From: an uncultured Mycoplasma sp.
Lineage (GTDB): Bacteria > Bacillota_I > Bacilli_A > RF39 > UBA660
DNA: 64,000 nucleotides
Direction: 5' to 3'
Assembly (NCBI GenBank): GCA_946500895.1
Contig: CAMMXG010000003.1
Span: forward strand, 99 to 64,098
Shown here: positions 1 through 64,000 of the stretch, piece by piece
How the letters are laid out: each line of letters starts with the position of its first letter
How positions within the stretch are numbered: the stretch's first letter is position 1
The notes under the pieces: model-generated
Databases searched by the model: none
The model's input: the letters and a program-made list of their open reading frames with translations, nothing else
Told to the model about the DNA's origin: nothing
Program-made: the position numbers and the translations under genes

Positions 1-193
1 CATGTAATTCTTTGAACCACATTTTTGCATGTTCTTTTTCATTGTTAGCAGTTTCTTCAAAAATAGCTGCAATTTGTTCATATCCATCTTTCTTTGCTTG
101 TGATGCATAGTAAGTATATTTATTTCTTGCTTGTGATTCACCAGCAAAAGCAGCCATTAAGTTAGCTTCAGTTCTTGAACCTTTTAATTCCAT
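1..193 (-). CDS. rbr: rubrerythrin, N-terminal part (gene continues past the left edge)
   Basis: Minus-strand ATG at 191-193 preceded by GGAGG. Translation MELKGSRTEANLMAAFAGESQARNKYTYYASQAKKDGYEQIAAIFEETANNEKEHAKMWFKELH is a typical rubrerythrin diiron N-terminus. Confidence 0.8.
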   Translation of the reverse strand, partial: MELKGSRTEANLMAAFAGESQARNKYTYYASQAKKDGYEQIAAIFEETANNEKEHAKMWFKELH

Positions 194-258
194 AATATAT
201 TACCTCCGATTAATATTATAGCTAATTTCCTCTTAAAAGTAAATAAGCAAAAATGGTA

Positions 259-287
259 TTTACATCAAAATGTAATTCGATTATAAT
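259..287 (+). promoter_or_regulatory. sigma70-type promoter for the 312 gene
   Basis: TTTACA (259-264), 17-nt spacer, TATAAT (282-287), 25 nt upstream of the GGGAG RBS/ATG at 312. Confidence 0.45.
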
Positions 288-311
288 AGTTCTTAAATTT
301 AGGGAGTTATT

Positions 312-716
312 ATGAAAAATTTATATTCTATTCTGGGAGTAACTGATCATGCTTCAATACTTGATATTACTAAAGCATATCAAAATAAATGTATGGAAAA
401 TCCTGCTTCTTGTTTTTATTATACGAAGATTTTTAAAATTTTGGCATATACTCCTTATAGACTTGTTTATGATTCTTTACTCTTATCTATTGATATAAGA
501 ACTCTTGCTTTTTTTCAAACTTCTTTAAATGAGGAAGAGGAATATGAACTTGCTCTTACTATCCATCTTATTGAATATTTTAAAGATTTCGTTTATGATT
601 CTAAATATTTTTATCATCATTCAGAATATTTAAAATTATTAGATGATTGGTATAATGATTTGATGGATATTTTAGATTATTTAAAAGAAAATATTCAGAG
701 TTTTTATTTAAGTTAA
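312..716 (+). CDS. hypothetical protein with degenerate J-domain-like N-terminus
   Basis: N-terminus NLYSILGV..ITKAYQNK resembles J-domain helices I-II, but the HPD tripeptide is absent (..MENPAS..). RBS GGGAG is present. Confidence 0.5.
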   Translation: MKNLYSILGVTDHASILDITKAYQNKCMENPASCFYYTKIFKILAYTPYRLVYDSLLLSIDIRTLAFFQTSLNEEEEYELALTIHLIEYFKDFVYDSKYFYHHSEYLKLLDDWYNDLMDILDYLKENIQSFYLS

Positions 717-728
717 AAAAGAATGCAC

Positions 729-971
729 TCATGCATTCTTATCATTAATTAAGGGATCATCAAACTCATCATTTGTATATACTTCTACTGATGGGTGGAT
801 GGCTATTTTTTTATCTTCTTTTATGGGAGCAATCGGTTTTACTTTTTTCTTGTCTTTGTCTTTATTGCTGTTAGCGTCCACTAAATAACCAATTAAAGCA
901 AAAATTAAAATTAAAGAAATTACTAAAAACCAGATATAGTTGTTTAATAAAAATTCAATTAATGTATCCAC
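729..971 (-). CDS. small membrane protein, hypothetical
   Basis: 80-aa ORF with one N-terminal TM helix (IWFLVISLILIFALIGYLV) followed by a Lys-rich tail. RBS GGAGG upstream. Confidence 0.5.
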   Translation of the reverse strand: MDTLIEFLLNNYIWFLVISLILIFALIGYLVDANSNKDKDKKKVKPIAPIKEDKKIAIHPSVEVYTNDEFDDPLINDKNA

Positions 972-1004
972 TTGAAACCTCCTAATTTAATTTTATGCTC
1001 ATTT

Positions 1005-2060
1005 TTAAGAAATACTTATGTTTCCACTATTTGGTACAATATGAATCCATGTATTTCCATCATTTACTGTGATTTCTTCTCCAGATTCATCACGATATAC
1101 GGTTTGACTAGATCTTGAATCTTTTTCCCATGTAATTGGAATGACTTTACCTTCGGTAATATAATAGCCATCTCCTGATCCAATATTATCTAAATCTTGA
1201 CGGCCTTTTTCATCTCCAGCGATAGTTGTATTTCCTATTTGATAGACAATTATATTTTTTACAGTATATTGTTCTTTTGTTTCATAATCAGTATGCTCTT
1301 TATCATTGACAAATTGTTTGTATACTTTGGCATCGCTATCATATACATAATTTGTTGTAGAGCTTCCTGAATATTTAATATCAATTTCGGTTGCATCAGT
1401 AGCATCTTCTGGTAATTCTACAGAAGTGGCACTGTAATTTAATAATAAGTCTTTGTTTGTTTCTTTGCGGTATCCTAAGCGATCTACTAAATTTGCTAAT
1501 TCACTCAAATTAGTAAAGGCTTTATGTTCTGTATTTACGCCACTAATATTTTGTCTGAAAAAGTAAGGAGAACCATATGTCAAACCATTTAAATTATCAA
1601 TATCTAAACTTGATATATCGCTTTGGGCTTGAGGGCTCCATCCCCAGTGAACATAATATGCATCATTTTCTAGTACATAATCAATATAGTAATGTCTAGC
1701 ACTACGGACGTTTCCTACTACTTCATTTGTTTTATCTTTAAATAAAGCTAAGTATCTCGTAATTCCGCCTTCTACAACAATTTCATAAACTAAATAAGCA
1801 TCTTGAAGTCCTGTATGATATGGTCTTGCTGCTCCTAAATTATTGATCATAACAGCATATGGTCTTGATGTGCTATTTAAATCGACTATTTGAACAGTAG
1901 GTTCATTATGGTCTCTTTCTTCACTGCTATTACTATTGTTATTATTAGCTTCTCCTTTGTCTTTATTCAGTAATAATACTGTTGTAGTAATTCCTCCTAC
2001 GATAAGAATACCAATTACTATTAAAATAATCATACTTTTTTTCTTTAACTTTTTTTTCAT
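1005..2060 (-). CDS. DUF3048 (YerB-like) membrane-anchored protein
   Basis: N-terminal TM anchor, then RPYAVMINNLGAARPYHTGLQDAYLVYEIVVEGGITRYLALF, characteristic of the DUF3048 family. Confidence 0.75.
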   Translation of the reverse strand: MKKKLKKKSMIILIVIGILIVGGITTTVLLLNKDKGEANNNNSNSSEERDHNEPTVQIVDLNSTSRPYAVMINNLGAARPYHTGLQDAYLVYEIVVEGGITRYLALFKDKTNEVVGNVRSARHYYIDYVLENDAYYVHWGWSPQAQSDISSLDIDNLNGLTYGSPYFFRQNISGVNTEHKAFTNLSELANLVDRLGYRKETNKDLLLNYSATSVELPEDATDATEIDIKYSGSSTTNYVYDSDAKVYKQFVNDKEHTDYETKEQYTVKNIIVYQIGNTTIAGDEKGRQDLDNIGSGDGYYITEGKVIPITWEKDSRSSQTVYRDESGEEITVNDGNTWIHIVPNSGNISIS

Positions 2061-2116
2061 AACTACACCTCTATTTTGTAACTTAATTATAGCACAAAAA
2101 AATGATTTTGAATAGT

Positions 2117-3298
2117 TTATTTCTTTGTTAGAGTTCTCACCATATTTTTTTCTTTTTTAATGACTTCTAACCCAGTTACGTTTCCAGCATCATCCCGTTT
2201 TAATTCAACGGTTCCAAATTCTTCGTCATTATATTCTAATTCAATTTCATAATCAGTAAAAGAATATTTTTTGAATCTGTAATCACCAGCAGTAAGACTA
2301 AATGTTTCATAATCAAAATATCCTAGTTCAATATATGTATTTAATTTTTCATAATCACTTGCTGATACCCTTAACTCCATATTTTTATTTCCTTCAATTA
2401 TTGCTTTATTTATATAATCATAATTTATGTATAAAGCATTTAAAGATTCTGGTGTTTTTAAATAAATCGTTTTACCATTTTCTAGAGGTGAAAAACAGTA
2501 AATATTTAAATTGGTTGTCCCTTCATTTATTTCATAAGTTGATATTTCTTTATTATCCACTATAGTTAGATATAAATATTTTGCATTTATATTTGGTAGA
2601 TAAGGACTAATATCATTTCGAGATTGGATATCAAAGCTAGTGAAATGCCATTCTTTTTTTATGTTTGCTAAAATATCATCCAAAGCACTTTCTTTATAAT
2701 TTTCATTAGCTATTAGATTTACATTACCATTTTTTTCAGAAACTTTTTTGATTATTTTTAGGATATCTTTATTGCTTTCTTCATCAAATTCATTCCCATA
2801 CTCAATATAAAGAGTTGATTCTTTTGCTTTGTTAATAGCAGTATTTATATTATTTACATCTACAACAGGATAACTAAGAGCTATCCATAAATTTAAATCT
2901 TCTATATTTAACTTATTAAAATCAATGTTATATAGATAAAAAGGAATGTACATGATATCTTTAAAATTAGAATCAATTTTAGAGTATACTTCGATAATTT
3001 CATTTAATTTGTCATAATCCACTTCACCTTTTTGTTGGTCAACGATTAGCAAATTATCAAGAACACCATATTCCACTAAAATGGTCTCACTATCTAGATT
3101 ATCAATTAATGATTTTAACTCTTCCTCATAATTTGGCTCTAAAAGACTTGTTTCATCTTCTATTGGTAGTTCGACAATATAACTTTCTTTTTTTTCTTCT
3201 ACTTCTTGAGCGGATTCCATTTTTTCTCCACAGCTTACTAATCCACTTATGGTTAGACCTGCTAAAACTCCGGAAATTATTTGCTTTAATTTTTTCAT
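2117..3298 (-). CDS. lipoprotein, hypothetical
   Basis: Start moved to the internal ATG at 3298 (GGAGG 8 nt upstream). MKKLKQIISGVLAGLTISGLVSC has a lipobox (LVSC). No recognisable catalytic domain. Confidence 0.65.
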   Translation of the reverse strand: MKKLKQIISGVLAGLTISGLVSCGEKMESAQEVEEKKESYIVELPIEDETSLLEPNYEEELKSLIDNLDSETILVEYGVLDNLLIVDQQKGEVDYDKLNEIIEVYSKIDSNFKDIMYIPFYLYNIDFNKLNIEDLNLWIALSYPVVDVNNINTAINKAKESTLYIEYGNEFDEESNKDILKIIKKVSEKNGNVNLIANENYKESALDDILANIKKEWHFTSFDIQSRNDISPYLPNINAKYLYLTIVDNKEISTYEINEGTTNLNIYCFSPLENGKTIYLKTPESLNALYINYDYINKAIIEGNKNMELRVSASDYEKLNTYIELGYFDYETFSLTAGDYRFKKYSFTDYEIELEYNDEEFGTVELKRDDAGNVTGLEVIKKEKNMVRTLTKK

Positions 3299-3373
3299 TT
3301 TGTTTCCTCCATCGGAGTTATATTTTATATCGTTCTTATTTTTTTGTAAAGAAAAAGTAAGCATAGTACTTAC

Positions 3374-4264
3374 TTAGTTTACTTTATTTGTCATATAAAC
3401 TACTGCTTCGGCTCCTTCACTGGCAGCATTGATAATTTGATAAATTTCTTTTTTTGTTACATCTCCACTGGCATAAACTCCTTTGATGTTTGTTTCATGA
3501 TGTTCATCTACTAAAACATAGCCATCTTCCAAATTAACACCACTATTAATTAAAAAGTCGGTATTAGGAATAAAACCAACATAAATAAATATTCCTTTTA
3601 CATTGATTTCTCTACCATCTTTTAAAATGATTCCTGTTAAAGTATCATTTTCGATTTTTAACTCGGTTACTTCATTGTTTAATATTAATTCGATATTATC
3701 TTTTTGCTTAACTTCTTCAATTAAAGTTTCTTCACCGCGGAATTCATCTCTTCTGTGGATAAGATAAACTTTATTCACAATATTTGCTAAGTATAAAGCT
3801 TCACTTAAAGCCGATGATCCTCCACCTATAACCGCTACATCACTGTTTTTATAAAGGGCTCCATCGCATAGAGCACAAGTACTAATTCCTCTTCCTAAAA
3901 ACTTTTCTTCCTCTTTTAAACCTAACATTTTAGGGCGACGACCACTTGCTATTAAAAGATATTTTGCTTCATAAACATTATTTGTAGTCTTTATTTTTTT
4001 GCTATTTTCATCTAAAATAACATCTGTTACTTTCTCAAGTTTATACTCAATACCTAGTTTGTTTACCTCTTCAAATAGATTGTAGGCTAAATCAGGACCA
4101 GAAATAGAACTTATGCCGGGATAATTTTCAATTTTGCTTATCCCATTAATTGTTCCACCAGGAGCACTTCCCTCTAAAAGTAATACCTTCATACCAGCTC
4201 GATGAGCATATATACTTGCACTTATACCGGAAATACCCATACCAATTATTATTAAATCATACAT
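3374..4264 (-). CDS. trxB: thioredoxin-disulfide reductase
   Basis: FAD motif IIIGMGISG, redox CALC(DG) motif, NADPH motif VIGGGSSA, C-terminal GD motif (ASGDV). Confidence 0.85.
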   Translation of the reverse strand: MYDLIIIGMGISGISASIYAHRAGMKVLLLEGSAPGGTINGISKIENYPGISSISGPDLAYNLFEEVNKLGIEYKLEKVTDVILDENSKKIKTTNNVYEAKYLLIASGRRPKMLGLKEEEKFLGRGISTCALCDGALYKNSDVAVIGGGSSALSEALYLANIVNKVYLIHRRDEFRGEETLIEEVKQKDNIELILNNEVTELKIENDTLTGIILKDGREINVKGIFIYVGFIPNTDFLINSGVNLEDGYVLVDEHHETNIKGVYASGDVTKKEIYQIINAASEGAEAVVYMTNKVN

Positions 4265-5088
4265 TATTTTTTCTCCTTTTTAACTACTCTTCCCGCATTA
4301 ATATCGTTATATAAATTTTCATATTTGCCTTTTCTGCTTAAATAAATTAAATAAACTAATCCAGTAATAAATAAAATTACCGATATAATTTGAGCTACTT
4401 TAAATCCTCCTATCATAAGAGAGTCAGTACGCCATGCTTCAATAAAGAAACGACCTAAGCTATACCACATCAAATAGATACTTGTTGTAGCTCCTACTTT
4501 AATATATTTCATTCTTCTAATAATTATTAATATAATAAACCCTAGTAAACACCATAAAGATTCAAAATAGAATGTTGGCAAATAATATACGCCACCTATA
4601 TTCATACCATCAATTACAAATTCCGGTACCCATAAATTTTTTAATTCCGTATAAGTAGTTGCTATCCCATGAGCTTCACCATTAAAGAAATTACCCCATC
4701 TTCCTATGGCTTGGGCTAATATTAAACTAGGGGCAGCCATATCTAGTAATTTTAAGAAATTTAAGTGATATTTTTTAGCAAAGAAAATAACAGTGATAAC
4801 ACCAGCGATAATACCTCCATGTATAGCTAAGCCACCATTCCATATTGCAAATATTTCTAATAAATTGTTACTATAATAAGAGAAATTAAATATCACATAA
4901 TAAATTCTAGCCCCAATAATTCCCATGATAATGGCCCAAAAACAAATATTAAAGATTAAATCCTTAGGATACTTAAATCTTTTCGCTTCTCTTTCTAATA
5001 AAATGATACCAATAATAATACCTATTAATATTAAAACAGAATACCAATGAATGTTAATTCCAAAAATTGTGAACATAACTGGATCCAT
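4264..5088 (-). CDS. lgt: prolipoprotein diacylglyceryl transferase
   Basis: Polytopic membrane protein with the GRWGNFFNGEAHG signature. Start placed at the ATG at 5088, which has an AGGAA RBS (the ORF track starts 12 nt further upstream). Confidence 0.9.
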   Translation of the reverse strand: MDPVMFTIFGINIHWYSVLILIGIIIGIILLEREAKRFKYPKDLIFNICFWAIIMGIIGARIYYVIFNFSYYSNNLLEIFAIWNGGLAIHGGIIAGVITVIFFAKKYHLNFLKLLDMAAPSLILAQAIGRWGNFFNGEAHGIATTYTELKNLWVPEFVIDGMNIGGVYYLPTFYFESLWCLLGFIILIIIRRMKYIKVGATTSIYLMWYSLGRFFIEAWRTDSLMIGGFKVAQIISVILFITGLVYLIYLSRKGKYENLYNDINAGRVVKKEKK

Positions 5089-5111
5089 AAAATTCCTCAT
5101 TTCTAAAATTA

Positions 5112-6260
5112 TTATACACTATTTTTTGCTTTCCTAAAAGGAAGAACTATTTTTTTGTCTAATACATCTAATAATAAACTTATAATAGCAATTAACATTA
5201 AACATGAAAATATCCATAAAGGCATCCAACCTAATCCAAATAAATAAACAGAATATCCTGCTAGACTTGATAAGTTAATAATAATTGGGATATATATTTT
5301 TCTTCTATATAAGAAATACCAAATTACTGATAGAATATCGGCCATAAACATGTATCTTTCATGCATAAATGGTAAGAAGTAAGTGGCAATTAAGACACCA
5401 AGTAGCCCAATACTAATTATTTCTTTTCCCTCTATTTTCTTTTTTCTTTTTATAAAATATATTAGTAATCCTAAAAAAATAAGTCCCATTATTATAAATA
5501 GTATATAACCAATAACTTTTATATTAGGTAAAAATGTGTAAATATTAGCTAGATTTCTCGTTAAATAAACAGAATAATCTGTCGTTTGTTCTAGGTAAGT
5601 CGTAAAGCAATTCATAAGGGGCATACCCATTAATAAGACTGGTAAACACATTAATATATTTCCTAAGGGAATAAGTAAGAAATTAAAGATAGAAAACTTT
5701 TTGTTGACAAAATAAATGATTATATATAATGGTAAAATAAATACGAATTGTAGTTTAAAACTAAAAGCAATTCCTAAACTTAGAAATGATAAAGAATATT
5801 TTTCTTTTATTAATAAGTATAGTGATAATAAAACAAACGTTGTATAAATACTATCACATTGAGCCCACATGGAACTATTTAAAATAACGGTTGGTAAGAA
5901 TAAAATAACAATCCAACATAAATAAGCGTGTTTTGAATTAGTAAGTTTTTTTACAATTAAATAGCCAATTAAGCCCATTAATATATCAAATACTACTGAT
6001 GACATTTTGATTTTTACTATGGCACTTCCTGGTAGGAATGTAAGTAAGTAAAGTAAGATTAAATATGGTGGATTGTAATTACCTAAACCACCTGCAATAG
6101 CACTTAATCCCTCTTCAGAAATAATATTGTACCATTTAAGTAAAAATCTTTTATAATCACCACTTTCAAACGAAAAAAAGAAGTATTTGATGAGAATACT
6201 TACTAAAATTAAACTGATGAATAATACTGTCTTTTTGTTTATAATTTTCTTTTTAGTCAA
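5112..6260 (-). CDS. GT-C-fold membrane glycosyltransferase (GPI-mannosyltransferase/COG5542-like)
   Basis: About 10 TM helices. N-terminal SGDYKRFLLKWYN...GNYNPPYLILLY loop is typical of polyprenyl-P-sugar-dependent GT-C enzymes. Abuts the GtrB-like gene. Confidence 0.6.
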   Translation of the reverse strand: MTKKKIINKKTVLFISLILVSILIKYFFFSFESGDYKRFLLKWYNIISEEGLSAIAGGLGNYNPPYLILLYLLTFLPGSAIVKIKMSSVVFDILMGLIGYLIVKKLTNSKHAYLCWIVILFLPTVILNSSMWAQCDSIYTTFVLLSLYLLIKEKYSLSFLSLGIAFSFKLQFVFILPLYIIIYFVNKKFSIFNFLLIPLGNILMCLPVLLMGMPLMNCFTTYLEQTTDYSVYLTRNLANIYTFLPNIKVIGYILFIIMGLIFLGLLIYFIKRKKKIEGKEIISIGLLGVLIATYFLPFMHERYMFMADILSVIWYFLYRRKIYIPIIINLSSLAGYSVYLFGLGWMPLWIFSCLMLIAIISLLLDVLDKKIVLPFRKAKNSV

Positions 6261-7205
6261 TTATTTCAACTCTCTTTCAATTATATATCTTGGTCTATGT
6301 TTTGTTTCACTGTATATTTTGCCCACATACTCGCCAATTAAACCTACAGATACTAATTGTACTCCTCCTATAAACCAAATTGATAACATAATAAATGCCC
6401 AACCATCTACTGTGTTACCAAGTATTTTCACAACAATTGTATAAATAATCATAATGATACTTATAAATAACATGATAAATCCTAATGTTGTAATCATTTT
6501 AAGTGGTTTTACACTGAATGAGGTTATTCCATCCCAAGCAAAAGATAACATTTTCTTGAGAGGATATTTTGATTCTCCTGCTGCTCTTTCTTTTCTCTCA
6601 TAAGTTGCTACTGATGTTTGGAAGCCAATTAAAGGTACAATTCCTCTTAAAAATAAATTTACTTCATCAAAACGTTCTAGTTCATCTAATGCTCTTTTGC
6701 TCATTAACCGGCAATCCGCATGATTAAATACAACTTCTACACCCATTACTCTCATTAATTTGTAAAAAGATTCAGCCGTAAATCTTTTAAACCAGCTATC
6801 TTTTTTACGAGAACTGCGAACTCCATAAACGATTTCAGAACCTTTATTATTTTCTTCAATCATTTTATCAATGACATTAATGTCATCTTGTAAGTCTGCA
6901 TCCATACTAATTGTGATATCAGCATATTTCTTTGCAGTCATAAGTCCTGCAAGTAAAGCATTTTGATGTCCTTTATTACGAGATAGTTTTACACCAACAA
7001 ATAAAGGATCTTCGTTATGATATTCTTCTATAAGCTCCCAAGTTTTATCTTTAGAGCCATCGTTTACAAACATCACTTTACTGTCTTTGCTAATCTTCTT
7101 TTCTTTAATTAGACTTTCCATCTTTTCTTTTAATTCTTTTTTGGTTAATGGTAATACTTCTTCTTCATTATAACAAGGTATTACTAAATATAATATTTTA
7201 GACAT
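6261..7205 (-). CDS. polyprenyl-phosphate glycosyltransferase, GT2 (GtrB/CsbB-like)
   Basis: LVIPCYNEEE, VNDGSKD and SMDADLQD motifs plus two C-terminal TM helices; this is the classic GtrB architecture. Confidence 0.85.
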   Translation of the reverse strand: MSKILYLVIPCYNEEEVLPLTKKELKEKMESLIKEKKISKDSKVMFVNDGSKDKTWELIEEYHNEDPLFVGVKLSRNKGHQNALLAGLMTAKKYADITISMDADLQDDINVIDKMIEENNKGSEIVYGVRSSRKKDSWFKRFTAESFYKLMRVMGVEVVFNHADCRLMSKRALDELERFDEVNLFLRGIVPLIGFQTSVATYERKERAAGESKYPLKKMLSFAWDGITSFSVKPLKMITTLGFIMLFISIIMIIYTIVVKILGNTVDGWAFIMLSIWFIGGVQLVSVGLIGEYVGKIYSETKHRPRYIIERELK

Positions 7206-7233
7206 TTTTACACCTCACATTCATTATAGCAAT

Positions 7234-9411
7234 CTAGCTCTTTTTTCTCAAGACTTTTGTCTTATTTTTACTTATTATATACTCACTTAAACTAATCCAC
7301 TCAATTCCGAGTATCAATACTGATAAAATTAAGTAAGAAATGATACTCATGTAAGTTCTTTCGCATCTATAATCTATTCTAAAAATAAAGGTATCACTTG
7401 TTTCTTCATCATTTACATAAACAGATCCATTATTATATGCTTTATAATATTCAGATTCATTGTAAGTCCCAACACTTAATACAGATTCACCTGAGGCTTT
7501 GGTTAATTCAATGCGGTAACGAGTGTTTTTAGTAGGATTAATATCATCAAAGTTAAATTTATGGTTGCTACCATCTTGGATATTACTACTATTAAATTCC
7601 TCTTCTACTAACAACTCATTATTATCATCATATAATCTAAATAGATAAATACTTTCTTCTTGTTCATTACTATTATTTAGGCGCACTCTTATCTCATTAA
7701 AGGTATCACTTGTTGTGAATGTTTGACTAATTTTATCTTCTCCTATTTCTATCTCTGTAAATCCACGATAAGATAATACCCTAATGTCTTCATAAGTATT
7801 TTTATCTAATGTATATTTTGGAAAATTAATTGTTAGTAAAAGGAAAGTTATCAACATTAATGCTATACTTCCAATTTTTAAAATTTGCTTTTTATGAAGA
7901 GCAAGAGTCTTTAAAACTTTCGCTTGGGGTTCGATTCTTTCATCCCCTGCCATTTCTTCTTTTTTATTTAGCTTAGAATAAATTAAACCTAAAGGAATAA
8001 TCATCCATGGTAAGAAGGATAGGCTATATCTTTGGGCTGCCTCCCATATAATATAGAAGAGGATTGCTCCAAATAGGCCAATATAAATAATTGCATCATA
8101 ATTATATTCAATTTCTTTTTTTCTAAATATTTGATATACTCCTAAAAGAATCATAAAACTAATATAAGTTTTTAATATTTGTAATGTGTACTTTAAGAAA
8201 ATATTCGTATTACCATAACCACCTAAATATTCATAAATACCAGTTCCATCAGCAGTATTGTTTAATTTGGCATAAACACCATAATTGCCACTGGACCAAG
8301 TACGGGCTATTTTCATTCCCCCTAACTTGATTAAACCAATTGGACCAAGTTCACTAATTCTTTCCTTTATTACTTCTATGTTTGCTTCCCCTTTGTCTTC
8401 TTTTGTTTCTTCATTAAATGTTAAATCATGGTCAGGACTGTTATAACCACCGGTGTATTCTTCGTTTAATCCCATCATAATCCAGTGCGTTATTGGAAAT
8501 GAGGCATTTTCATCTAAATCTAGTTCAAAACTATTTTCAACCACTTTAAATCCAAAGAAACCTATTATTAATCCTAGGAATAAAGCTAGATATATTTTTA
8601 TTTTATTTGTTACTTGTTTATTAATTAAGATATATCCTAAAGCTGCGATTAAAAGAATGACTACAACAATACGTACCTTTAATCCTATCAAGAAAATAAT
8701 GCCAGATAAAATTCCTAAGATTATCTTATTTCTTGTGTTAGTTTCTTTTATGCATTTAATTATTAAATAAAGTCCAATGACTGCGAATGGCATACAGAGC
8801 GTATCTGTATAAAAGTAAGATGAGTATAAATAAAAGATAGGATTAATCATCATGAATATTAATGCGAGTAACCCTGCTTTTGAATCCTTTAATTCTTTCC
8901 CTATTAAATAGATAAAATATCCAGTTAGGGCCATAAATAAAGCATTAAAAATTGTACCCATTAATAACACATTTGTACAGCCAAAGATACTTCCTATTTT
9001 AGTAAATCCATAAACAAATATTAGCAAAGGTATTTGATTGGTGTATTTAGAAAAGTAAGGCCCTGTTATAGTTAGACTATTTTCACTAATCATACGATTT
9101 ACATATTCAATAATGTGAGATAAATCTGTAACTGATGATATTGGTAAAAATATGCCTATTAATAATAAACCTATAAAGAATAATATGCTTAGAATAATAG
9201 CAATTATTTTTATTTTTTTGTCAGATAGTTTATCTAGTTTTTTATAAATAAACTTAAATAAAAAGAATGTTATAATGGTACCAATAATTACAATTAAAGG
9301 TGATAGATTTTGGTCTATTCCATAAAAAGCACTGACAGCTGTAATATATAAAAAAGTAATCATTAATATGCACATTACTACTTTATAGCTAACATTAAAA
9401 AATTTAGTCAT
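7234..9411 (-). CDS. GT-C-fold membrane glycosyltransferase (GT39/ArnT-like) with C-terminal extracytoplasmic beta-rich domain
   Basis: About 12 TM helices (YFYTDTLCMPF loop), then a ~180-aa soluble domain and a terminal TM helix. Confidence 0.65.
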   Translation of the reverse strand: MTKFFNVSYKVVMCILMITFLYITAVSAFYGIDQNLSPLIVIIGTIITFFLFKFIYKKLDKLSDKKIKIIAIILSILFFIGLLLIGIFLPISSVTDLSHIIEYVNRMISENSLTITGPYFSKYTNQIPLLIFVYGFTKIGSIFGCTNVLLMGTIFNALFMALTGYFIYLIGKELKDSKAGLLALIFMMINPIFYLYSSYFYTDTLCMPFAVIGLYLIIKCIKETNTRNKIILGILSGIIFLIGLKVRIVVVILLIAALGYILINKQVTNKIKIYLALFLGLIIGFFGFKVVENSFELDLDENASFPITHWIMMGLNEEYTGGYNSPDHDLTFNEETKEDKGEANIEVIKERISELGPIGLIKLGGMKIARTWSSGNYGVYAKLNNTADGTGIYEYLGGYGNTNIFLKYTLQILKTYISFMILLGVYQIFRKKEIEYNYDAIIYIGLFGAILFYIIWEAAQRYSLSFLPWMIIPLGLIYSKLNKKEEMAGDERIEPQAKVLKTLALHKKQILKIGSIALMLITFLLLTINFPKYTLDKNTYEDIRVLSYRGFTEIEIGEDKISQTFTTSDTFNEIRVRLNNSNEQEESIYLFRLYDDNNELLVEEEFNSSNIQDGSNHKFNFDDINPTKNTRYRIELTKASGESVLSVGTYNESEYYKAYNNGSVYVNDEETSDTFIFRIDYRCERTYMSIISYLILSVLILGIEWISLSEYIISKNKTKVLRKKS

Positions 9412-9516
9412 TAGTACACCTCTTTAAGTAAACTTTAATTAACAATATTATATCTATAAACTATATAAATTTCAATATATCTAATAAAAGAAAAAACACT
9501 AGTTAAAACTAATGTT

Positions 9517-10857
9517 TTAGGATACTACATATGGATTAGTTGCAGTGCCATCACCTGATGAAATTGTTACATCACTACGTAAGTTGATGACAGGACGAAC
9601 ACCACGCGAGGTGTCCACGCTGTTGCCGTTGAAAGCAAAAAGAGTACCTGAACCCACATAAATTACCCAGGCATAAATACTGTAAAATCGAAATGGAGAC
9701 ATGGTCCAGTAATATTGGCCTGTATATAGATAATAACTTTTATTAGTAGTTGCCCATACTCCACCTGCATAGGCTACTTCATCTGCTGTGATTAATCCGA
9801 TTGGATATTGTAATGCTTGATTTCCTTTATTACTACTGCTTACTGTGAACAAGTCACTACTATTACTACATTTGAAGCTTGGTGATGCATTACTACTACT
9901 ATAACCCGCATACAATCTGATATATGCTCCATAGTATGTTTCTGTGGTTCCTGTTCCTCCACTTCCGTTACTTGATGTTTCACTTGTACTTGGTTGTCTA
10001 TCATTACAGAATCCTGCATTCATATCTATATCATCGGCATAACTTGCTAGATTTTCTTGATACCATGTATTTAGTACTCCTAGTATCGTACTATTGGTTT
10101 CTATTCCGTGAACATTTCCACTGGTATATTTTAATCCTACGTACATATTATTATCATACGAACTATTAAATGCACTATATCCTATTTGCGTTCCAGTTCC
10201 CATTGTATTTGCGCTAGTCCCTTGGTAAATTAATCTTAATGTTCCATCTCCATTGATGCGGATGATTCGCCAATAAAATCCTCCAAATTTGACCCAATTA
10301 TTGTCTACTGCGCCTCTCCAGTAATAAGTAGTTCCATCATCATCTTGTCCTTCATATATTCCATTTGTTTCTTCACAATCATCTATTCCACTACAATCTG
10401 CTTGGGCTGTTTTGCTAAAGTCTGGTGTATCTATATTTACTTCTATTGTTCCAAGCACTGTATCTACTTCTTTTTTAGGTATTACTGTTACAAAATCTAA
10501 ATAGCACTTTGTTCCTTTTGTTGTAAATGGTATAACATTTAATGTTTTTGTATTACTATCATAGCTTATACTAATACTACTATCTTTTTCACCATTAATT
10601 GTGCAATAGCTTTCTTCGGTTAATTCATAATTACCATCAGGAATAGTATCAACACTTTCACCATCTACAGTGATAGCAATAATATTTAAGTCTGCTAAGC
10701 TATAGTTAATTGTTCCATTAACTAAAGGTATACTCTGTGTAACTCTATACTTTGCTTTTGTAAAGTTTAGTATTACTGCACTAATTATAGCTATCAATAT
10801 TACTCCTATAATAATATTTCTTTTTAAATGACTTCTTTTTAGTATCTCAAAATTCAT
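9517..10857 (-). CDS. membrane-anchored secreted protein, hypothetical
   Basis: Start set at the ATG at 10857 (AAGGAG 8 nt upstream). Single N-terminal TM, Cys-containing Ig-like stretch, and a Gly/Tyr/Trp-rich C-terminal domain ending GVRPVINLRSDV. Confidence 0.6.
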   Translation of the reverse strand: MNFEILKRSHLKRNIIIGVILIAIISAVILNFTKAKYRVTQSIPLVNGTINYSLADLNIIAITVDGESVDTIPDGNYELTEESYCTINGEKDSSISISYDSNTKTLNVIPFTTKGTKCYLDFVTVIPKKEVDTVLGTIEVNIDTPDFSKTAQADCSGIDDCEETNGIYEGQDDDGTTYYWRGAVDNNWVKFGGFYWRIIRINGDGTLRLIYQGTSANTMGTGTQIGYSAFNSSYDNNMYVGLKYTSGNVHGIETNSTILGVLNTWYQENLASYADDIDMNAGFCNDRQPSTSETSSNGSGGTGTTETYYGAYIRLYAGYSSSNASPSFKCSNSSDLFTVSSSNKGNQALQYPIGLITADEVAYAGGVWATTNKSYYLYTGQYYWTMSPFRFYSIYAWVIYVGSGTLFAFNGNSVDTSRGVRPVINLRSDVTISSGDGTATNPYVVS

Positions 10858-11046
10858 AACTCTACTCCTTTTTGTGAAGTTCTGCTTCATTTTATTGATT
10901 CTAAATATAAGCTATGATAGATGAGGTTACCTAGCTTACATATAAATTATAAACTTGTGTATATTAAAAGTCAAGAAAAATAACACTATTTTCGCCATTA
11001 AATTTATTGTTTCTTTTTTAATGAGAAAATAGAATTGGTGAAGTTT

Positions 11047-11499
11047 ATGAACTATAATAATAAGATTTTAGAGTTAAGAAATATTAATAATCTAACGCAA
11101 GATGATGTAGCTAAAATTTTAAATATTTCTAGAAGTACTTATAAAGATTATGAATTACAAATTAGTATTATTCCAATTAAACATCTTGTAACTTTAAGTG
11201 ATTATTTTAATGTGTCTATTGATTATTTATTAGGTTTAACAGATGTTAAACAATATGCTAATGTTACAAAAGCTGATAAGGTTATTGCAGGTATTCGTTT
11301 AAAAGAATTTCGAAAAGAAAACAAACTTACGCAAGTTAAACTTGCTAGTATTTTAAATACTACTTTTTCTTCAATTGCTTTTAACGAAAAAGGAAGAAAT
11401 TATATTGCTACTCCTTTTCTTTATACTATATGTAGCAAATATCATATTTCTGCTGATTACCTTCTAGGCAAAATAAAAGAACCAAAATATTTAAAATAA
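11047..11499 (+). CDS. XRE-family regulator with two tandem HTH domains
   Basis: Two repeats of the LTQ..(A/V)AK.L..S...(I/Y)...E.G motif ending in (D/A)YLLG. Start set at the ATG at 11047 with a GGTGA RBS. Confidence 0.8.
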   Translation: MNYNNKILELRNINNLTQDDVAKILNISRSTYKDYELQISIIPIKHLVTLSDYFNVSIDYLLGLTDVKQYANVTKADKVIAGIRLKEFRKENKLTQVKLASILNTTFSSIAFNEKGRNYIATPFLYTICSKYHISADYLLGKIKEPKYLK

Positions 11500-11517
11500 A
11501 TGGTTCTTTTTTATTTT
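11475..11517 (+). terminator. intrinsic terminator of the first XRE gene
   Basis: AAAAGAACCA (11475-11484) pairs with TGGTTCTTTT (11501-11510), followed by a T-rich run. Confidence 0.5.
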
Positions 11518-11599
11518 CGACACAGATGTCACAATTCATCGGAATTTGTCGAACGCTTTTTCTTGCTTTTTTTAGTACTATATTTCATAATATAGTCTT

Positions 11600-11812
11600 A
11601 GCGTTAGGGACAATGCATGCCTTTGTTCTTTTCCATTTCTATGTTTTACTTCTTTTACCCTTTAGGGGGTTTTGGTTGTAGAATTGAGGTGAGTAAAGTA
11701 TGAAGGTTCGGCTAAAAGTAATTTTGCCAAGAATAATAAAAATAGCATTGGTCCTCGAGATAACAACCAATGCTAAAAACACAAATAGGCATTAGGTTGT
11801 TTCCCTAACGCT
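11600..11812 (+). ncRNA. candidate structured RNA (rod-like, 6S-like shape) or MITE-like inverted-repeat element
   Basis: Perfect 11-bp closing helix AGCGTTAGGGA (11600-11610) / TCCCTAACGCT (11802-11812), extended by CAA/TTG, ATGCCT/AGGCAT and TTGT/ACAA. Internal 10-bp hairpin at 11743-11775. Candidate promoter TTGCTT-17-CATAAT (11563-11591) would start transcription at the base of the helix. Confidence 0.3.
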
Positions 11813-12098
11813 TACAATTTAATTATACTTTTATTTTGATATAAATACAATTTACAATTAATTTACATTTGTTGCATTTTACAAGTATAATTTTTTCTAA
11901 TCTATTCTATTAATATTTTTAATTGTGTAATATACCTCTAAATTTAATAATAATTCATTTACGCTTTTTACTACGTCCCCTATTAAAATTTCCTCTTTCA
12001 TATCATCACCGCGATTATCTTATCATATGTTTTTTAAATTTTCATGTGTTTCGACAAAACTTGTCAAAACTTATAAAAAAAATACAATATTTCTTATT

Positions 12099-12115
12099 TT
12101 AACGATAATCGTTAA
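12099..12115. promoter_or_regulatory. 17-bp perfect palindrome, candidate operator at the promoter of the second XRE gene
   Basis: TTAACGAT-A-ATCGTTAA overlaps a TTAATA -35-like hexamer (12112-12117), 17 nt upstream of TATAAT (12135-12140). Confidence 0.35.
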
Positions 12116-12190
12116 TATTTTGAGCTTATTCGTGTATAATTCTTAAAAACCAAGCTATTCTCATGTAATAATTACCCTGAGGTATATATT

Positions 12191-12715
12191 ATGGAGAAAG
12201 AGAGAAATTTGGCTTCTATTGAAGAGAAAGCATATCAACTTCGAATCAAAAAAGAAATGACACAAAAAGAATTTGCGAAAATGTTGGATGTTTCTATTAG
12301 TTATGTTTCAAATTGGGAAAATGGATATAATGAGATAACGATTCCTTTATTAAATAAAATTTGTAATATTTGTGATGTTTCTTTTGATTTTATGATGGGA
12401 TTTAGTAAAAAGAAAAATAATACCTCAAAAATAATAGAAGTTGATAAAAAATATTTAGGGAAAAGATTAAAGGAAATTAGAAAAAATGAGGGATTAACAC
12501 AAGAGAAAATGGCAAAGAGAATTAATACTTATCGTTTTCTAATTAGTGATTATGAAACCGGTAGGAAAAGTATTAGTACAGCTGATTTAAAACAAATATG
12601 TGAAACTTTTGGTTATAGTGCTGATTGGTGTGTTGGTAAACTTAAGGATTGTATTCGTTATAAGCCTGTTAAAAAGCTAAAAGCGCGAGATGTAAAAGGT
12701 TTAATATCTAGTTAA
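12191..12715 (+). CDS. XRE-family regulator with two tandem HTH domains (paralogue of 11047-11499)
   Basis: Same double-HTH layout (MTQKEFAKMLDVS..., LTQEKMAKRINT...). RBS GAGG upstream. Confidence 0.8.
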   Translation: MEKERNLASIEEKAYQLRIKKEMTQKEFAKMLDVSISYVSNWENGYNEITIPLLNKICNICDVSFDFMMGFSKKKNNTSKIIEVDKKYLGKRLKEIRKNEGLTQEKMAKRINTYRFLISDYETGRKSISTADLKQICETFGYSADWCVGKLKDCIRYKPVKKLKARDVKGLISS

Positions 12716-12891
12716 ACAAAAAGAAGTAACATTTATTTTGCTGCTTCTTTTTAGATATTACTCTTCGAAATCGTTAATACTTATAATATTAGATTGAGAT
12801 CAAAGATAAAATATGTACATAAGTAATACCTGTTGTACATATTTTTATTTTATTCACTCATCATTTATTTATTAAACCTCTTTTTACCAGT

Positions 12892-14829
12892 TTATTTTAA
12901 TAAATATTCATACATACTATATTTAATTATATTAGCACTTAAAGTAAAACGATTAGATACTAGATTGTTCATACTAGTTACATATTCCGTTGTGTTTTCT
13001 AAAGTTACGCCTTCTTTTAGAGTAAACTTACCATTTTTATAAGTTCCATAATCACTTACCCAACTGCGATTAGAAAAGATGGCCAATCCTGGTGCATCAC
13101 TTAATATATCTTTTCCGACAATTAGTCTTGAATCATATTCTACGCCAAATAAATTTAGAAGAGTCGGTAAGACATCAATCCCGCTGCCAACTTTATCTAC
13201 TTCAACTGTTTCTATCTCACTATTCCAAAGAATAAAATTACTACGATTTACTTCTACTATTTCATCACGTTCATAATCACTTAATTCATTTACTTCATCA
13301 ATTGTTAAAGTATATGGGTAATGGTCTCCTACTAAAGCGATTACAGTATCTTCTAAAATGCCCTCTGCTTCTAAACCATCAATTAAAGCTTCTAGGGCTC
13401 TATCTAATTCTATTTGCGTTGCTAAATAAGCTTTAACATTGTTTGAATATGGTAAGTCTTTTACATATTGAATATTTTTTAGAGCAATGGAATTACCAGT
13501 AGAATTATAGGCATAAGGTGCATGACCAGAAACAGTTACATAATAAGTTACAAATGGTGTATTATCTTGATATAATGGTAAAGTTTGATTAATCATATCA
13601 ACATCACTTGGAAGCCAACTACAATTAATTAAATCTTCCATACCATTTCCACAGCCCATATAAGAAGTAAATCCTAATGTTTCCATTGTTTTTTGTCTAC
13701 TATAATAGGTATATGTCCAGTTATGATAACCATTAGCGGTATATCCAAGATTACTAAAAGCATTTCCTAAAGCATAAGATATCGTTGGCTCTGACTTTTT
13801 CCAATCAGATAATATGGACTGAGTTGGAATAAGTCCCGTTGTTGCTTGAAATTCACCACCAGTAGTACTTAAAAATACCGGTGAATAAAAATTATTAAAG
13901 ACAAAGCCTTCATGACTTAATTTATATAGTGTTGGTGTTAGTTCTGGGTCAACGGCAATCATGTTAAAGCCTTCTGCAAGAATAAAGATTAAGTTTTTTC
14001 CTTCAAACATACCTGTATATTCATTTTTATTGGTAGCATCACTATTTTTAAAATATTCTAACATGCTTTTTATTGTACTATTGGTTTCATTGGCAATTAA
14101 AGTATCAAAATCAATTTCTATTTCGTTATAAGTTGGTACAACTTCTTCCGGTTCTTCCTCTTCGGGAATGTTTGGGATATCGGGTTCCTCATTCATTGTC
14201 AATTTTTCTTCAAAGCCAAATAACACTCTTTTAACATCTAGCCTTGTGTAAGTAAATAATCCAAAAGTTTCCACTGTTTTAGATTCACTATTAATATTGT
14301 AATATAGATTATAAGCTGAATAAGTATCATTTTTATTTATGTTTAAACATAATAAGGAAATTATCCATATTAAAATAGTAGCAATAAAACATATTAATAT
14401 TTTCTTTAGACTAGCTCTTTCAAAATTTATGCGTTTTTGGAATATAATTAAAAGAATAATTGGTAACAAATAAAGAATTACTACCCAAATGTTTTTTATG
14501 ACAACATCAAATATAATATTTGTAAAATCAAGAGCGTTGCTAGCCAGTCCTAAAGTATTAAAAGAAAATATATTGCTAAATAATCTGTGGAAGAAAAATT
14601 GAAAACAATAATAAATTACAAAGACTACACTTATGATGTAAGTTAACACCACATTTCCTTTTTTCTTAAATATGTTTGTTATTAAATATAAAATTAATAT
14701 AATAGGAATACTAAAAAGCAAAGTTAAAAGAATGCCACTAAAACTCTTAGTGACGAATATTTTGGTTAGTATTTCTAAATAAATAATTAAAAAGCTTAAA
14801 TAAAATATGACATTAAACTGCTTCTTCAT
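12892..14829 (-). CDS. LTA-synthase-family sulfatase-fold phosphotransferase
   Basis: Five N-terminal TM helices plus an extracellular domain with FILAEGFN...TTGGEFQATTGLIP (metal/nucleophile Thr region) and VGDHYPY motifs. Confidence 0.8.
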   Translation of the reverse strand: MKKQFNVIFYLSFLIIYLEILTKIFVTKSFSGILLTLLFSIPIILILYLITNIFKKKGNVVLTYIISVVFVIYYCFQFFFHRLFSNIFSFNTLGLASNALDFTNIIFDVVIKNIWVVILYLLPIILLIIFQKRINFERASLKKILICFIATILIWIISLLCLNINKNDTYSAYNLYYNINSESKTVETFGLFTYTRLDVKRVLFGFEEKLTMNEEPDIPNIPEEEEPEEVVPTYNEIEIDFDTLIANETNSTIKSMLEYFKNSDATNKNEYTGMFEGKNLIFILAEGFNMIAVDPELTPTLYKLSHEGFVFNNFYSPVFLSTTGGEFQATTGLIPTQSILSDWKKSEPTISYALGNAFSNLGYTANGYHNWTYTYYSRQKTMETLGFTSYMGCGNGMEDLINCSWLPSDVDMINQTLPLYQDNTPFVTYYVTVSGHAPYAYNSTGNSIALKNIQYVKDLPYSNNVKAYLATQIELDRALEALIDGLEAEGILEDTVIALVGDHYPYTLTIDEVNELSDYERDEIVEVNRSNFILWNSEIETVEVDKVGSGIDVLPTLLNLFGVEYDSRLIVGKDILSDAPGLAIFSNRSWVSDYGTYKNGKFTLKEGVTLENTTEYVTSMNNLVSNRFTLSANIIKYSMYEYLLK

Positions 14830-14927
14830 AATTTCACCTAAATTTATTATATCAAAATTTAGAATAATTAAAAGATTAACTTTGCTTTTTTTCGATTTTT
14901 ATGTATAATTGTGTTAGGTGATGATGA

Positions 14928-15356
14928 ATGAAAAAAATATGGAGTCTTTATCATAAATATGAAGAAATTATTAATTATTTAATTGTTGGAGGATTAACTA
15001 CTGTTATTAGCTTAGCTGTTAAATATGGTCTTTTATTTACAGTATTGGATGCTAGCGATGCAGTAGAATTACAAGCAGCAGTTATTATTTCTTGGATTAT
15101 AGCAGTCGCTTTTGCTTATATTACTAATCGGATATTTGTTTTTCATTCTAAATCAAAACAATATTTAAAAGAAATTAGTGGATTTGTCGCTGGTAGAATT
15201 GCTACTTTAATTATGGAAATGGTTATTATGTGGTTCTTCGTTACATTACTTGGTTTAGATAGTAATTTATGGGTTATTGTTTGGACTATTGTAGCTCAGA
15301 TATTAGTTATTGTTGGTAATTATGTTATTAGTAAATTATTTGTATTTAAAAAATAA
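14928..15356 (+). CDS. GtrA-family membrane protein (polyprenyl-P-sugar flippase candidate)
   Basis: 142 aa with 4 TM helices; YLIVGGLTTVISL and NRIFVF motifs are typical of GtrA/GtcA. Confidence 0.85.
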   Translation: MKKIWSLYHKYEEIINYLIVGGLTTVISLAVKYGLLFTVLDASDAVELQAAVIISWIIAVAFAYITNRIFVFHSKSKQYLKEISGFVAGRIATLIMEMVIMWFFVTLLGLDSNLWVIVWTIVAQILVIVGNYVISKLFVFKK

Positions 15357-15365
15357 TTCATACAA

Positions 15366-15396
15366 GCCTTAAGTCGTATAGATTTAAGGTTTTTAT
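15366..15396 (+). terminator. intrinsic terminator after gtrA
   Basis: GCCTTAA / TTAAGG stem followed by TTTTT. Confidence 0.5.
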
Positions 15397-15467
15397 ATTG
15401 TTTAAATGTTCGCTTGTTTTTCTATATAGGAAATGATAGAATATTGTTGGTTTAGAAAGGAAAATTT

Positions 15468-15632
15468 ATGGACGATTTTATAAAATATCTTTTAGTAACT
15501 GACCAACTTGATGAAGTATTTTGGGGTAAGAAAAAAGAAGCAGAAGATGAGGAAGTTTTGAAAAGAACTTTGAGAAAAAAAGATGATAAAGAAGATAATA
15601 GTCATAAAAATTCTAGTTCATTTACAAAATAA
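15468..15632 (+). CDS. small acidic/basic hypothetical protein (54 aa)
   Basis: ATG with AAAGGAAAA upstream; MDDFIKYLLVTDQLDEVFWGKKKEAEDEEVLKRTLRKKDDKEDNSHKNSSSFTK. Below the ORF-track cutoff. Sits directly upstream of the left uvrB start. Confidence 0.35.
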   Translation: MDDFIKYLLVTDQLDEVFWGKKKEAEDEEVLKRTLRKKDDKEDNSHKNSSSFTK

Positions 15633-15650
15633 TTAGGAAAGGAGTTTTTT

Positions 15651-15959
15651 ATGTTTGAGTTAATATCAAAATATAAACCTAGTGGAGACCAACCACAAGC
15701 GATTGAAAAGTTAGTTAAAGGAATTAATGAGGGCAAGAAAGAACAAGTTTTACTGGGTGCTACTGGTACGGGTAAAACGTTTACGGTTGCTAATGTTATT
15801 AAGGAAGTGAATATGCCTACCCTTGTTTTAGCTCATAATAAAACTTTAGCAGGTCAACTTTATTCAGAATTAAAAGAACTTTTTCCAAATAATCATGTAG
15901 AGTACTTTGTTAGCTATTACGATTATATTGCACACTCCCCTATTTTTAGTACTATTTAA
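15651..15959 (+). pseudogene. uvrB: uvrB 5' remnant (codons 1-92, then 10 unrelated codons and a stop)
   Basis: Nucleotides 15651-15926 align without gaps to 26272-26547 (11 mismatches in 276 nt by manual alignment). Keeps an AAGGAG RBS and the Walker A motif GATGTGKT. Homology ends abruptly after ...YYDY. Confidence 0.9.
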
Positions 15960-16019
15960 TCCCAAAAAATCTTTTAATTAATACTAATTAATACTAGATA
16001 TTACCAATTAATTGAATAA

Positions 16020-16044
16020 AATTTGTGACCTTGTTTCGTGTAAA
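16020..16044 (+). repeat. left copy of 25-bp direct repeat AATTTGTGACCTTG(T/A)TTCGTGTAAA
   Basis: 24/25 identical to 26130-26154. Preceded at 15941-15960 by TATTTTTAGTACTATTTAAT, which matches 26081-26098. Confidence 0.8.
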
Positions 16045-16747
16045 TTCGTGTAAGCATATAGATATACATTTTTTTCTGTTTTATTTTTATGCTATAATTT
16101 TTATATAAAATAAAAGCGTGAATATATGAAAAGTTTAGTTGCATTAAAGTATAAGAATATTTCTTACAAGAAAACTTTGCCACGTTTTTTTATCATGTTA
16201 TTGACCTTTATAATAAAAATGAAAATTTGATAGTTGGAGTTGCTTTTCATGGTAACTATTTGCAGTTTAAATCTCTTGGTAATGCTAATCTTATTGTTAT
16301 TAATAATAAAGATAATTTGCTTTTAGACGAGTAATTTCAATATCTCTAATAATTCTAATGATATTGAGATGTTTCCTTTTGGAGGCTGTGATTATATATT
16401 CATGGAAAAAATATAAAGAATGTGTTAATGAAGAGACTGCTAGAGCAAGAAAATCACATTTAAAGAAACATCAGGATAGAAAAGCATTTGAAAATAGCTT
16501 TTTAGATGATACACAAATTTGAACAATTATATTCTTCATATAATTTTCCTGATGTTAAAGGTATTGGGATTATTTAGAATTTTATTTCTATTTTGGCGAG
16601 CTGGTGTTAGAATAGATATATTAATATAAAAGAAGTAATACTTCATCATAAAGAAAATAAGGATGATTCAAATATCATTTTTACATTATATGGAAAAATC
16701 TATAGATTAGATAATAAAAACTAATATGGCTAAATAGCTAAAAAATG

Positions 16748-16776
16748 TTGACTTTAAAAAAGATATGTATTATTAT
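16748..16776 (+). promoter_or_regulatory. sigma70-type promoter of the island operon
   Basis: TTGACT (16748-16753), 17-nt spacer, TATTAT (16771-16776, reading on as TATTATAAT). Confidence 0.5.
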
Positions 16777-16856
16777 AATAACCCAGTTGGGGGTATTTAC
16801 ATGACAAATAACGACTTTTTTAAATATGGAAATGCAAAAATTTTAAAGATAAATAA

Positions 16857-16896
16857 AAGTGCCTAAATTTTATTAGATTTTTAGACACTTTTTTTA
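16857..16896 (+). terminator. terminator-like hairpin in the operon leader (possible attenuator)
   Basis: AAGTGCCTAAA (16857-16867) pairs with TTTAGACACTT (16880-16890) with one mismatch, followed by a T run. Overlaps the stop of a 21-codon leader ORF (16801-16866) and lies 20 nt before the first operon gene. Confidence 0.4.
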
Positions 16897-16915
16897 TATA
16901 GAAAGAAGGTAGTTT

Positions 16916-17440
16916 ATGGTTTATATTGGAGTTTTATGGAATACTGTAAATCACTTGAGAGAAGAAATATTACAAGATACTAATAATTTTGGTAAAGTGA
17001 TAAACTATTTTGATTGTGATTTAGGTAAAGATTACAATAATTTTGTAAGAAAAATTTATCAATCAGATGGCATTGCTGAATGGAAAGTTGATTTAAAATT
17101 ACAAGCAATGAATATAACGCCAAGTACACATTTAACAATATTTTTTATAGATATTGATGATAGTGAAAAAGAATTAAACGACAGAAAACATAAAATAGTG
17201 TCGGTAAATATGGAAAGAATGAAAAACTCAATTAGGAACAAATACTCACAGATGATTCAAAATTATTTTTTTGATAATGTTTTTCATATGACAGATGATG
17301 AAACAGAACTGGCCAATACGTTAGAAGTAATTAAGGAGTATTTTCCGAACATATATAATGAGTACTTTGAAATTAAGGAAGATACTAATGTTAGAATTAG
17401 AAGAAAAAATGGAAAAGGAGCAGATAAAAATGAAGATTAA
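16916..17440 (+). CDS. hypothetical protein (first gene of the island operon)
   Basis: 174-aa ORF with a GAAGG RBS; overlaps the next start by 11 nt. No confident family assignment by eye. Confidence 0.6.
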   Translation: MVYIGVLWNTVNHLREEILQDTNNFGKVINYFDCDLGKDYNNFVRKIYQSDGIAEWKVDLKLQAMNITPSTHLTIFFIDIDDSEKELNDRKHKIVSVNMERMKNSIRNKYSQMIQNYFFDNVFHMTDDETELANTLEVIKEYFPNIYNEYFEIKEDTNVRIRRKNGKGADKNED

Positions 17441-18284
17441 TAATAAGGAAATTGATGAAAAAAAACCATATGTTATCGCAGAAATCGGCATAAATCATAA
17501 TGGAAGTTTAGATTTAGCAAAAATACTTATTGATATTGCAGTAGAATGTGGATGCGATGCTGTAAAATTTCAAAAAAGAGATGTAGATACTGTTTATACA
17601 CAAGAAGAATTGTTAAAAGAGCGAATAAGCCCTTTCGGAAAAACAAATGGTGATTTAAAAAGAGGATTAGAACTTTCTTATGAAGCTTATCAGAAATTGT
17701 TTAGTTATGCCAGGGAAAAAGAAATAGATATTTTTGCAAGCCCATGGGACTCTAAATCAGTAGATTTTTTAGAGCAATTTTCTCCATGTTGTTATAAAGT
17801 CGCAAGTGCTTCTATAACAGACTATAAACTATTAGAAAAAATCAAAAAAACGGGAAAACCTGTCATTATCTCAACAGGAATGTCTACAGAAGAAGAAATA
17901 GATAACGCCATTAAAATATTTAATCAAAAAAACATTGCAATTTTAGCATGTACGAGTACATATCCAACAGACGATTCAGAAATTAATTTGAATAAAATTA
18001 AAACTTTAAAAAAGAAATATCCTAAAATACCTATAGGATATTCAGGACATGAAAGAGATATTTTCCCTTCGCTAATTGCAGTAGCTTTAGGAGCGTGCAT
18101 TATAGAACGTCACATTACTATAAGTAAAGATATATGGGGAAGCGATCAAAGGGCATCTTTAGAACCGAAGGAATTAAAAGAATTAGTAACTGGCATAAAA
18201 AGAGTGAAAACAATTATGGGAGATGGCAAGATAACAGTATATGATAGTGAACAACCAATTAAGAAAAAATTAAGAAGATATTAG
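17430..18284 (+). CDS. NeuB-family PEP-dependent ulosonic-acid synthase lacking the C-terminal SAF domain
   Basis: Start at the ATG at 17430 (AAGGAG upstream). PYVIAEIGINHNGSLDLAK, DAVKFQ, GYSGHE and IIERHIT motifs are typical of NeuB/SpsE TIM barrels. The protein ends about where the SAF/antifreeze-like domain normally begins. Confidence 0.8.
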   Translation: MKINNKEIDEKKPYVIAEIGINHNGSLDLAKILIDIAVECGCDAVKFQKRDVDTVYTQEELLKERISPFGKTNGDLKRGLELSYEAYQKLFSYAREKEIDIFASPWDSKSVDFLEQFSPCCYKVASASITDYKLLEKIKKTGKPVIISTGMSTEEEIDNAIKIFNQKNIAILACTSTYPTDDSEINLNKIKTLKKKYPKIPIGYSGHERDIFPSLIAVALGACIIERHITISKDIWGSDQRASLEPKELKELVTGIKRVKTIMGDGKITVYDSEQPIKKKLRRY

Positions 18285-18295
18285 GGATGGTTATT

Positions 18296-19450
18296 ATGCA
18301 TAATTTTGAGTTTTTTAATCCAACAAAAATTATATTTGGTGAAAATAAAATTGAAAGCGTTTGTCAATATATTAAGAACTATACATCAACAAATAATATT
18401 TTATTGGTTATTTCTGAAAGTTGTAAAAATAATGGAGTGCTAAAAACAGTAACTAATCAACTAGAAAAAAATAGTATTCAATACTATATTGTTGATGGCA
18501 TTATCCCTAATCCTACTTTAGATAAAGTTTACTATGGAAAAAAAATAATTCAAAATAACAATATAGATTTTATTTTAGCAATTGGAGGAGCTTCTGTAAT
18601 AGACACTGCAAAAACAATTGCAGTTGCTTCTTGTCATAATGAAGATATATGGGATTTAATATGTAATCCAACAAATATAAAAAAATCATTACCTTTAGGA
18701 GTAGTTATTACACTATATGGCTCAGGAACGGAAATGACAAATGGTGCAGTTATTTCAAACATGATGATTACTAAAAAAAGAGGTTTTGATAATGTAAATA
18801 TGTTTCCAAAATTTTCAATATTAGATCCAACTACTTTAAAGAGTTGCAGCCATGAATATCTATCAATAGGATGTATGGATATGTTTACGCATATTATGGA
18901 AGATTATTTTGAAATTACAGACGAAGAAAACTTAGCCGATAGTTTTCAAGAATTATTGGTTAAAAAGATGATAATTGAATTTAAAAAACTAAACAACAAT
19001 AAACAGGATAACGCAAAACTGTTGTGGATGAGTACCTTAGCTCAAAACAAATTTTTATCATTCGGGAAAAAATATAATGGTGAATGGGTAGCACATATCA
19101 TAGGACACGAATTTTGTGTCAGATACAATTTACCACATGGGCAAGTTGTAGCCATTCTTTTTATAGCATGGTTAAATTTTATAAAGAAAATAAATGAGAA
19201 AAGGATAATTCAATTTGGCGTATCAGTATTCGATTTAAAATCTCCTACTTCTACCGAAGTTATAGATGAAATCAAAAAAGTCTATGCTCTACTTAACAAT
19301 ACTTTTACTTTAAAAGATTTAGGAGTCAGGTTAGAAGATATTGATGATATTGTAACGAATGCTATGAATGGTAAAAAATTAGGAAAATTTAAAGAGCTAA
19401 ATAAAGAAGATGTAAAAAATATTATTATGGAGGCTTACAATGGAAATTAA
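18296..19450 (+). CDS. iron-containing (group III) alcohol dehydrogenase family protein
   Basis: FNPTKIIFGEN start, GGASVIDTAK nucleotide-binding motif, and His cluster HIIGHEF...LPHGQ, as in YqhD/BdhA-type enzymes. An alternative ATG at 18287 is possible. Confidence 0.8.
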   Translation: MHNFEFFNPTKIIFGENKIESVCQYIKNYTSTNNILLVISESCKNNGVLKTVTNQLEKNSIQYYIVDGIIPNPTLDKVYYGKKIIQNNNIDFILAIGGASVIDTAKTIAVASCHNEDIWDLICNPTNIKKSLPLGVVITLYGSGTEMTNGAVISNMMITKKRGFDNVNMFPKFSILDPTTLKSCSHEYLSIGCMDMFTHIMEDYFEITDEENLADSFQELLVKKMIIEFKKLNNNKQDNAKLLWMSTLAQNKFLSFGKKYNGEWVAHIIGHEFCVRYNLPHGQVVAILFIAWLNFIKKINEKRIIQFGVSVFDLKSPTSTEVIDEIKKVYALLNNTFTLKDLGVRLEDIDDIVTNAMNGKKLGKFKELNKEDVKNIIMEAYNGN

Positions 19451-20774
19451 ATCACAGAAAGACTTAATAAGTATAGATAAAAAATGGAAAAACATAAAAT
19501 TTAAAGACTCAGAAATACATATTAAAAACATTAAAGATTTCATTACCGATGAACACATCGATATTATTGTTAGATATCTCTATATTAAATCATATATTGA
19601 AGGTGTTAAATATGACAAATACAAAATGATGTACGAAAAAATGATGAAAAAAAGAGTAAATAAAAGTTATTATAATGAATTTAATAAAATTATAAACTCC
19701 TTTAGAAAACATGGATATTTAAAAGAATATCCAATTCCAATTAATAACAAAGGGAAAATGTTAAATGGCTCTCACCGCTTAGCTTGCTGTTTGTATTTTA
19801 ACATTAATCCATATGTTTGTATTTTTGACGAGGAAGATCACGAGTATAATATTAAATGGTTTCACGAAAATGGATTTACTTCTGAAGAGATTATAGAAAT
19901 CGAAAAAACAAAAGAAGAAGTATTAAAAAAATATAGTTTTAACAAAGTATATTTAAAAAATGTATATGCAGCCACAATAACTCCAATTAAAAATGAAAAT
20001 TTAGAAACTGATTATTTTTACAAACATATTAGCACTCTGAAAAAAAATAATATTGATGGGTTATTTTTATGTGGGAACACAGGCAATGGCATGAATCTAA
20101 ATTTTGACCTAAAAAAAGAAGTATTAGAGTATGTGAATAAAATTTCCAAAGAATATTCTTTAATTTTTCACGTCGGTTCTCAAAATACTCAGGATATTGA
20201 AAAAATGATAGCCTTGATTAATAAATCAAATGTTTCTTGCATTGCTTCTATGCCTCCATACCACATAATAGCAAAATTTAATGAAATCAAACAGTTTTAT
20301 GAACGAATTGCCAAATTATCTACTAAGCCAGTATTAATATATCATATTCCAAATATAACTGGAATCAACTTACCTGCGGAAGAAATCATTGAATTGCTAA
20401 GCATTAATAATGTCATAGGAATTAAATATACTGATGCCGATTTAGAAAAGCTGAAAACCATAAGCGAAAATGTAAAAGATAAATATATTTTTTATGGTAA
20501 AGATGATTTGCTATTGAATGGACTTTTGAATGGTGCTAATGCTGGAATAGGAGGCTGTTATAATATTTTTCCAAGTTTTATTTACAAAATAATGAATGGA
20601 AACACATATGCAGAAAGGCTAGATAATCAAAATAAGTTAAATTATGCTATAAAAGTACTAAGGAAAAAATTCCCAACTTTACCTGGAAGCGAATTTGTTT
20701 CAGAAGTATTAAAAATAAAAGCCGATAAAACAGATGAAGAGTTTTATAGATTGTTGGAGGAAGAACATGATTAA
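19440..20774 (+). CDS. fusion protein: ParB/Srx-like N-terminal domain + DHDPS/N-acetylneuraminate-lyase-family class I aldolase
   Basis: N-terminal half has ...PINNKGKMLNGSHRLACCLY (ParB-like DGxHR-type motif). C-terminal half has GLFLCGNTGNG, PVLIYHIP and the Schiff-base-type GIKYT motif of the DapA/NanA family. Confidence 0.7.
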   Translation: MEIKSQKDLISIDKKWKNIKFKDSEIHIKNIKDFITDEHIDIIVRYLYIKSYIEGVKYDKYKMMYEKMMKKRVNKSYYNEFNKIINSFRKHGYLKEYPIPINNKGKMLNGSHRLACCLYFNINPYVCIFDEEDHEYNIKWFHENGFTSEEIIEIEKTKEEVLKKYSFNKVYLKNVYAATITPIKNENLETDYFYKHISTLKKNNIDGLFLCGNTGNGMNLNFDLKKEVLEYVNKISKEYSLIFHVGSQNTQDIEKMIALINKSNVSCIASMPPYHIIAKFNEIKQFYERIAKLSTKPVLIYHIPNITGINLPAEEIIELLSINNVIGIKYTDADLEKLKTISENVKDKYIFYGKDDLLLNGLLNGANAGIGGCYNIFPSFIYKIMNGNTYAERLDNQNKLNYAIKVLRKKFPTLPGSEFVSEVLKIKADKTDEEFYRLLEEEHD

Positions 20775-21828
20775 ATTAGTTGTTTTCGATATTGATGGAG
20801 TATTAACTGATGGCAGTTATTTAATAGATCATTTAGGAAATGAATACAAAAGGATTTGCTTTAAAGACTTAGATAGTTTTAACTTATTAAAACAATTAAA
20901 TATTAAAACTATGTTTTTAACCAGCGAGGCAAATTTTTTAAGCAAATATTTCCAAAAAAAGTTTAACCCTAATTATTTCTTTGATGGAGTAGCAGATAAA
21001 TTTAAAGTATTAACAGATTTCTGTACAAAAAATAATTATAATTTACAAGAAGTATGTTACGTTGGTGATGGCAAAAAAGATTTAGAAGCTATGAAAAATG
21101 TTGGATTATCTATTGCCCCACGCAATAGTATTAGAGAAATAAAGCAAATTGCAACATGCAATCTTGAAGTAGCAGGAGGAAGCGGAGTAGTTTACGAGGT
21201 TTATAATATATTATTAAATATTAACACCGAGTATACTGATAATAATACTTTAAAAAGAATTTTAAATGAACATAAAGCAATTTTATCAAATATGGAAAAT
21301 AATCAGGAACTATTAAATCAATTAAAGCAATCGATAGATATTATTATTAATGCATTAAGAAATAAAAAAATAATATATGCTTGTGGCAATGGTGGAAGTG
21401 CCTCTGATGCACAACACTTTGTAGCAGAATTAATTAGCAAATTTAATTATAATCGTAAATCATTAGGAGCGGTTTCATTAACTACTAATCCTTCGATTAT
21501 AACTTCTATTGGAAATGACTACAATTTCGATAATATATTTAAAAGGCAAATCGAGGGATTGGGTAATAATGGAGATGTTCTTGTTGCACTAAGTACAAGT
21601 GGAAATTCTAATAATATAGTTTTAGCTATAAAGGAAGCATTGGCAAAAGGAATGAAAGTAATATTTTTTACATCAGAAAAATGCAACTCACTTGATAACG
21701 AAAATATGGTTATCTTAAAAGTTCCAAGTTCTGTAACACCGAGAATACAAGAAATTCACATTATGCTAATTCATTACTTATGTGAAGAAATAGAAAATTA
21801 TTTTATGGAGGAAAAAAATGAAAAGTAA
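20767..21828 (+). CDS. fusion protein: KdsC-type HAD phosphatase + GmhA-type SIS sugar-phosphate isomerase
   Basis: Start at the ATG at 20767 (GGAGG upstream, ATGA-type overlap with the preceding stop). N-terminal VVFDIDGVLTDG...YVGDGKKDLEAM (KdsC subfamily). C-terminal CGNGGSASDAQHFVAEL...STSGNSNN...RIQEIHIMLIH is near-canonical GmhA. Confidence 0.8.
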   Translation: MIKLVVFDIDGVLTDGSYLIDHLGNEYKRICFKDLDSFNLLKQLNIKTMFLTSEANFLSKYFQKKFNPNYFFDGVADKFKVLTDFCTKNNYNLQEVCYVGDGKKDLEAMKNVGLSIAPRNSIREIKQIATCNLEVAGGSGVVYEVYNILLNINTEYTDNNTLKRILNEHKAILSNMENNQELLNQLKQSIDIIINALRNKKIIYACGNGGSASDAQHFVAELISKFNYNRKSLGAVSLTTNPSIITSIGNDYNFDNIFKRQIEGLGNNGDVLVALSTSGNSNNIVLAIKEALAKGMKVIFFTSEKCNSLDNENMVILKVPSSVTPRIQEIHIMLIHYLCEEIENYFMEEKNEK

Positions 21829-22963
21829 AACAATATGGCACGTTGGAGGTTATAATCGGAATTATGGTGATTTTGTTCTTTTAGAATCAATTAGAGAAAA
21901 TTTGGAAAAACAATCAGATATACCTCTTAATTTTGTAAATATTGACTGTCAAAGCACTCATTTTTTTAGTGAATTAATTGATGAATTAAATGAAAAAGCA
22001 GATATGCTATTAATTGGGGGTGGAGGATTTATTATGAACCGACACGAAGACAATAGCTTATCTGGATGGCAATGGAGTATCAAAAATGAAGATATAAACA
22101 GAATAAAAGTACCAATAGTTGTTTATGGAATAGGTTATAATAAATTTTACTATGACAATAGAGGGTTTAAAGAACAAATGAACGAATCTTTACTTCTTAC
22201 TCAAAATAAAGCAAAATTATTTTCTGTAAGAAATAATGGTACAAAGGAAGAATTAATAAATAGAGGTTTAAATAAGGATAAAATAGAAGTAATTCCTGAT
22301 TCAGGAATGTTTATTACACCCCTAAAAATAAATGCAAACTTTCTAAATCAAAACAGAATGCTTATAGGCTTAAACTTTGTTTCTGACAGACCACAATTTA
22401 CCTTTCCTGATGATTACAACCAAAGCAAAAGTGAAATTATGAATGAGCTGCTAAAAGCTTGCAAATATTTTATAAAAAAATATAATGCATTAATACTTAA
22501 TATAGATCATATTCTCGGTTTAGATGATGAAATTAATGACTTGTTCAAAAGAGAATTAGGGAAAAATTATTTAGTACTATCAGAGGAGCTCCCGCAAATT
22601 TATCCGCCATCATTGGTAAATGCTCATTTTTTAGCATACATATATCAACAAATGAGTTTTGTAATTGGAATGAGAGGACATTCAAATATTATATCTTTTG
22701 GTATGGGAACACCATTTATTGCAATGGGAACTCATAATAAAAATAGATTTTTTACAAAAGACATTGGAGAAGAGAAATATTTGATAGATTTAAGGGACTA
22801 TAAAATTAGTGCAAAATGTGATATAATCATTAAGAAATCTGAAGAACTATTGCAAGATTCTGATTATAAACAAAGAGCAAAAATAAAAAGAAATAAATTA
22901 AAAAAGGATTTTTGCGATTTTAACAGAAAAATTATAAGGATATTAAAGGAGGAAGAAGATTAG
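21818..22963 (+). CDS. polysaccharide pyruvyl transferase family protein (CsaB/WcaK-like)
   Basis: GGYNRNYGDFVLLESI, LLIGGGGFI and R(G)HS motifs are typical of PS_pyruv_trans proteins. Confidence 0.75.
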   Translation: MKSKTIWHVGGYNRNYGDFVLLESIRENLEKQSDIPLNFVNIDCQSTHFFSELIDELNEKADMLLIGGGGFIMNRHEDNSLSGWQWSIKNEDINRIKVPIVVYGIGYNKFYYDNRGFKEQMNESLLLTQNKAKLFSVRNNGTKEELINRGLNKDKIEVIPDSGMFITPLKINANFLNQNRMLIGLNFVSDRPQFTFPDDYNQSKSEIMNELLKACKYFIKKYNALILNIDHILGLDDEINDLFKRELGKNYLVLSEELPQIYPPSLVNAHFLAYIYQQMSFVIGMRGHSNIISFGMGTPFIAMGTHNKNRFFTKDIGEEKYLIDLRDYKISAKCDIIIKKSEELLQDSDYKQRAKIKRNKLKKDFCDFNRKIIRILKEEED

Positions 22964-22964
22964 T

Positions 22965-23450
22965 ATGGAAATTTTAGATTTATATGATGACTTTGGTCAA
23001 AAATTAAAAGAAACAATAAATAGAGGCGAAAAAACAGAAGAAGGAAAAAATATTATGCTATCTGTAGCTTTTATAAAAAATAGCAAGGGTGAATTTTTAA
23101 TTCAAAAAACTTCTAAAGAAAAAGGAAATAGATATTCTTCAACAGGCGGTCATGTAATGCATGGAGAAACAGGATTAGAAACAATAAAAAGAGAATTAGA
23201 AGAAGAATTAGGAATTAGTGCTACAGAGCAGGATTTAAAATACATTGCAACTTTTAAATATCCAAAAAAGAACTGCATTTTTAATGTCTACTTGCTAAAT
23301 ATAGATATTGACTTATCAAAAATAAAATTACAAGATGAAGAAGTTGAAAGCGTAAAATATCTTTCTGTAGAAGAAATTAATAATATCATTAATAAAGGGA
23401 ATTTCTTAGAATCACACGCTTATATATTCAAGCACTATATTAATAACTAA
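22965..23450 (+). CDS. NUDIX hydrolase
   Basis: Complete Nudix box GGHVMHGETGLETIKRELEEELGI. Confidence 0.85.
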   Translation: MEILDLYDDFGQKLKETINRGEKTEEGKNIMLSVAFIKNSKGEFLIQKTSKEKGNRYSSTGGHVMHGETGLETIKRELEEELGISATEQDLKYIATFKYPKKNCIFNVYLLNIDIDLSKIKLQDEEVESVKYLSVEEINNIINKGNFLESHAYIFKHYINN

Positions 23451-23475
23451 AGCTTTTAGATAGGGGGCGTTACTA

Positions 23476-25662
23476 ATGAGTGAAGAACTAATTGAAAAAG
23501 AAAAATTAAAAAACACTTTATTAATTATAAAACAAGTATTAGAGTCTGAAAAAGATGGCTTAAATAACTTGTTTGATAGTTTTATTGGAAATCGAGAGCA
23601 ATTATGGAAAATTGCAGAGCAAAAAAAGATTCACATACAAAATTTAGAAGCATCATTAGATAAACCATATTTTGCTAGAATAGATTTCAGCTTTGAAGAT
23701 AGTAATGAGATAAAAACAGTCTATATTGGTAAAAATGGTATAATGAAAGATACTGATGTTATTGTTACAGACTGGAGAGCTCCGATTTCTTCATTATATT
23801 ATGATTCTGAAATAGGTCATTGCAGCTTTATAGCACCAGAAGGAAAAATGGAAGGTGATTTAAGTTTAAAAAGGCAATATGAAATAGAAAAAGGTAGTTT
23901 ATTAAGCTATCATGACGTTGATTTAGTTTCAAACGATGCCCTATTACAGAAATATCTTGATAGCAATAACGATTCAAGAATGAAAAGCATAGTTTCTACA
24001 ATACAAAAAGAACAAAATGATGTAATCAGAAAAAAATTATTTGACAATTTAATAATCCAAGGAGTTGCTGGTTCAGGAAAAACAACAGTAGCATTACATA
24101 GAATGGCTTATTTAGTATATAACTACCGAGATTCTATAAAACAAAGTCAATATTTAGTAATTGGACCAAATCCAGTTTTTCTTAAGTATATTAGTTCTGT
24201 ATTACCCGAATTAGATGTAGCAAGTGTTAAACAAAGTACTTTTGAAGAATTTGCTCAAGATTACATTGGTGAAAAAATTAATATAAATTCTTCGGATAAA
24301 AAAGTAGCAAAAAGTATTGCTGGAAAAATTGATAATGATATAGACAAATTTAAGTCATCAATGAGTTATAAAAATATGCTAGATCAATTTTTAAAAATTT
24401 ATTATTATAGTTTAACTTCTAAAGACTTAGAATTAGATGATTTTATTGTGCTTAAGGCTAACGATATAAAGCAAATTTTTGACAGCACTTTTACAGATAA
24501 TATAAGTCTTGCATCTAGAGTAGATTTAACTATCGAAAAATTAACTAGAGTTATTGAAAATAATATGGATTTATTAATTTCTAATTTTACAGATTATTCA
24601 GTAAAAAAATTTGATAGCGTTAAAGGTACAGAAGGACAAGATAAACTTAGAAAAAAATTAGCTAAAAGTAGAGAAGAACTTCACAAATTTTGTAGAAGTA
24701 CCTTGCGAAAATATTTTTCAAAAGCAAAAATAGATGCTACTAAATTATATAAATTGTTTATAAGTTCTATTGAAAATTATAATATTTTCAAATATCCAAA
24801 TTTAAAATTATTAAAGAAAGAAACCATGCAGAATATAAAAGAAGGACATTACGATTTTGAAGATTTAGCTGCATTAATATATTTACAACATTCTATATCT
24901 CCAAATGTGGATTACAATCAAATTAGACACGTAGTAGTAGATGAGGCACAAGATTTGGGAGAATTTAATTTCTATGTGTTAAAAGAAGCCTTGCCATCAT
25001 CAACATTTAGTATTTTTGGAGATTTAGCACAATCTATTTATGATTATCGTGGTATCAACAATTGGAATATAGTAAATAACATTATGTTTGAGAATAAAGG
25101 AACAATTATAGACTTTAAGAAAAGTTATCGTACAACATCAGAAATAATGGAAGTAGCTGATGAAGTTGCAGAAAATATAGGAATGCTTCGTTCCAATCTA
25201 GTTGTTAGACACGGTAAAGACGTCGACTTTACTATGCTCGAGCAAAACGAAATACCTAGCTATATAGCCCAAAAAATCGAGGAATTTAAAAACAAAGGCT
25301 ATAAAACTATTGCTGTAATTAGCAAAACGAACTTATTATCATGTTATATCAACGATGATTTAGCAGAATTGGGGATAAGAATACCAAATATTACTTTAAA
25401 TGATGATTTGACAGATGAAAGATTTAAAATATGCACTATTTCTAATCAACTAGCAAAAGGATTAGAATTTGATGCAGTTATTATCAATAATGCGAGTGAA
25501 GATATCTATTCTTCATCTAATAATTTAGACATGAAACTTCTATATGTAGCAATAACTAGAGCTCTACATGAACTTGATATTGTTTATTCAGGGAATTTAA
25601 CATTACCATTACAGTCATTTATTAAAAAAAAAGGTGATAATTTAAAATTATCTCTAAATTAA
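23476..25662 (+). CDS. helD: HelD-type UvrD/helicase IV-like superfamily-1 ATPase
   Basis: N-terminal coiled-coil followed by YFARIDF...YIGK...WRAPISSLYY, Walker A GVAGSGKTT, DEAQD Walker B, and C-terminal LYVAITRAL. Confidence 0.8.
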   Translation: MSEELIEKEKLKNTLLIIKQVLESEKDGLNNLFDSFIGNREQLWKIAEQKKIHIQNLEASLDKPYFARIDFSFEDSNEIKTVYIGKNGIMKDTDVIVTDWRAPISSLYYDSEIGHCSFIAPEGKMEGDLSLKRQYEIEKGSLLSYHDVDLVSNDALLQKYLDSNNDSRMKSIVSTIQKEQNDVIRKKLFDNLIIQGVAGSGKTTVALHRMAYLVYNYRDSIKQSQYLVIGPNPVFLKYISSVLPELDVASVKQSTFEEFAQDYIGEKININSSDKKVAKSIAGKIDNDIDKFKSSMSYKNMLDQFLKIYYYSLTSKDLELDDFIVLKANDIKQIFDSTFTDNISLASRVDLTIEKLTRVIENNMDLLISNFTDYSVKKFDSVKGTEGQDKLRKKLAKSREELHKFCRSTLRKYFSKAKIDATKLYKLFISSIENYNIFKYPNLKLLKKETMQNIKEGHYDFEDLAALIYLQHSISPNVDYNQIRHVVVDEAQDLGEFNFYVLKEALPSSTFSIFGDLAQSIYDYRGINNWNIVNNIMFENKGTIIDFKKSYRTTSEIMEVADEVAENIGMLRSNLVVRHGKDVDFTMLEQNEIPSYIAQKIEEFKNKGYKTIAVISKTNLLSCYINDDLAELGIRIPNITLNDDLTDERFKICTISNQLAKGLEFDAVIINNASEDIYSSSNNLDMKLLYVAITRALHELDIVYSGNLTLPLQSFIKKKGDNLKLSLN

Positions 25663-25675
25663 AAAAAAATTAGAA

Positions 25676-25710
25676 GGCGAAGATTAGTCACAAAATCTTT
25701 GTCTTTTTTT
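25676..25710 (+). terminator. intrinsic terminator ending the island operon
   Basis: 10-bp stem GGCGAAGATT / AATCTTTGTC (with G-U pairs), 8-nt loop, T7 run. Confidence 0.7.
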
Positions 25711-26011
25711 AAAAGTTTGAAATTCCATATCCATATATGACACTACTATCTATAGAATATTCTTTTTCTCTACAAATTTTATCACTAGAATTACCTTCAA
25801 TAGTATAAAAGATGGTTTAATATTCCCGACATATTGTTTGATGAAATATTAGAATAACGCAAAATATATGAAAGGAATAGAAAGTGTAGAATTAATGATA
25901 AAAATAATCCATTTATTGATAGCATTATTAAAGAGGATAAGTATGATATTGATTGTACTGATATTAATATAGACGAATGCTTTAAAAAATATTTTAATCT
26001 ATCTACTTATT

Positions 26012-26045
26012 AACAAGAAAATATTATTATGTTTTCTTGTTTTTA
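26012..26045 (+). terminator. intrinsic terminator after gene debris
   Basis: AACAAGAAAA / TTTTCTTGTT 10-bp stem followed by TTTT. Confidence 0.45.
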
Positions 26046-26129
26046 TATAGAATAAATGCTAAAATATATTCATCTAATATTATTTAGTACCATTTAATTT
26101 TATTATGTATTATTTAAGGCTAAATGAGA

Positions 26130-26154
26130 AATTTGTGACCTTGATTCGTGTAAA
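26130..26154 (+). repeat. right copy of the 25-bp direct repeat
   Basis: AATTTGTGACCTTGATTCGTGTAAA. Followed by two TTACACGAATTT boxes (26195-26206, 26215-26226), 20 nt apart, upstream of uvrB. Confidence 0.8.
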
Positions 26155-26271
26155 GTTAAAAATAACCTATTTTTTTAAGTTTAATTTATTCTAGTTACAC
26201 GAATTTAGTTTAGAATTACACGAATTTTTTGGTTGATAATAATCATAATAAATTTGAGAAAGGAGTAAAAA

Positions 26272-28218
26272 ATGTTTAAATTAGTGTCAAAATATAAACC
26301 TAGCGGAGACCAACCACAAGCGATTGAAAAGTTAGTTAAAGGAATTAATGAGGGCAAGAAAGAACAAGTTTTACTGGGTGCTACTGGTACGGGTAAAACG
26401 TTTACGGTTGCTAATGTTATTAAGGAAGTGAATAAACCTACCCTTGTTTTAGCTCATAATAAAACTTTAGCAGGTCAACTTTATTCGGAATTAAAAGAGC
26501 TTTTTCCAAATAATCATGTAGAGTACTTTGTAAGTTATTACGATTATTACCAACCGGAAGCTTATGTTCCATCAAGTGATACTTATATTGAAAAAGATGC
26601 ATCTATTAATGATGAAATTGATGAGTTAAGACATAGCGCTACTAGTGCTTTAATTAATTATAAAGATGTTATTGTGGTTGCTAGTGTATCTTGTATTTAT
26701 GGTATTGGTGAGAAAGAAGAATATGAAAAATCCATGCTTATTTTAAATGTAGGGCAAAAAATAAAGAGAAATGATATTATTAATCATTTGGTTGATATGA
26801 CTTATGAGAGAAATGATATTGATTTTCATCGGGGTACATTTAGAAGCCGAGGGGATATTATTGATGTTATTCCGGCAAATGAACATGCTCATGGAATTAG
26901 GATTGAACTTTTTGGTGATGAAATTGATAGAATTTGTACGTTTGACCCTGTAACCGGTGTGGTTGTTAGTGATAAAAAAACAATTACTATTTCTCCGGCT
27001 TCTCACTTTGTTACGAGCCCAGAAAAGTTAGAGGAAGCGATTAGAAGAATTCAAGCTGAACTTGATGAACGTCTTAAAGAGTTGAAAAGTGAAGGAAAGT
27101 TATTAGAAGAGCAAAGGCTTCGCGAGAGAACTAATTATGATATTGAAATGCTTAAGGAAACAGGTTTTTGTAATGGCGTTGAAAATTATTCAAGACACCT
27201 TGCTCTACGTGGTGCTGGGGAAACTCCTACTTGTTTGATTGATTTTTTTCCGAAAGATTTTTTACTAGTCGTAGATGAATCCCATGTTACTTTGCCACAA
27301 GTTAGAGGTATGTATAATGGTGATAGAATGCGAAAGCAAACTTTGGTGGATTATGGATTTCGTCTTCCTAGTGCTCTTGATAATAGGCCTTTAAACTTCC
27401 AGGAATTTGAAAGCAAAATTAATCAAGCTATCTATGTTTCAGCTACTCCTGGTGATTATGAACTTGAACACACTCATGGTGAATACGTTGAACAAATTAT
27501 TCGTCCAACTGGTTTACTTGACCCTACAATTGAAGTCAAACCAACCGAAGGACAAATCGATGATATTATTTCCGAAATACGCTTGCGAATTGAAAAAAAT
27601 GAACGAGTTTTAATTACAACGCTTACCATTCGGATGAGTGAAGAATTAACCAATTATTTAAAAGAAATGGGCATTAAAGTAGCTTATTTGCATAGTGAAA
27701 TAAAAACACTGGAACGTCTTAAAATTATTCGTGAACTAAGACTTGGGGTTTATGATTGTGTTGTTGGTATCAACTTGCTTCGAGAAGGACTTGATATCCC
27801 AGAAGTTAGTTTGATTTGTATTTTGGATGCTGATAAACAAGGATTCTTACGTAGTGAGCGAAGTCTTATTCAAACGATTGGCCGTTGTGCTAGAAATCAA
27901 AATGGTCATGTTATCATGTATGCTGATACAATGAGTGAAGCGATGGATGCCGCCATTAAAGAAACAGCACGTCGTCGGGAAATACAAGAGCAATATAACA
28001 CAGAACATCATATTATTCCTAAAACAATTTCCAAAGAAATTAAAGAAGTTGTTTCTAATGAAATTGAGAATAAAGCTCAAAAACCTAAGATGAGTAAGAA
28101 AGAAAAAGAAAATATCTTAGCAACTTTAGAAGAGGAAATGAAAGAGGCTGCTCGTAATCTTGATTTTGAACGAGCTATGGAACTTCGTGATATCTTACTT
28201 GAAATGAAAAGCAATTAA
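26272..28218 (+). CDS. uvrB: excinuclease ABC subunit B
   Basis: Full-length 648 aa: Walker [23 protein letters not shown], helicase motifs, and a C-terminal UVR domain (..[21 protein letters not shown]). Confidence 0.95.
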
Positions 28219-28220
28219 AA

Positions 28221-28253
28221 AACTCCAAAATATTAATTGGAGTTCTTTTTTTT
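28221..28253. terminator. bidirectional intrinsic terminator between the convergent uvrB and 28233 genes
   Basis: AACTCCAA / TTGGAGTT 8-bp stem flanked by A and T runs. Confidence 0.6.
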
Positions 28254-29045
28254 GGTTCTAATAAGTTCGTTATTACTTATTATGTTTTGAACTATTTTAT
28301 TTTCATCTAAATCTTTAATATCAGCACCATTTATTTGAATAAAATTTTTAAATGCATTAACAGCTTCTAATAGATCTTCGTCATAAAAATAACAAGATAT
28401 ATCACCTGATATGTTGTATGCATTAATTTTTTCTTCTCCTAATGCGGGTGTATGGCCAAAAATATTTGGTTTCACTAAAGTATCATAATGATAATCTGTT
28501 AAAACAATTAAAGATGTTTGTTGACTTACTATTTTGTTGGTTATTAATCCTACTTCATAAGCACGATATACTAATTCATTATCAAGTTTATCTACTACAT
28601 CTTTTTTAGCAATAATTAATACTTTGCCATCAACAGGTATTTTTTCTCTATCACCATGAGTTGTCTCAAAAGTTACTTCATCTTCTATATGAAGTAAAAC
28701 TTGGGAATATTTTTGTTCTTCTTTATTTACTAATTTAAGTATTACTCTAATTGTTTTTTCATAATCATTAAGGTAATCTTGCGTATATTCGTATTTTTCA
28801 TTTATATGTCTTAGATTTGATTTAAAATAAAATAAAAATCGTTGCGCTATATTTGCTTTTTTTCTGATTTCTTCTGCTATTTGTTTTCTTCCTAAAGTTG
28901 TTTGTTTATATTGTTCTTCTAAAGTTATAATTTCTTGATAAACTTTTGCTAATCCAAATATATCTTCTTGGGTTAATTGTTTTATTTTTTTGATATCGTC
29001 GACATTAACATTGTCTTTTTTTAAAAATTCCATCAAACTTAGCAT
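28233..29045 (-). CDS. hypothetical protein
   Basis: 270-aa ORF with a coiled-coil-like N-terminal half. No family recognised. Confidence 0.55.
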   Translation of the reverse strand: MLSLMEFLKKDNVNVDDIKKIKQLTQEDIFGLAKVYQEIITLEEQYKQTTLGRKQIAEEIRKKANIAQRFLFYFKSNLRHINEKYEYTQDYLNDYEKTIRVILKLVNKEEQKYSQVLLHIEDEVTFETTHGDREKIPVDGKVLIIAKKDVVDKLDNELVYRAYEVGLITNKIVSQQTSLIVLTDYHYDTLVKPNIFGHTPALGEEKINAYNISGDISCYFYDEDLLEAVNAFKNFIQINGADIKDLDENKIVQNIISNNELIRTKKKNSN

Positions 29046-29070
29046 TTAAAGCCTTCTTTCGTTATAATTT

Positions 29071-29313
29071 TTATTCACCAAACATTTCAAATATTTCACT
29101 TAAGAATGATTCTCTTTTGTGAGGTTTATTTTCTTTATTTAATTTTTGATTATTTTTTTCTATTTCTTCTATTCTTGTTTCTTCTTTTTCTGTTAATTTT
29201 TCTAGTTCACCGCGGTCAAGCCATATGCCTCGACATTCTGGGCAATAATCTATTTCAATTCCTTTCTTTTCAGTCATTAATAAGGTTACATCTTTACATA
29301 CTGGACATTTCAT
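29071..29313 (-). CDS. TFIIB-type zinc-ribbon protein
   Basis: MKCPVCK...YCPECRGIWLDRGELEKL is the zf-TFIIB (DUF-type) signature. Confidence 0.7.
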   Translation of the reverse strand: MKCPVCKDVTLLMTEKKGIEIDYCPECRGIWLDRGELEKLTEKEETRIEEIEKNNQKLNKENKPHKRESFLSEIFEMFGE

Positions 29314-29363
29314 ATTTTTTCCTCCTTATTAATATTATATCAATAATGATTAAAAGAACGCAA

Positions 29364-30413
29364 TCATTTTTTATTTATAAAGAAGTGATTGAAAACATAA
29401 GCGATGAGTTTATTAAAGAGGCGACAACCAACATTGAAAATTAAGAATAATATTCCTTTTAAATAAAATATTTTTAATAGTAATTTCATAAATATAAATT
29501 TTAATTTTAGTTTTAAAATGCTTCTTTTGTATATACTATTATTCTTTTGGCTTATCGCTTTCGCACATATTTTTCCTGTATAAAGTCCATATCTTAAACC
29601 TGATAATGTTAAGGGGTCACAGGCACCAACAGCATCACCAACATAATAAATATTTTTATTTATTAAGCCCTTTCTTATCCCTATTGGTGTATATGCTCCT
29701 TTAACATTCTTTGTATTTCCTTCTATATTTAATTTTTTTAAATATTGTTTAAAAATTTTATTATAATTTAATTTTGGATTATAAACATCCGTTAGGCCTA
29801 TATTTGTAGTTCCTTTATAAGTACTTACCCAACCATAGCCATGCTTTGTTACTCCAAAATGAATTTCAATGCTATCTGGTCTGTTTGTTTTTTCTATTAA
29901 TTGCATCGCTATATTTCTCTTTTTGTTTTTTTGATATTTACTTCCATAACCAGTTGTTCCATCTGCAAAAATAAGATAATCATAAGTGTAAGTATCTTGT
30001 GTGTTTATTTTTATCCAATTTTTATTCATATTATGACGAATAATATTGGTATTTTCTAATATTACAATTCCTTTTTTCTTGGCTAACTTATAAAACTCAT
30101 AATCTAGTTCTATTCTATCGATATTTTTGTTAGTAAATAAAAACTTATTCACAATTTTTTGTTTTTCTTCGTATTTATAGAATATTTTGAAATCTTTGAT
30201 TAAACTATAATGACACTTGTTGATATTTAATCCTAAAGATTCATACTCTTTTTTAGTTTTATTTGTAATATATCCAGCACAACACTTGTATCTGGGAAAT
30301 TCTTTTTGTTCTATGACTAAGGTATCTTTTATGCCATTTTTTAAAAGATTTAAAGCAGTGGCTAAGCCTGATGGTCCAGCGCCAATAATAATTACTTCAT
30401 AGTGTTTGTTCAT
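29364..30413 (-). CDS. FAD-dependent oxidoreductase (geranylgeranyl-reductase family)
   Basis: VIIIGAGPSGLATA dinucleotide-binding motif and GDAVGACDPLTLSG motif. Confidence 0.7.
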   Translation of the reverse strand: MNKHYEVIIIGAGPSGLATALNLLKNGIKDTLVIEQKEFPRYKCCAGYITNKTKKEYESLGLNINKCHYSLIKDFKIFYKYEEKQKIVNKFLFTNKNIDRIELDYEFYKLAKKKGIVILENTNIIRHNMNKNWIKINTQDTYTYDYLIFADGTTGYGSKYQKNKKRNIAMQLIEKTNRPDSIEIHFGVTKHGYGWVSTYKGTTNIGLTDVYNPKLNYNKIFKQYLKKLNIEGNTKNVKGAYTPIGIRKGLINKNIYYVGDAVGACDPLTLSGLRYGLYTGKICAKAISQKNNSIYKRSILKLKLKFIFMKLLLKIFYLKGILFLIFNVGCRLFNKLIAYVFNHFFINKK

Positions 30414-30490
30414 ATAAATACACCTTGTTTTATATTATATCATCTATATCTTTATTTAATAAAAAAAACATATATGACTTTACACATATA

Positions 30491-31408
30491 TTATTTTAAA
30501 AATCCTTTAATAATGACTTCTTCGGCTTCTTTTTCGTTTAAGCCTAAAGTCATTAATTTTTTTAGTTGTTCGCCGGCAATTTTACCTATTGCTGCTTCAT
30601 GAATTAGATTAGCATCAATATTTTTGGCGTAAATCTCAGGAATTGCTTTTACACAACCTTTATCTTTAATAATCGCATCACATTCCACATGGGCATAGCA
30701 TTTGGTATTGCCAGTAATATTTGAGGTAAATTCTTGATAAGATGAACCTTCAGCTACACTTCTACTTGTGACATGAACACTTGAATTTTCACCATTTAGT
30801 TCAACAATAAATTCTGTTTTGGCAGTTTGTTTATCTGTTGTTAGAATTTTTTCGGATATTTCAAGAGTGGTATTGCTATCAAGATAAGCTTTGGTAATGC
30901 GTATTGTGTCATCTACTCCTTTTATTTGGATGCTATCCATTGTCATAGAGGAATTATCTTTCATGTATATTTCAGTTGTCGGATTTAGGGTCTTTTTCCC
31001 TTTACCTTTTCCCTCACCATAGTGCTTTTCGACATATTTTACTTTAGCACCTTCATCTAAATAAAAGCGATGAATACCATCATGTTCTGAATCTTTGTGT
31101 TCATCATTATGGATTCCACAGCCGGCAAAAATTATAACGTTGGCATTTTTACCGATATGAAAATCATTATAGACGACATCAGTTAAACCACTTTCAGTAA
31201 TAATAACCGGTATGTGAACAATACCAAAAAGAGTATTTTCTTTGACATAAATATCAATGCCACTTTTATCTTCTTTGGTTACAATACTAATATAATCATT
31301 TACTTTTCTTTCAATACTTTCACCATTTTTTCTGATGTTATATACTTCGGCATTCTCATTAAATGTTTCGCTAATTTCACTTAATAATTCTTTATCTGTA
31401 TTATTCAT
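30491..31408 (-). CDS. SufB/SufD-family Fe-S assembly protein
   Basis: Beta-helix-type repeat sequence and C-terminal ..HEAAIGKI..EQL.YLM.RGL..EA motif. Overlaps the upstream ATPase gene by 8 nt. Confidence 0.75.
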   Translation of the reverse strand: MNNTDKELLSEISETFNENAEVYNIRKNGESIERKVNDYISIVTKEDKSGIDIYVKENTLFGIVHIPVIITESGLTDVVYNDFHIGKNANVIIFAGCGIHNDEHKDSEHDGIHRFYLDEGAKVKYVEKHYGEGKGKGKKTLNPTTEIYMKDNSSMTMDSIQIKGVDDTIRITKAYLDSNTTLEISEKILTTDKQTAKTEFIVELNGENSSVHVTSRSVAEGSSYQEFTSNITGNTKCYAHVECDAIIKDKGCVKAIPEIYAKNIDANLIHEAAIGKIAGEQLKKLMTLGLNEKEAEEVIIKGFLK

Positions 31409-32108
31409 GGCTACCTCCTTTTGGACAATCTCTAGATAAAATGCTTGCTAACATCGTATCTTTGCATCCTACTTCTTTAATTTGCCCTGCTTCTAATAAA
31501 ATGATAGCATCGGCGATAGATAGTATTCTTTCTTGATGAGAAATCACAATGGTTGTTCCTTTTTTCTTCAGTCCAATTTCTTTAAATATTCCTGTTAAAT
31601 ATTTAAAACTCCATAAATCAATTCCGGCTTCTGGTTCATCAAAGATGGATATATTGGGATTTCTTGCAATTACACTTGCTATTTCTATTCTTTTTAATTC
31701 ACCACCAGATAAAGAATTGTTCAGTTCTCTATCAATGTATTCATTCGCGCATAATCCTACTTTGGATAAAATATCACAAGCTTCTTTTTTTTCTACCGCT
31801 TTTCCCGTAGCTATTTTAAGCAAATCATATACCGTTAATCCTTTAAAAGTTACTGGAGTCTGAAAAGCAAAACCAATTCCTAACTTAGCACGTTCATCTA
31901 CACTTAAATTCGTGATATCTTTCCCATTATAAAGGATAGTTCCACTATCGGGAGTATTAAGTCCCATAATAATTTTAGCAAGGGTTGATTTGCCACTGCC
32001 ATTAGGCCCTGTTATACAATAGAATTTATTATCATCTAATGTTAAATTTATATTATTTAAGATAATTTTGTTATCTCTTTTAAAACTAATGTTTTTTAAT
32101 TCTAACAT
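31401..32108 (-). CDS. sufC: SufC-like ABC ATPase
   Basis: Walker A GPNGSGKST, signature LSGGELKR, Walker B FDEPEAGID, H-loop ISHQ. Confidence 0.8.
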   Translation of the reverse strand: MLELKNISFKRDNKIILNNINLTLDDNKFYCITGPNGSGKSTLAKIIMGLNTPDSGTILYNGKDITNLSVDERAKLGIGFAFQTPVTFKGLTVYDLLKIATGKAVEKKEACDILSKVGLCANEYIDRELNNSLSGGELKRIEIASVIARNPNISIFDEPEAGIDLWSFKYLTGIFKEIGLKKKGTTIVISHQERILSIADAIILLEAGQIKEVGCKDTMLASILSRDCPKGGSHE

Positions 32109-32116
32109 GTTTCCTC

Positions 32117-32893
32117 CTATCCTAAAGCTACATCTAAAATCATCATTAAAACAAAACCAAATGTAACTCCTATTACGGTTAAATTTGAGTGATCACCACT
32201 TTTGGAATCTGGTATTAATTCTTCTACCACAACATAAATCATGGCACCGGCGGCAAAAGCAAGTAAGTATGGTAAAATTGGTGCAATGATAGATGCTAAA
32301 AGGATTGTTAGTATAGCTCCAATCGGTTCTACTATTCCTGATGCTACACCATATAAAAAGGCTTTATTTTTGCTTTTTCCTTCTGCTTTTAATGGCAAAG
32401 AAATGATAGCACCTTCAGGAAAATTTTGAATAGCTATCCCTATACTTAAAGCTATGGCTCCTGACAAAGTTACAATGCTATTTTCAGCTAGAACACCGGC
32501 AAAGACAACTCCTACAGCCATACCTTCCGGAACGTTATGTAATGTAACCGCCAAAACCAGTTTCGTTATCTTTGAAAGCTTACTCTTAGGTCCTTCTGAT
32601 ACACTAGCATCTTTATGTAAATGTGGTACAACATAATCTAATAGTAATAAAAATAATACTCCTAGAATGAAACCTAATGCTGCCGGTAACCAAGATATTA
32701 CGCCTTCACTTTCTGCCATGTCTATTGATGGGATTAAAAGCGACCAAATGGAGGCTGCAATCATGACTCCGGAAGCAAATCCAAGCAATAATTTTTCTAA
32801 TCTATTATTTAATTTATCTTTGATGAGATAAACACATGCTGCGCCTAAACTCGTTCCTAAAAAAGGGATCAAAATACCAAGTGCTATATTCAT
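32117..32893 (-). CDS. zupT: ZIP-family divalent-metal (zinc) transporter
   Basis: TLHNVPEGMAVG and IAIQNFPEG motifs. Start set at the ATG at 32893 with a GGAG RBS; the longer TTG start in the track actually overlaps a -35 box. Confidence 0.85.
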   Translation of the reverse strand: MNIALGILIPFLGTSLGAACVYLIKDKLNNRLEKLLLGFASGVMIAASIWSLLIPSIDMAESEGVISWLPAALGFILGVLFLLLLDYVVPHLHKDASVSEGPKSKLSKITKLVLAVTLHNVPEGMAVGVVFAGVLAENSIVTLSGAIALSIGIAIQNFPEGAIISLPLKAEGKSKNKAFLYGVASGIVEPIGAILTILLASIIAPILPYLLAFAAGAMIYVVVEELIPDSKSGDHSNLTVIGVTFGFVLMMILDVALG

Positions 32894-32921
32894 GAAAATC
32901 ACTCCATTAAACCCTAAATTA

Positions 32922-32950
32922 ATTATATTATTCCCCTCTTTAATTGTCAA
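32922..32950 (-). promoter_or_regulatory. consensus sigma70 promoter of zupT
   Basis: Minus strand reads TTGACA (32945-32950), 17 nt, TATAAT (32922-32927). Confidence 0.55.
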
Positions 32951-32965
32951 GAATATCGATTTTTA

Positions 32966-32994
32966 TTGGAATTTAACTAAGTTAGTGTTATAAT
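32966..32994 (+). promoter_or_regulatory. promoter of the 35-aa peptide gene with an embedded palindrome
   Basis: TTGGAA (32966-32971), 17-nt spacer, TGtTATAAT (32986-32994). The spacer contains the perfect palindrome TAACTAAGTTA (32974-32984). Confidence 0.45.
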
Positions 32995-33027
32995 TAGCTT
33001 TAGTCAAGGTTTATAGGAGGTGGAGAA

Positions 33028-33135
33028 TTGAAAACTTATAAAGCTAATTTACCAAAGGGTGTTAAGAAAACTTTTGCTAGAAAAAAAGGAGTTAAAGTTA
33101 GACTTATTAATAAAAATTTAAAGAAAAATAAATAA
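33028..33135 (+). CDS. 35-aa highly basic peptide (possible Cys-less bL36-like paralogue)
   Basis: TTG start 7 nt after AGGAGGTGGAG; MKTYKANLPKGVKKTFARKKGVKVRLINKNLKKNK. Has its own promoter, and a hairpin AAATAAG/CTTATTT plus T run follows it. Confidence 0.4.
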   Translation: MKTYKANLPKGVKKTFARKKGVKVRLINKNLKKNK

Positions 33136-33145
33136 GCTTTTGAAC

Positions 33146-33733
33146 TTATTTATTTTTTTTGAGTAAGTCTATAAAATAGTTACATAAGTTGTCATTGCGA
33201 GCAAGAATAGGGCCAATAATAGAGGTAGCATAAAAATTTTTATATTTAAAGCCTTCCATTAAAGTTTTGTTATTTCCTACTCCTTCATTTATATTAAATA
33301 ATATATCTTTTGTCGTACTAATTAAATATTCTGTATTTTGGAATCCTTTCATATTTCCTTTACATAAAGAAGTTGTGGCATCTACATCATGAACTTCTCT
33401 TTTTTCACAATATTCTACATCATATTTATTTAAAAATGTAAAGATACTGATGGCATTTCCGGTTGCAAGTAGAATTTTGTCATTTTCAATATAATTTTCT
33501 AGTTCTTCTTTATATGGTAACAAACGTTTTTTTACATCTTCTAAATATCTTTTACGTCCACTGCCAATATAAATGAAATCATATTTAGAAAATTCTAGCT
33601 TGTCTTCCTTATCAATTAAAACTACTTTATACTTTATATTTTCTTTATCTAAATAGTAAGTCAAAGCTTTTATATTGCCATTTTCACCATATAAAGCTAA
33701 TTCATAAGGATAAAGATGAGCGATTGTTATCAT
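33146..33733 (-). CDS. gatD: lipid II isoglutaminyl synthase, glutaminase subunit
   Basis: CobQ/GATase-like 195-aa protein overlapping murT by 4 nt. LYGENGN and nucleophile-region motifs present. Confidence 0.8.
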   Translation of the reverse strand: MITIAHLYPYELALYGENGNIKALTYYLDKENIKYKVVLIDKEDKLEFSKYDFIYIGSGRKRYLEDVKKRLLPYKEELENYIENDKILLATGNAISIFTFLNKYDVEYCEKREVHDVDATTSLCKGNMKGFQNTEYLISTTKDILFNINEGVGNNKTLMEGFKYKNFYATSIIGPILARNDNLCNYFIDLLKKNK

Positions 33734-35055
33734 AATACATCCTCCTTAAAAGTACTTTCAAAGGGTTCCATATAATCAAAATTCAAAATACCATAAACTT
33801 TTTTTGCTTCACTTTTTTCAATCTTTTCTTTTATTTCTGATAAAGAGCTAGCCATAACAATTTTTTCTTCAGGAATTCTCGATAGTAACAAACGCTTTTT
33901 GATGTTTTCCTTATCTATTCCTACGGCATATATTTTATTTAATGAATCGTTATTCAAAAGTTCAAATTCTATATCGTATAACCATGATACATCAAAGTGA
34001 TTGTATCTTCTACTAATTTCTTTCCAACCTATGACAACATCTTTTAAATCTTCATCTAAATAAGTTTTATACACACAAGCATTGTAAGTTGTTGCGTTTT
34101 CAGCTTTGCAATTTAGAGCTTTATAATGTTTGTTATTTTTAATAAATTCAATATTTTTATTATGGTTGTGATTGTTTATGCCATCAACAATTTTATTTTC
34201 TTCTAAACCTATTACCTCACTCAAGAAAGTATAGCTTACTAAAGTATTATAGGCTTGATGAAGCATATCACCACCAATACTTACTTCTTTATCATTTATT
34301 TTAATAGTACCATCCTCTAAATCCAAGTGTTCACCAATTACATCCGGTTTTTCCCACTTAAAATCACAATTCGGGCAATTATATTTACCAATTGTTTCAA
34401 AATTATAATAGTCATATTTTAATTTAGTTCCACATTTGGGGCAATAGTAAGTATTTAGGTTTTCAAATATTTGTTTCTTATAAGAATATTTGTTTTCTAA
34501 AATGCCGTAGTGAATGTTGTTATTGGGAAAATCTAATTCGAAATTTCTTAAGAAAGGTTCATCCATGGTTGTAATTATAGTCGTATCTTTGGGTAAATTC
34601 TTTTCTATTTCGCCTAAAATTATATCAACATTATACTGGCGTGGAGGCTGGTCTTTCGTTAAGTTTGTTACAATTAAATAATTAGGGTTAATCTCTTTAA
34701 ATACTTCTTTTGTATATCTTTCATCTACTTCCAGTATTAATACATCTCTTTTTATTTTACCAAAAAGATTACAATTTCTAATGCAGGCAGTGGTAACACC
34801 ATATTTTAAATTGGAACCAGCTTCATTAAAACAAATGCTATAGCCATTATCTTTTAGTACATCAGCGATTAATTTAGCAGTACTTCCTTTTCCGGAAGAG
34901 CCAGTGACAATTAACCTAATTTCAGGATATTTTAGTTTGCTTAAAATTTTTTTATCTACTTTTAAGGCTAATTTGCCTGGCAAGGAACTTCCCCGATGAA
35001 GGATTTTTCCTGCGATTAATGTTAATTTTCCAGTTATTATACTTATCACTTTCAT
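33730..35055 (-). CDS. murT: lipid II isoglutaminyl synthase, Mur-ligase-like subunit
   Basis: P-loop TGSSGKGS, Cys4 ribbon CPKCG...CPNCDF and a DUF1727-type C-terminus; this is the canonical MurT layout. Confidence 0.85.
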   Translation of the reverse strand: MKVISIITGKLTLIAGKILHRGSSLPGKLALKVDKKILSKLKYPEIRLIVTGSSGKGSTAKLIADVLKDNGYSICFNEAGSNLKYGVTTACIRNCNLFGKIKRDVLILEVDERYTKEVFKEINPNYLIVTNLTKDQPPRQYNVDIILGEIEKNLPKDTTIITTMDEPFLRNFELDFPNNNIHYGILENKYSYKKQIFENLNTYYCPKCGTKLKYDYYNFETIGKYNCPNCDFKWEKPDVIGEHLDLEDGTIKINDKEVSIGGDMLHQAYNTLVSYTFLSEVIGLEENKIVDGINNHNHNKNIEFIKNNKHYKALNCKAENATTYNACVYKTYLDEDLKDVVIGWKEISRRYNHFDVSWLYDIEFELLNNDSLNKIYAVGIDKENIKKRLLLSRIPEEKIVMASSLSEIKEKIEKSEAKKVYGILNFDYMEPFESTFKEDVL

Positions 35056-35202
35056 ATGCTCACCTATTTTTCTTATTTATAATAAATTCAACCATTATAT
35101 AATCACTTTTTCGTTTTATAAATTTTTATAGAGCGAAAAATTAAAGAATTTCGTTCTATATTTTTTTTTCAAACGATTTTTTTTGTTTTTTCGTTTTATA
35201 AA

Positions 35203-36343
35203 TTATTCAGACAAAAATATTTCAACATATTCAGAAAATACAAAAATCTGATTTCTACTATAACCTGTAGTTTCTCTAATTATATTAGCTGATTTTAGTC
35301 CGTTTATAACACCATTAACAGTTGATTCAGGCATCTCTAGCGCTTCAGATATTTTTTTACGTGTTGAATATGGTTCATCGTAAAAATAATCCATTATTTT
35401 TTTGGCATTGTCATATTTTACTTTTAAGTCTGTTATCTGATTATCGATTTTTTTAGTAAGTTCAACCACTTTTTTGAATTTTTCTTTGGCAATTTTAGCT
35501 GTTTCTATTATGCCCTCTAAAAAAAACTTTAACCATCCAATCATATCATTTTTAACTCGAACATCATTTAATTTTTGATAATATAAATCTCTATTTTTTT
35601 CAAAAAAATATGATATATACAAACATGGATTATCTAAATACTTCTTATTTTGTAAATACAAAGGAATTAATAATCTACCAATTCTTCCATTACCATCTAA
35701 AAATGGATGAATTGTTTCAAATTGATAATGAATTATAGCAATTTTTATTAAAATCGGTGTATCAATTTCGTCATTATTAATAAATAATTCTAAATCTTTT
35801 AAACAATCGGCTAAGTCCCTCTACTAGCGGAGGTACATAAGCTGCAGTGGATGGCATTGTTCCACCAATCCAATTTTGGGATGTTCTAAATTCGCCTGGG
35901 GTTTTTTTCTCACCTCTGACACCATTTAATAATATTCTATGTATATCTCTAATCAATCGGTTACATACTGGAAACCCATCATTAATTCTAGCAATACCAT
36001 AATTTGTTGCTTTAATATAATTTTGAACTTCTTCCCAATCATCTCTTTTTTCAGGATTTATATCTTGTAAATCAGACAAATCTTCTTCAATCGTAGTTTT
36101 AGAACCTTCAATTTTACTAGATTTATTTGCTTCAATTCTGACATGCATTTTGATGTATAAGTCAACATTAGGAAGTAATAATGAATATGCATTTAGTTCG
36201 CCAATTTGTCTATTTGCTTCTGCTAGTAAAGAATCTAGTTTTGTATCATCCCAACCCCAATTATAATTAATTGGACTTGGCAAAAAGGCTTTATAGCCAT
36301 TTCCTTGTTTATATTCTCCTGACTTATATTTTTCTAATTTCAT
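35203..36343 (-). pseudogene. Fic-family (AMPylase-type) protein interrupted by a 1-nt frameshift
   Basis: The N-terminal ORF (36343-35777) and the downstream frame carrying HPFLDGNGRIGRLL (35776-35203) join if one nucleotide near 35812 is removed (..VPPLVEGL|ADCLKDLELFINNDE..). Confidence 0.8.
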
Positions 36344-36406
36344 AATATACTTACTCCTAACTATGTAATTATTTTACCATTTTTCCCTATACTTTTAAAT
36401 GTTTAT

Positions 36407-36435
36407 TTGACACGAAATGTAAATTATAGTAGTAT
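36407..36435 (+). promoter_or_regulatory. candidate glmS promoter
   Basis: TTGACA (36407-36412), 17 nt, TAGTAT (36430-36435). Confidence 0.4.
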
Positions 36436-36467
36436 TTATTTATAAAGATAAAGGAAGTGAAGAAAAT

Positions 36468-38279
36468 ATGTGTGGAATTGTTGGAGTTGTTAGTAAAAGT
36501 AAAGTTGCTCACAAATTAATTAAAGGACTTAAAACATTAGAATATAGAGGGTATGACTCAGCAGGCATTGCTGTTTTACAAGACGAAAATATAACTGTTT
36601 TAAAAGACAAAGGCCAAATTGCTAACTTAGAAGCTATCATAGATTATGATTCTTTAACTGGCACTATTGGAATTGCTCATACGAGATGGGCTACTCATGG
36701 TGTGCCATCAAAAGAAAATGCTCATCCTCATATGGATCAGAATAAACATTTTGCGGTTGTTCATAATGGCATTATTGAAAACTATTTAGAACTGAAGGAT
36801 TTTTTAAAAAATAAGGGATTTTCTTTTTCGTCCCAAACAGATACGGAAGTTATTCCTGTTTTGATGGAATATTATTATCAAAAAACTGGCAATGTAATGG
36901 ATGCATTTAAAGATACTTTAAATGATTTAAAAGGGAGTTATGCGATTCTTGTTATAACACCTCTAATTCCTAATACAATCCTTGTTGCTAAGAAAAATAG
37001 TCCATTAGTACTAGGTATTGGTAATGATGGCATTTATGCGGCAAGTGATATACCAGCGATTATAGAATATACAAAAGATTTTTATTTTCTTCTAGATGAT
37101 GAAAAAGCTGTTATTGGTGATGATATTGTCTTTTATGATAAAAACTTTCAAAAAATAGATAAACAGAGCAAAACGATTGATTGGGAAATGGATGCTATCG
37201 ATAAAAATGGTTTTGAAGATTACATGTTAAAAGAAATTCATGAGCAACCAGAAGCACTGAAAAATACTTTAAATGGTATTGTATCTTTAAATAATCCTAT
37301 TAATTTTGTTAATTTTTCTTTAGATAAAAATTATTTAGAAAAATTAAAACAAATTTATATTGTTGCTTGTGGTACAGCAATGCATGCTGGTTTAGTCGGG
37401 AAATATGCGATTGAAAAATTATGTCGTATTCCCGTAAATGTAGAAGTTGCTAGCGAATTTCGTTATCAAGATCCAATACTCGATGAAAATACATTATGCA
37501 TTTTTATTAGTCAATCTGGGGAAACTGCCGATACGATTGCTGCCTTAAAACTTGCTAGAGAAAGGAAAGCTAAAACTGTTGCGGTAACAAACGTTTTTGA
37601 ATCATCAATTACCAGAGAAGCAGATCACACTTTATATACACACGCTGGGCCAGAAATTGCGGTTGCGTCTACCAAAGCATATATCTCTCAAGTAGGACTC
37701 GTTGTAGCATTAGCTATTTATATGAGTGAAATCCTTGATAAAAATACAGAACTTTGTCAAAACTTGAAAAAAGATTTAACGCTTTTACCTGATTTAATGA
37801 ATCAAGTAATAAGTAATAATCAATATTATCAGGAAATTGCTAAAAAAATGGTTAAAGAAACAGACTTATTTTATATAGGTAGAGGTAATGATTACCATAT
37901 AGCATTAGAAGGATCTCTTAAATTAAAGGAAATAAGCTATATTCATAGTGAAGCATATGCAGCCGGTGAGTTAAAACATGGTCCAATAGCATTAATAGAA
38001 AATGGTACTTTTGTAGTTGGTATTGTTACTGATCCAATTACTTCTGAAAAAACACTTAGTAACTTAGAGGAAGTAAAATCTAGAGGTGCTAATATTGTAC
38101 TTGTTACAAATCAAGATATTAAAGAGGATAATGTAATTAATATTCCTAATAATAATTCTATCATTAGTCCTATTCTTGCTATTATACCTTTACAGTTTAT
38201 TGCTTATTATATTGCTAAAGAAAAAGGTTTGGATGTTGACAAACCTCGAAACTTGGCTAAGTCAGTTACTGTAGAATAG
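36468..38279 (+). CDS. glmS: glutamine--fructose-6-phosphate aminotransferase
   Basis: MCGIVG N-terminal nucleophile, two SIS domains, C-terminal NLAKSVTVE. Confidence 0.95.
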   Translation: MCGIVGVVSKSKVAHKLIKGLKTLEYRGYDSAGIAVLQDENITVLKDKGQIANLEAIIDYDSLTGTIGIAHTRWATHGVPSKENAHPHMDQNKHFAVVHNGIIENYLELKDFLKNKGFSFSSQTDTEVIPVLMEYYYQKTGNVMDAFKDTLNDLKGSYAILVITPLIPNTILVAKKNSPLVLGIGNDGIYAASDIPAIIEYTKDFYFLLDDEKAVIGDDIVFYDKNFQKIDKQSKTIDWEMDAIDKNGFEDYMLKEIHEQPEALKNTLNGIVSLNNPINFVNFSLDKNYLEKLKQIYIVACGTAMHAGLVGKYAIEKLCRIPVNVEVASEFRYQDPILDENTLCIFISQSGETADTIAALKLARERKAKTVAVTNVFESSITREADHTLYTHAGPEIAVASTKAYISQVGLVVALAIYMSEILDKNTELCQNLKKDLTLLPDLMNQVISNNQYYQEIAKKMVKETDLFYIGRGNDYHIALEGSLKLKEISYIHSEAYAAGELKHGPIALIENGTFVVGIVTDPITSEKTLSNLEEVKSRGANIVLVTNQDIKEDNVINIPNNNSIISPILAIIPLQFIAYYIAKEKGLDVDKPRNLAKSVTVE

Positions 38280-38280
38280 A

Positions 38281-38310
38281 AAAAACGAACTAAAATTTAG
38301 TTCGTTTTTT
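38281..38310. terminator. bidirectional terminator between glmS and the convergent GT-C gene
   Basis: CGAACTAAA / TTTAGTTCG 9-bp stem flanked by A5 and T6. Confidence 0.6.
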
Positions 38311-39724
38311 CTGGTTTTATTATGCTTATACTACCAAGTATTGTAAGTGGAATTAATGCTGGCAAAAAGTATCTTGGAGCAACTTCCAAAAAAATGCTTG
38401 CTAATGTAAATCCACCAATAAATAAAATTAATATATTTAAAATAGTTGATAATTCTTTTTGTTTAGTTGCGTGTATTCCAAAGAGTAAATTTATTAAGAT
38501 TAAAATATAGTAACCCAACATCGAAATAAAATTCAGTATATTTCCTTGGTTATGTTGAAATTCAATATCTAACATACTTGTTGCATTATTCCAACTATAC
38601 CCTCCAATATCACTAGTCAAAAAGATAAACTTTTTTAACAAAAGGTTAATGTTTTTTATCCCATTATTTAAATAATTCTCAATTGCTAAATTTTGTAGAT
38701 TATTTTGAATTTTATTTGCATCAAACGGTTCTTTTTCCATTTCCTCATTTAAGATTTTTGATCCTGTTGCTGACCAACTACCATTGGAATTTATATCTGA
38801 ACCGCTAAATAGTGTAAAGCCTATTGATGTAGCCGCCTCATATCCGATTTCATGTTCTAAATAAATATTTGATATTTTTCCAACACCAATATAAAATACT
38901 AATATAATCACTGTACATATCATATTTAACATTCTGCTATTTGGTTTCTTTATAAAATATTCATAAATTAATACAATTAAAAATGCTATTATAAATATAA
39001 TTGAAACTGGTCTAAATAGATTTGTAATGCCAAGAGATAATCCTATGAGAAGCGAATATAACAACTTAGTTTTCATAACATTTGCTTTAAAAAATTTAAT
39101 AACTAAATAAATTGATATGGCTAAAAATGTATTAAAAGCTGTCCCGCCAAAAGCAAACATACACCATATTAAATTTATTGGATTATATAGCCATAAAATC
39201 GTTCCCAAATATGCAGCTTTTTTATCTGATATATTTTTTATTATTTTAAAGATAACATAAGCAGATATAAAATTTAAAATAATATTTGATATAATAACCA
39301 CTGAATAGTTAATAGTAAAAATTTTAAGCAGTGTACCTAAAAACATAATGTATCCCCATAAATGAGGGAAAAGGGCTATGTATTTTGAAGCATATACGCC
39401 ATCTGTAGCAAAATGTATTGCATTAGAATAGAACGTGGCATAATCTACATAAGGATCATTATAAGGTAGAAAAAGTAACATACCATATAATATTAAAGCT
39501 ATTACTAAACTAGTTAAAAAGAACTTCTTATTTATTTGTTTATTTTTTTTAAATAGAAATAGGTTAATTAAAAAGACAATTACAATTGCTAATAGAAAAT
39601 ATATAAAATAAATGTATCTGCCTACATTAATAATATTAATTATAATTCCAATACATATACTTAGCATTAATATGATATACAATATTGATAATATTAAACA
39701 AAATCTTTCTTTTAAAAATTTCAT
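38297..39724 (-). CDS. GT-C-fold membrane glycosyltransferase (GT39/PMT_2-like)
   Basis: About 12 TM helices; the first loop YNDPYVDYATFYSNAIHFATDG..FPHLWGY is typical of ArnT/PMT-like enzymes. Confidence 0.6.
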   Translation of the reverse strand: MKFLKERFCLILSILYIILMLSICIGIIINIINVGRYIYFIYFLLAIVIVFLINLFLFKKNKQINKKFFLTSLVIALILYGMLLFLPYNDPYVDYATFYSNAIHFATDGVYASKYIALFPHLWGYIMFLGTLLKIFTINYSVVIISNIILNFISAYVIFKIIKNISDKKAAYLGTILWLYNPINLIWCMFAFGGTAFNTFLAISIYLVIKFFKANVMKTKLLYSLLIGLSLGITNLFRPVSIIFIIAFLIVLIYEYFIKKPNSRMLNMICTVIILVFYIGVGKISNIYLEHEIGYEAATSIGFTLFSGSDINSNGSWSATGSKILNEEMEKEPFDANKIQNNLQNLAIENYLNNGIKNINLLLKKFIFLTSDIGGYSWNNATSMLDIEFQHNQGNILNFISMLGYYILILINLLFGIHATKQKELSTILNILILFIGGFTLASIFLEVAPRYFLPALIPLTILGSISIIKPEKTN

Positions 39725-39743
39725 GTCTTCACCTTTCTTTTAT

Positions 39744-40301
39744 TTAGTATTTAATTATTTTATTCTTTTTAACTAAAAATTTGTTTTCAGCCAATTTTAA
39801 CATTGGCATGTCCGATAAACTATCTGAATATGCTTTATTTACTTTTATTTTTGCATAGTTTTCATTTAATCTTTTAACTTTTTCTTCACCATAGCAATTA
39901 TTACTTATAAACTTTCCAGTTTTTTTGTTTACTTTAGTAGCAATTACATCTTTTACCTTTAAATACTTTCCAATAGGTTCAATTAAAAAATCTGGTGATG
40001 CTGTGATTATAATATCATGATTATGTTCTTGTAACAAATACCATTTCTTTATTTTTCTTTTGTATTTATGCCAAAAACTTTCAATATGTGTATCAATGTC
40101 ATCTATTTCCTTTAAAAAAGCAAAAAAAATTTCTTTCATTTCTTTTTTAGATATTTTTTTAGATTTATATTTCATAATAGCAATAATATCTTTGGGAATA
40201 TATTTAATAATAGACCATTTTTTTATGAGTGAATATCGGAAAAAGTCTATACTTGAATCACCATTATAAATCGTTTTATCAAAATCATATAAATTATACA
40301 T
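39744..40301 (-). CDS. HAD-IB family phosphatase
   Basis: Catalytic motif I YDFDKTIY (DxD), ITASPDFL (motif II), and C-terminal YSDSLSDMPML (motif IV). Confidence 0.7.
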   Translation of the reverse strand: MYNLYDFDKTIYNGDSSIDFFRYSLIKKWSIIKYIPKDIIAIMKYKSKKISKKEMKEIFFAFLKEIDDIDTHIESFWHKYKRKIKKWYLLQEHNHDIIITASPDFLIEPIGKYLKVKDVIATKVNKKTGKFISNNCYGEEKVKRLNENYAKIKVNKAYSDSLSDMPMLKLAENKFLVKKNKIIKY

Positions 40302-40305
40302 TTTA

Positions 40306-41172
40306 TCACCTTAAAACATATAATGTTAAAAATATAGCAAACGCATATATTCCTACTAATAAAATCAAAATTTTGTCTTTTAATAGAACTTCTACTGGAT
40401 CTCCTGAACTATTTGATTCTATATTTAAAGAGTATTTCATACAGATTAATAATACAATCGGAATAGTCCACATCATATAATCAGAACTTAGATCTTGACA
40501 CCATAGAGAATAAAATATAATGGTCATACTTAAACACATGTACATATTTTTATCTAAAAATTCCTTGTTGTAATATTTCAAAACACTTCTTGTGTTATTT
40601 CCAATTTTCTCCTGTGCCATTAGCTCATTTCTTCTTTTTCCTAATCCTAAATAGAAAGAGATTGATAATACTGTTAAGAAAAGCCAGTTAGAAACCTCTA
40701 CATTTATTAACGCTCCACCATATAGTACTCTTATTAAAAATCCTAACGCTAAAATAAATACATCTAATAAGGGAATATTTTTTAGGCCAAAACTATACAT
40801 AATATTTATTAGTATATAAGTAATAATATAAATACTTATAAATTTATTAAATGTACTTAAATATGTTAAAATTAATACTGTTATTATCAATAATAGCATT
40901 GCCGTTATTAAAGCATTAGGTATTGATATAGTACCGGCAGCAATTGGTCTATTTTTCTTTGTTGGATGATTTTTATCTTTTTCTTTGTCTTTAATATCAT
41001 TAATAATATAAATTATTGAAGATGCAAAAGAAAAGCTTATAAATCCTAAAATTGATAGTAATATATTAGTCACATTAATATTACGGCTAAATATAAGTGG
41101 TAAGAAAATTAGAAAGTTTTTAATCCAATGTTTTACTCTTATTAATTTTAAATATTTTCCCATTTTTTTCAC
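40306..41172 (-). CDS. UbiA-family prenyl-phosphate phosphoribosyltransferase-like protein (DPPRS-like)
   Basis: IRVKHWIKNFLIFLPLIFS start, NDIKDKEKDKNHPTKKNRPIAAG (NDxxD...R-P motif) and 8-9 TM helices, as in decaprenyl-phosphate 5-phosphoribosyltransferase homologues. Confidence 0.7.
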   Translation of the reverse strand: MKKMGKYLKLIRVKHWIKNFLIFLPLIFSRNINVTNILLSILGFISFSFASSIIYIINDIKDKEKDKNHPTKKNRPIAAGTISIPNALITAMLLLIITVLILTYLSTFNKFISIYIITYILINIMYSFGLKNIPLLDVFILALGFLIRVLYGGALINVEVSNWLFLTVLSISFYLGLGKRRNELMAQEKIGNNTRSVLKYYNKEFLDKNMYMCLSMTIIFYSLWCQDLSSDYMMWTIPIVLLICMKYSLNIESNSSGDPVEVLLKDKILILLVGIYAFAIFLTLYVLR

Positions 41173-43701
41173 CTACAATTCATAAATTAATAAAAATTTT
41201 TCAGCTGCATCCCATACATGCGTTGGTGATATATTATTTTTTTTAAACCCATTTAATAAATATGGCATTCTATTGTAATTGGCATAGGTGCCATTTTTCT
41301 CATAACTAAGGGGATAAAGGCTATCACAAATGTACAAAGTTACATTTTTTTTATTATAATGGTAATTTGCCCATCCCAAATAAGGGTAGTCTAAAGAGTC
41401 AGTTACTTCATTTACAATATTTTCACCATAAAACCATGTTAATTTAGTATAAGCATCATTTTCATCTGGAAGTTTCAAATCATTTTTTATCTCTAGTTTT
41501 TCTAATGCAAATTTTGCTATTGCTGTTGGATAATACGTTAATAATGCCCCATCTGTATATCCTATTAAATAATTAGAATTATTTTCATTTTTTATTTTGT
41601 CTATTTCCACCATTATTTCATTTAAAATCGAATTATCACTTTTTGTAACATATATTAAATATAATAATTCACCTAAATTATCTGCTTCTGGCATTTGGTT
41701 TTGATAATCATAAATAGAATCTATATTATCTACCCAATCTTTAATTAAAGATATATTATTTGTTTTTTCTAACACCATGGCTCCCATAAAAGCATCTCGA
41801 TACCAACCGCCATCATATACTAAAATATTGGGTTTCATTATATTATTATCAATATTAAATAATATTTCTTGGTGTAATACTTTTAAAACTTCCGAATACT
41901 TATGATTTGGAAATTCTGGAAGATTAATTTTATCTTTAGATTCATATAAAATCACCTTTTTTTTATTTTTTTCTAGATATATTCCATTTTCATTTTCATA
42001 TATAATGATTTTTTCGCCTTTACTGTTTTCTAATACAACTTTGTAATCATTAGGAACTACCATTTCTTTATTAATTTTTTCATTTAAAAGCTCTTCTCCA
42101 CTAGCTATATCATATAACTTTCCTTGTGTATATAATAACTTTCTTCTATTTCCCATTCCAAAAAAGTAAATTTGATTTTCTAACTTATAAGCTTCTTGAA
42201 TTGATAAGTCGTTTTTTAATTGAGTCATTTGCCCTAAATATTTATTATACTCTTCTTGATACTCTGGAAACACATAACTTTCAACTTTATAGCAAACAAT
42301 GTTTGCTACTAGTAAATTTGCTAAGATTAAACATATAGCACCTATAAATAAAATGATTTTTTTATATTTGAATTTTAGCATCATTAATATTAATATAATT
42401 GGAAAAATGTATATATAGCCTATTATAGTTATAAAAGAATTAGTTGATGTTATGGAAGCAACTAAATTAAAGATTCTAATAGTTCCAAGTATATTGAATG
42501 CTAATTCCATTAAAAAAATAAAGATTAAGAATATATATAACTTTTTATTGATTGTTTTAATGCTACTTTTTATAAGATACCCAATTATTAATATAAGAAC
42601 AAATTGATAATGGTTAATATATAAAAATGATTCACTATTTCCATAAAATAAATGTAAAATAAAATTAAATAAGAAAATAATAATTAAAAAATATACAAAT
42701 TGATGTTCTTTTATTTTCTTTCTATTTACATATATAAATTTTATTGTTAATAAAATCAGTAATATTATAAGCAATACTATAAATAGTTTTTCAAATTTGT
42801 AAAATGTTGAAAAAGTTAATACATTTCTTCCTTCTATTATTGTAAAAACTATTCTAGGAGCAAAAAAGCTATATCCTAAAATGGTTTTTATTTGATTAAT
42901 TATAGAATTAAAACTAAAAGGTTCTATGTATGTAAGTTCTTCAGAGGTTCCATTTAAAAAGCTATTTAAATTATCTTTAAAAAATAATCCTGAATTCGGA
43001 AAAAATACGGCTTGTAATTCAGATAACATTACCCCTAAACTAATAGGTATAATATTTAATATTAATAAGTTTTTTATTTTTTCGCTTTTCTTGCAATTTG
43101 GCATTTTCACACATAAATATATTGTTGCTAAAAAATAAACAAAGTAATTAGTGATTGTAATTCCTAGGGATACTACTCCTAACGCTAACAATAAAACCAG
43201 GTCTTTCTGACTCAATTTTTTCCCCGACTTTGAGTATGTAACATAAATTAATAATATTAAGAAAAATTGGGCAAAGGAATAGGTTTCAATCGTTGCACTA
43301 AATACTATTTGGCTAAAAGAAATAGCCATTATTGCTGTTAATAAATAACTTAATATTTTATTATTGGTAATTTTATCTAGTAAATTATTTATCATTCCTA
43401 TTGAAATTCCATTTAAAATACTTTGTAGAAAAATAATACTTATTAATTTATTTGTTAATATTAGTGATAAAAAATAAATTATGGGCTGGAAAAAAATAAT
43501 AAATAGAGGATGAACAATAGTCCTATAATGATTTTCTATTCGGAATGACAAATCTATTATAACTCGTGGTGTATCAGCACCAAAAAACAAATTTTCAAAA
43601 CTAGTTGAATCTTGAAAATATGAGAATACACATCCTAATGTAAAATATATGATAAATGCTATAGATGATGTTATAATCAATTTTTTTGTTGATGGTTTCA
43701 T
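41173..43701 (-). CDS. large polytopic membrane protein (GT-C-like N-terminal half) with ~370-aa extracytoplasmic C-terminal domain
   Basis: About 13 TM helices with an early ADTPRVIIDL..HYRTIVHPLF loop. The C-terminal soluble domain contains GGWYRDAFMGAMVL, a W-x-RD-type motif seen in (alpha/alpha)6 glycoside-hydrolase-like folds. Confidence 0.5.
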   Translation of the reverse strand: MKPSTKKLIITSSIAFIIYFTLGCVFSYFQDSTSFENLFFGADTPRVIIDLSFRIENHYRTIVHPLFIIFFQPIIYFLSLILTNKLISIIFLQSILNGISIGMINNLLDKITNNKILSYLLTAIMAISFSQIVFSATIETYSFAQFFLILLIYVTYSKSGKKLSQKDLVLLLALGVVSLGITITNYFVYFLATIYLCVKMPNCKKSEKIKNLLILNIIPISLGVMLSELQAVFFPNSGLFFKDNLNSFLNGTSEELTYIEPFSFNSIINQIKTILGYSFFAPRIVFTIIEGRNVLTFSTFYKFEKLFIVLLIILLILLTIKFIYVNRKKIKEHQFVYFLIIIFLFNFILHLFYGNSESFLYINHYQFVLILIIGYLIKSSIKTINKKLYIFLIFIFLMELAFNILGTIRIFNLVASITSTNSFITIIGYIYIFPIILILMMLKFKYKKIILFIGAICLILANLLVANIVCYKVESYVFPEYQEEYNKYLGQMTQLKNDLSIQEAYKLENQIYFFGMGNRRKLLYTQGKLYDIASGEELLNEKINKEMVVPNDYKVVLENSKGEKIIIYENENGIYLEKNKKKVILYESKDKINLPEFPNHKYSEVLKVLHQEILFNIDNNIMKPNILVYDGGWYRDAFMGAMVLEKTNNISLIKDWVDNIDSIYDYQNQMPEADNLGELLYLIYVTKSDNSILNEIMVEIDKIKNENNSNYLIGYTDGALLTYYPTAIAKFALEKLEIKNDLKLPDENDAYTKLTWFYGENIVNEVTDSLDYPYLGWANYHYNKKNVTLYICDSLYPLSYEKNGTYANYNRMPYLLNGFKKNNISPTHVWDAAEKFLLIYEL

Positions 43702-43723
43702 AGTTATTCTCCTTCGCCTTTTA

Positions 43724-44823
43724 TTATAAATATTTATTTAAAATTATATCTACTATATATTTGCTGGCATAGCCATCTCCATATGGGTTCATAGCTTTGG
43801 CCATTTTATCATATTCCTCTTTATTTGTTAATAATAATTTTGTTTCTTCATAAATTTTATTTGTATCAGTACCTACAAGTTTTAATGTTCCGGCTTCAAT
43901 TCCTTCTGGACGTTCAGTTGTATCACGTAGTACTAATACCGGTTTACCTAATGATGGTGCTTCTTCTTGAACTCCACCACTATCAGTTAGAATGAGATAT
44001 GCTTTATTTTGAAAGTTGTGAAAATCAAACACTTCTAATGGTTCAATCATTTTTACTTTATTACAATTTCCTAATATTGCAGTTGCTATCTCTCTAACTT
44101 TTGGATTCATATGGATGGGATAAACTACTCTTACATCATCAAATTCATCAACAATTTTTTTATAGCAGTAAATATATGACGCATTGGCTCTCCAAAATTT
44201 TCTCTGCGATGAGCTGTTAGCAAGATCATTCTATTATTTCCTACCCAATCAAAAACTGGATGATAATAGTCTTGGATAACAGTTGTTTTCATTGCATCAA
44301 TAACAGTATTACCTGTAACATAAATTGTATCTTCTTTTTTATTATCATTTAATAAATTTTGTTTACTAAGCTCTGTAGGGGCAAAGTTCATGTCGGCTAA
44401 GCAAGACACCATTTGTCTATTCATTTCCTCTGGATATGGTGAATATTTATTGTAAGTTCTTAATCCAGCTTCAACATGACCTATATCTACTTGATTATAG
44501 AAAGCTGCTAGAGCGCCAGCAAAAGTTGTTGTTGTATCCCCATGCACCAGAACTATATTAGGTTGAACTTCTTTTATAACACTCTCTAACTCTACTAAAG
44601 CTCTAGTTGTAATATCTGCGAGGGTTTGCCCTTGTTTCATGATGTTTAAATCATAGTCCGGTACAATTTTAAATGTCTCTAAAACTTGATCTAACATTTC
44701 TCGATGTTGAGCTGTTACGCAGACAATACACTCTATTTTTTTTCTACTTTTTAACTCTAGAACTAATGGTGCCATTTTTATTGCTTCGGGCCTAGTTCCA
44801 AAAATTACCATTACTTTAATCAT
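43724..44823 (-). pseudogene. mnaA: UDP-N-acetylglucosamine 2-epimerase split by a frameshift in an A7 tract
   Basis: The N-terminal ORF (MIKVMVIFGTRPEAIKMAPL...TAHRRENFGEPM) and C-terminal ORF (..VVYPIHMNPKV...DSGGVQEEAPSLGKPVLVLRDTTERPE) are in frames differing by 1 nt. The switch maps to the homopolymer at 44155-44161. Confidence 0.85.
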
Positions 44824-44834
44824 TTAGCCTCCTG

Positions 44835-47033
44835 CTATATTTGTTTCCATAAGAATCGTAAGTTATTTTTTAAAAATCTTTTAATTCTTTTTGGCTCTGT
44901 AAGGATACGATATAGCCATTCTAAATTTAATTTAATAAATATTTTAGGAGCTCTTTTTTTTCTTCCACTTAGTACATCAAAAGTTCCTCCTACGCCCATA
45001 AAAATCCCTTTTTCAACTTTATCAAAAATATCATTTATGAATAATTCTTGATCAGGTATTCCTAAGGCAACTAAGCATACATCTGGTTTTAATTTTAATA
45101 TATCTTTTTTTACTTTTTCTCTATCTTTATTATAACCATCGCTTGTTTTAACTATTTTAAGCTCTGGAAAATCTTTTTCTAGTTTTTTTCTTAAGCTTTC
45201 CACTACATCCTTTTTAGCCCCAAAAAGATATAATGTTTTTTTATGTTTATTTGCAAGTTCAAATAATGATTTGGATAAATCGCAGCCTGTAATTCTTTCT
45301 TTTACATTTAGTCCTTTTTTTTGACATGCTTTTACTATAGAAATACCATCGGGGACTTTTAAAGCTTTTTCATTTAGTAGAATTTCTTTTATTACATTAT
45401 TCTTTTGAGATAACATTATTGTTTCTGGATTGGCTGTTACTATAAAACATTTTTCATTATTTATCATTTTCTTTTCTATTTCTTTAACAACGGCATCATA
45501 ATTTTTTGTCGTAATATTTTCTAATTCTTTAGTTAATAAATTATTTTTACTTAGCTGGGTTAATTTAATCCATAAAAGAATCATTATAATGGCTAACACT
45601 ATAGAAAATTGAGTATATATATATGTTGCTCCCGCATAAAAACTAATAAAGAAAAACATACAAAATCCTTCGGCGAGCATCAAAGTTTCTATATTTAATT
45701 TTTTAATATTTTTGATACAAGTCACAATCGTTTTTATTAGCAGTATCCATAATATACCTGTAAATAATATAAATCCTATTATTCCAAAAGAGTATAATGG
45801 CATAATAATATCTCTTTCCATTGATAAATAGTTTGGCTGATTTAAATATCCAAGGCCTAATAATTTAAAAGGTAAACTAGCATATCCAAATTTATAATGC
45901 ATAAAATATAATTGCCTATTTCTGTTATCTGATGAATGAAGTTCGCCACTGTTATATAACTCATTTAATTTTTCTAGGCTTTTCAAAGTCCATTCTTCAT
46001 ATTCTAGCGCGATTTCTTTCCTGTTATTGTTTCCTGAATTACTACTGTTACCTGTATTTTCTTTATCGTTATCAGCTACTGATTGTATATTTTCTTTGTT
46101 TTTATCAACTGTTACTTGCATATTTTCGGTGTATTGTTTAATGTCTTCCTCTTGAGATTCTGTATTTGCTACTGTATTATTAATTTCGGTATTCTTGTAT
46201 ACTGGTAACTGTTTATATAAAACTACTACTCCTATGATAATAATTAATGATAGACTAATTTCTGATATCTTTATTACTGTTTTTTTATTGATTATTTTTA
46301 TAAATATATTAACAAGAATATATATAGAAAATACAATTATTATTATATAATATGGAACTTTGGTTCCGATTAGCAAAAACGGAAGCAGCCCAACTATTAT
46401 CATTATCGCTTTTATAAAAAAATTAATTTTTAATTTAAATAAGTTATAAAAATAAAACGGAGATGCTATACATAATAAATGTCCATATATTTGTCCAGAA
46501 TAATTCCAACCTCTAAAGCCTAATTTAGTAGAATCAGAAAATTCGTATGTTAGCCATGATGTTTTGGTAATAATGGCTAATAGATATAGTATTATATACA
46601 ATGAAACACTTATTATTAAAGCTTGTCCTAATTTTTTGTAAAAATAATCTTTATCGTCAATATTCGAATATATATTTTTTAAAGTCAAAAAAATTGTTAT
46701 AAAATAAATTATGTTTATTATAAATCTGAACTCATGAAGGATTGTTAATGGATTAGTAAAAATTAAATATAATAATATAGAATGTAAAACAATAAAAGCT
46801 GCTACTAAAAGGTAATATAAAAATTGCCTTTTTTTATGATTATATTTTATAAAAAAAAATGTATATAAAAACCCTCCAAAAACAAATATTGGTTTAAAAT
46901 AGGTTATTATATTTATTGGAATATAATCATAATTATATAAATTTGAAATAATATCGCATAATGGTTGAATGATTATAAATGCTAAATATAACTTTAAAAA
47001 CATTAACGTTTTTTTATTTTGCTTCGTATTCAA
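44835..47033 (-). CDS. tagA: fusion protein: O-antigen-ligase/polymerase-like (Wzy_C-type) membrane domain + WecG/TagA (GT26) N-acetylmannosaminyltransferase domain
   Basis: About 480 aa with ~12 TM helices (LGFRGWNYSGQIYGHLL loop) and a low-complexity linker. The C-terminal 230 aa carry VTANPE, VPDGISIV, LFGAK, GVGGTFD and LEWLYRI motifs of TagA/WecG. Confidence 0.75.
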   Translation of the reverse strand: MNTKQNKKTLMFLKLYLAFIIIQPLCDIISNLYNYDYIPINIITYFKPIFVFGGFLYTFFFIKYNHKKRQFLYYLLVAAFIVLHSILLYLIFTNPLTILHEFRFIINIIYFITIFLTLKNIYSNIDDKDYFYKKLGQALIISVSLYIILYLLAIITKTSWLTYEFSDSTKLGFRGWNYSGQIYGHLLCIASPFYFYNLFKLKINFFIKAIMIIVGLLPFLLIGTKVPYYIIIIVFSIYILVNIFIKIINKKTVIKISEISLSLIIIIGVVVLYKQLPVYKNTEINNTVANTESQEEDIKQYTENMQVTVDKNKENIQSVADNDKENTGNSSNSGNNNRKEIALEYEEWTLKSLEKLNELYNSGELHSSDNRNRQLYFMHYKFGYASLPFKLLGLGYLNQPNYLSMERDIIMPLYSFGIIGFILFTGILWILLIKTIVTCIKNIKKLNIETLMLAEGFCMFFFISFYAGATYIYTQFSIVLAIIMILLWIKLTQLSKNNLLTKELENITTKNYDAVVKEIEKKMINNEKCFIVTANPETIMLSQKNNVIKEILLNEKALKVPDGISIVKACQKKGLNVKERITGCDLSKSLFELANKHKKTLYLFGAKKDVVESLRKKLEKDFPELKIVKTSDGYNKDREKVKKDILKLKPDVCLVALGIPDQELFINDIFDKVEKGIFMGVGGTFDVLSGRKKRAPKIFIKLNLEWLYRILTEPKRIKRFLKNNLRFLWKQI

Positions 47034-48093
47034 ACAAATCCCTCACTTCTTTAAATAGATTATCATACTTTAATTTAAAATTCATTACTTTTTTATTAAT
47101 TTTGTCAAAATTTGTTTTATTTAACATAAAAATCATTTCATTTGCCAATGATTTAGCATTATGATTACATATTATCCCATAATTATTATTTGCAATTATT
47201 TTTTCAACAACTGATATTTTGGTACTTATAATCGGTTTTTTTAAAATTAATGCTTCTAAAATTACCAAAGACTGTCCTTCATAATCACTGGATAATACAA
47301 AGCAATCTGCACTTGCTATAAATGGATAGGGATTTTCTTGAATTCCCCACAAGATAACTTCTGATTCTAGTCCTAGCTCTTTTATTTTTTGTGATATTTT
47401 TATATAATTTTCGCCATTTCCTACTAGCCACATTTGAAACTTAAATCCTTGATCTTTTAGAATTTTGCATGCGTCAATAAGTAAGTCATGCCTTTTTTCG
47501 TTTCGCATTCTAGAAACATTTACAAATGTAAATGCCTTTTTATCAATTGTTTTCTTTTTAGATAGTTCGATTATTTCGTTAGCATTGATAATATTAGAAA
47601 TTACTTTTGTCTTATTTTCAGATATATCATATTTACTTAAAAAACTCTTTTTTATATCATTTGATACAAAAACTATTTCATCTACTTTTTTATATGAATC
47701 TAATGCTTCTTGATAACTAATTCCAATATTATGTTTTGTAACATCAGTATGTATCCAAGCTATTTTTTTACAATTTTGATCTATTTCGGTTATTAAAGTT
47801 GCTAGTCTACCTTCAAGGTATGCAACTAAAAAATCATACTTTTTATTGCAGATTTTATTAATTTCTTTCTTCCGATAAGATTTAATATATTTAAATTTTG
47901 CATACATATATTTAGAGCGTTTAATTTCAAAAATTTCTATATCTGAAGGTAATTTTTTTATTAATGTGCCTTTTTTTTCATATAAGTATAAGTCTATTTT
48001 ATAATCTTGATGTAAAAAATTAATTATATTAACTAATGATTTTTCTGCACCACCGATTTCCAAATTATAGCCAAAAAAAGCAATTGATTTCAT
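47014..48093 (-). CDS. glycosyltransferase family 4 (GT-B)
   Basis: GGAEKS N-terminal motif and E(x7)E-type C-terminal motif (SDYEGQSLVILEAL). Start set at the ATG at 48093 with a GGAGG RBS. Confidence 0.75.
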   Translation of the reverse strand: MKSIAFFGYNLEIGGAEKSLVNIINFLHQDYKIDLYLYEKKGTLIKKLPSDIEIFEIKRSKYMYAKFKYIKSYRKKEINKICNKKYDFLVAYLEGRLATLITEIDQNCKKIAWIHTDVTKHNIGISYQEALDSYKKVDEIVFVSNDIKKSFLSKYDISENKTKVISNIINANEIIELSKKKTIDKKAFTFVNVSRMRNEKRHDLLIDACKILKDQGFKFQMWLVGNGENYIKISQKIKELGLESEVILWGIQENPYPFIASADCFVLSSDYEGQSLVILEALILKKPIISTKISVVEKIIANNNYGIICNHNAKSLANEMIFMLNKTNFDKINKKVMNFKLKYDNLFKEVRDLFEYEAK

Positions 48094-48104
48094 ATAAACC
48101 TCCA

Positions 48105-48959
48105 TTATTTTATTTTACTAATAATCCAAGTTGGTAAATATACAAGTAATATTTTAAATTTACTTGGATGTTCTTTTAGTATTTGTTTAAATTTCTTTTT
48201 ACCATAAATACTAAATAAAACATATCCATATACATTATATATTTTTTTATCTAAATTGTATAGTTCTTTAAAATATAATGCATTCCCTAGAGGGTTTGAC
48301 TTTACAAGTTTAAAATAATTACTTGTATATCCATCAGGTAAATATTCTGCATAACGTATTACATTAGATTTGTATTTAAACTTATATTTTAGTGATATCC
48401 TATTGTTGATTAATGCTTCCGGAATGAATTTTTCACCACTAATAATTGGCATTGGATATTGTTTAGCAATATTAGATTTTATTACTTGTAATTTATCTCC
48501 CTGTACTTTGTATTTGTGATAAATATCAAAATAAGTATCAATTACATTGTTTGGTAAAGACGTGCCAATTATTTTTTCTTTATTATATGTGTACGCAACA
48601 TTATAAACCAATCCAGCAACATTTTCATTGTTCTTTATTTCCTTATAGTCTTGTAAAATAATCTCAACAGCATCTTTTGATAATAAGTCATCATCATCTA
48701 AACATAAAAGTAATTCTCCTGTTGATTTTTCAACTCCTAAATTATAAGCACTTGGTTTCCCACCATTTTCCTTTTTATAGTATTTAATATTCAACTCTTT
48801 TTTCTTTTGAAATTCTTTTACAACTTTATCAGTGTTATCTTTAGAGCCATCATTAATAATTATCCATTCAAAATTTTTATTTGTTTGATTTAGTAAACAT
48901 TGATAAATATTGGATAATAACTTAGCTCTATTATACGTTGGGGTTATAATACTAATCAT
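48105..48959 (-). CDS. glycosyltransferase family 2
   Basis: ISIITPTYNR, INDGSKD and LDDDD motifs. Confidence 0.8.
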   Translation of the reverse strand: MISIITPTYNRAKLLSNIYQCLLNQTNKNFEWIIINDGSKDNTDKVVKEFQKKKELNIKYYKKENGGKPSAYNLGVEKSTGELLLCLDDDDLLSKDAVEIILQDYKEIKNNENVAGLVYNVAYTYNKEKIIGTSLPNNVIDTYFDIYHKYKVQGDKLQVIKSNIAKQYPMPIISGEKFIPEALINNRISLKYKFKYKSNVIRYAEYLPDGYTSNYFKLVKSNPLGNALYFKELYNLDKKIYNVYGYVLFSIYGKKKFKQILKEHPSKFKILLVYLPTWIISKIK

Positions 48960-48967
48960 GATTCCTC

Positions 48968-50092
48968 CTATTTAAATATGTTTCGCCATTTCTTTATTAT
49001 GGATGTGACTCTATATTTTTCGGCTTCTTTTTTAGCGTTTGTTCCAAATTCCTGAAGTTTTATCTTATCATTTATTAAACTATTGATTTTTTTGGCCATT
49101 TCTTCTTTATCTCTGTTCGCAATTAAATATCCAGTTTGTCCGTTTTTTACAATTTCTCTTGGCCCAGTTAAAATATCAAAAGATATAACTGGTAGACCGC
49201 AATCGTATGATTCTAATAGTACCATTGGAAAACATTCACTAATAGATGTCATAACATATATATCAGATTTTAACATATATTTTTCAACTTCATTTGAATT
49301 TACAAAGCCAGGCATTATAACACTATCTTCTAATTTTAAGTCTTTAATTCTTTTAGTTATTCGTTCTTTTTCTTCCCCATCACCTAAAAGGTATAATTTT
49401 AAATCTTCATTTTTCTTTTTGGCTAAATAAAATACATCTATTAAACTTATAAAATCTTTGATATAATTTAGGCGCCCTACAGATATAATTGAATTATTAT
49501 TTAGTTTACTACACTCTTTAGTGGTACTATCTAAAATATTTTCGATCCTTTTGATAGCTACATCACTATTTTTAAACCACTTGTTATATAGAGATTCATG
49601 ATATTTACTAATTACAATTATATAGCTTAAGTTTTTGTAACCTTTAGTGATTTCTTCTTTATACTTACTAGTTTCAATATAATTATGCTCTTGAGTTAGT
49701 TTAATTGCTTTTTTAGAACCATATTTACTTAATAATTTTCCATATTCGCATCTAGTTGAAAAATAAATATCACTATCATTTTTTTTAATTTCTTTTATTA
49801 TTAAATGCTTCTTCAAAAATAAAATTTTAGCAGATTTTATTCCTTCCTTTAAAACTTTAATTACTTTTTTACTCTTAAGACTTTCTTTAAGCTCTTCTTT
49901 ATTAGGCTTTCCGTTATATAAGTATTTTATATCAATTTTTGGGTTAATATAATATGCTGGTTTATCAGATAATTTATAGAATGAAATAATTTCAATTTTA
50001 TAATAATCCGCTAAATAATTGGCCATTGTGATAGTTTGTTTTTCAACACCACCATATCCCAAATGAAGCATTAAAATTTTAATTTTTTTCAT
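48968..50092 (-). CDS. glycosyltransferase family 4 (GT-B)
   Basis: LGYGGVEKQ N-terminus and TSISECFPMVLLESYDCGLPVIS (EX7E) motif. Confidence 0.8.
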   Translation of the reverse strand: MKKIKILMLHLGYGGVEKQTITMANYLADYYKIEIISFYKLSDKPAYYINPKIDIKYLYNGKPNKEELKESLKSKKVIKVLKEGIKSAKILFLKKHLIIKEIKKNDSDIYFSTRCEYGKLLSKYGSKKAIKLTQEHNYIETSKYKEEITKGYKNLSYIIVISKYHESLYNKWFKNSDVAIKRIENILDSTTKECSKLNNNSIISVGRLNYIKDFISLIDVFYLAKKKNEDLKLYLLGDGEEKERITKRIKDLKLEDSVIMPGFVNSNEVEKYMLKSDIYVMTSISECFPMVLLESYDCGLPVISFDILTGPREIVKNGQTGYLIANRDKEEMAKKINSLINDKIKLQEFGTNAKKEAEKYRVTSIIKKWRNIFK

Positions 50093-51023
50093 TTTTACCT
50101 CGTAATATTAACCCAGGAAAATAATAGAATGCAAGTTTTTTTAATTTTCTTTTTAAGGTATTATCAAGTAAATATCGATAAAGCTTTCTTTGTTTTATTT
50201 CAATAAATGCAATTTTTCTGTTTTTGCCTTTTAATGATTTTGCTTTATTTATTACTCCGTTTGCATAATAACTACTTAAATATGATCTTACTTTTTCATC
50301 TTTTATTTTTTGTATAATTGTTATGTTTTTATCATAATAATATAGTATGTCTTGAAACTTTTGATAAGCTTTTTTTTCATCATTTGTGGTCATAATACTA
50401 TTCTCACGAATAATATAATTATAGCCAATATAATCTATACTGCTTATTTTTTTTGCTTTTGAAAGTATTATAGGGGTTAATCCATAATCTTCATGGCTTT
50501 TTCCTTTAGTGTATAAAAAATTATTTTTTTTCCAAAAATTGTAATTATAACAATATAACCATGCTGGTTCAAATAACTCATCTTTTAATAAAAGTGGCAA
50601 TGCGGTTAATAAATCCAAATTATTAAAATTGGTTTTGAAACAATGTATTACTTCATCTTTTTTTATCATGTCTACGCCAAATTTAACTATGTCTACATTA
50701 TTTTTCATTAACTCATTGTTTAACATTTCTAATAGTTGTACATTAACATAATCATCGCTATCTATAAATAATAAGTAATCTCCTGTAACATATTTTAAGC
50801 CATAATTTCTTGCATCTGAAAGTCCACCATTTTCTTTTTTATAATACCTAAATTTTGGCTTATTTTTTATAAAATTTGAGATTATTTTTTCAGATTTGTC
50901 AGGCGAACCATCATTTATAATAATTACTTCAAAATTCACATATGTTTGTCTTTCAATGCTTTTTAAGCACTTTTCTATATATTCTTCTACATTATAAACT
51001 GGTATTATAATACTAAACTTCAT
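50079..51023 (-). CDS. glycosyltransferase family 2
   Basis: FSIIIPVYNVEEY, INDGSPD and IDSDD motifs. Confidence 0.8.
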   Translation of the reverse strand: MKFSIIIPVYNVEEYIEKCLKSIERQTYVNFEVIIINDGSPDKSEKIISNFIKNKPKFRYYKKENGGLSDARNYGLKYVTGDYLLFIDSDDYVNVQLLEMLNNELMKNNVDIVKFGVDMIKKDEVIHCFKTNFNNLDLLTALPLLLKDELFEPAWLYCYNYNFWKKNNFLYTKGKSHEDYGLTPIILSKAKKISSIDYIGYNYIIRENSIMTTNDEKKAYQKFQDILYYYDKNITIIQKIKDEKVRSYLSSYYANGVINKAKSLKGKNRKIAFIEIKQRKLYRYLLDNTLKRKLKKLAFYYFPGLILRGKNEKN

Positions 51024-52195
51024 TATTCCTCCATATTTTCTATTATTTCTACAAAATTAAAATAATACTTTTTCTCATTATATTCTATACTTTGTTTATA
51101 AGCCTCTAGTCCTAGTTGCTTGCATAATTCGGGATTTTTGTATAATTTTATCATATTTTTATATAAAGAATTAATGAGATTTTTGTCTTTATTAATAAAA
51201 ATTACTGCATCAGCAGTTGCATACTCAACATTACCGCCACTCTTGGTACTTATAATTGCTTTTTTATTTGCCATTGCTTCTATTAATGTTATTTGTGCTG
51301 CCTCTTCACATATTGAAGAAAATACACATATATCCATTATATCTAAATATCTATATAATTCATTATTGTCTACATAGCCTGTTATCTTAATTCGTTCATT
51401 TGAATCTTTAACTAAGTTGTTTATTTCTTCATTATAAGTTGAGGTTTCGTTAGTATTAAAATTATAAGAGCCAACAATCAATAACTTAATATTTTTTCCC
51501 TCTATTTTTAAATAGGCTTCTATTATTTCTTTTACCCCTTTTATAGGTATAATTCTACCATAATAACCTATTATGAAGTCTTCATCTTTAAAACCTAATT
51601 TATTTTTTAATTTTATTTTTTCACTTTCGGTAATATGTCTGTCAAAGCTTTTAAAGTTAATACAATTTTTTAAAATATAAATTTTTTTGATAGAAGATGT
51701 TTGCTTCCATTCTTTTTTGATAAAATCGCTTGGTACAATTACTGAATTAAATGTGGCATCAGTTCTTTTATCACTTCTACAATGACTATGTAAGTGTAAA
51801 ATCATTTGTTCCTTCTTAAAATATTTTAAATAATGTGTAAACTTATCAAAAGCACCTGCTTCAATTATTATTTTATCAAACTTTTTTCTCTTTATTTTGT
51901 TTAAACATATCTCGTTATAAGTGTTTAGTTTTTTATCACTAACTTTATTTTTTAATTTTACTAATAGAGATAATAATATATAATGTAAATTCATTTTTAT
52001 AAATACAAAGTCAGTATTTTTATATTTTTGAGCTTTTTGTTTAGCTTTTTTGTCATAAATAGAAATTATAGTTAGCTCTAGTTTTTTTTCTTTTTCATTT
52101 TGATCAGATAATAAATTTAGTAAAGTTTCAATTGCTCCTCCATTGACAGCAGGAACTGGTAAACCTTTAGGAACAATCATACATATTTTTTTCAT
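51023..52195 (-). CDS. glycosyltransferase family 4 (GT-B)
   Basis: PAVNGGAIE N-terminus and SSICEEAAQITLIEAMANKKAIIS (EX7E) motif. Confidence 0.75.
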   Translation of the reverse strand: MKKICMIVPKGLPVPAVNGGAIETLLNLLSDQNEKEKKLELTIISIYDKKAKQKAQKYKNTDFVFIKMNLHYILLSLLVKLKNKVSDKKLNTYNEICLNKIKRKKFDKIIIEAGAFDKFTHYLKYFKKEQMILHLHSHCRSDKRTDATFNSVIVPSDFIKKEWKQTSSIKKIYILKNCINFKSFDRHITESEKIKLKNKLGFKDEDFIIGYYGRIIPIKGVKEIIEAYLKIEGKNIKLLIVGSYNFNTNETSTYNEEINNLVKDSNERIKITGYVDNNELYRYLDIMDICVFSSICEEAAQITLIEAMANKKAIISTKSGGNVEYATADAVIFINKDKNLINSLYKNMIKLYKNPELCKQLGLEAYKQSIEYNEKKYYFNFVEIIENMEE

Positions 52196-52205
52196 TTGTT
52201 CTCCT

Positions 52206-53120
52206 TTAAAGTGTGTTTTTGTAGAAAATTTTCTTTAATCTTTTTAGACAATTATGGTTTCTTTTTTTTATTCTATATTTATTTAATATTTTGTCTTTAA
52301 TAGATATCTTTGCTTCTTTTTTTTCTCTAACACTGAGATGTTCTCCACTATATTCTTTTAAAGGCATAAACCAGTCACTTTTTATTACGTTATATCTTTC
52401 TTTATGCGTTCTACTTATCATTAACAAAATAGTTTGATCGTCATCAATAAAACCGAATTCTATTAATTTTTGCATTGCTTCTTTGTTATCTATCCAAAAT
52501 TGCTTTGCTAAGCCAGACGGAACAATGTACATAGCTCCCATTATATAAACATCATAAGATTGAATTATTTGAAATAGTGGCTTTTTATCATCGCCTTTTA
52601 TACTAAATAAAGTTATTTTATCTTCTGGTAAATCCGTCTTCCACAAAAAATCAAATTCTTTTGGATTTGTATATAAATCCCCACCATGGTTAAAACCAAA
52701 GTCTATCCAAGCCAATTGCCCTTTTGCATACCCTTTTTCTACAGCATCCTTTAAGCACCAGCTTTTTAGTAACATTACATAGTCATACATTGCATTGTTA
52801 TCTGCTGGATTATCCATATAACGATATAATAAAAAACTTGGACTATTAGAGATTGCTTCCATATCTTTATAGAGTTCTGGCTCAATCGATAAAAAATCAT
52901 CTAAAATAACTATTTTCGTTTTATCAAATAATCCAAATTCTTTTCTAACTTCTTTTACTTTCTTTGCCATGATGTTATTTGTATAAACAACGATGTTATT
53001 TTGGATTCTTGCCCAAAATTTAAAATATTCTAAATATTGTTCGTTTGATCTTGAAAATTCACTAAATTCTTTCCTTCCTATGTCAAAAAACGCCGTTACT
53101 ATTGTTAATTCTTTTTTCAT
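52206..53120 (-). CDS. HtrL/YibB-family protein (putative glycosyltransferase)
   Basis: TIVTAFFDIGR, AWIDFGFNH and IDDDQT motifs parallel E. coli HtrL (TIITAYFDIGR, AWIDFGYCH, VDDDQG). Start set at the ATG at 53120 with an AGGAG RBS. Confidence 0.7.
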   Translation of the reverse strand: MKKELTIVTAFFDIGRKEFSEFSRSNEQYLEYFKFWARIQNNIVVYTNNIMAKKVKEVRKEFGLFDKTKIVILDDFLSIEPELYKDMEAISNSPSFLLYRYMDNPADNNAMYDYVMLLKSWCLKDAVEKGYAKGQLAWIDFGFNHGGDLYTNPKEFDFLWKTDLPEDKITLFSIKGDDKKPLFQIIQSYDVYIMGAMYIVPSGLAKQFWIDNKEAMQKLIEFGFIDDDQTILLMISRTHKERYNVIKSDWFMPLKEYSGEHLSVREKKEAKISIKDKILNKYRIKKRNHNCLKRLKKIFYKNTL

Positions 53121-53133
53121 ATTTTTTCTCCTT

Positions 53134-54675
53134 TCAATTTTCATTATTTTTCTTTATTGACAGTTTTAATTTAATTATATTTACAATCATTTTTATTTCT
53201 TCCTTATTTAATAATATAAGTAGATTTATTAATAATCCTAATATTCCACAAGTAAATATACTAATTATAAGAGTTATCCAATTATTTATTGGTAAAAAAA
53301 TTTTTACTAAGGCAAAGCATCCTATCATTAATAATGTTGATATTAAATATTTTCCAATTGTTGGAAAAAATGTTGATGATTTTACATTTAGACATTTAGT
53401 AGCATAAAATGGAACAATTAAAAATCCTTTAATAGCCCCAATGACAGCACTTCCACCAACTATTGCATAAGCACCTAAATTAGTGGTTTGAAGAAGTGCT
53501 AGTACCAGTACTATTGAAATAATTGAGCTTATTAAGGCCATTATAGCATTTGTTTTTACTTTATTTGTAATAGTAAATACATTATATAGAGGACTTATTA
53601 ACCCACCCACAAAAATATTTATAAAAGTTATAATGCATAAGATAGTTAAAAACTTAGTTTCTATGTTTGGCATCCATAATGTACAGAAAGCTATTCCAAA
53701 TACTATAATATAGGCAAAAGGTATGTTCCCAAAAATGCCGCTAATTTTCATTGATTTAATAATTTCTTCTTTGGTATTTTCATAATCATCGTGTGCATAG
53801 TATTCCAATGCTTGCGGTTGAAAGACTGTAACAATATTTGATATAATTGTATTGAATGCGGTGCTTGGTACCTTTGCTATTGCAACTATACCCATTGTAG
53901 AAGCGCCAACAAATATATTACTTATTAATAAATCTAATCCATCGGCAATTACATTTCCTAAATTGGTTATGGAATTCCATAATCCACTACTTAGTAATAT
54001 TTTTATTTTCTTTATTGAGAAATACTTTTTCTTAATTTTTATATTGGGTAATAATTGCTTAGTATATTTGATATTAAAAATCAATATATAAATTGATGCA
54101 ATTAAAGTTGCTATACCAACATAAAAAACTGCTGGTTTAAAAATTAAAAATAAGACTAATATTAAAATAAATTTTAATATTGTAGATTCCATATTCCTTA
54201 ATGAAGACAAATATAATTTGTTTTTGCAGTAAGTAGCAACTGTAAACACTCCACCGATTAATGTTATGAAAAAGTTGATAAAGATTAATAAAAACAGCAT
54301 TTTTACATCAAAGATCAATTCTGTTGGTATGTTGATAACTTGATCAAGATAAAGTATCAAAATTATCGAAGGAATCATTAGAACTGCTATGATTATTATG
54401 TTAGCAATTAGTACTGAACTAAAAAATTTATTAGCTGTTTTTTCTTTTCCTTTATGTATATTTAACGTTATAAATCTTGATGCCATTGAATTTATCGCTG
54501 TAGTAAAAATAGTTGCATAACTTATAAAATTATTAGCTAGAGAAATAAACCCGTATGCACTATCACCAATATAATCAACAATATATCGAGATAAGCAAAA
54601 ATTTATGATAGTATTAATAACTAGTACTAATAATGTAGTTATTAAGTTTATGAACAACTGCTTATTTTTTGTCAT
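53134..54675 (-). CDS. wzx: Wzx-type oligosaccharide flippase (MOP superfamily)
   Basis: 513 aa with ~14 TM helices, in a polysaccharide-biosynthesis context. Confidence 0.75.
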   Translation of the reverse strand: MTKNKQLFINLITTLLVLVINTIINFCLSRYIVDYIGDSAYGFISLANNFISYATIFTTAINSMASRFITLNIHKGKEKTANKFFSSVLIANIIIIAVLMIPSIILILYLDQVINIPTELIFDVKMLFLLIFINFFITLIGGVFTVATYCKNKLYLSSLRNMESTILKFILILVLFLIFKPAVFYVGIATLIASIYILIFNIKYTKQLLPNIKIKKKYFSIKKIKILLSSGLWNSITNLGNVIADGLDLLISNIFVGASTMGIVAIAKVPSTAFNTIISNIVTVFQPQALEYYAHDDYENTKEEIIKSMKISGIFGNIPFAYIIVFGIAFCTLWMPNIETKFLTILCIITFINIFVGGLISPLYNVFTITNKVKTNAIMALISSIISIVLVLALLQTTNLGAYAIVGGSAVIGAIKGFLIVPFYATKCLNVKSSTFFPTIGKYLISTLLMIGCFALVKIFLPINNWITLIISIFTCGILGLLINLLILLNKEEIKMIVNIIKLKLSIKKNNEN

Positions 54676-55673
54676 TATTTCTTCTTTGCAAAATTATATG
54701 CACTTTTTAACATTTCCTCTAGCCCTAATTTTGCTTCCCAATTTAATTTTTCTTTAGCATAACTTGGATCTGCGTAACATATAGCAATATCTCCAGGCCG
54801 TCTCTTTACTATTTTATATGGAATTTCAACATTATTTACTTTTTCAAAAGTTTTAACTAAATCTAATACACTATATCCTTTTCCCGTTCCTAAATTATAA
54901 TAATCAATACCTTTATGTTTTAGAATATAATCTAAACTATTTAAGTGTCCTTTAGCTAGATCTACTACATGAATATAGTCTCTTACTCCTGTTCCATCAG
55001 GAGTATCATAATCATTGCCAAATACATTTAAATATGGTAATTCTTTGTTTGCTACTTTTACAATGTATGGTACTAAATTATTTGGAATACCATTTGGTTC
55101 TTCTCCTATAAGACCACTTTCATGTGCTCCTACAGGATTAAAGTATCTTAAAATTGCTATACTCCAATCATTATCAGAAATATATAAATCTTTTAATATT
55201 CCTTCAATATATAATTTTGTAGCGCCATATGGATTCGTTACCGATAATCTACATTTTTCATCAATTGGTAGTCTTTCTGGGTCTCCATATACCGTTGCAC
55301 TAGACGAAAATACAAATTTCTTGCAATTAAATTCTTGCATTACTTCTAATAATGATAAAGTAGTATCAAGATTATTACGATAATACATTAAAGGCTTGGC
55401 CACTGATTCTCCTACAGCTTTATAACCGGCAAAATGCATTACAGCTTCAATTTCATTTTCAGAAAATATTTTTCGCAATAGTTCTTTGTCGCAAACATCG
55501 CCTTCGTAAAATTTAAACTTTTTACCTGTTATTTTTTCAACGTTTTCAATAGCCTTTGGCTTTGAATTATAGAAATTATCTACTACGACAATTTCATATC
55601 CAGCGTCTAGTAATTCTACCGCTGCATGAGAGCCTATATATCCAGCTCCACCTGTTACTAATATTTTTTTCAT
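54675..55673 (-). CDS. galE: UDP-glucose 4-epimerase
   Basis: ILVTGGAGYIGSH, catalytic YGATK, and overall GalE-length SDR. Confidence 0.9.
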   Translation of the reverse strand: MKKILVTGGAGYIGSHAAVELLDAGYEIVVVDNFYNSKPKAIENVEKITGKKFKFYEGDVCDKELLRKIFSENEIEAVMHFAGYKAVGESVAKPLMYYRNNLDTTLSLLEVMQEFNCKKFVFSSSATVYGDPERLPIDEKCRLSVTNPYGATKLYIEGILKDLYISDNDWSIAILRYFNPVGAHESGLIGEEPNGIPNNLVPYIVKVANKELPYLNVFGNDYDTPDGTGVRDYIHVVDLAKGHLNSLDYILKHKGIDYYNLGTGKGYSVLDLVKTFEKVNNVEIPYKIVKRRPGDIAICYADPSYAKEKLNWEAKLGLEEMLKSAYNFAKKK

Positions 55674-56728
55674 TTTTTACCTTCTTTCTTTTTTCTATGA
55701 TCAAATAATATATTAGTCTTTAATATTAAGAATAAGAAAAATACCATTAAAACTACATATAAAGCAATCGCTTGTTTATTATCACCTAAGACAAATAAAA
55801 TTGAAGCAAGTGAGAATAAAGCATTAATAATGTAAATGATAATTACTGTTTTTCTAGTTGATGATGTCATTCTAAGTAGCTGATGGTGTAAATGCTCTTT
55901 ATCTGGAGTTCCTATTGATTCGCCTTTTAATACTCTTCTAATAATTGCAAATAGCGTATCAAATATTGGAATTGTTAAAAGAATGATTGGAATAATAATT
56001 GATGTCATCGTTGCTACTTTATATCCCAATAAAGCAATTACAGCGATCATAAATCCTAAGAACATGCTTCCTGTATCCCCCATAAATATTTTTGCTGGAG
56101 GAAAATTGTGGACTAAGAATCCCATGGTACTTCCTATCATAATGACTGCTAAAATAACATCTAGTCCACCTAAGCTATTAAGAACAAAGCCAATTATGGC
56201 AATGGTGATAAAATAAATTGTACTAATTCCAGCTGCCAATCCATCTAGTCCGTCTATTAAATTAATAATGTTTATACAAGCTACTACAAATATAATTGAT
56301 AAAATCATATTAACCCATGTAGGAAATTCGAATACCATTCCAAATAAAGTAATATTCGTAAAGTATAGTTCGCCATAGATAACTGCTATTATAGCAGCAA
56401 TTATTTGAGCTAATAATTTATACCTTGCCTTTATGGGATTTATATCATCAACTATTCCCGTTATAATAATAAGAAAACCTGCTATTAATACACTTAACAT
56501 TTGGGTTGATACAGTTCCATATAACATGTAGCCAATTATAAATGCTCCAAATATTGCTAAACCGCCTAATCTTGGCATTGGTTTTTTATGTACTTTTCTT
56601 TCGTTTGGTATATCCATTGCATTAACATGTACCGCGATTTTTTTCACAATTACGGTTAATAACATGCTTGCAATTAAAGTTATAAAAAATATATTAAAAA
56701 TATTATAGCCATTTATTTCTAAATCCAT
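55670..56728 (-). CDS. tagO: undecaprenyl-phosphate N-acetylhexosamine-1-phosphate transferase (MraY/WecA family)
   Basis: VHKKPMPRLGG, DDINPI, NLIDGLDGLA and MGDTGSMFLG motifs. Confidence 0.85.
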   Translation of the reverse strand: MDLEINGYNIFNIFFITLIASMLLTVIVKKIAVHVNAMDIPNERKVHKKPMPRLGGLAIFGAFIIGYMLYGTVSTQMLSVLIAGFLIIITGIVDDINPIKARYKLLAQIIAAIIAVIYGELYFTNITLFGMVFEFPTWVNMILSIIFVVACINIINLIDGLDGLAAGISTIYFITIAIIGFVLNSLGGLDVILAVIMIGSTMGFLVHNFPPAKIFMGDTGSMFLGFMIAVIALLGYKVATMTSIIIPIILLTIPIFDTLFAIIRRVLKGESIGTPDKEHLHHQLLRMTSSTRKTVIIIYIINALFSLASILFVLGDNKQAIALYVVLMVFFLFLILKTNILFDHRKKKEGKK

Positions 56729-56807
56729 TTTACCACCTATTTTTTTAATTATAACATATTTATTTTAAAGTTTAAACTTAATATAGAGTATATTTCGTAT
56801 TTTTAGA

Positions 56808-59123
56808 CTATTTTCTTAAATTTGTAGCCCAATAATAATTAACTTTAATAAATTCATCAATAGCATTTTGATAATTGCTACTTGATGAAGAAACATATTC
56901 TCCTTCTTCTTTATAATAAATTGGATTAATTACTTCTATTTGTTTTTTTAATTCACTAGTATATTTTAAATATTCATTTCCTTCATATCCAATATATTCA
57001 AATAATTCATTCATTAAATAGTTTGGACTAATTGTATCTAATTCACCAGTAAAATCCTTATCAAATATTTCTTTGGCACTATCATTTGCATGAATAACAT
57101 AAGGAATACTATAATAGTTTTCAAAACCATCAACTGTTGATAAATCCATGGTTATTCCTAATTCTTCATATGCATTAGTGCCTTCACCCAAATAAGGATT
57201 ATGATCACCAAAGAAAATTAAAATAGTTGGTTCATCGTAATTATCTAAATATTCAACTAATTCATATAGTGCTTCATTTGAGTCTTTTATTCCTCTTAAA
57301 TAATTATTAATTGTATTATAGGTTTCAGATGAATAATCTTTATTTTCAATGTATGATTCTATTAAACTAGTACTTTCATATGGGCCATGATTTTGATAAG
57401 TAACTGAGAAGTTAAAGTAATATTCATTGTTTGCATTTGCTTCTTCTAGCCCTTTTATAATTTCTGAATATAATTCGTTGTCATTAGCAAAACTTGCCCA
57501 TCCGTTATAACTCCAAAATTTATTTTCATAATTCCAGTAATTATCAAATCCTAAATTTGCATTTATTGTATTTCTGTTATAGAAAGCTCCATATATTGGA
57601 TGCATTGCTTCAACTATGTATCCTTGTTCTTTAAAATATCTGGCATATGAATTTGTTTCTTTTCTAAATGATGGAAATTCATAGAAACCAGTTATGAAGT
57701 GTCTTTCTGTACTTACCGTTCCTCCGCCAAAAATATCTACTACTATGTTTCCATGTAATGAATTCTCTTCTATTTCGTGTAATTTCTCATAAACATCATC
57801 TGTAAATGTAATTGAATCAAATTTTGAAAAATCGTTATATGCTTCTAACATAATAGCAATTATGTTCACTTTCTTATCTTCTGGAATATCATCATATGTA
57901 TATTCATTTAAAATTTCTTTTACTTCTTCTTCGTTATAACCTACCGGCTCATTATCTAAAATTTCTGTAGCACTATAAATAAAAGGATATATTAACCCTC
58001 TTATTTGCGATTGTCTAGTTGCTATCCAAATATTTATATTTTCTGTATTACCTACACTATTATAAATTTCAGCATTAGTATATATTTTTTGATAAGCAAA
58101 AAAACTAATTATTAGTAATAGTATTGTTATAGGAATTGAATATCTGTTTTTTAAATTTAATTTTTTATAATATTTTTTTAGTAATAATATAATTAAGAAG
58201 CACAATAAAATACAAACTATAGTATACCAACGAATTATTATGTCATATCTGCTTGTCATCAGTAATGCTTCTTTAAAAAGAGTAATATCTTCTATTTTAA
58301 ATACATCATCACGATAATATAATTTTGTTTTATTAATGATTCCAATAATAAATACCAAAATGGATGTTAAAGAAAAAGAAGTCCATAATCTTTTTGTTGC
58401 AAATAATAAAACGAGTATAATTAATAAAATTGGAAGCAAATTTAATAGTAGTAATTTTATATCATTCAAATAGTTTCCAATCATAATGGTGTCTAGATAT
58501 ACTGTCGTAAAAGTAAATGAGATCAATAATAGCAATATACATAAAAATATAGGCATTAAATATCTAAATAATTTTTTTAGAGCAAAATTTATCTTGTTAT
58601 TTTTATAGCTAATAAATAAAAAGCCTTTTTTTACATAAATATATTTTGATTTAAATAAATTTACATTTTTAAAAGTATTATAATAAGATTCTTGGTAATT
58701 CTCACTAGTTTTGTTAATTTGATTTGTATAGCTTATTAAATCCATTTCATAATTTTGATTTAGCTTTGGTGCAATTAATTTTTCTTTCTTCAAAAATGGT
58801 TTTACTATTAATTCGGGACTAGTAGAAAAAACAGTATTATTCATAGAAGATTGATCTATATACCATTCATTTATTTTTTTCTGATGTGTTTCTTTAAATT
58901 CTTTAATTATCATATCTATATTATTTAGCTTGTTTAAATATTTGTGATAATTTTTCTTTTTAGCAATTTCCGCTTTTAATGATATTAGACTTAATAAAGA
59001 AATTAGAATATGAATTAAAATATAGACATAAAGTTTTTTATTTTTCTTGCAGCAAAAAAGGAAAAAATCTCTATCTATATTTCCTCTATAAATTATTTTA
59101 TTAAATTGATATACTTTTTTCAA
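56808..59123 (-). CDS. LTA-synthase-family sulfatase-fold protein with N-terminal degenerate HAD-IB-like domain
   Basis: N-terminal VYQFNKIIYRGNIDRDFF...STSPELIVKPF parallels YDFDKTIYNGDSSIDFF...TASPDFLIEPI of the 39744 HAD, but with DxD replaced by QxN. This is followed by TM helices and a sulfatase domain (IAIMLEAYN, GGTVSTERHF, FFGDHNPY). Confidence 0.75.
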   Translation of the reverse strand: MKKVYQFNKIIYRGNIDRDFFLFCCKKNKKLYVYILIHILISLLSLISLKAEIAKKKNYHKYLNKLNNIDMIIKEFKETHQKKINEWYIDQSSMNNTVFSTSPELIVKPFLKKEKLIAPKLNQNYEMDLISYTNQINKTSENYQESYYNTFKNVNLFKSKYIYVKKGFLFISYKNNKINFALKKLFRYLMPIFLCILLLLISFTFTTVYLDTIMIGNYLNDIKLLLLNLLPILLIILVLLFATKRLWTSFSLTSILVFIIGIINKTKLYYRDDVFKIEDITLFKEALLMTSRYDIIIRWYTIVCILLCFLIILLLKKYYKKLNLKNRYSIPITILLLIISFFAYQKIYTNAEIYNSVGNTENINIWIATRQSQIRGLIYPFIYSATEILDNEPVGYNEEEVKEILNEYTYDDIPEDKKVNIIAIMLEAYNDFSKFDSITFTDDVYEKLHEIEENSLHGNIVVDIFGGGTVSTERHFITGFYEFPSFRKETNSYARYFKEQGYIVEAMHPIYGAFYNRNTINANLGFDNYWNYENKFWSYNGWASFANDNELYSEIIKGLEEANANNEYYFNFSVTYQNHGPYESTSLIESYIENKDYSSETYNTINNYLRGIKDSNEALYELVEYLDNYDEPTILIFFGDHNPYLGEGTNAYEELGITMDLSTVDGFENYYSIPYVIHANDSAKEIFDKDFTGELDTISPNYLMNELFEYIGYEGNEYLKYTSELKKQIEVINPIYYKEEGEYVSSSSSNYQNAIDEFIKVNYYWATNLRK

Positions 59124-59192
59124 CTTAAGCCCTCCTTTAAATTTAAACTTATTTTAACACAAATTACTTTGATCATGCAAATTATAGCTATA

Positions 59193-59222
59193 TAAAAAAC
59201 ATGAGATTAAAATACTCATGTC
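59193..59222 (-). terminator. intrinsic terminator after the YugP-like gene
   Basis: Minus strand reads ACATGAG / CTCATGT 7-bp stem followed by TTTTT. Confidence 0.55.
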
Positions 59223-59236
59223 TAATTTATAATTAT

Positions 59237-59863
59237 TTATCTAAAATAGTTAATAAAACTATATGGAAGTGTTGCTAGTCTTGATAATGCTAGTAATAGA
59301 CAGTTATCTTCATAAGATTTTTCTGGCTTTATTAGTTTTTCTTTTTTTATTAATTCATATAACTTCTTTAATTCTTCTTCTGTTTTAAATAGACTTGCTA
59401 ATAAAACAAATTCAATTACAAAAGATACTATAAAAAGTATTAAGCCTAAGCGAATGACTAGTGTATTATTAGCAAATGCACCTAATATAATTAAAATATA
59501 ACTTGCTATCACTAGAAAAGAATTAATTTTTCTTCCAATTGCTACATTTTTTCTTTCTGGGTCTGTTTCTAGAGCAACGTTAAAGGCAGTTACTACTGCA
59601 TAAATATCTTCTCCATCAAATACTTCTGGTGATAGTTTAATTACATTTCTATCTTTATTATAGTGGTCTAAATATTTACCGCTTTTCTTAATAATATGTG
59701 GTTCTTCATCGCAAAACTTTGAAGATGTTTTTCTTGCTATTTCAAATCCCGATAAATTAGCTTCATTCTTTATATTTTTTGTTGTTTTTACTACACTTCT
59801 AAATAGCATGTTAATTAAAATAATTAATACAACTACAATTATAAATAATATATCTATTATCAT
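59237..59863 (-). CDS. YugP-like (Zn_peptidase_2 family) membrane protein lacking the HExxH motif
   Basis: Overall YugP layout (N-terminal TM, LSGFEIARK.., LDHYNKDRNVIKLS, C-terminal TMs). At the position of the family's HEAGH motif it reads AFNVAL. Confidence 0.6.
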   Translation of the reverse strand: MIIDILFIIVVVLIILINMLFRSVVKTTKNIKNEANLSGFEIARKTSSKFCDEEPHIIKKSGKYLDHYNKDRNVIKLSPEVFDGEDIYAVVTAFNVALETDPERKNVAIGRKINSFLVIASYILIILGAFANNTLVIRLGLILFIVSFVIEFVLLASLFKTEEELKKLYELIKKEKLIKPEKSYEDNCLLLALSRLATLPYSFINYFR

Positions 59864-61248
59864 TATCTTACCTCATAAATCGTACCATCTCTTGTATCTT
59901 TTAAGATGATACCCATACTTGCTAATTCATCACGAATAGAATCTGCTAAAGCATAATCTTTGTTCTTCTTAGCGTTATTTCTTTTTTCAATCATTTCTTT
60001 GATATATGCTTCATCAACATTTTTTTCTTCTTTTTTTAGCAAGTCTAATGATAATACTTTATCCATTTCTTCTATTACTCTTATTTTTGTAGAATCAGTT
60101 GTATCAGCTTTTAGTAAATCATAAAGTAAAGTAATAGCATTGGCAGTATTCATATCATCTTCTAGGCATTCTTTAAATTTGGTAACATATGTTTTTAATG
60201 TACTTTCATCAATATTTCCAGCATTTTTTAAACTGGCAATTCTTGATTTTAGTTTTTTATATGCATTTTCAGCACCAGAGAGCGATTCCAAACTAAATGT
60301 TAGTTGTTTACGATAATGACTCTGAAGCACCATAAAACGATAACTTAAAGGATTAAATCCTTCTTCTTCAAGGAATGATACTGTTAATACTTTTCCTTTA
60401 GATTTACTCATTTTGCCAGTTGCATCATTTAAGTGTTCCCCATGAATCCAATATTTGCACCATTTGTGGCCGATATAAGACTCGCTTTGAGCTATTTCGT
60501 TCGTATGATGTGGGAAAATATTATCTACACCACCACAATGGATATCTAAATATTCCCCTAAATACTTTAGAGAAATACCAGAACATTCTATATGCCAGCC
60601 TGGATAACCTTTACCAAAGGGACTATCCCATTTTAATTCTTGATCTTCAAATTTAGATTTGGTAAACCATAGTACAAAGTCAGTTTTATTTTTCTTATTA
60701 GTATCTTCTTCAACTGTATCTCTAACTCCACTAATTAGCTCTTCACCAACATGATTAGTTAGCTTATAATAATCATCTAATTTTGAGGTATCAAAATAGA
60801 TATTTCCACCAGCTTTATAAGCATATCCTGTATCTAATAACTTTGTAATTATTTTAATATATTCATCAATATTATCAGTGGCAGGACTAACGATATCTGG
60901 TTTTTTTATATTTAATTTTTCTGTATCTTTAAAAAATGCTTCTGTATAAAATCTAGCAATATCTAATACTGTTTTATTTTCTTTTTTGGCACTATTAACC
61001 ATCTTGTCATCACCGGTATCAGCATCACTAGTTAGGTGGCCAACATCCGTGATATTCATAACACGGGTTACATTAAGCCCGATAAATCTCAATGTTTTTT
61101 CTAATATATCTTCCATGATATAAGTTCTTAAATTGCCAATGTGAGCATAACTGTAAACTGTTGGCCCACAAGTATACATTTTAACAATTCCCTCTTCCCA
61201 TGGAACAAAGTCTTCTATTTTTCTTGTTAAAGTATTGTAAAGTTTCAT
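59863..61248 (-). CDS. cysS: cysteine--tRNA ligase
   Basis: HIGN (HIGH) motif, KMSKS motif and CGGVDNIFPHH zinc-site region. Start set at the ATG at 61248. Confidence 0.95.
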   Translation of the reverse strand: MKLYNTLTRKIEDFVPWEEGIVKMYTCGPTVYSYAHIGNLRTYIMEDILEKTLRFIGLNVTRVMNITDVGHLTSDADTGDDKMVNSAKKENKTVLDIARFYTEAFFKDTEKLNIKKPDIVSPATDNIDEYIKIITKLLDTGYAYKAGGNIYFDTSKLDDYYKLTNHVGEELISGVRDTVEEDTNKKNKTDFVLWFTKSKFEDQELKWDSPFGKGYPGWHIECSGISLKYLGEYLDIHCGGVDNIFPHHTNEIAQSESYIGHKWCKYWIHGEHLNDATGKMSKSKGKVLTVSFLEEEGFNPLSYRFMVLQSHYRKQLTFSLESLSGAENAYKKLKSRIASLKNAGNIDESTLKTYVTKFKECLEDDMNTANAITLLYDLLKADTTDSTKIRVIEEMDKVLSLDLLKKEEKNVDEAYIKEMIEKRNNAKKNKDYALADSIRDELASMGIILKDTRDGTIYEVR

Positions 61249-61319
61249 AAACAACTTCCTTTCATGTTATTATTATATTATAAAGTTGGATTAAATAAAA
61301 GAATTATCTTTTAAAATAT

Positions 61320-61365
61320 TTAAAAAGGAAGTGACCGCGCCGGTACTTCGGCACGACCACTTCCT
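61320..61365 (-). terminator. GC-rich intrinsic terminator upstream of cysS
   Basis: AGGAAGTG...CACTTCCT outer stem with an inner GCCG/CGGC helix, followed on the minus strand by TTTTT. Unusually GC-rich for this window. Confidence 0.7.
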
Positions 61366-61388
61366 CATAGCTTACTATATCATAAGAG

Positions 61389-61676
61389 TTATTCATCATC
61401 AAGACGACATTTTAGTTTAATACAATGTTTTTTAAAATTATTTCTAATTTCTTTTGTTTTGGAAGTTTTAACAATTTCATAATAATCAACACTTCCTATA
61501 TCATGCTCTGATAGCCAGTCAATTATTCTGGTTTCACCTCCACTTAATTTTATTAAAAACAATTCTTTTCTTGGAAATAGGCAATTATTATGCAAGTTGC
61601 GTATGTATACATTCTTTAAAATATAGGTTTCAACAATTCTTGTCTTTTCCTTTCTTAAATCTTCTAATGTTTGCAT
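61389..61676 (-). CDS. hypothetical protein (95 aa)
   Basis: Start set at the internal ATG at 61676 (AGGAGA 7 nt upstream). No family recognised. Confidence 0.45.
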   Translation of the reverse strand: MQTLEDLRKEKTRIVETYILKNVYIRNLHNNCLFPRKELFLIKLSGGETRIIDWLSEHDIGSVDYYEIVKTSKTKEIRNNFKKHCIKLKCRLDDE

Positions 61677-61740
61677 TAAAGTTCTCCTTTCGAGAGCATT
61701 ATAACATGCAAAATGAAAAAAGGACAACTTTTTAGAAAAT

Positions 61741-63294
61741 TTATATTTCATTATTGATATTGTAATTATTATTTTCTTTAAACTCATTTATAATTAAGCT
61801 TGAAGTAGTAAGTAGCATTCCGGCGATTGATACAGCATTTTTTAAAGTTGCAATGACTACATTGGTTGGGTCTATTACTTTTGTTTTCGATATAGATTCT
61901 AATTTATTTTCTAAAGCGTTATAGATTACATTAAAATTGTTTTCTTTTATTTTATTGTAAATATCATTTGGCTTAACACCTACATTTTCTAATATTTGCA
62001 TAAAAGGTTTATCTAATGCTTCTTTTAAAATGGTTGAACCATTGTTTTTTGTTTCTAAATTTTCTTTTATTTTTAATAAAATTAAACCACTTCCTGGTAT
62101 GATGCCTTTTGTTGCGCTTTTTAGAGCACATAATGCATCATCAAACCGCATCTTTTTTTCTCTTGCTTCTGTTGTAGTAGTAGCACCTACATAAATCATG
62201 CCTATTCCATTTGTTAATTTAGCTAATCTATTATTTAGAAATTCTAATTCAAAATCATTATCTATTGTTTTAACTCTCTCTTTTAATTTGTTAATGTGCT
62301 TTTTTATAGCCTCACTTTTCAAATTATTACATATTATAGCAAGGTCTTTTGTAATTTTTATTTCTTCGCATTTTCCTAAATTATTTAAACTTAATTCATC
62401 AGATACTTTTACCATTTTAGCTTTGCTAATTATTTCTAAATCTTTTAAAACATCCATTTGATGAAGTCCATATTCAGGCAATTTTAATAAAGTAACGTTT
62501 GTTATTTTATTAAAATTTAAAGATAGAACTTCATTTATTACTTCTTCACTATAATCAGTTGCAAGTATTACTAGTGGTATTCTTTTTTCAATTGTATAAT
62601 TTATGATTTCACTAATCTCTTCTATCTCGTTTACTTCTTTTGTCATAATAAGGATTAAACAATTTTTATATGTTATTTCATTTGTATTATTAAAAAAATA
62701 GGGAGATGCTAAAATTGGCTCAAAACTATAGCCGTTTATGATTTTTGTGTAAGTTTCGCTTGTTTTGCTTTCTTCAATTTTGATAGCACTTCCAACTTTT
62801 AATTTTAAATACATCGATGTTATAAGTTTACCTATATTCTTGTCACTGGCAGCAATACTGGCAATATCATAATAGTTTTCTTCACTAGGAATTTTACTTT
62901 CTTTTTTAATTTCTTCTATTACGCTTTCTAAAGCATTATCTAACTCATTTTTCAATATGTGAGGATTTGTTCCTTCTTTAATTTTAGCTAAGCCGCTTTT
63001 AAATATGCTTTCTAATAAAACTAAGGTTGTGGTTGTGCCGTCGCCTACTGTTTCATCGGTTTTAATGGATGCTTCTTTAGCAAGAGTAAGAATTGTATTG
63101 ATTCGTTCATCTTCACTTTCAATATTTCTTGCTATGGTTACTCCATCATTTGTAATAAAAGGGCTCATTAGAGAATGGTCAATGATGGCATTTGAGCCTC
63201 TCGGCCCTAAAGTTTTCTTAACTGTTCCACATAATAATTCAACGGCTTGTTCTTCACAATCATATAATTCTTCACCTGTTATTACCTTTTTCAT
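61741..63294 (-). CDS. divergent Cpn60/GroEL-family chaperonin-like protein
   Basis: TLGPRGSNAII, ITNDGVTIARNIE, VGDGTTTT (ATP site) and SPYF motifs. No GroES gene adjacent and no C-terminal GGM tail. Start at the ATG at 63294 (GGAGG 6 nt upstream). Confidence 0.7.
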   Translation of the reverse strand: MKKVITGEELYDCEEQAVELLCGTVKKTLGPRGSNAIIDHSLMSPFITNDGVTIARNIESEDERINTILTLAKEASIKTDETVGDGTTTTLVLLESIFKSGLAKIKEGTNPHILKNELDNALESVIEEIKKESKIPSEENYYDIASIAASDKNIGKLITSMYLKLKVGSAIKIEESKTSETYTKIINGYSFEPILASPYFFNNTNEITYKNCLILIMTKEVNEIEEISEIINYTIEKRIPLVILATDYSEEVINEVLSLNFNKITNVTLLKLPEYGLHQMDVLKDLEIISKAKMVKVSDELSLNNLGKCEEIKITKDLAIICNNLKSEAIKKHINKLKERVKTIDNDFELEFLNNRLAKLTNGIGMIYVGATTTTEAREKKMRFDDALCALKSATKGIIPGSGLILLKIKENLETKNNGSTILKEALDKPFMQILENVGVKPNDIYNKIKENNFNVIYNALENKLESISKTKVIDPTNVVIATLKNAVSIAGMLLTTSSLIINEFKENNNYNINNEI

Positions 63295-64000
63295 AAGCAT
63301 CCTCCATTTCTATTATATATTTCCAATATTTTTTAGGCATAAAATTCATTTGACATCGCCTGTTTTTTCGCGCTTCAATTCCTATTGTCTTAAAAAATGT
63401 TAACCATAAATTTTCTACTTCTTTCTCTTCTTTCTTTATTTCTATATCCTTTAAATTTATATTTTCCCCTGATACTATATAGTATTTTTTGGTATCATAA
63501 ATACTATACATATTTCTATTCATGTCTTTTATAATCCAATATTCGTTTGCTAAACGTTTGGCAAAGTGATGAGATAACAATTCTAAAACATCACTAACCG
63601 GTTCAATCTCGGCATATAATACATGATTGTTAATTTCTTTGAATCTTACAAATCCTTTTAATTTATGGCACTCATTACTAACATGTTTGGCTAACTTTAA
63701 AGCACTATATACACATTTTAGATTGCGCATAGTAAATATTTTGTCTTGGTATTTTAGTGCATTTAATAAAAAATAATATATTATTAATTCTTTATGTTCA
63801 TCACTTGATAAATATACATAATAAATTGTTTTCATTATATTTTTAGATACCTTTATTTTACTTATGTCAAACTCCATATCCAGTTCTAATTCAATTACAT
63901 CATCTAAAAGGTTCGGTCTAAAGTTTTCTTTTTCTTTTATATCTAATGGTTTGTTTTTTAATTTTATTAACTTGCTTATTAAATCTAGAAGACTTTTAAA
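63272..64000 (-). CDS. DUF4130/TIGR03915-family probable DNA-metabolism protein (5' end outside the window)
   Basis: NFRPNLLDD, GFVRFKE, YAEIEPVSDVLELLSHHFAKRL..WIIKD and WLTFFKTIGIEARKNRRCQMNFMPKKYWKYIIE match the family pattern. The frame stays open to the window edge. Confidence 0.75.
   Translation of the reverse strand, partial: FKSLLDLISKLIKLKNKPLDIKEKENFRPNLLDDVIELELDMEFDISKIKVSKNIMKTIYYVYLSSDEHKELIIYYFLLNALKYQDKIFTMRNLKCVYSALKLAKHVSNECHKLKGFVRFKEINNHVLYAEIEPVSDVLELLSHHFAKRLANEYWIIKDMNRNMYSIYDTKKYYIVSGENINLKDIEIKKEEKEVENLWLTFFKTIGIEARKNRRCQMNFMPKKYWKYIIEMEDAYEKGNNR

Follow-up and report, generated by a model that had tools for sequence, protein, structure and literature searches.

ICEs and IMEs integrate at the 5' or 3' ends of housekeeping genes, the 5' end being the rarer site, and one of the flanking repeats then contains the gene end (PMC5704250). 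Two tandem tyrosine recombinases form a described configuration, the 'Tyr duo', and CIMEs are decayed derivatives of ICEs or IMEs (PMC5704250). For SXT, the integration site is the 5' end of prfC (PMC2791158). The Firmicutes ICE Tn5253 occupies an 83-bp attB in the conserved housekeeping gene rbgA of Streptococcus pneumoniae; its excision and circular intermediates were shown by experiment, and excision restores the site (PMC8571831).

We analyzed a window of 64,000 nucleotides, the whole stretch of DNA under study, from an uncultured Mycoplasma sp., in which an island lies between two copies of the uvrB 5' end (Table 1). As in SXT, a tyrosine-recombinase element appears to have entered the 5' end of a conserved housekeeping gene. 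Hochhut and Waldor reportedly found in 1999 that SXT replaces the 5' coding sequence and promoter of prfC and leaves the gene functional. The attP/attB identity of SXT is short, about 17 bp, whereas the uvrB element replaces about 90 codons, and the host phylum differs. Membership in SXT/R391 was rejected: the target is uvrB, the window has no functional integrase, and int2, the second recombinase of related elements, is only 26 to 30% identical to the retrieved Firmicutes phage and plasmid integrases, leaving a likeness in mechanism only. Compared with Tn5253, the island has a surrogate of about 270 nt and another target. A mobile island also sits at a DNA-repair gene in Streptococcus pyogenes, where the phage-like SpyCIM1 at mutL interrupts the mutS-mutL operon, controls it through excision, and influences expression of the repair gene; in contrast, uvrB stays intact with a substituted promoter, as read from the DNA itself.

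The island is like CIMEs in having lost integration and transfer genes while integrase-bearing kin (L114 and L115) use the same site. It has flanking repeats, the right one opening an intact uvrB, and no functional integrase, and unoccupied attB sites were found in contigs L011 and L017. Unlike the usual CIME, its repeat is unusually long (about 270 nt, or 90 codons) and lies at a gene 5' end.

Structure of the uvrB locus

The two copies, at 15651-15926 and 26272-26547, both cover uvrB codons 1-92 and are collinear without gaps (MAFFT and direct comparison). They differ at 11 of 276 nt (positions 7, 9, 13, 15, 33, 164, 165, 216, 228, 261, and 264), touching eight codons, five of them synonymously and three non-synonymously (E3K, I5V, and M55K). 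A repeat search returned the pair as a 300-nt repeat of 93% identity at a spacing of 10,621 nt, and the pair is beyond the reach of chance. Except for the RBS, the sequences upstream of the left and right ATGs are unrelated (MAFFT). The left-copy ORF (15651-15959, 102 aa) departs from uvrB after ...SYYDY and stops 11 codons on; the right copy continues into a 648-aa UvrB protein with the full UvrB Pfam domain set. An earlier sequence-only reading had given the same counts of differences, a left copy truncated behind its native context, and a right copy leading into the 648-aa gene, and the computed alignment and ORF calls bore it out on each of these points.

Table 1. Coordinates of features at the uvrB locus of the window
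Feature	Position	Strand	Basis or remark
gtrA-family gene, native left flank	14928..15356	+	Pfam GtrA_DPMS_TM; adjoins sORF54-uvrB in L011, L017
54-codon sORF, native upstream neighbour of uvrB	15468..15632	+	identical, directly 5' of intact uvrB in L011, L017
Left copy, displaced native uvrB 5' end, attL side	15651..15926	+	alignment, ORF calls
TATTACGATTAT, first 12 nt of the 20-nt uvrB core; putative crossover region	15915..15926	+	element junction follows
Element left arm	15927..16053	+	repeat and motif searches
TTTAGTACTATTTAAT, left arm	15945-15960	+	motif search
AAATTTGTGACCTTGTTTCGTGTAAA, 26-nt motif, left arm	16019-16044	+	motif search
Second TTCGTGTAA, left arm	16045-16053	+	motif search
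ORF-poor spacer, probably decayed element DNA	16054..16915	.	ORFs of at most 60 aa only
174-aa hypothetical protein, first cargo gene	16916..17440	+	always island-linked
Cargo operon, six genes	17358..23450	+	Pfam, NCBIfam
NeuB-family synthase	17358-18284	+	Pfam, NCBIfam
Fe-ADH	18287-19450	+	Pfam, NCBIfam
Unknown N-terminal domain fused to NanA/DapA-family aldolase	19440-20774	+	Pfam, NCBIfam
KDN-9-P-phosphatase-like HAD fused to GmhA-like SIS domain	20734-21828	+	Pfam, NCBIfam
CsaB-like polysaccharide pyruvyl transferase	21818-22963	+	Pfam, NCBIfam
Nudix hydrolase	22965-23450	+	Pfam, NCBIfam
HelD (RNA polymerase recycling motor), last cargo gene	23476..25662	+	NCBIfam HelD_BACSU
CHAP-domain protein pseudogene fragment, C-terminal 34 aa, inverted	25712..25813	-	tblastn, blastn
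Second tyrosine recombinase (int2), two pseudogene fragments	25810..26010	+	tblastn
Element right arm	26083..26154	+	repeat and motif searches
TTTAGTACCATTTAAT, right arm	26083-26098	+	motif search
AAATTTGTGACCTTGATTCGTGTAAA, 26-nt motif, right arm	26129-26154	+	motif search
Two inverted TTCGTGTAA sites	26195..26224	-	motif count
Inverted 20-nt uvrB core TATTATGATTATTATCAACC, 21 nt 5' of right-copy ATG	26231..26250	-	core search
Right copy, element-borne surrogate uvrB 5' end	26272..26547	+	allele comparison
20-nt core TATTACGATTATTACCAACC in intact uvrB, codons YYDYYQP, attB-equivalent	26536..26555	+	core search
Intact chimeric uvrB, 648 aa	26272..28218	+	ORF call

Homology between the copies stops at 15926/15927, within the 20-nt core. 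This core was found in every uvrB examined; the window has two matches, against none expected. The inverted and direct cores are 305 nt apart in the window and also in L114, L115, and L066, with 20/20 matching positions in L114 and L115. The window has six copies of TTCGTGTAA, five of them at the island borders (0.46 expected by chance), and the 50/21-22-nt spacing at the two inverted sites is common to L114, L115, and L066. The right-arm layout is repeated 5' of uvrB in L114, L115, L066, L063, L089, and L134, and the left-arm blocks lie at the same distance (about 93 nt) past the junction in L063, L089, L119, and L134. The repeated arm motifs are candidate binding sites for a recombinase or Xis. 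Beyond the motif, the spacer at 16054..16915 gave no match to other elements (tblastx, blastn).

The arm motif also occurs 5' of RhuM and Fic genes in L066, so its role could be regulatory rather than recombinational.

Junctions and strain distribution

The sequence-only reading had called the island an acquired insertion, and empty sites were found accordingly: gtrA, the 54-codon sORF, and an intact uvrB follow one another in the conspecific contigs L011 and L017, an unoccupied attB. The sORF had no family match in Pfam or NCBIfam. Both junctions are real, being spanned by several independent ENA metagenome contigs, including L098, L099, L100, and L101. The left junction together with the island was present in at least 10 contigs from different samples, and all 16 of the contigs encoding the exact 102-aa left ORF have the same island. 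An assembly artefact, in which two strains were joined at their shared uvrB segment, is next to impossible. Contigs L102, L103, L104, and L106 do break inside the repeat, as such an artefact might; breaks are, however, expected from short-read assemblers at a 276-nt polymorphic repeat, the contigs that span both junctions come from different samples, and the island is 99.4 to 99.96% identical between strains.

Conspecific strains with the empty site are nested among island strains, and L011, a more divergent conspecific, is likewise empty. Between strains, the island shows 0 to 3 SNPs per 500 nt (maximum, 6), whereas the left flank has as many as 45. These data also bear on another possible history, in which the uvrB 5' end was duplicated in situ long ago and then diverged; this would make the island ancestral and the empty sites secondary deletions between the repeats. 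The L017 empty allele equals the left copy over nt 1-163 and the right copy from nt 164 onward, just as a left-by-right deletion gives, and some empty sites may have arisen in this way; the earlier suggestion that the repeats could delete the island through homologous recombination holds. As the origin of the locus, in situ duplication is nevertheless very unlikely: differences between the copies cluster at the island borders, whereas decay in place would spread them evenly; the foreign SNPs of the right copy match the mobile surrogate of L115; the divergent L011 is also empty; and island diversity is far below that of the flank.

Integrase-bearing relatives and their remnants in the window

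Immediately 5' of uvrB, related elements in L115, of the same species, and in L114, of a sister species, contain genes for two PF00589 recombinases of 397 and 430 aa, the second with Arm-DNA-bind_4, together with an HTH_17 Xis-like gene and a sigma-r4-like gene. When the two elements were compared from their uvrB-side end, identity was 99 to 100% between uvrB positions -4200 and about +259 and fell to 80 to 88% beyond. Within uvrB, they differ once over nt 1-260 and 34 times over nt 261-520. Because the near-identity ends at uvrB nt ~259, the surrogate 5' end travels with the element.

The window holds fragments of such an element next to its right arm. The two int2 fragments match the L114 int2 at aa 272-309, with an in-frame stop (66%, E = 2e-10, tblastn), and at aa 396-430 (89%, E = 1.5e-14, tblastn). 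The CHAP fragment matches the L114 CHAP protein at 65% (E = 1.5e-8, tblastn) and 80% (blastn). In addition, the attR region (25905-26271) matches the int2-uvrB interval of both L115 and L114 at 95% identity. Among the eight island ORFs of at least 100 aa, no functional integrase or transfer gene was found with Pfam and NCBIfam.

Alleles of the two copies

The right copy is now of native type save at nt 7, 9, 13, 15, and 33. Most of its SNPs are shared with the L115 surrogate. The earlier view that its upstream region and first codons are of foreign origin holds. Differences from the native allele number 5 in the right copy, 10 in L100, 12 in L117, 23 in L116, and 42 in L115. Across strains, the foreign tract of the right copy reaches nt 33, 108, 171, or 259 in a largely nested series, and most of its sites are common with the longer tracts, position 15 being absent from L115. 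The left copy has no differences from the empty-site alleles over nt 1-163, and its variants at nt 164-264 (TG, A, A, T, and C) differ from the native empty-site allele and from the L115 surrogate alike. The explanation that we prefer, integration by a recombinase, therefore needs an extra assumption for the 3' part of the left copy: that it is the fossil allele of an earlier host or was exchanged with a surrogate variant such as that of L116.

The sequence-only reading had instead proposed a Campbell-type event, in which a non-replicating circle carrying nt 1-276 of a donor uvrB was integrated by a RecA crossover, with no recombinase. In laboratory Campbell integration of a suicide plasmid, the cloned fragment sets the endpoint, RecA crosses over, and the product keeps the native promoter in front of a truncated copy, followed by the insert and by an intact copy with new upstream sequence. 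The island shares this product topology, and that reading was right about circular foreign DNA with a uvrB 5' segment and about uvrB being kept intact behind a new promoter region. In the window and L100, moreover, the left copy runs from native-like (5') to divergent (3'), with the reverse in the right copy, as a crossover at nt ~108-164 would leave. This reciprocal pattern is absent from L008 and L101. Because the foreign tract is nested across strains, without a single crossover point, later erosion through homologous recombination accounts for the pattern better than a crossover in the middle of the repeat.

Recurrence of the truncation point

The truncation at codon ~90-92, inside the conserved YYDYYQPE, recurs in unrelated hosts among distant Firmicutes with different cargo. 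The shared layout is a uvrB' cut after SYY(D), about 93 nt, AAATTTGTGRCC...TTCGTG, cargo, the same motif, about 112 nt, and an intact uvrB. It was found with 1-kb LRR cargo in L063 and L089 (Clostridia), with radical-SAM cargo in L133-L135, and with an ICE-like left part (ParA, ParB, adhesin, sortase, and TnpV) in L119/L120. The same junction after ...SYY(D) is present in L063, L089, L119, and L134, and the element-borne tract of L115 ends between nt 259 and 276. The 102-aa truncated UvrB' products form more than 50 clusters with a conserved tail.

The endpoint is thus fixed across lineages and associated with tyrosine recombinases, and integration of an arbitrary circle through a generic single crossover at homologous sequence is not supported, tyrosine recombinase genes abutting the surrogate in L114 and L115 and leaving remnants in the window. 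The recurrence of endpoint and flanking motifs in L063, L089, L119, and L134 with different cargo counts against it as well, and no plasmid replication or mobilisation family was found in the eight island ORFs (Pfam, NCBIfam). Since a circular element could also enter through 270 nt of homology, RecA may have contributed to some re-integrations; as the general explanation, the Campbell event is improbable. Homology-facilitated illegitimate recombination during natural transformation, with a linear donor anchored in uvrB and its other end joined at nt 276 so that the 5' end is duplicated, would keep the left copy wholly native, as in L008, while the right copy would begin like the donor. Such a join should not recur at one codon with a ~93-nt spacer and motif (L063, L089, L119, and L134), and it leaves the integrase remnants and the two-species identity to nt 259 unexplained; we regard it as extremely unlikely.

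The site-ORF-site arrays of L066 and L063 also brought an integron-like cassette array into consideration. This was rejected: no integrase lies beside the L063 arrays, and in L063 and L089 the repeated site accompanies the uvrB' duplication, in the manner of att arms and not of attC.

Cargo

From its family names, the six-gene operon would have a sugar-acid and pyruvylation role. The 174-aa protein had no match in Pfam or NCBIfam. HelD scored 426 bits against HelD_BACSU (cutoff, 419), and the HelD homologs of relatives, at 74 to 77% identity, occupy other chromosomal contexts. The cargo, HelD included, looks chromosomal rather than element-like, which counts against the explanation favored here.

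Proposed mechanism

The recurrent truncation point, the adjoining recombinases, and the integrase fragments make site-specific integration followed by decay the most likely origin. The island is very probably a decayed, integrase-less, CIME-like remnant of a site-specific integrative element whose att site lies in uvrB codons ~89-95 (TATTAYGATTATTAYCAACC, YYDYYQP). The ancestral circular element would have carried tandem tyrosine recombinase genes, then a regulatory region, an RBS, and surrogate uvrB codons 1 to ~90. Recombinase crossover, predicted near nt 260-276, would have split the host uvrB. At the left junction, the host promoter and first ~90 codons would have stayed behind in a dead-end ORF of 102 codons, and the element promoter and surrogate codons would have been joined in frame to the host remainder; uvrB would thus have stayed intact under element-supplied control. 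The recombination and transfer genes were presumably deleted later with fragments left behind, while surface-glycan genes, the Nudix hydrolase, and HelD would have been kept as cargo. Homologous exchange with native alleles, or from one copy to the other, probably overwrote most of the surrogate from its 3' side, only its first 33 nt still looking foreign, and the island block may then have spread among, or swept through, conspecific strains. Any present-day mobility would presumably be in trans.

Classification as an ICE was rejected: the integrase of the window consists of pseudogene fragments only, and no relaxase, coupling protein, or T4SS family was found among the island ORFs (Pfam). ICE-like genes were present only in the relatives L114 and L119, where no relaxase was identified either. 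As an integration target, uvrB was not found in the review PMC5704250 or in full-text literature searches; the strategy of keeping a gene working through an element-borne promoter and 5' end is known, and the uvrB target is the part for which no report was found.

The surrogate promoter, RBS, and first 88 codons lie between 20-bp inverted repeats of the uvrB core, an arrangement that could serve inversion, and the clusters of TTCGTGTAA and AAATTTGTGACC beside the 20-bp inverted repeat could be parts of a switch. It is an improbable proposition, taken jointly, that the element family controls uvrB through such an invertible or element-regulated switch and that integrase-less islands are moved in trans by resident elements. 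If the switch existed, turning uvrB off and on would amount to phase-variable nucleotide-excision repair driven by a mobile element.

Structure and distribution of the uvrB repeats

The two copies of the uvrB 5' end (15651-15926 and 26272-26547) aligned without gaps and differed at 11 of 276 nt (positions 7, 9, 13, 15, 33, 164, 165, 216, 228, 261, and 264). These positions fall in eight codons, of which three are changed at the protein level (E3K, I5V, and M55K) and five synonymously, and the translations read MFELISKY...NMPT in the left copy and MFKLVSKY...NKPT in the right copy. Upstream of the two ATGs, no relatedness was found except for the RBS. The repeat units are spaced 10,621 nt apart, and the intervening sequence is 10,345 nt long. 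The sequence-only reading had described the two copies accurately in every detail that could be checked.

The host is an uncultured gut member of Bacilli, and its UvrB shares 93% identity with a protein listed by NCBI under 'Mycoplasma sp. CAG:776'. A look-up of the window proteins in public assemblies found the same structure in many independent metagenome contigs, from samples including ERZ15808271 and ERZ24773264, and both junctions lie within a single contig in L098, L099, L100, and L101. The identical 102-aa left ORF was encoded by 16 contigs, all of which (16/16) carry the same island. Some short contigs (L102 to L104 and L106) break inside the repeat, as is expected of short-read assemblers at a polymorphic 276-nt repeat. 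Empty sites, for which a search in relatives had been proposed from the sequence alone, were found in two contigs of the same species (L011 and L017), where the order is gtrA, sORF54 (the 54-codon native upstream neighbor of uvrB), and intact uvrB. Compared with the window, these were 98.5 to 99.3% identical in the left flank and 95.9 to 99.4% identical across uvrB nt 277-1947, and in the left flank L017 was nearer to the window than some island-bearing strains.

Between strains, the island showed 0 to 3 SNPs (maximum, 6) per 500 nt, whereas the left flank beyond about 14,500 showed up to 45 SNPs per 500 nt; the island block is therefore young relative to its backgrounds. Up to 45 SNPs per 500 nt occurred in the region of the LtaS-like gene (12000-14500, compared with L010, L008, and L012) versus 0 to 8 across 14500-25400, and this uneven diversity suggests a recombination boundary near 14,500. 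One strain contig (L012, 8626-8898, corresponding to window 15885-15920) has an in-frame 36-nt deletion in the left copy (nt 235-270) that yields a 90-aa ORF, which is consistent with the left copy as a decaying remnant.

Features of the uvrB-site island in the window and of its motifs in comparison contigs
Feature	Position	Strand	Remark
Left-copy ORF, 102 codons	15651-15959		exits uvrB frame after ...VSYYDY; stop 10 codons on
Shared block TTTAGTACYATTTAAT	15945 and 26083
26-nt AAATTTGTGACCTTGNTTCGTGTAAA	16019 and 26129		nowhere else in window
TTCGTGTAA border copies	16035, 16045, 26145, 26195, 26216	+, +, +, -, -
Conserved motif, window	16019-16053, 26129-26224
Conserved motif, other contigs	L063 8903/9875; L089 1762/2734; L066 364/2195/3621; L119 ~10370; L134 10369/12742
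174-aa protein	16916-17440	+	no family match
NeuB-family synthase	17358-18284	+	longest ORF; second in order
Iron-containing alcohol dehydrogenase (Fe-ADH)	18287-19450	+	third
Unknown N-terminal domain + NanA/DapA-family aldolase fusion		+	fourth
KDN-9-phosphate-phosphatase-like HAD + GmhA-like SIS domain fusion		+	fifth
CsaB-like polysaccharide pyruvyl transferase		+	sixth
Nudix hydrolase		+	seventh
HelD	23476-25662	+	eighth; above NCBIfam HelD_BACSU cutoff
CHAP protein, last 34 residues	25712-25813	-	65%
int2 residues 272-309, fragment	25810-25923		66%; in-frame stop
int2 residues 396-430, fragment	25906-26010		89%
Inverted 20-nt uvrB core	26231-26250	-	directly upstream of surrogate RBS
Intact uvrB, 648 aa	26272-28218		begins with right copy
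Direct 20-nt uvrB core	26536-26555	+	YYDYYQP-coding

Integrase-bearing elements carry a uvrB 5' end

A UvrB homolog search returned close alleles, some of which were 98% identical to the window protein except throughout the first 88 residues. One of these (P0134) is encoded on a contig of the same species (L115; ERZ16268194 scaffold_2522), and another homolog (P0223) on a contig of a sister species (L114; ERZ16268198 scaffold_898, 50.4 kb), with a uvrB of 86% nucleotide identity. The two contigs were compared on the uvrB side of the element, within 10-kb flanks. Directly upstream of uvrB, both carry a sigma-70-region-4-like gene, a 74-aa gene, an HTH_17 (Xis-like) gene, and two tandem tyrosine recombinase genes, int1 and int2, whose products are 397 and 430 aa long, the second with an arm-DNA-binding domain. 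In L114, HTH regulators and a CHAP-domain protein lie ahead of these genes.

Identity between the two contigs was 99 to 100% over the stretch that starts 4.2 kb upstream of uvrB and ends at about its nt 259, and 80 to 88% thereafter, with 1 difference in nt 1-260 and 34 in nt 261-520. This drop shows directly that the mobile unit shared by two hosts extends through the regulatory region into uvrB and takes in its first ~260 nt, a surrogate 5' end. The junction between element and host lies between uvrB nt 259 and 276, and the left copy of the window ends at the same place. Relative to the native allele, the L115 surrogate had 42 differences in 260 positions, compared with about 6 per 260 nt across the remainder of uvrB. 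Searches with int2 and a 33-nt right-arm pattern returned nothing from JGI metagenome contigs or IMG/VR, and tblastn of int2 against phage and plasmid collections returned only distant integrase matches (26 to 30% identity).

The interval 25905-26271 of the window was 95% identical to the int2-uvrB interval of L115 and L114. Tblastn with the L114 proteins as queries located fragments of int2 and of the CHAP protein in the right spacer, which is thus the wreckage of a recombination module. On the evidence of these sequences, the window island is a descendant of an L114/L115-type element. Remnants of ICE left-end genes were also sought in the left spacer (15927-16915), where nothing matched beyond the arm motif. 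Two double-HTH (XRE-type) proteins in the left flank (11038-11487 and 12212-12640) showed 39% and 29% identity, respectively, to HTH154, a regulator encoded by the L114 element; these may be left from older elements or be paralogs of the host.

Divergence between the copies across strains

Read against the empty-site (native) alleles, the left copy of the window is of native type at nt 1-163 and non-native at nt 164-264, and the right copy is non-native in its first 33 nt and of native type from nt 34 onward. This reciprocal pattern is expected from a single crossover and seemed to favor the model of the sequence-only reading, in which circular foreign DNA entered by a single crossover. The pattern did not hold in other strains: L008 has a left copy that is native throughout, L101, L104, and L106 differ from native at 261 and 264 only, and in L100, L003, L005, and L007 the foreign tract of the right copy extends to nt 108. 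A single RecA crossover does not explain this whole series, and we regard it as improbable. In all strains compared, the divergent positions adjoined the island on both sides, with variable tract length. In-place decay was ruled out, since the differences would then be evenly spread. The incoming DNA had uvrB-like sequence at both ends.

In island strains, the foreign sites of the right copy represent subsets of the surrogate SNPs of L115 and form a largely nested series of 5 sites in the window (to nt 33), 10 in L100 (to nt 108), 12 in L117, 23 in L116 (to nt 171), and 42 in L115 itself (to nt 259), and most sites of a shorter tract recur in the longer tracts. This is most simply read as an island that at first had the full surrogate, which would have been overwritten from its 3' side by homologous recombination with native alleles or the left copy. 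Its extreme 5' end would be spared, as the homology ends at the ATG. The persistence of positions 261 and 264, the last and most persistent divergent sites of the left copy, would have the same explanation. The TG at 164-165 of the left copy is also present in the right copy of L116, which points to exchange between the two copies or an older common allele.

Arm motifs and an inverted core

The motif TTCGTGTAA occurred six times in 64 kb, compared with 0.46 expected by chance, and all but one of these copies are at the borders of the island (see the table). A conserved motif, AAATTTGTG(A/G)CC-N3-4-(A/T)TTCGTG(TAA), flanks every uvrB-site island examined. We infer that the repeated blocks are arm-type binding sites for recombinase and Xis, with TTCGTGTAA/AAATTTGTGACC as candidate sites for the arm-binding domain of Int2 and the Xis-like protein. 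In L066, a Clostridium-like MAG contig, the same motif also precedes RhuM- and Fic-family genes, so it could be an operator or regulatory element. A sigma-70 promoter role was rejected for the motif on its hexamer spacing, which does not fit, and an integron-like cassette array was considered for the motif arrays and rejected. Literature searches for the TTCGTGTAA motif returned nothing relevant, and an Rfam scan of the island and its borders gave nothing credible.

The inverted and direct cores bracket the surrogate RBS and codons 1-88. They are 305 nt apart in the window, L114, L115, and L066, and match perfectly (20/20) in L114 and L115. This 20-nt inverted repeat might serve as an inversion switch or provide an additional core-type site. 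The 305-nt segment was in its present orientation in 18 of 18 contigs and inverted in none, although consensus assemblies would hide a minority state.

The same uvrB site in other lineages

A UvrB scan of genome contigs included L063, L066, and L089; the window's own species was absent among the matches listed. Erysipelotrichaceae MAGs, whose UvrB was the best among the matches listed (72 to 74% identity), had no island genes near uvrB. L063 and L089 are Clostridia MAG contigs with UvrB only 57 to 58% identical overall, and they carry a second partial uvrB (uvrB') upstream of the intact gene that covers the equivalent codons and ends after ...VSYY. The order is uvrB', about 90 nt, AAATTTGTGACYTAAATTCGTGTAA, a 1-kb LRR gene, the same motif, about 113 nt, and intact uvrB. 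Of the 22 differences between the L063 copies, 16 fall in nt 1-27, a clustering at the 5' end as in the window. In these Acutalibacteraceae/Clostridia MAGs the structure is a miniature (L063 8539-9992 and L089 1398-2853), with only a 289-aa leucine-rich-repeat gene between the copies. Upstream of uvrB, L066 (1-4100) has the motif, RhuM, an HD protein, the motif, a RhuM/Fic fusion, a 107-aa ORF, and the motif. Its right arm is about 80% identical to that of the window, its uvrB as assembled is frameshifted near codon 40, and no uvrB' is visible, as the contig ends there.

A search with the 102-aa left ORF found more than 50 clusters of products of exactly 102 aa, all ending in ...VSYY plus 12 residues in a conserved pattern (e.g., DVSTFPMLSSVI, ENTSNPVLFSAI, and DSTKKIVLFGAI). 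Two of these clusters were examined. In the first (L119 and L120), ParA, ParB, a SpaA-type adhesin, a sortase, and TnpV come after uvrB', an arrangement that resembles the left part of an ICE. In the second (L133 to L135, 10001-12854, related species), uvrB', a 75-aa gene, a radical-SAM gene, a 184-aa gene, and intact uvrB make up an integrase-less island of 2.5 kb, and immediately downstream of uvrB there is a second radical-SAM/SPASM gene. The AAATTTGTG(A/G)CC block lies about 93 nt past the junction in both sets. It recurs in L134 about 112 nt upstream of intact uvrB, with a TTTAGTGCYATTTAAT block in both arms. A fixed endpoint in the universally conserved YYDYYQPE-coding sequence, conserved arms, and variable cargo are together the signature of site-specific integration; neither illegitimate nor generic homologous recombination would produce this combination.

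Island cargo

The 174-aa ORF overlaps the longest NeuB ORF by 83 nt. The true NeuB start is probably downstream of 17358, and the gene callers of related contigs choose a later start (298 aa). Judged by family names, the cargo would encode keto-deoxy sugar acid synthesis and surface-polymer pyruvylation, a pathway that would suit a neighborhood with GtrA, an LtaS-like sulfatase-family protein, and glycosyltransferases. Among island ORFs of at least 100 aa, none matched integrase, transposase, replication, or conjugation families, and long ORFs were absent from about 0.95 kb at the left end (15960-16915) and 0.6 kb at the right end (25663-26271). In one strain, Fe-ADH is split into ORFs of 83 and 238 aa (L004 2027-3180/L125 5649-6802; corresponding to window 18287-19450), which suggests that loss of cargo genes is beginning.

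HelD, borne on the island, is a housekeeping-type RNA polymerase recycling factor. Its relatives include Candidatus Caccenecus. The helD genes of relatives (74 to 77% identity) lie in ordinary chromosomal settings, once adjoining a Nudix gene as in the island; a donor arrangement with helD beside uvrB was rejected on these other contexts.

Model of integration and its consequences

The sequence-only reading had proposed Campbell-type integration. Its topology and consequences hold, but the enzyme was not that of generic homologous recombination, given the fixed endpoint and the recombinase remnants. Under site-specific integration, a circular element would have recombined with uvrB near nt 260-276 by its own tyrosine recombinase(s). 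The native promoter, sORF54, and codons 1 to about 90 would have been stranded at attL, and the regulatory region and surrogate codons of the element joined in frame to the remaining uvrB at attR. Deletions and at least one inversion would later have removed the recombination and transfer genes in this lineage, leaving a fixed island with both arms kept at attL and attR. The predicted attP junction is surrogate nt 1-276 joined to ATTGCACACTCC, and at the predicted attB junction native uvrB runs through nt 276 behind sORF54. At its far end, the integrase-bearing element would have a truncated uvrB' (~270 nt) followed by TTTAGTRCYATTTAAT and AAATTTGTGRCC blocks. The 276-nt repeats could still delete the island by RecA and leave a native-looking uvrB; such deletion may account for some empty sites, and the L017 allele would fit this origin. 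The island might also be acted on in trans by an L115-type element resident in the same species.

Firmicutes ICEs and IMEs insert at the 3' end, more rarely the 5' end, of housekeeping genes, with the gene end contained in one flanking repeat, and decay into cis-mobilizable elements (CIMEs); tandem tyrosine recombinase pairs have also been described (PMC5704250). The window island, with attL, attR, and both arms, has the structure called CIME in that IME review (PMC5704250). Full-text literature searches found no report of uvrB as an attachment or integration site. The integration logic is thus known, and what is new here is the target gene uvrB (among the literature searched), together with the surrogate of about 90 codons, an arm architecture conserved across Bacilli and Clostridia, and the inverted core copy.

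The conserved YYDYYQPE-coding stretch of uvrB is identified here as a site at which tyrosine-recombinase elements of uncultured gut Bacillota attach recurrently, and these elements illustrate clearly how, in nature, a target gene can be given a promoter and a long surrogate 5' end of 90 codons. Many 102-aa 'ResIII/DEAD' ORFs annotated beside uvrB are explained as attL scars. The interval from scar to uvrB is a variable cargo slot for surface-glycan genes, radical-SAM genes, an LRR protein, or ICE modules. Homologous recombination erodes the foreign part of the repeats and can mislead inference of mechanism from one genome. In island strains, uvrB expression would now depend on element-derived regulatory DNA, and this promoter swap could affect the DNA-damage responses of these gut bacteria.

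What the first reader, a model, noticed from the sequence alone, without database searches (positions are those of the whole stretch)
16916..23450. Orphan operon for an uncharacterised 3-deoxy-ulosonic-acid-type sugar pathway
Seven tightly packed same-strand genes, with 4-11-nt overlaps or gaps of 2 nt or less, are followed by helD. The gene products are as follows:
- an unknown 174-aa protein
- a NeuB-family synthase truncated exactly before the usual SAF domain
- a group III Fe-alcohol dehydrogenase
- a ParB/Srx-like::NAL/DHDPS-like aldolase fusion
- a KdsC-type phosphatase::GmhA isomerase fusion
- a CsaB/WcaK-type pyruvyl transferase
- a NUDIX hydrolase
Established knowledge supports each assignment. 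NeuB-type enzymes condense PEP with an aldose or aldose-phosphate. KdsC-type HAD phosphatases dephosphorylate Kdo-8-P, Kdn-9-P and Neu5Ac-9-P. GmhA converts sedoheptulose-7-P to glycero-manno-heptose-7-P. The Fe-ADH homologue KdnB oxidises Kdo during Kdo8N synthesis in Shewanella. The inference is that ketose-phosphate is isomerised, extended with PEP, dephosphorylated and then tailored. If the GmhA product is the acceptor, the acid would have 10 carbons, which would be unprecedented. A Kdn-like C9 acid from a hexose-6-P is the conservative alternative. Three PEP/pyruvate-using enzymes occur in 6.5 kb. No NeuA/KdsB-type cytidylyltransferase, glycosyltransferase or exporter is present, so the fate of the product is unclear. 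It could be polymer decoration via the host locus, a free metabolite, or something else.
Basis: partly seen in the sequence, partly recalled or inferred. Interest (0 to 1): 0.8.

Follow-up and report, generated by a model that had tools for sequence, protein, structure and literature searches.

The report
HelD-linked orphan sugar-acid operon
A horizontally acquired eight-gene block in an uncultured gut bacterium most likely builds a modified sialic-acid-like (Kdn-type) sugar acid using unusual nucleotide-handling proteins, and it always travels with the RNA-polymerase rescue factor HelD, a link nobody has described.

Summary
Seven tightly packed genes (16916-23450) carry the stated domains, and helD follows after a 25-nt gap.

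The core is a credible sugar-phosphate to 3-deoxy-2-ulosonic-acid route:
- a GmhA-like isomerase domain;
- a NeuB-type synthase without a SAF domain but with its PEP and metal ligands intact;
- a phosphatase closest to Kdn-9-P phosphatase.

Four things change the picture.
1. The "unknown" 174-aa protein has a nucleoside-diphosphate-kinase fold. In other proteins it is fused to the ParB/Srx-like domain of gene 4. This pair recurs in ordinary nonulosonic-acid glycan and flagellin loci.
2. helD is not a bystander. It is adjacent in all six independent contexts. Every close HelD orthologue examined is preceded by a variable cassette that includes a pyrophosphatase gene (seven cassette forms; three make nonulosonic acids).
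3. The whole block lies on a 10.6-kb island bounded by a duplicated uvrB 5' end.
4. The C10 reading is weakened. The isomerase domain has decayed in one lineage, and the nearest relatives are Kdn-type.

The product, its acceptor and the meaning of the HelD link remain unknown. I rate it a new variant of a known kind, with real interest.

The parts
15626..15925 (+). Left copy of a 300-nt direct repeat. It holds the promoter-proximal region and the first 92 codons of uvrB. The truncated uvrB' ORF is 15651-15959.
   Evidence: The repeat is 93% identical to 26247-26546. The protein fragment is 97% identical to the UvrB N-terminus. Pfam gives ResIII/DEAD.
16019..16044 (+). A 26-nt direct repeat whose partner is at 26129-26154. 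It overlaps the first of two TTCGTGTAA 9-mers (16035-16043; the second is at 16045-16053).
   Evidence: D8, 96% identity. In one search, 5 of the 6 window copies of the 9-mer lie at the two island ends, against 0.46 expected.
16748..16776 (+). Promoter-like site (TTGACT, 17 nt, TATTAT) ahead of the operon.
   Evidence: 10 of 12 matches. Each orthologous operon has its own -35/-10-like pair upstream. This is a consensus match only.
16801..16897 (+). Leader region. It holds a 21-codon uORF (MTNNDFFKYGNAKILKINKSA, stop at 16864-16866). The stop codon lies in the left arm of a terminator-like hairpin (16857-16891) that is followed by a T-run.
   Evidence: Read from the sequence. The hairpin appears in the MFE and centroid folds, but the z-score is only -1.4. 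An analogous uORF plus terminator is seen in L017 but not clearly in L010 or L016. Weak evidence.
It carries an invariant N121 and a nearly invariant H124 in the motif DNVFHMTDD.
   Evidence: No Pfam or NCBIfam hit. The AF2 model has pLDDT 86. All top Foldseek PDB hits are nucleoside diphosphate kinases (E 2e-4; TM-score normalised to target length 0.68). The family has 675 representative clusters.
17430..18284 (+). g2: SAF-less NeuB-family PEP-condensing ulosonic-acid synthase.
   Evidence: PF03102 at 269 bits. It scores below the NeuB and PseI equivalog cutoffs. The best PDB hit is 6ncs, a 290-aa SAF-less chain. Metal and PEP ligands are conserved in the alignment to 1xuu. It is 39% identical to the short NeuB of a Kdn-type locus.
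18287..19450 (+). g3: group III Fe-dependent alcohol dehydrogenase of the butanol-DH/YqhD type, which acts on primary alcohol/aldehyde pairs.
   Evidence: It scores 229 bits to 7w9x, and the D/H/H/H metal ligands are visible in the alignment.
19440..20774 (+). g4: a ParB/Srx-like domain (residues 1 to about 167, motif LNGSHR) fused to a NAL/DHDPS-type class I pyruvate aldolase (about 172-444).
   Evidence: PF00701 at 128 bits. N-acetylneuraminate lyase is the best PDB hit. The Schiff-base Lys329 and Tyr301 are invariant in 17 orthologues. The N-domain AF2 model has pLDDT 93. Its top 22 Foldseek hits are all ParB/Srx folds, with E 0.1-1.
20767..21828 (+). g5: a C0-type HAD phosphatase (closest to Kdn-9-P phosphatase) fused to a GmhA-like SIS isomerase.
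   Evidence: Alignment A5 shows invariant DxD and GDGKKD motifs, Asn in place of the GmhA 'TTD' Asp, and a degenerate SIS domain in L017.
21818..22963 (+). g6: polysaccharide-pyruvyl-transferase-family enzyme (PEP-dependent). It is fused to the NUDIX domain in two orthologous operons.
   Evidence: PF04230 at 86 bits; only 38 bits to CsaB. No PDB sequence hit. The PyrT::NUDIX fusions are in L009 and L017.
22965..23450 (+). g7: NUDIX hydrolase with a canonical Nudix box (GGHVMHGETGLETIKRELEEELGI).
   Evidence: PF00293 at 52 bits. The closest families are MutT-like. The box was read from the translation.
23476..25662 (+). g8: class I HelD, the RNA-polymerase recycling and protection factor. It is probably co-transcribed: the gap is 25 nt and no terminator was found between g7 and helD.
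   Evidence: NF041464 at 426 bits, above the cutoff. It scores 282 bits to B. subtilis HelD 6wvk over residues 48-708. It is adjacent to the cassette in all contexts. Module HelDs are 61-65% identical to each other.
26129..26546 (+). Right island boundary. It holds the 26-nt repeat (26129-26154), three TTCGTGTAA 9-mers (26145 on the + strand; 26195 and 26216 on the - strand) and the right copy of the 300-nt repeat (26247-26546), which runs into intact uvrB (26272-28218).

Best explanation
**The unit.** It is an eight-gene transcription unit, g1-g7 plus helD. It has a promoter near 16748 and a possible weak terminator after 25662. It lies on a 10.6-kb island that entered by recombination at the 5' end of uvrB.

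**Core pathway (inferred from homology).** The operon builds a 3-deoxy-2-ulosonic acid of the Kdn (nonulosonic) type by a sugar-phosphate route.
1. The GmhA-like SIS domain converts a ketose phosphate into a manno-configured aldose phosphate.
2. The SAF-less NeuB condenses that product with PEP.
3. The Kdn-9-P-phosphatase-like HAD domain removes the terminal phosphate.

**Tailoring (inferred).**
- The YqhD-type Fe-ADH interconverts a primary alcohol and an aldehyde. A reasonable guess is the newly exposed terminal CH2OH, as KdnB does on Kdo.
- The NAL-type class I aldolase makes or breaks a pyruvate-derived C-C bond.
- The pyruvyl transferase adds a PEP-derived group.

**Nucleotide and phosphate handling.** No CMP-transferase is present. 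Instead the operon carries three nucleotide or phosphate handlers:
- an NDK-fold protein (g1);
- a ParB/Srx-like domain on g4, from a fold that includes ATP- and CTP-using phosphotransferases;
- a NUDIX hydrolase (g7), which in some orthologues is fused to the pyruvyl transferase.

I infer that g1 and the ParB-like domain act together as an NTP-dependent phosphoryl- or nucleotidyl-transfer step on the sugar acid or its precursor. I infer that NUDIX cleaves a nucleoside-diphosphate-linked intermediate.

**Status of each claim.**
- Shown: gene content, folds, catalytic-residue conservation, synteny and the fusion links.
- Inferred: substrates, order of steps and product.
- Unknown: the acceptor, and the reason for the HelD linkage.
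For: **Domains and residues**
- Searches give the domain calls and the conserved catalytic residues.
- NeuB keeps its PEP and metal ligands. The HAD domain is nearest to Kdn-9-P phosphatase (3e81, 84 bits; NF058599, 100.7 bits).
- The SIS domain is nearest to GmhA (151 bits in PDB).
- NAL keeps Lys329 and Tyr301, which are invariant. The Fe-ADH metal ligands are kept.

**Conservation.** The operon occurs in six unrelated contexts.

**The g1 / ParB-like pair**
- g1 has an NDK fold. The g4 N-domain has a ParB/Srx-like fold.
- The two domains occur fused in P0022, P0023, P0029, P0132, P0140 and P0194. In P0025 the second domain is cut short.
- They occur as separate small genes in two other NeuB-containing cassette types.

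**Link to known nonulosonic-acid biology**
- The fused form sits in a Kdn-type locus: short NeuB, CMP-transferase::HAD, PMI, GT52 sialyltransferase, Wzx and Wzy.
- It also sits next to flagellin and Maf, and in a Wzx/GT2 locus.

**NUDIX link.** PyrT::NUDIX fusions in L009 and L017 tie NUDIX to the pathway.
Against: - No enzyme reaches its equivalog cutoff, so no substrate is established. Scores against cutoffs: NeuB 269 vs 400; GmhA 176 vs 209; Kdn-9-P phosphatase 101 vs 180; NAL 142 vs 281; CsaB 38 vs 213.
- There is no activating cytidylyltransferase, transferase or exporter in any type-A context. A conventional glycan end-point is therefore unexplained.
- The ParB/Srx fold match is weak (E 0.1-1, 55-66 aligned residues).
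- One g1 orthologue has Asp in place of the putative catalytic His.
- Having both a NeuB-type and a NAL-type C-C-bond enzyme is unexplained.
- The invariable HelD linkage is not accounted for by a purely glycan-centred model.
Confidence: 0.55

Rival explanations
1. **HelD-centred nucleotide system.** The sugar-acid genes are one of several interchangeable cassettes. The real unit is [variable small-molecule cassette] - [pyrophosphatase] - [HelD]. The cassette makes or modifies a nucleotide-linked or nucleoside-like compound that acts on RNA polymerase. That compound could be a toxin against competitors or phage, or an incoming RNAP-targeting antibiotic that is being modified. NUDIX or a PPase-like enzyme cleans the pool, and HelD clears or protects the cell's own RNAP.
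For: - Every HelD relative at 61% identity or more with usable upstream sequence (about 33 loci) is preceded by a co-directional cassette. Its last or second-last gene is a NUDIX or inorganic-PPase-like gene, starting 390-760 nt before helD. The exceptions are type E2, where the NUDIX::ATP-grasp fusion starts about 1.7 kb upstream, and type C, where a 487-aa gene intervenes.
- There are seven cassette forms.
  - A: this operon.
  - B and C: NeuB, CMP-transferase, radical-SAM/SPASM, NDK-like, ParB-like, NUDIX.
  - D: radical SAM, nucleoside-phosphorylase-like, B12-radical SAM, PPase-like.
  - E and E2: GT4::APH-kinase, guanylate-kinase-like, and NUDIX with or without ATP-grasp.
  - F: kinase-like, two methyltransferases, NUDIX.
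- Two unrelated pyrophosphatase folds occupy the same position.
- In L009, helD is inverted but still adjacent.
- In the window, helD lies inside the mobilised island.
- Class I HelD protects RNAP from rifampicin (PMC12802891).
Against: - The metagenome survey was seeded on HelD.
- Type-B cassettes also occur without HelD on a serine-recombinase element (L103/L104).
- The ParB-like/NDK-like pair occurs in ordinary surface-glycan loci without HelD.
- HelD relatives at 52-54% identity, and most at 36-46%, lack cassettes.
- No PADLOC defence model matches, apart from generic UvrD and NUDIX hits.
- No toxin, immunity or export gene is evident.
- The pattern could reflect an integration hot spot in one bacterial lineage.
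Confidence: 0.2
2. **Conventional fate.** The product is a tailored nonulosonic acid, for example a pyruvylated Kdn. It is handed to cell-wall or surface-glycan machinery encoded elsewhere in the genome, and the HelD adjacency is only synteny.
For: - Relatives of the ParB-like/NDK-like pair and of the short NeuB lie in Wzx/Wzy/GT52 loci and flagellin/Maf islands.
- The window carries wall-glycopolymer genes on both sides of the island: GtrA, LTA-synthase-like and PMT_2 genes, and a large GT/flippase locus at 38-59 kb.
- Characterised PS_pyruv_trans enzymes act on glycan intermediates (established knowledge of CsaB, WcaK and Pvg1).
Against: - None of six type-A contexts has a cytidylyltransferase, glycosyltransferase or flippase within 10 kb.
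- The flanks are unrelated housekeeping genes: secE-nusG, pheST, scpAB, relA.
- No CMP-activation step is encoded, although types B and C do encode one.
Confidence: 0.15
3. **The first reader's bold reading.** The GmhA-like domain makes glycero-manno-heptose-7-P from sedoheptulose-7-P. NeuB then extends it with PEP to an unprecedented 10-carbon 3-deoxy-ulosonic acid.
For: - The SIS domain is clearly GmhA-like. It scores 205 bits to PRK13936 and 176 to TIGR00441, against 127 to DiaA. It scores 151 bits to solved GmhA structures and keeps the His/Glu/Gln/His active-site set.
- NeuB has substitutions in the sugar pocket relative to Nm NeuB: E134S, N184S, F112W and no SAF Arg314.
Against: - The scores are below both GmhA equivalog cutoffs.
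- The 'TTD' Asp is Asn in every orthologue.
- In L017 the SIS domain has lost the GGS, His, Gln and His residues although the rest of the operon is intact. This is easier to tolerate if the aldose phosphate, such as mannose-6-P, is available from housekeeping metabolism.
- The HAD domain is nearest to Kdn-9-P phosphatase.
- NeuB is 39% identical to the short NeuB of a locus that uses a cupin-type mannose-6-P isomerase.
- GmhA chemistry on fructose-6-P would yield mannose-6-P (inference).
Confidence: 0.1

Closest known systems
Kdn biosynthesis of Bacteroides thetaiotaomicron type (Kdn-9-P synthase, then the Kdn-9-P phosphatase BT1713, then CMP-Kdn synthetase), and the vertebrate NANS/NANP route
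   Same: - The logic is the same: sugar phosphate, PEP condensation, then dephosphorylation.
- The HAD domain's best structural relative by sequence is BT1713 (3e81, 84 bits).
- A metagenomic Kdn-type locus (L020) has a 39%-identical SAF-less NeuB together with the ParB-like/NDK-like protein.
   Different: - There is no CMP-transferase and no transferase.
- The isomerase is GmhA-like rather than a cupin PMI.
- Extra Fe-ADH, NAL-like, pyruvyl-transferase and NUDIX genes are present.
- The operon is linked to helD.
Kdo pathway KdsD-KdsA-KdsC, and Kdo8N tailoring by KdnB/KdnA in Shewanella
   Same: - The three-step architecture is the same: SIS isomerase, PEP-dependent synthase, C0 HAD phosphatase.
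- An Fe-ADH that could oxidise the terminal alcohol of the free acid, as KdnB does. This is an analogy from established knowledge, not tested here.
   Different: - The synthase is NeuB-family, not KdsA.
- The SIS domain is GmhA-like, not KdsD-like.
- There is no aminotransferase and no KdsB.
Canonical bacterial nonulosonic-acid clusters (NeuC-NeuB-NeuA; Pse and Leg pathways with PseG or LegG nucleotide-sugar hydrolases)
   Same: - Cassette types B and C next to HelD orthologues contain these genes: NeuB with SAF, a NeuC-type 2-epimerase and CTP_transf_3.
- They share the NDK-like, ParB-like and NUDIX genes with the window operon.
   Different: The window operon (type A) lacks NeuC, NeuA, the radical-SAM enzyme and the roughly 485-aa GT-B-like protein. 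In their place it has SIS, Fe-ADH, NAL and PyrT.
Class I HelD (B. subtilis YvgS/HelD), an RNAP recycling and rifampicin target-protection factor
   Same: The alignment is full-length (282 bits to 6wvk; NF041464 above cutoff). The DWRAP-type motif 'VTDWRAPI' is present.
   Different: - The N-terminal arm is shorter.
- The gene is embedded at the end of a biosynthetic operon and preceded by a pyrophosphatase gene. This arrangement is not described in the HelD literature I could search (PMC8655204, PMC10719064, PMC12802891).

Membership tests
NeuB / nonulosonic-acid synthase (PF03102; TIGR03569 NeuB, TIGR03586 PseI) | NeuB TIM-barrel domain with metal ligands (Nm NeuB H215, H236) and PEP/catalytic residues (E25, K53, K129, S132, S154, S213, E234) | tested here: met
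   PF03102 at 269 bits. All listed residues are conserved in the phmmer alignment to 1xuu.
NeuB / nonulosonic-acid synthase (PF03102; TIGR03569 NeuB, TIGR03586 PseI) | C-terminal SAF/AFP-like domain supplying Arg314, and a score above the equivalog cutoff | tested here: not met
   There is no SAF hit. The protein ends at model position 277 of 329. Scores are 269 against 399.65 (NeuB) and 237 against 340.25 (PseI). It is a SAF-less subfamily, not a truncation.
C0-type HAD phosphatase (KdsC, Kdn-9-P phosphatase) | HAD DxD nucleophile motif, capless C0 architecture of about 160 aa, and the equivalog score | tested here: inconclusive
   The motifs FDIDG and GDGKKD are invariant. The best hits are NF058599 at 100.7 bits (cutoff 180) and TIGR01670 at 79.7 bits (cutoff 106.95). 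3e81 scores 84 bits. Family membership is clear; substrate is not established.
GmhA (sedoheptulose-7-P isomerase) | SIS fold with the active-site His/Glu/Gln/His set and the equivalog score | tested here: inconclusive
   H, E, Q and H are retained. TIGR00441 scores 175.7 against a cutoff of 209.45, and PRK13936 scores 204.6 against 276. The 'TTD' Asp is Asn in all orthologues, and the domain is degenerate in L017.
DiaA (regulatory SIS protein) | Best match to the DiaA model | tested here: not met
   126.7 bits against a cutoff of 352, well below the GmhA scores.
NAL/DHDPS class I aldolase (PF00701) | Schiff-base Lys, catalytic Tyr and the GxxGE-type carboxylate loop | tested here: met
   K329 ('IGIKYTD') and Y301 are invariant in 17 sequences. 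The loop reads GNTGN. The N-acetylneuraminate lyase equivalog is not reached (141.6 against 281).
Group III Fe-alcohol dehydrogenase | PF00465 and PF25137 domains plus the Asp/His/His/His metal site | tested here: met
   The KdnB-like function is an analogy only and was not tested.
Polysaccharide pyruvyl transferase (PF04230; CsaB, WcaK) | A full-length PF04230 match, and the equivalog score for a characterised member | tested here: inconclusive
   PF04230 scores 86 bits over model positions 1-280. CsaB scores only 38 bits against 213, and WcaK 17 bits. There is no PDB sequence hit.
Nucleoside diphosphate kinase | NDK ferredoxin-like fold, the sequence family, and a catalytic His in an NxxH motif | tested here: inconclusive
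   The fold criterion is met: all top Foldseek hits are NDKs. No NDK Pfam or NCBIfam hit was found. N121 is invariant. H124 is present in 11 of 12 sequences; one has Asp. It has the NDK fold but is not a member of the NDK sequence family.
ParB/Srx superfamily | ParB N-terminal/sulfiredoxin fold with a GxxR-type nucleotide-binding motif | tested here: inconclusive
   The top 22 Foldseek hits are all ParB/Srx folds, but with E 0.1-1 and 55-66 aligned residues. The motif G110, H112 and R113 (in 'LNGSHR') is invariant and S111 nearly so. NCBI names two relatives as ParB N-terminal domain proteins. Only a 13-bit ParBc_2 hit was found, for a type-C homologue.
Class I HelD | Full-length match to the HelD_BACSU equivalog and to solved HelD-RNAP structures | tested here: met
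   NF041464 at 426.2 bits against a cutoff of 419. 6wvk at 282 bits over residues 48-708.
Complete nonulosonic-acid glycosylation system (synthase, CMP-transferase, glycosyltransferase) | A cytidylyltransferase and a transferase in the same locus | tested here: not met
   Both are absent from the island and from ±10 kb in all type-A contexts. They are present in types B and C and in L020 and L105.
Known anti-phage defence systems (PADLOC-DB 2.0) | A match of system components to PADLOC models | tested here: not met
   Only generic GajB/UvrD hits for HelD and one candidate NUDIX model (PDC-S07) were found. There was nothing for g1-g6.

The most novel reading that the evidence does not exclude
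In a clade of uncultured low-GC gut Bacilli, class I HelD and a small pyrophosphatase form the constant end of a diversifying locus. Its interchangeable cassettes each make a different nucleotide-linked or nucleoside-like metabolite aimed at RNA polymerase. The cassettes include nonulosonic-acid pathways with NDK-fold and ParB/Srx-like proteins, radical-SAM plus nucleoside-phosphorylase sets, and GT4::kinase sets. HelD and the pyrophosphatase would act as self-protection. The window operon would be the member that produces a phosphorylated or nucleotide-bound higher ulosonic acid, possibly extended at both ends by the NeuB and NAL enzymes.
Probability: 0.2. Interest if true: 0.9.

Novelty: new variant of a known kind. 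Interest (0 to 1): 0.66.

Why it matters
- **New accessory components.** If the pathway works as inferred, nonulosonic-acid-type sugars can be made and processed without the universal CMP-activation step. The cell would instead use two uncharacterised nucleotide-handling domains: an NDK-fold family of about 675 sequence clusters with no Pfam model, and a ParB/Srx-like domain. Both also occur in ordinary capsule and flagellin glycosylation loci. That identifies a missing, testable accessory step in bacterial sialic-acid-like sugar biology.
- **HelD.** The strict pairing of class I HelD with a pyrophosphatase and swappable biosynthetic cassettes offers a concrete lead on two open questions. One is why bacteria carry particular HelD versions. 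The other is what natural RNAP-directed stresses HelD evolved against.

Tried and rejected
- **RNA genes.** The Rfam gathering scan and tRNA scan of the window found nothing.
- **g1 as a duplicate of the g4 N-domain.** BLASTP shows no similarity. They are partners, not paralogues.
- **Defence-system membership.** PADLOC gives nothing specific.
- **Phage or plasmid origin.** tblastn of g1 against INPHARED phages, and of the g4 N-domain against phages and PLSDB plasmids, found no match.
- **PDB by sequence.** There were no hits for the pyruvyl transferase or for an NDK-like fusion protein, P0090. My impression that the C-terminus of P0090-type fusions is HipA-kinase-like rests on motif memory only and is not claimed.
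- **The roughly 485-aa protein of types B and C as a pyruvyl-transferase homologue.** BLASTP shows no similarity. There are only faint PseG and Epimerase_2 (GT-B) hints.
- **Leader attenuator.** The uORF and hairpin are present, but the fold z-score is -1.4 and conservation is patchy. I keep it as a side note.
- **Tandem HelD arrays.** The upstream helicase fragment in L027 is not HelD-like at 1e-8. Only L058 and L065 have two HelD copies.
- **Catabolic (sialic-acid utilisation) reading.** I rejected it because a NeuB synthase is present and no transporter, NanK or NanE is.
- **Literature.** Searches for any description of NeuB/NUDIX/ParB/NDK or HelD/NUDIX neighbourhoods returned nothing relevant.
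- **Exact-sequence look-up of g5 from the longer start** failed. It succeeded from Met12.

Full report
**1. Observation**

The window is uniformly AT-rich, about 27% G+C. Seven co-directional ORFs occupy 16916-23450, and helD follows. With the best-supported starts the junctions are 11-nt, 8-nt or 11-nt overlaps, or 1-2-nt gaps. helD starts 25 nt after the NUDIX stop.

- NeuB (PF03102 only).
- Fe-ADH.
- DHDPS/NAL behind about 170 unassigned residues.
- A KdsC/Kdn-9-P-phosphatase-type HAD domain fused to a GmhA-type SIS domain.
- PS_pyruv_trans.
- NUDIX.
- HelD (NF041464, above its cutoff).

Gene 1 has no family hit. Nothing in the island encodes a cytidylyltransferase, a glycosyltransferase or an exporter. 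The description is accurate.

**2. The block is an island**

A 300-nt direct repeat (15626-15925 and 26247-26546, 93% identical) duplicates the promoter-proximal region and the first 92 codons of uvrB. The left copy is a truncated uvrB' ORF. The right copy runs into intact uvrB.

This is the arrangement expected from single-crossover (Campbell-type) insertion of a 10.6-kb DNA circle that carried a diverged uvrB 5' end. A 26-nt repeat (16019 and 26129) lies just inside the two ends. So do five of the window's six copies of TTCGTGTAA, against 0.46 expected.

helD lies inside the inserted segment. No integrase is present, and neither phage nor plasmid collections contain relatives of g1 or of the g4 N-domain.

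**3. The operon is conserved, rare and always accompanied by helD**

- The exact g5 protein is found on 23 metagenomic contigs with the same arrangement.
- The g4 fusion has only 17 full-length homologue clusters among 5.8 billion proteins.
- It occurs in 3 of 185,579 species genomes, all uncultured gut Bacilli or 'Clostridia' MAGs.
- Orthologous operons at 45-79% protein identity sit in unrelated neighbourhoods: pheST, secE-nusG, scpAB and relA.
- In every case a 717-738-aa HelD is adjacent. Once it is inverted on the upstream side (L009).
- In L009 and L017 the pyruvyl transferase and NUDIX are one polypeptide.
- The HelDs of these operons are 61-65% identical to one another, the same range as the biosynthetic proteins.
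- The protein is a genuine class I HelD, scoring 282 bits to B. subtilis HelD in 6wvk.

**4. The enzymes**

*NeuB.* It aligns to N. meningitidis NeuB (Nm NeuB) with E25, K53, Q55, K129, S132, S154, S213, H215, E234 and H236 conserved. Sugar-pocket positions differ (F112W, E134S, N184S), and there is no SAF Arg314. The best solved relative is itself a 290-aa SAF-less protein, 6ncs. PMC8208679 reports that about 10% of KEGG NeuBs lack SAF, and notes the same F112W change in that group. The enzyme is a natural short form and probably active.

*HAD domain.* It keeps the DxD motif and is closer to the Bacteroides Kdn-9-P phosphatase than to KdsC. The scores are 84 bits for 3e81 against about 55 for KdsC, and 100.7 bits for NF058599.

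*SIS domain.* It is clearly GmhA-like (151 bits to solved GmhAs; His/Glu/Gln/His retained), not DiaA-like. It falls below both GmhA equivalog cutoffs. The Asp of the GmhA 'TTD' motif is Asn in every orthologue. In L017 the domain has lost the GGS, His, Gln and His residues while the rest of the operon is intact.

*Fe-ADH.* It is of the butanol-DH/YqhD type, which acts on primary alcohols and aldehydes, and its metal site is intact.

*NAL-like domain.* It keeps the Schiff-base Lys and catalytic Tyr in all 17 orthologues, and a 'G[KR]DD' motif where NALs have 'GxDE'.

*Pyruvyl transferase.* It is a full-length PF04230 member but remote from CsaB and WcaK.

*NUDIX.* It has a canonical Nudix box.

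**5. The two unknowns**

Gene 1 gives a confident AlphaFold model (pLDDT 86). All of its top PDB matches are nucleoside diphosphate kinases. It carries an NDK-like N-x-x-H motif (N121 invariant, H124 in 11 of 12 sequences).

The g4 N-domain also models confidently (pLDDT 93). Its 22 best matches are all ParB/Srx-fold proteins: pNOB8 ParB-N, sulfiredoxin, Noc, CDP-bound ParB and KorB. The E-values are weak, however (0.1-1). Its G110, H112 and R113, in the motif 'LNGSHR', are invariant. NCBI labels two relatives as ParB N-terminal domain proteins.

The two domains are directly fused in other proteins, so they work together. P0022, P0023, P0029, P0132, P0140 and P0194 carry both; in P0025 the second domain is cut short.

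An exhaustive HMM search finds 675 representative clusters of the NDK-like domain. Some are stand-alone. Others are fused to the ParB-like domain, to a radical-SAM domain (P0124, CxxxCxxC visible), or to a region of P0194 that resembles the Maf-type N-terminal part of P0025 by eye (not tested). Neither domain has a Pfam model that detects it.

**6. Where the pair occurs**

- P0023 lies in a textbook Kdn-type surface-glycan locus. The locus has a short NeuB that is 39% identical to g2, a CMP-transferase::HAD fusion, a cupin mannose-6-P isomerase, a methyltransferase, Wzx, a GT52 sialyltransferase, Wzy and a GT2.
- P0025 lies beside flagellin genes and a Maf glycosyltransferase.
- P0053 lies in a Wzx/GT2 locus with CMP-transferase::HAD, a short NeuB and a second ParB-like/NDK-like protein.

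The pair is therefore an accessory component of nonulosonic-acid pathways in general. It also shows that relatives do live in ordinary loci with cytidylyltransferases and sialyltransferases. The window-type operon never does.

**7. HelD orthologues carry interchangeable cassettes**

A metagenome scan seeded with the HelD alignment returned 80 loci. I classified them by tblastn with proteins annotated through Pfam.

Every locus whose HelD is at least 61% identical to the window's, and that has enough upstream sequence to judge, has a co-directional cassette. There are about 33 such loci. The last or second-last gene of each cassette is a NUDIX or an inorganic-pyrophosphatase-like gene.

| Type | Loci | Cassette content |
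|---|---|---|
| A | window; partial in L053 | this operon |
| B | L027, L071; L059 rearranged, on the opposite strand downstream of helD | ParB-like, CMP-transferase, deacetylase, NeuB+SAF, NeuC-type epimerase, NDK-like, radical-SAM/SPASM, an approximately 482-aa unknown, NUDIX |
| C | L024/25 | HAD, ParB-like, short NeuB, CMP-transferase, NDK-like, radical-SAM/SPASM, NUDIX, an approximately 487-aa unknown |
| D | 11 complete loci plus 2 partial | LysR, radical SAM, nucleoside-phosphorylase-like, two unknowns, B12-radical SAM, PPase-like |
| E, E2 | L035-41; L044, L047, L049, L051, L052, L089 | GT4::APH-type kinase, guanylate-kinase-like, NUDIX or NUDIX::ATP-grasp |
| F | L046 | kinase-like, two methyltransferases, NUDIX |

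HelDs at 52-54% identity, and most at 36-46%, lack such cassettes, though a few have them. Conversely, a type-B cassette occurs without HelD on a serine-recombinase element inserted in a D-Ala-D-Ala carboxypeptidase gene (L103/L104).

I found no description of this arrangement in the HelD literature available to me (PMC8655204, PMC10719064). PMC12802891 shows that class I HelD protects RNAP from rifampicin.

**8. Interpretation**

The best-supported reading is a biosynthetic operon for a tailored Kdn-type 3-deoxy-2-ulosonic acid made from a sugar phosphate. An unconventional nucleotide or phosphate step (NDK-fold protein, ParB/Srx-like domain and NUDIX) takes the place of CMP activation.

One chemically economical order, which is inference only, is as follows:
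1. The phosphatase exposes the terminal CH2OH.
2. The Fe-ADH oxidises it to an aldehyde, as KdnB does on Kdo.
3. The NAL-type aldolase adds pyruvate there.
4. The pyruvyl transferase, fused to NUDIX in two lineages, acts on a nucleoside-diphosphate-linked species that NUDIX then cleaves.

*C9 versus C10.* GmhA-type chemistry on fructose-6-P would give mannose-6-P, the Kdn precursor. The decay of the SIS domain in L017 is easier to tolerate for a substrate that housekeeping enzymes supply. The nearest NeuB and HAD relatives are Kdn-type. I therefore put the C10 reading at about 0.1.

*Host-locus decoration.* This lacks support because the flanks differ everywhere.

*The HelD linkage.* It is either functional or the signature of a lineage-specific variable locus. 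A functional link would mean the cassette products are nucleotide-like RNAP ligands, with the pyrophosphatase and HelD as protection. The evidence does not decide between these. I give the functional reading 0.2.

**9. Novelty and score**

The enzymes belong to known families, and the core logic is that of the Kdn and Kdo pathways, so this is a new variant of a known kind. Four things are new:
- the NDK-fold/ParB-like accessory pair;
- the absence of any CMP-transferase or transferase;
- the combination of three PEP- or pyruvate-using enzymes;
- the obligate association with helD in a family of swappable cassettes.

Interest is 0.66. It stays substantial because of the new accessory domains and the HelD pattern.

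Noticed in passing
window 15626-15959 and 26129-26546: The operon plus helD lies on a 10.6-kb insertion bounded by a 300-nt, 93%-identical duplication of the uvrB 5' end. The left copy is a truncated uvrB' and the right copy is intact uvrB. The structure looks like Campbell-type integration of a circle carrying a diverged uvrB 5' fragment. No integrase is present.
   Followed up: partly
window 16035-16053, 26145-26153, 26195-26224: The 9-mer TTCGTGTAA occurs 6 times in 64 kb against 0.46 expected. Five copies are clustered just inside the two island ends: direct copies on the left, and mixed orientation on the right, immediately upstream of uvrB. They could be operator sites for uvrB or recombination sites.
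   Followed up: partly
window 16801-16897: A 21-codon uORF has its stop codon inside the left arm of a terminator-like hairpin with a T-run, directly upstream of gene 1. L017 has an analogous uORF and terminator. This may be ribosome-mediated attenuation, but the fold z-score is only -1.4 and conservation is patchy.
   Followed up: partly
L022-L054, L074, L089 (HelD at locus position ~10001 where full flanks were retrieved): Every HelD orthologue at 61% identity or more is preceded by one of seven different cassette forms, each including a NUDIX or PPase-like gene. These include radical-SAM/nucleoside-phosphorylase/B12-radical-SAM sets and GT4::APH-kinase/guanylate-kinase sets. Some loci carry remnants of a second pyrophosphatase gene further upstream (L046, L061, L071, L089), which suggests cassette shuffling.
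   Followed up: partly
L103 1172-13933, and L104: A type-B nonulosonic-acid cassette lies next to two large serine recombinases. It holds NUDIX, a 481-aa unknown, a CMP-transferase, a deacetylase, NeuB, NeuC, radical-SAM/SPASM, the ParB-like gene and the NDK-like gene. It sits between the two halves of a split Peptidase_S11 (PBP5-type) gene. It is a mobile element that carries the cassette without HelD.
   Followed up: partly
proteins P0090, P0098, P0124, P0141, P0194: The NDK-like domain of gene 1 belongs to an unmodelled family of about 675 clusters. Its architectures include a radical-SAM::NDK-like fusion and a 1120-aa protein with a Maf-like region, the ParB-like domain, the NDK-like domain and a nucleotidyltransferase-like tail. 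There are also proteins of about 450 aa whose C-terminal half carries a 'QSDRxxxNWG...APLYDN' motif of unknown identity.
   Followed up: partly
L017 11319-12374: In one orthologous operon the GmhA-like SIS domain has lost its conserved GGS, His, Gln and His residues, while the HAD domain and all other genes stay intact. The isomerase activity is therefore dispensable in that lineage.
   Followed up: yes
window 38297-59123 and 7234-15356: Large wall-glycopolymer gene sets flank the island region. They include PMT_2-type glycosyltransferases, two LTA-synthase-like sulfatase-family proteins, GtrA, three GT1/GT4 enzymes, an O-antigen-ligase::WecG/TagA fusion (732 aa), a flippase and a GT4 (MraY/WecA-type) initiating transferase. 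None of this is conserved next to the operon in other genomes.
   Followed up: partly
L102 6316-13579: Precomputed Pfam annotation places the domain PF22674 (C2185-like_N) on several GT8, GT2 and methyltransferase proteins in a polysaccharide locus. A weak hit is also on record for P0059, a distant relative of the ParB-like domain. My own hmmscan of P0059 did not reproduce that hit, so the relationship is uncertain.
   Followed up: partly
L019 10001-11095 (P0027): The ParB-like/NDK-like homologue P0027 is unusually Trp-rich, and its locus does not translate to the query under table 11. This suggests an organism with an alternative genetic code (UGA = Trp).
   Followed up: no
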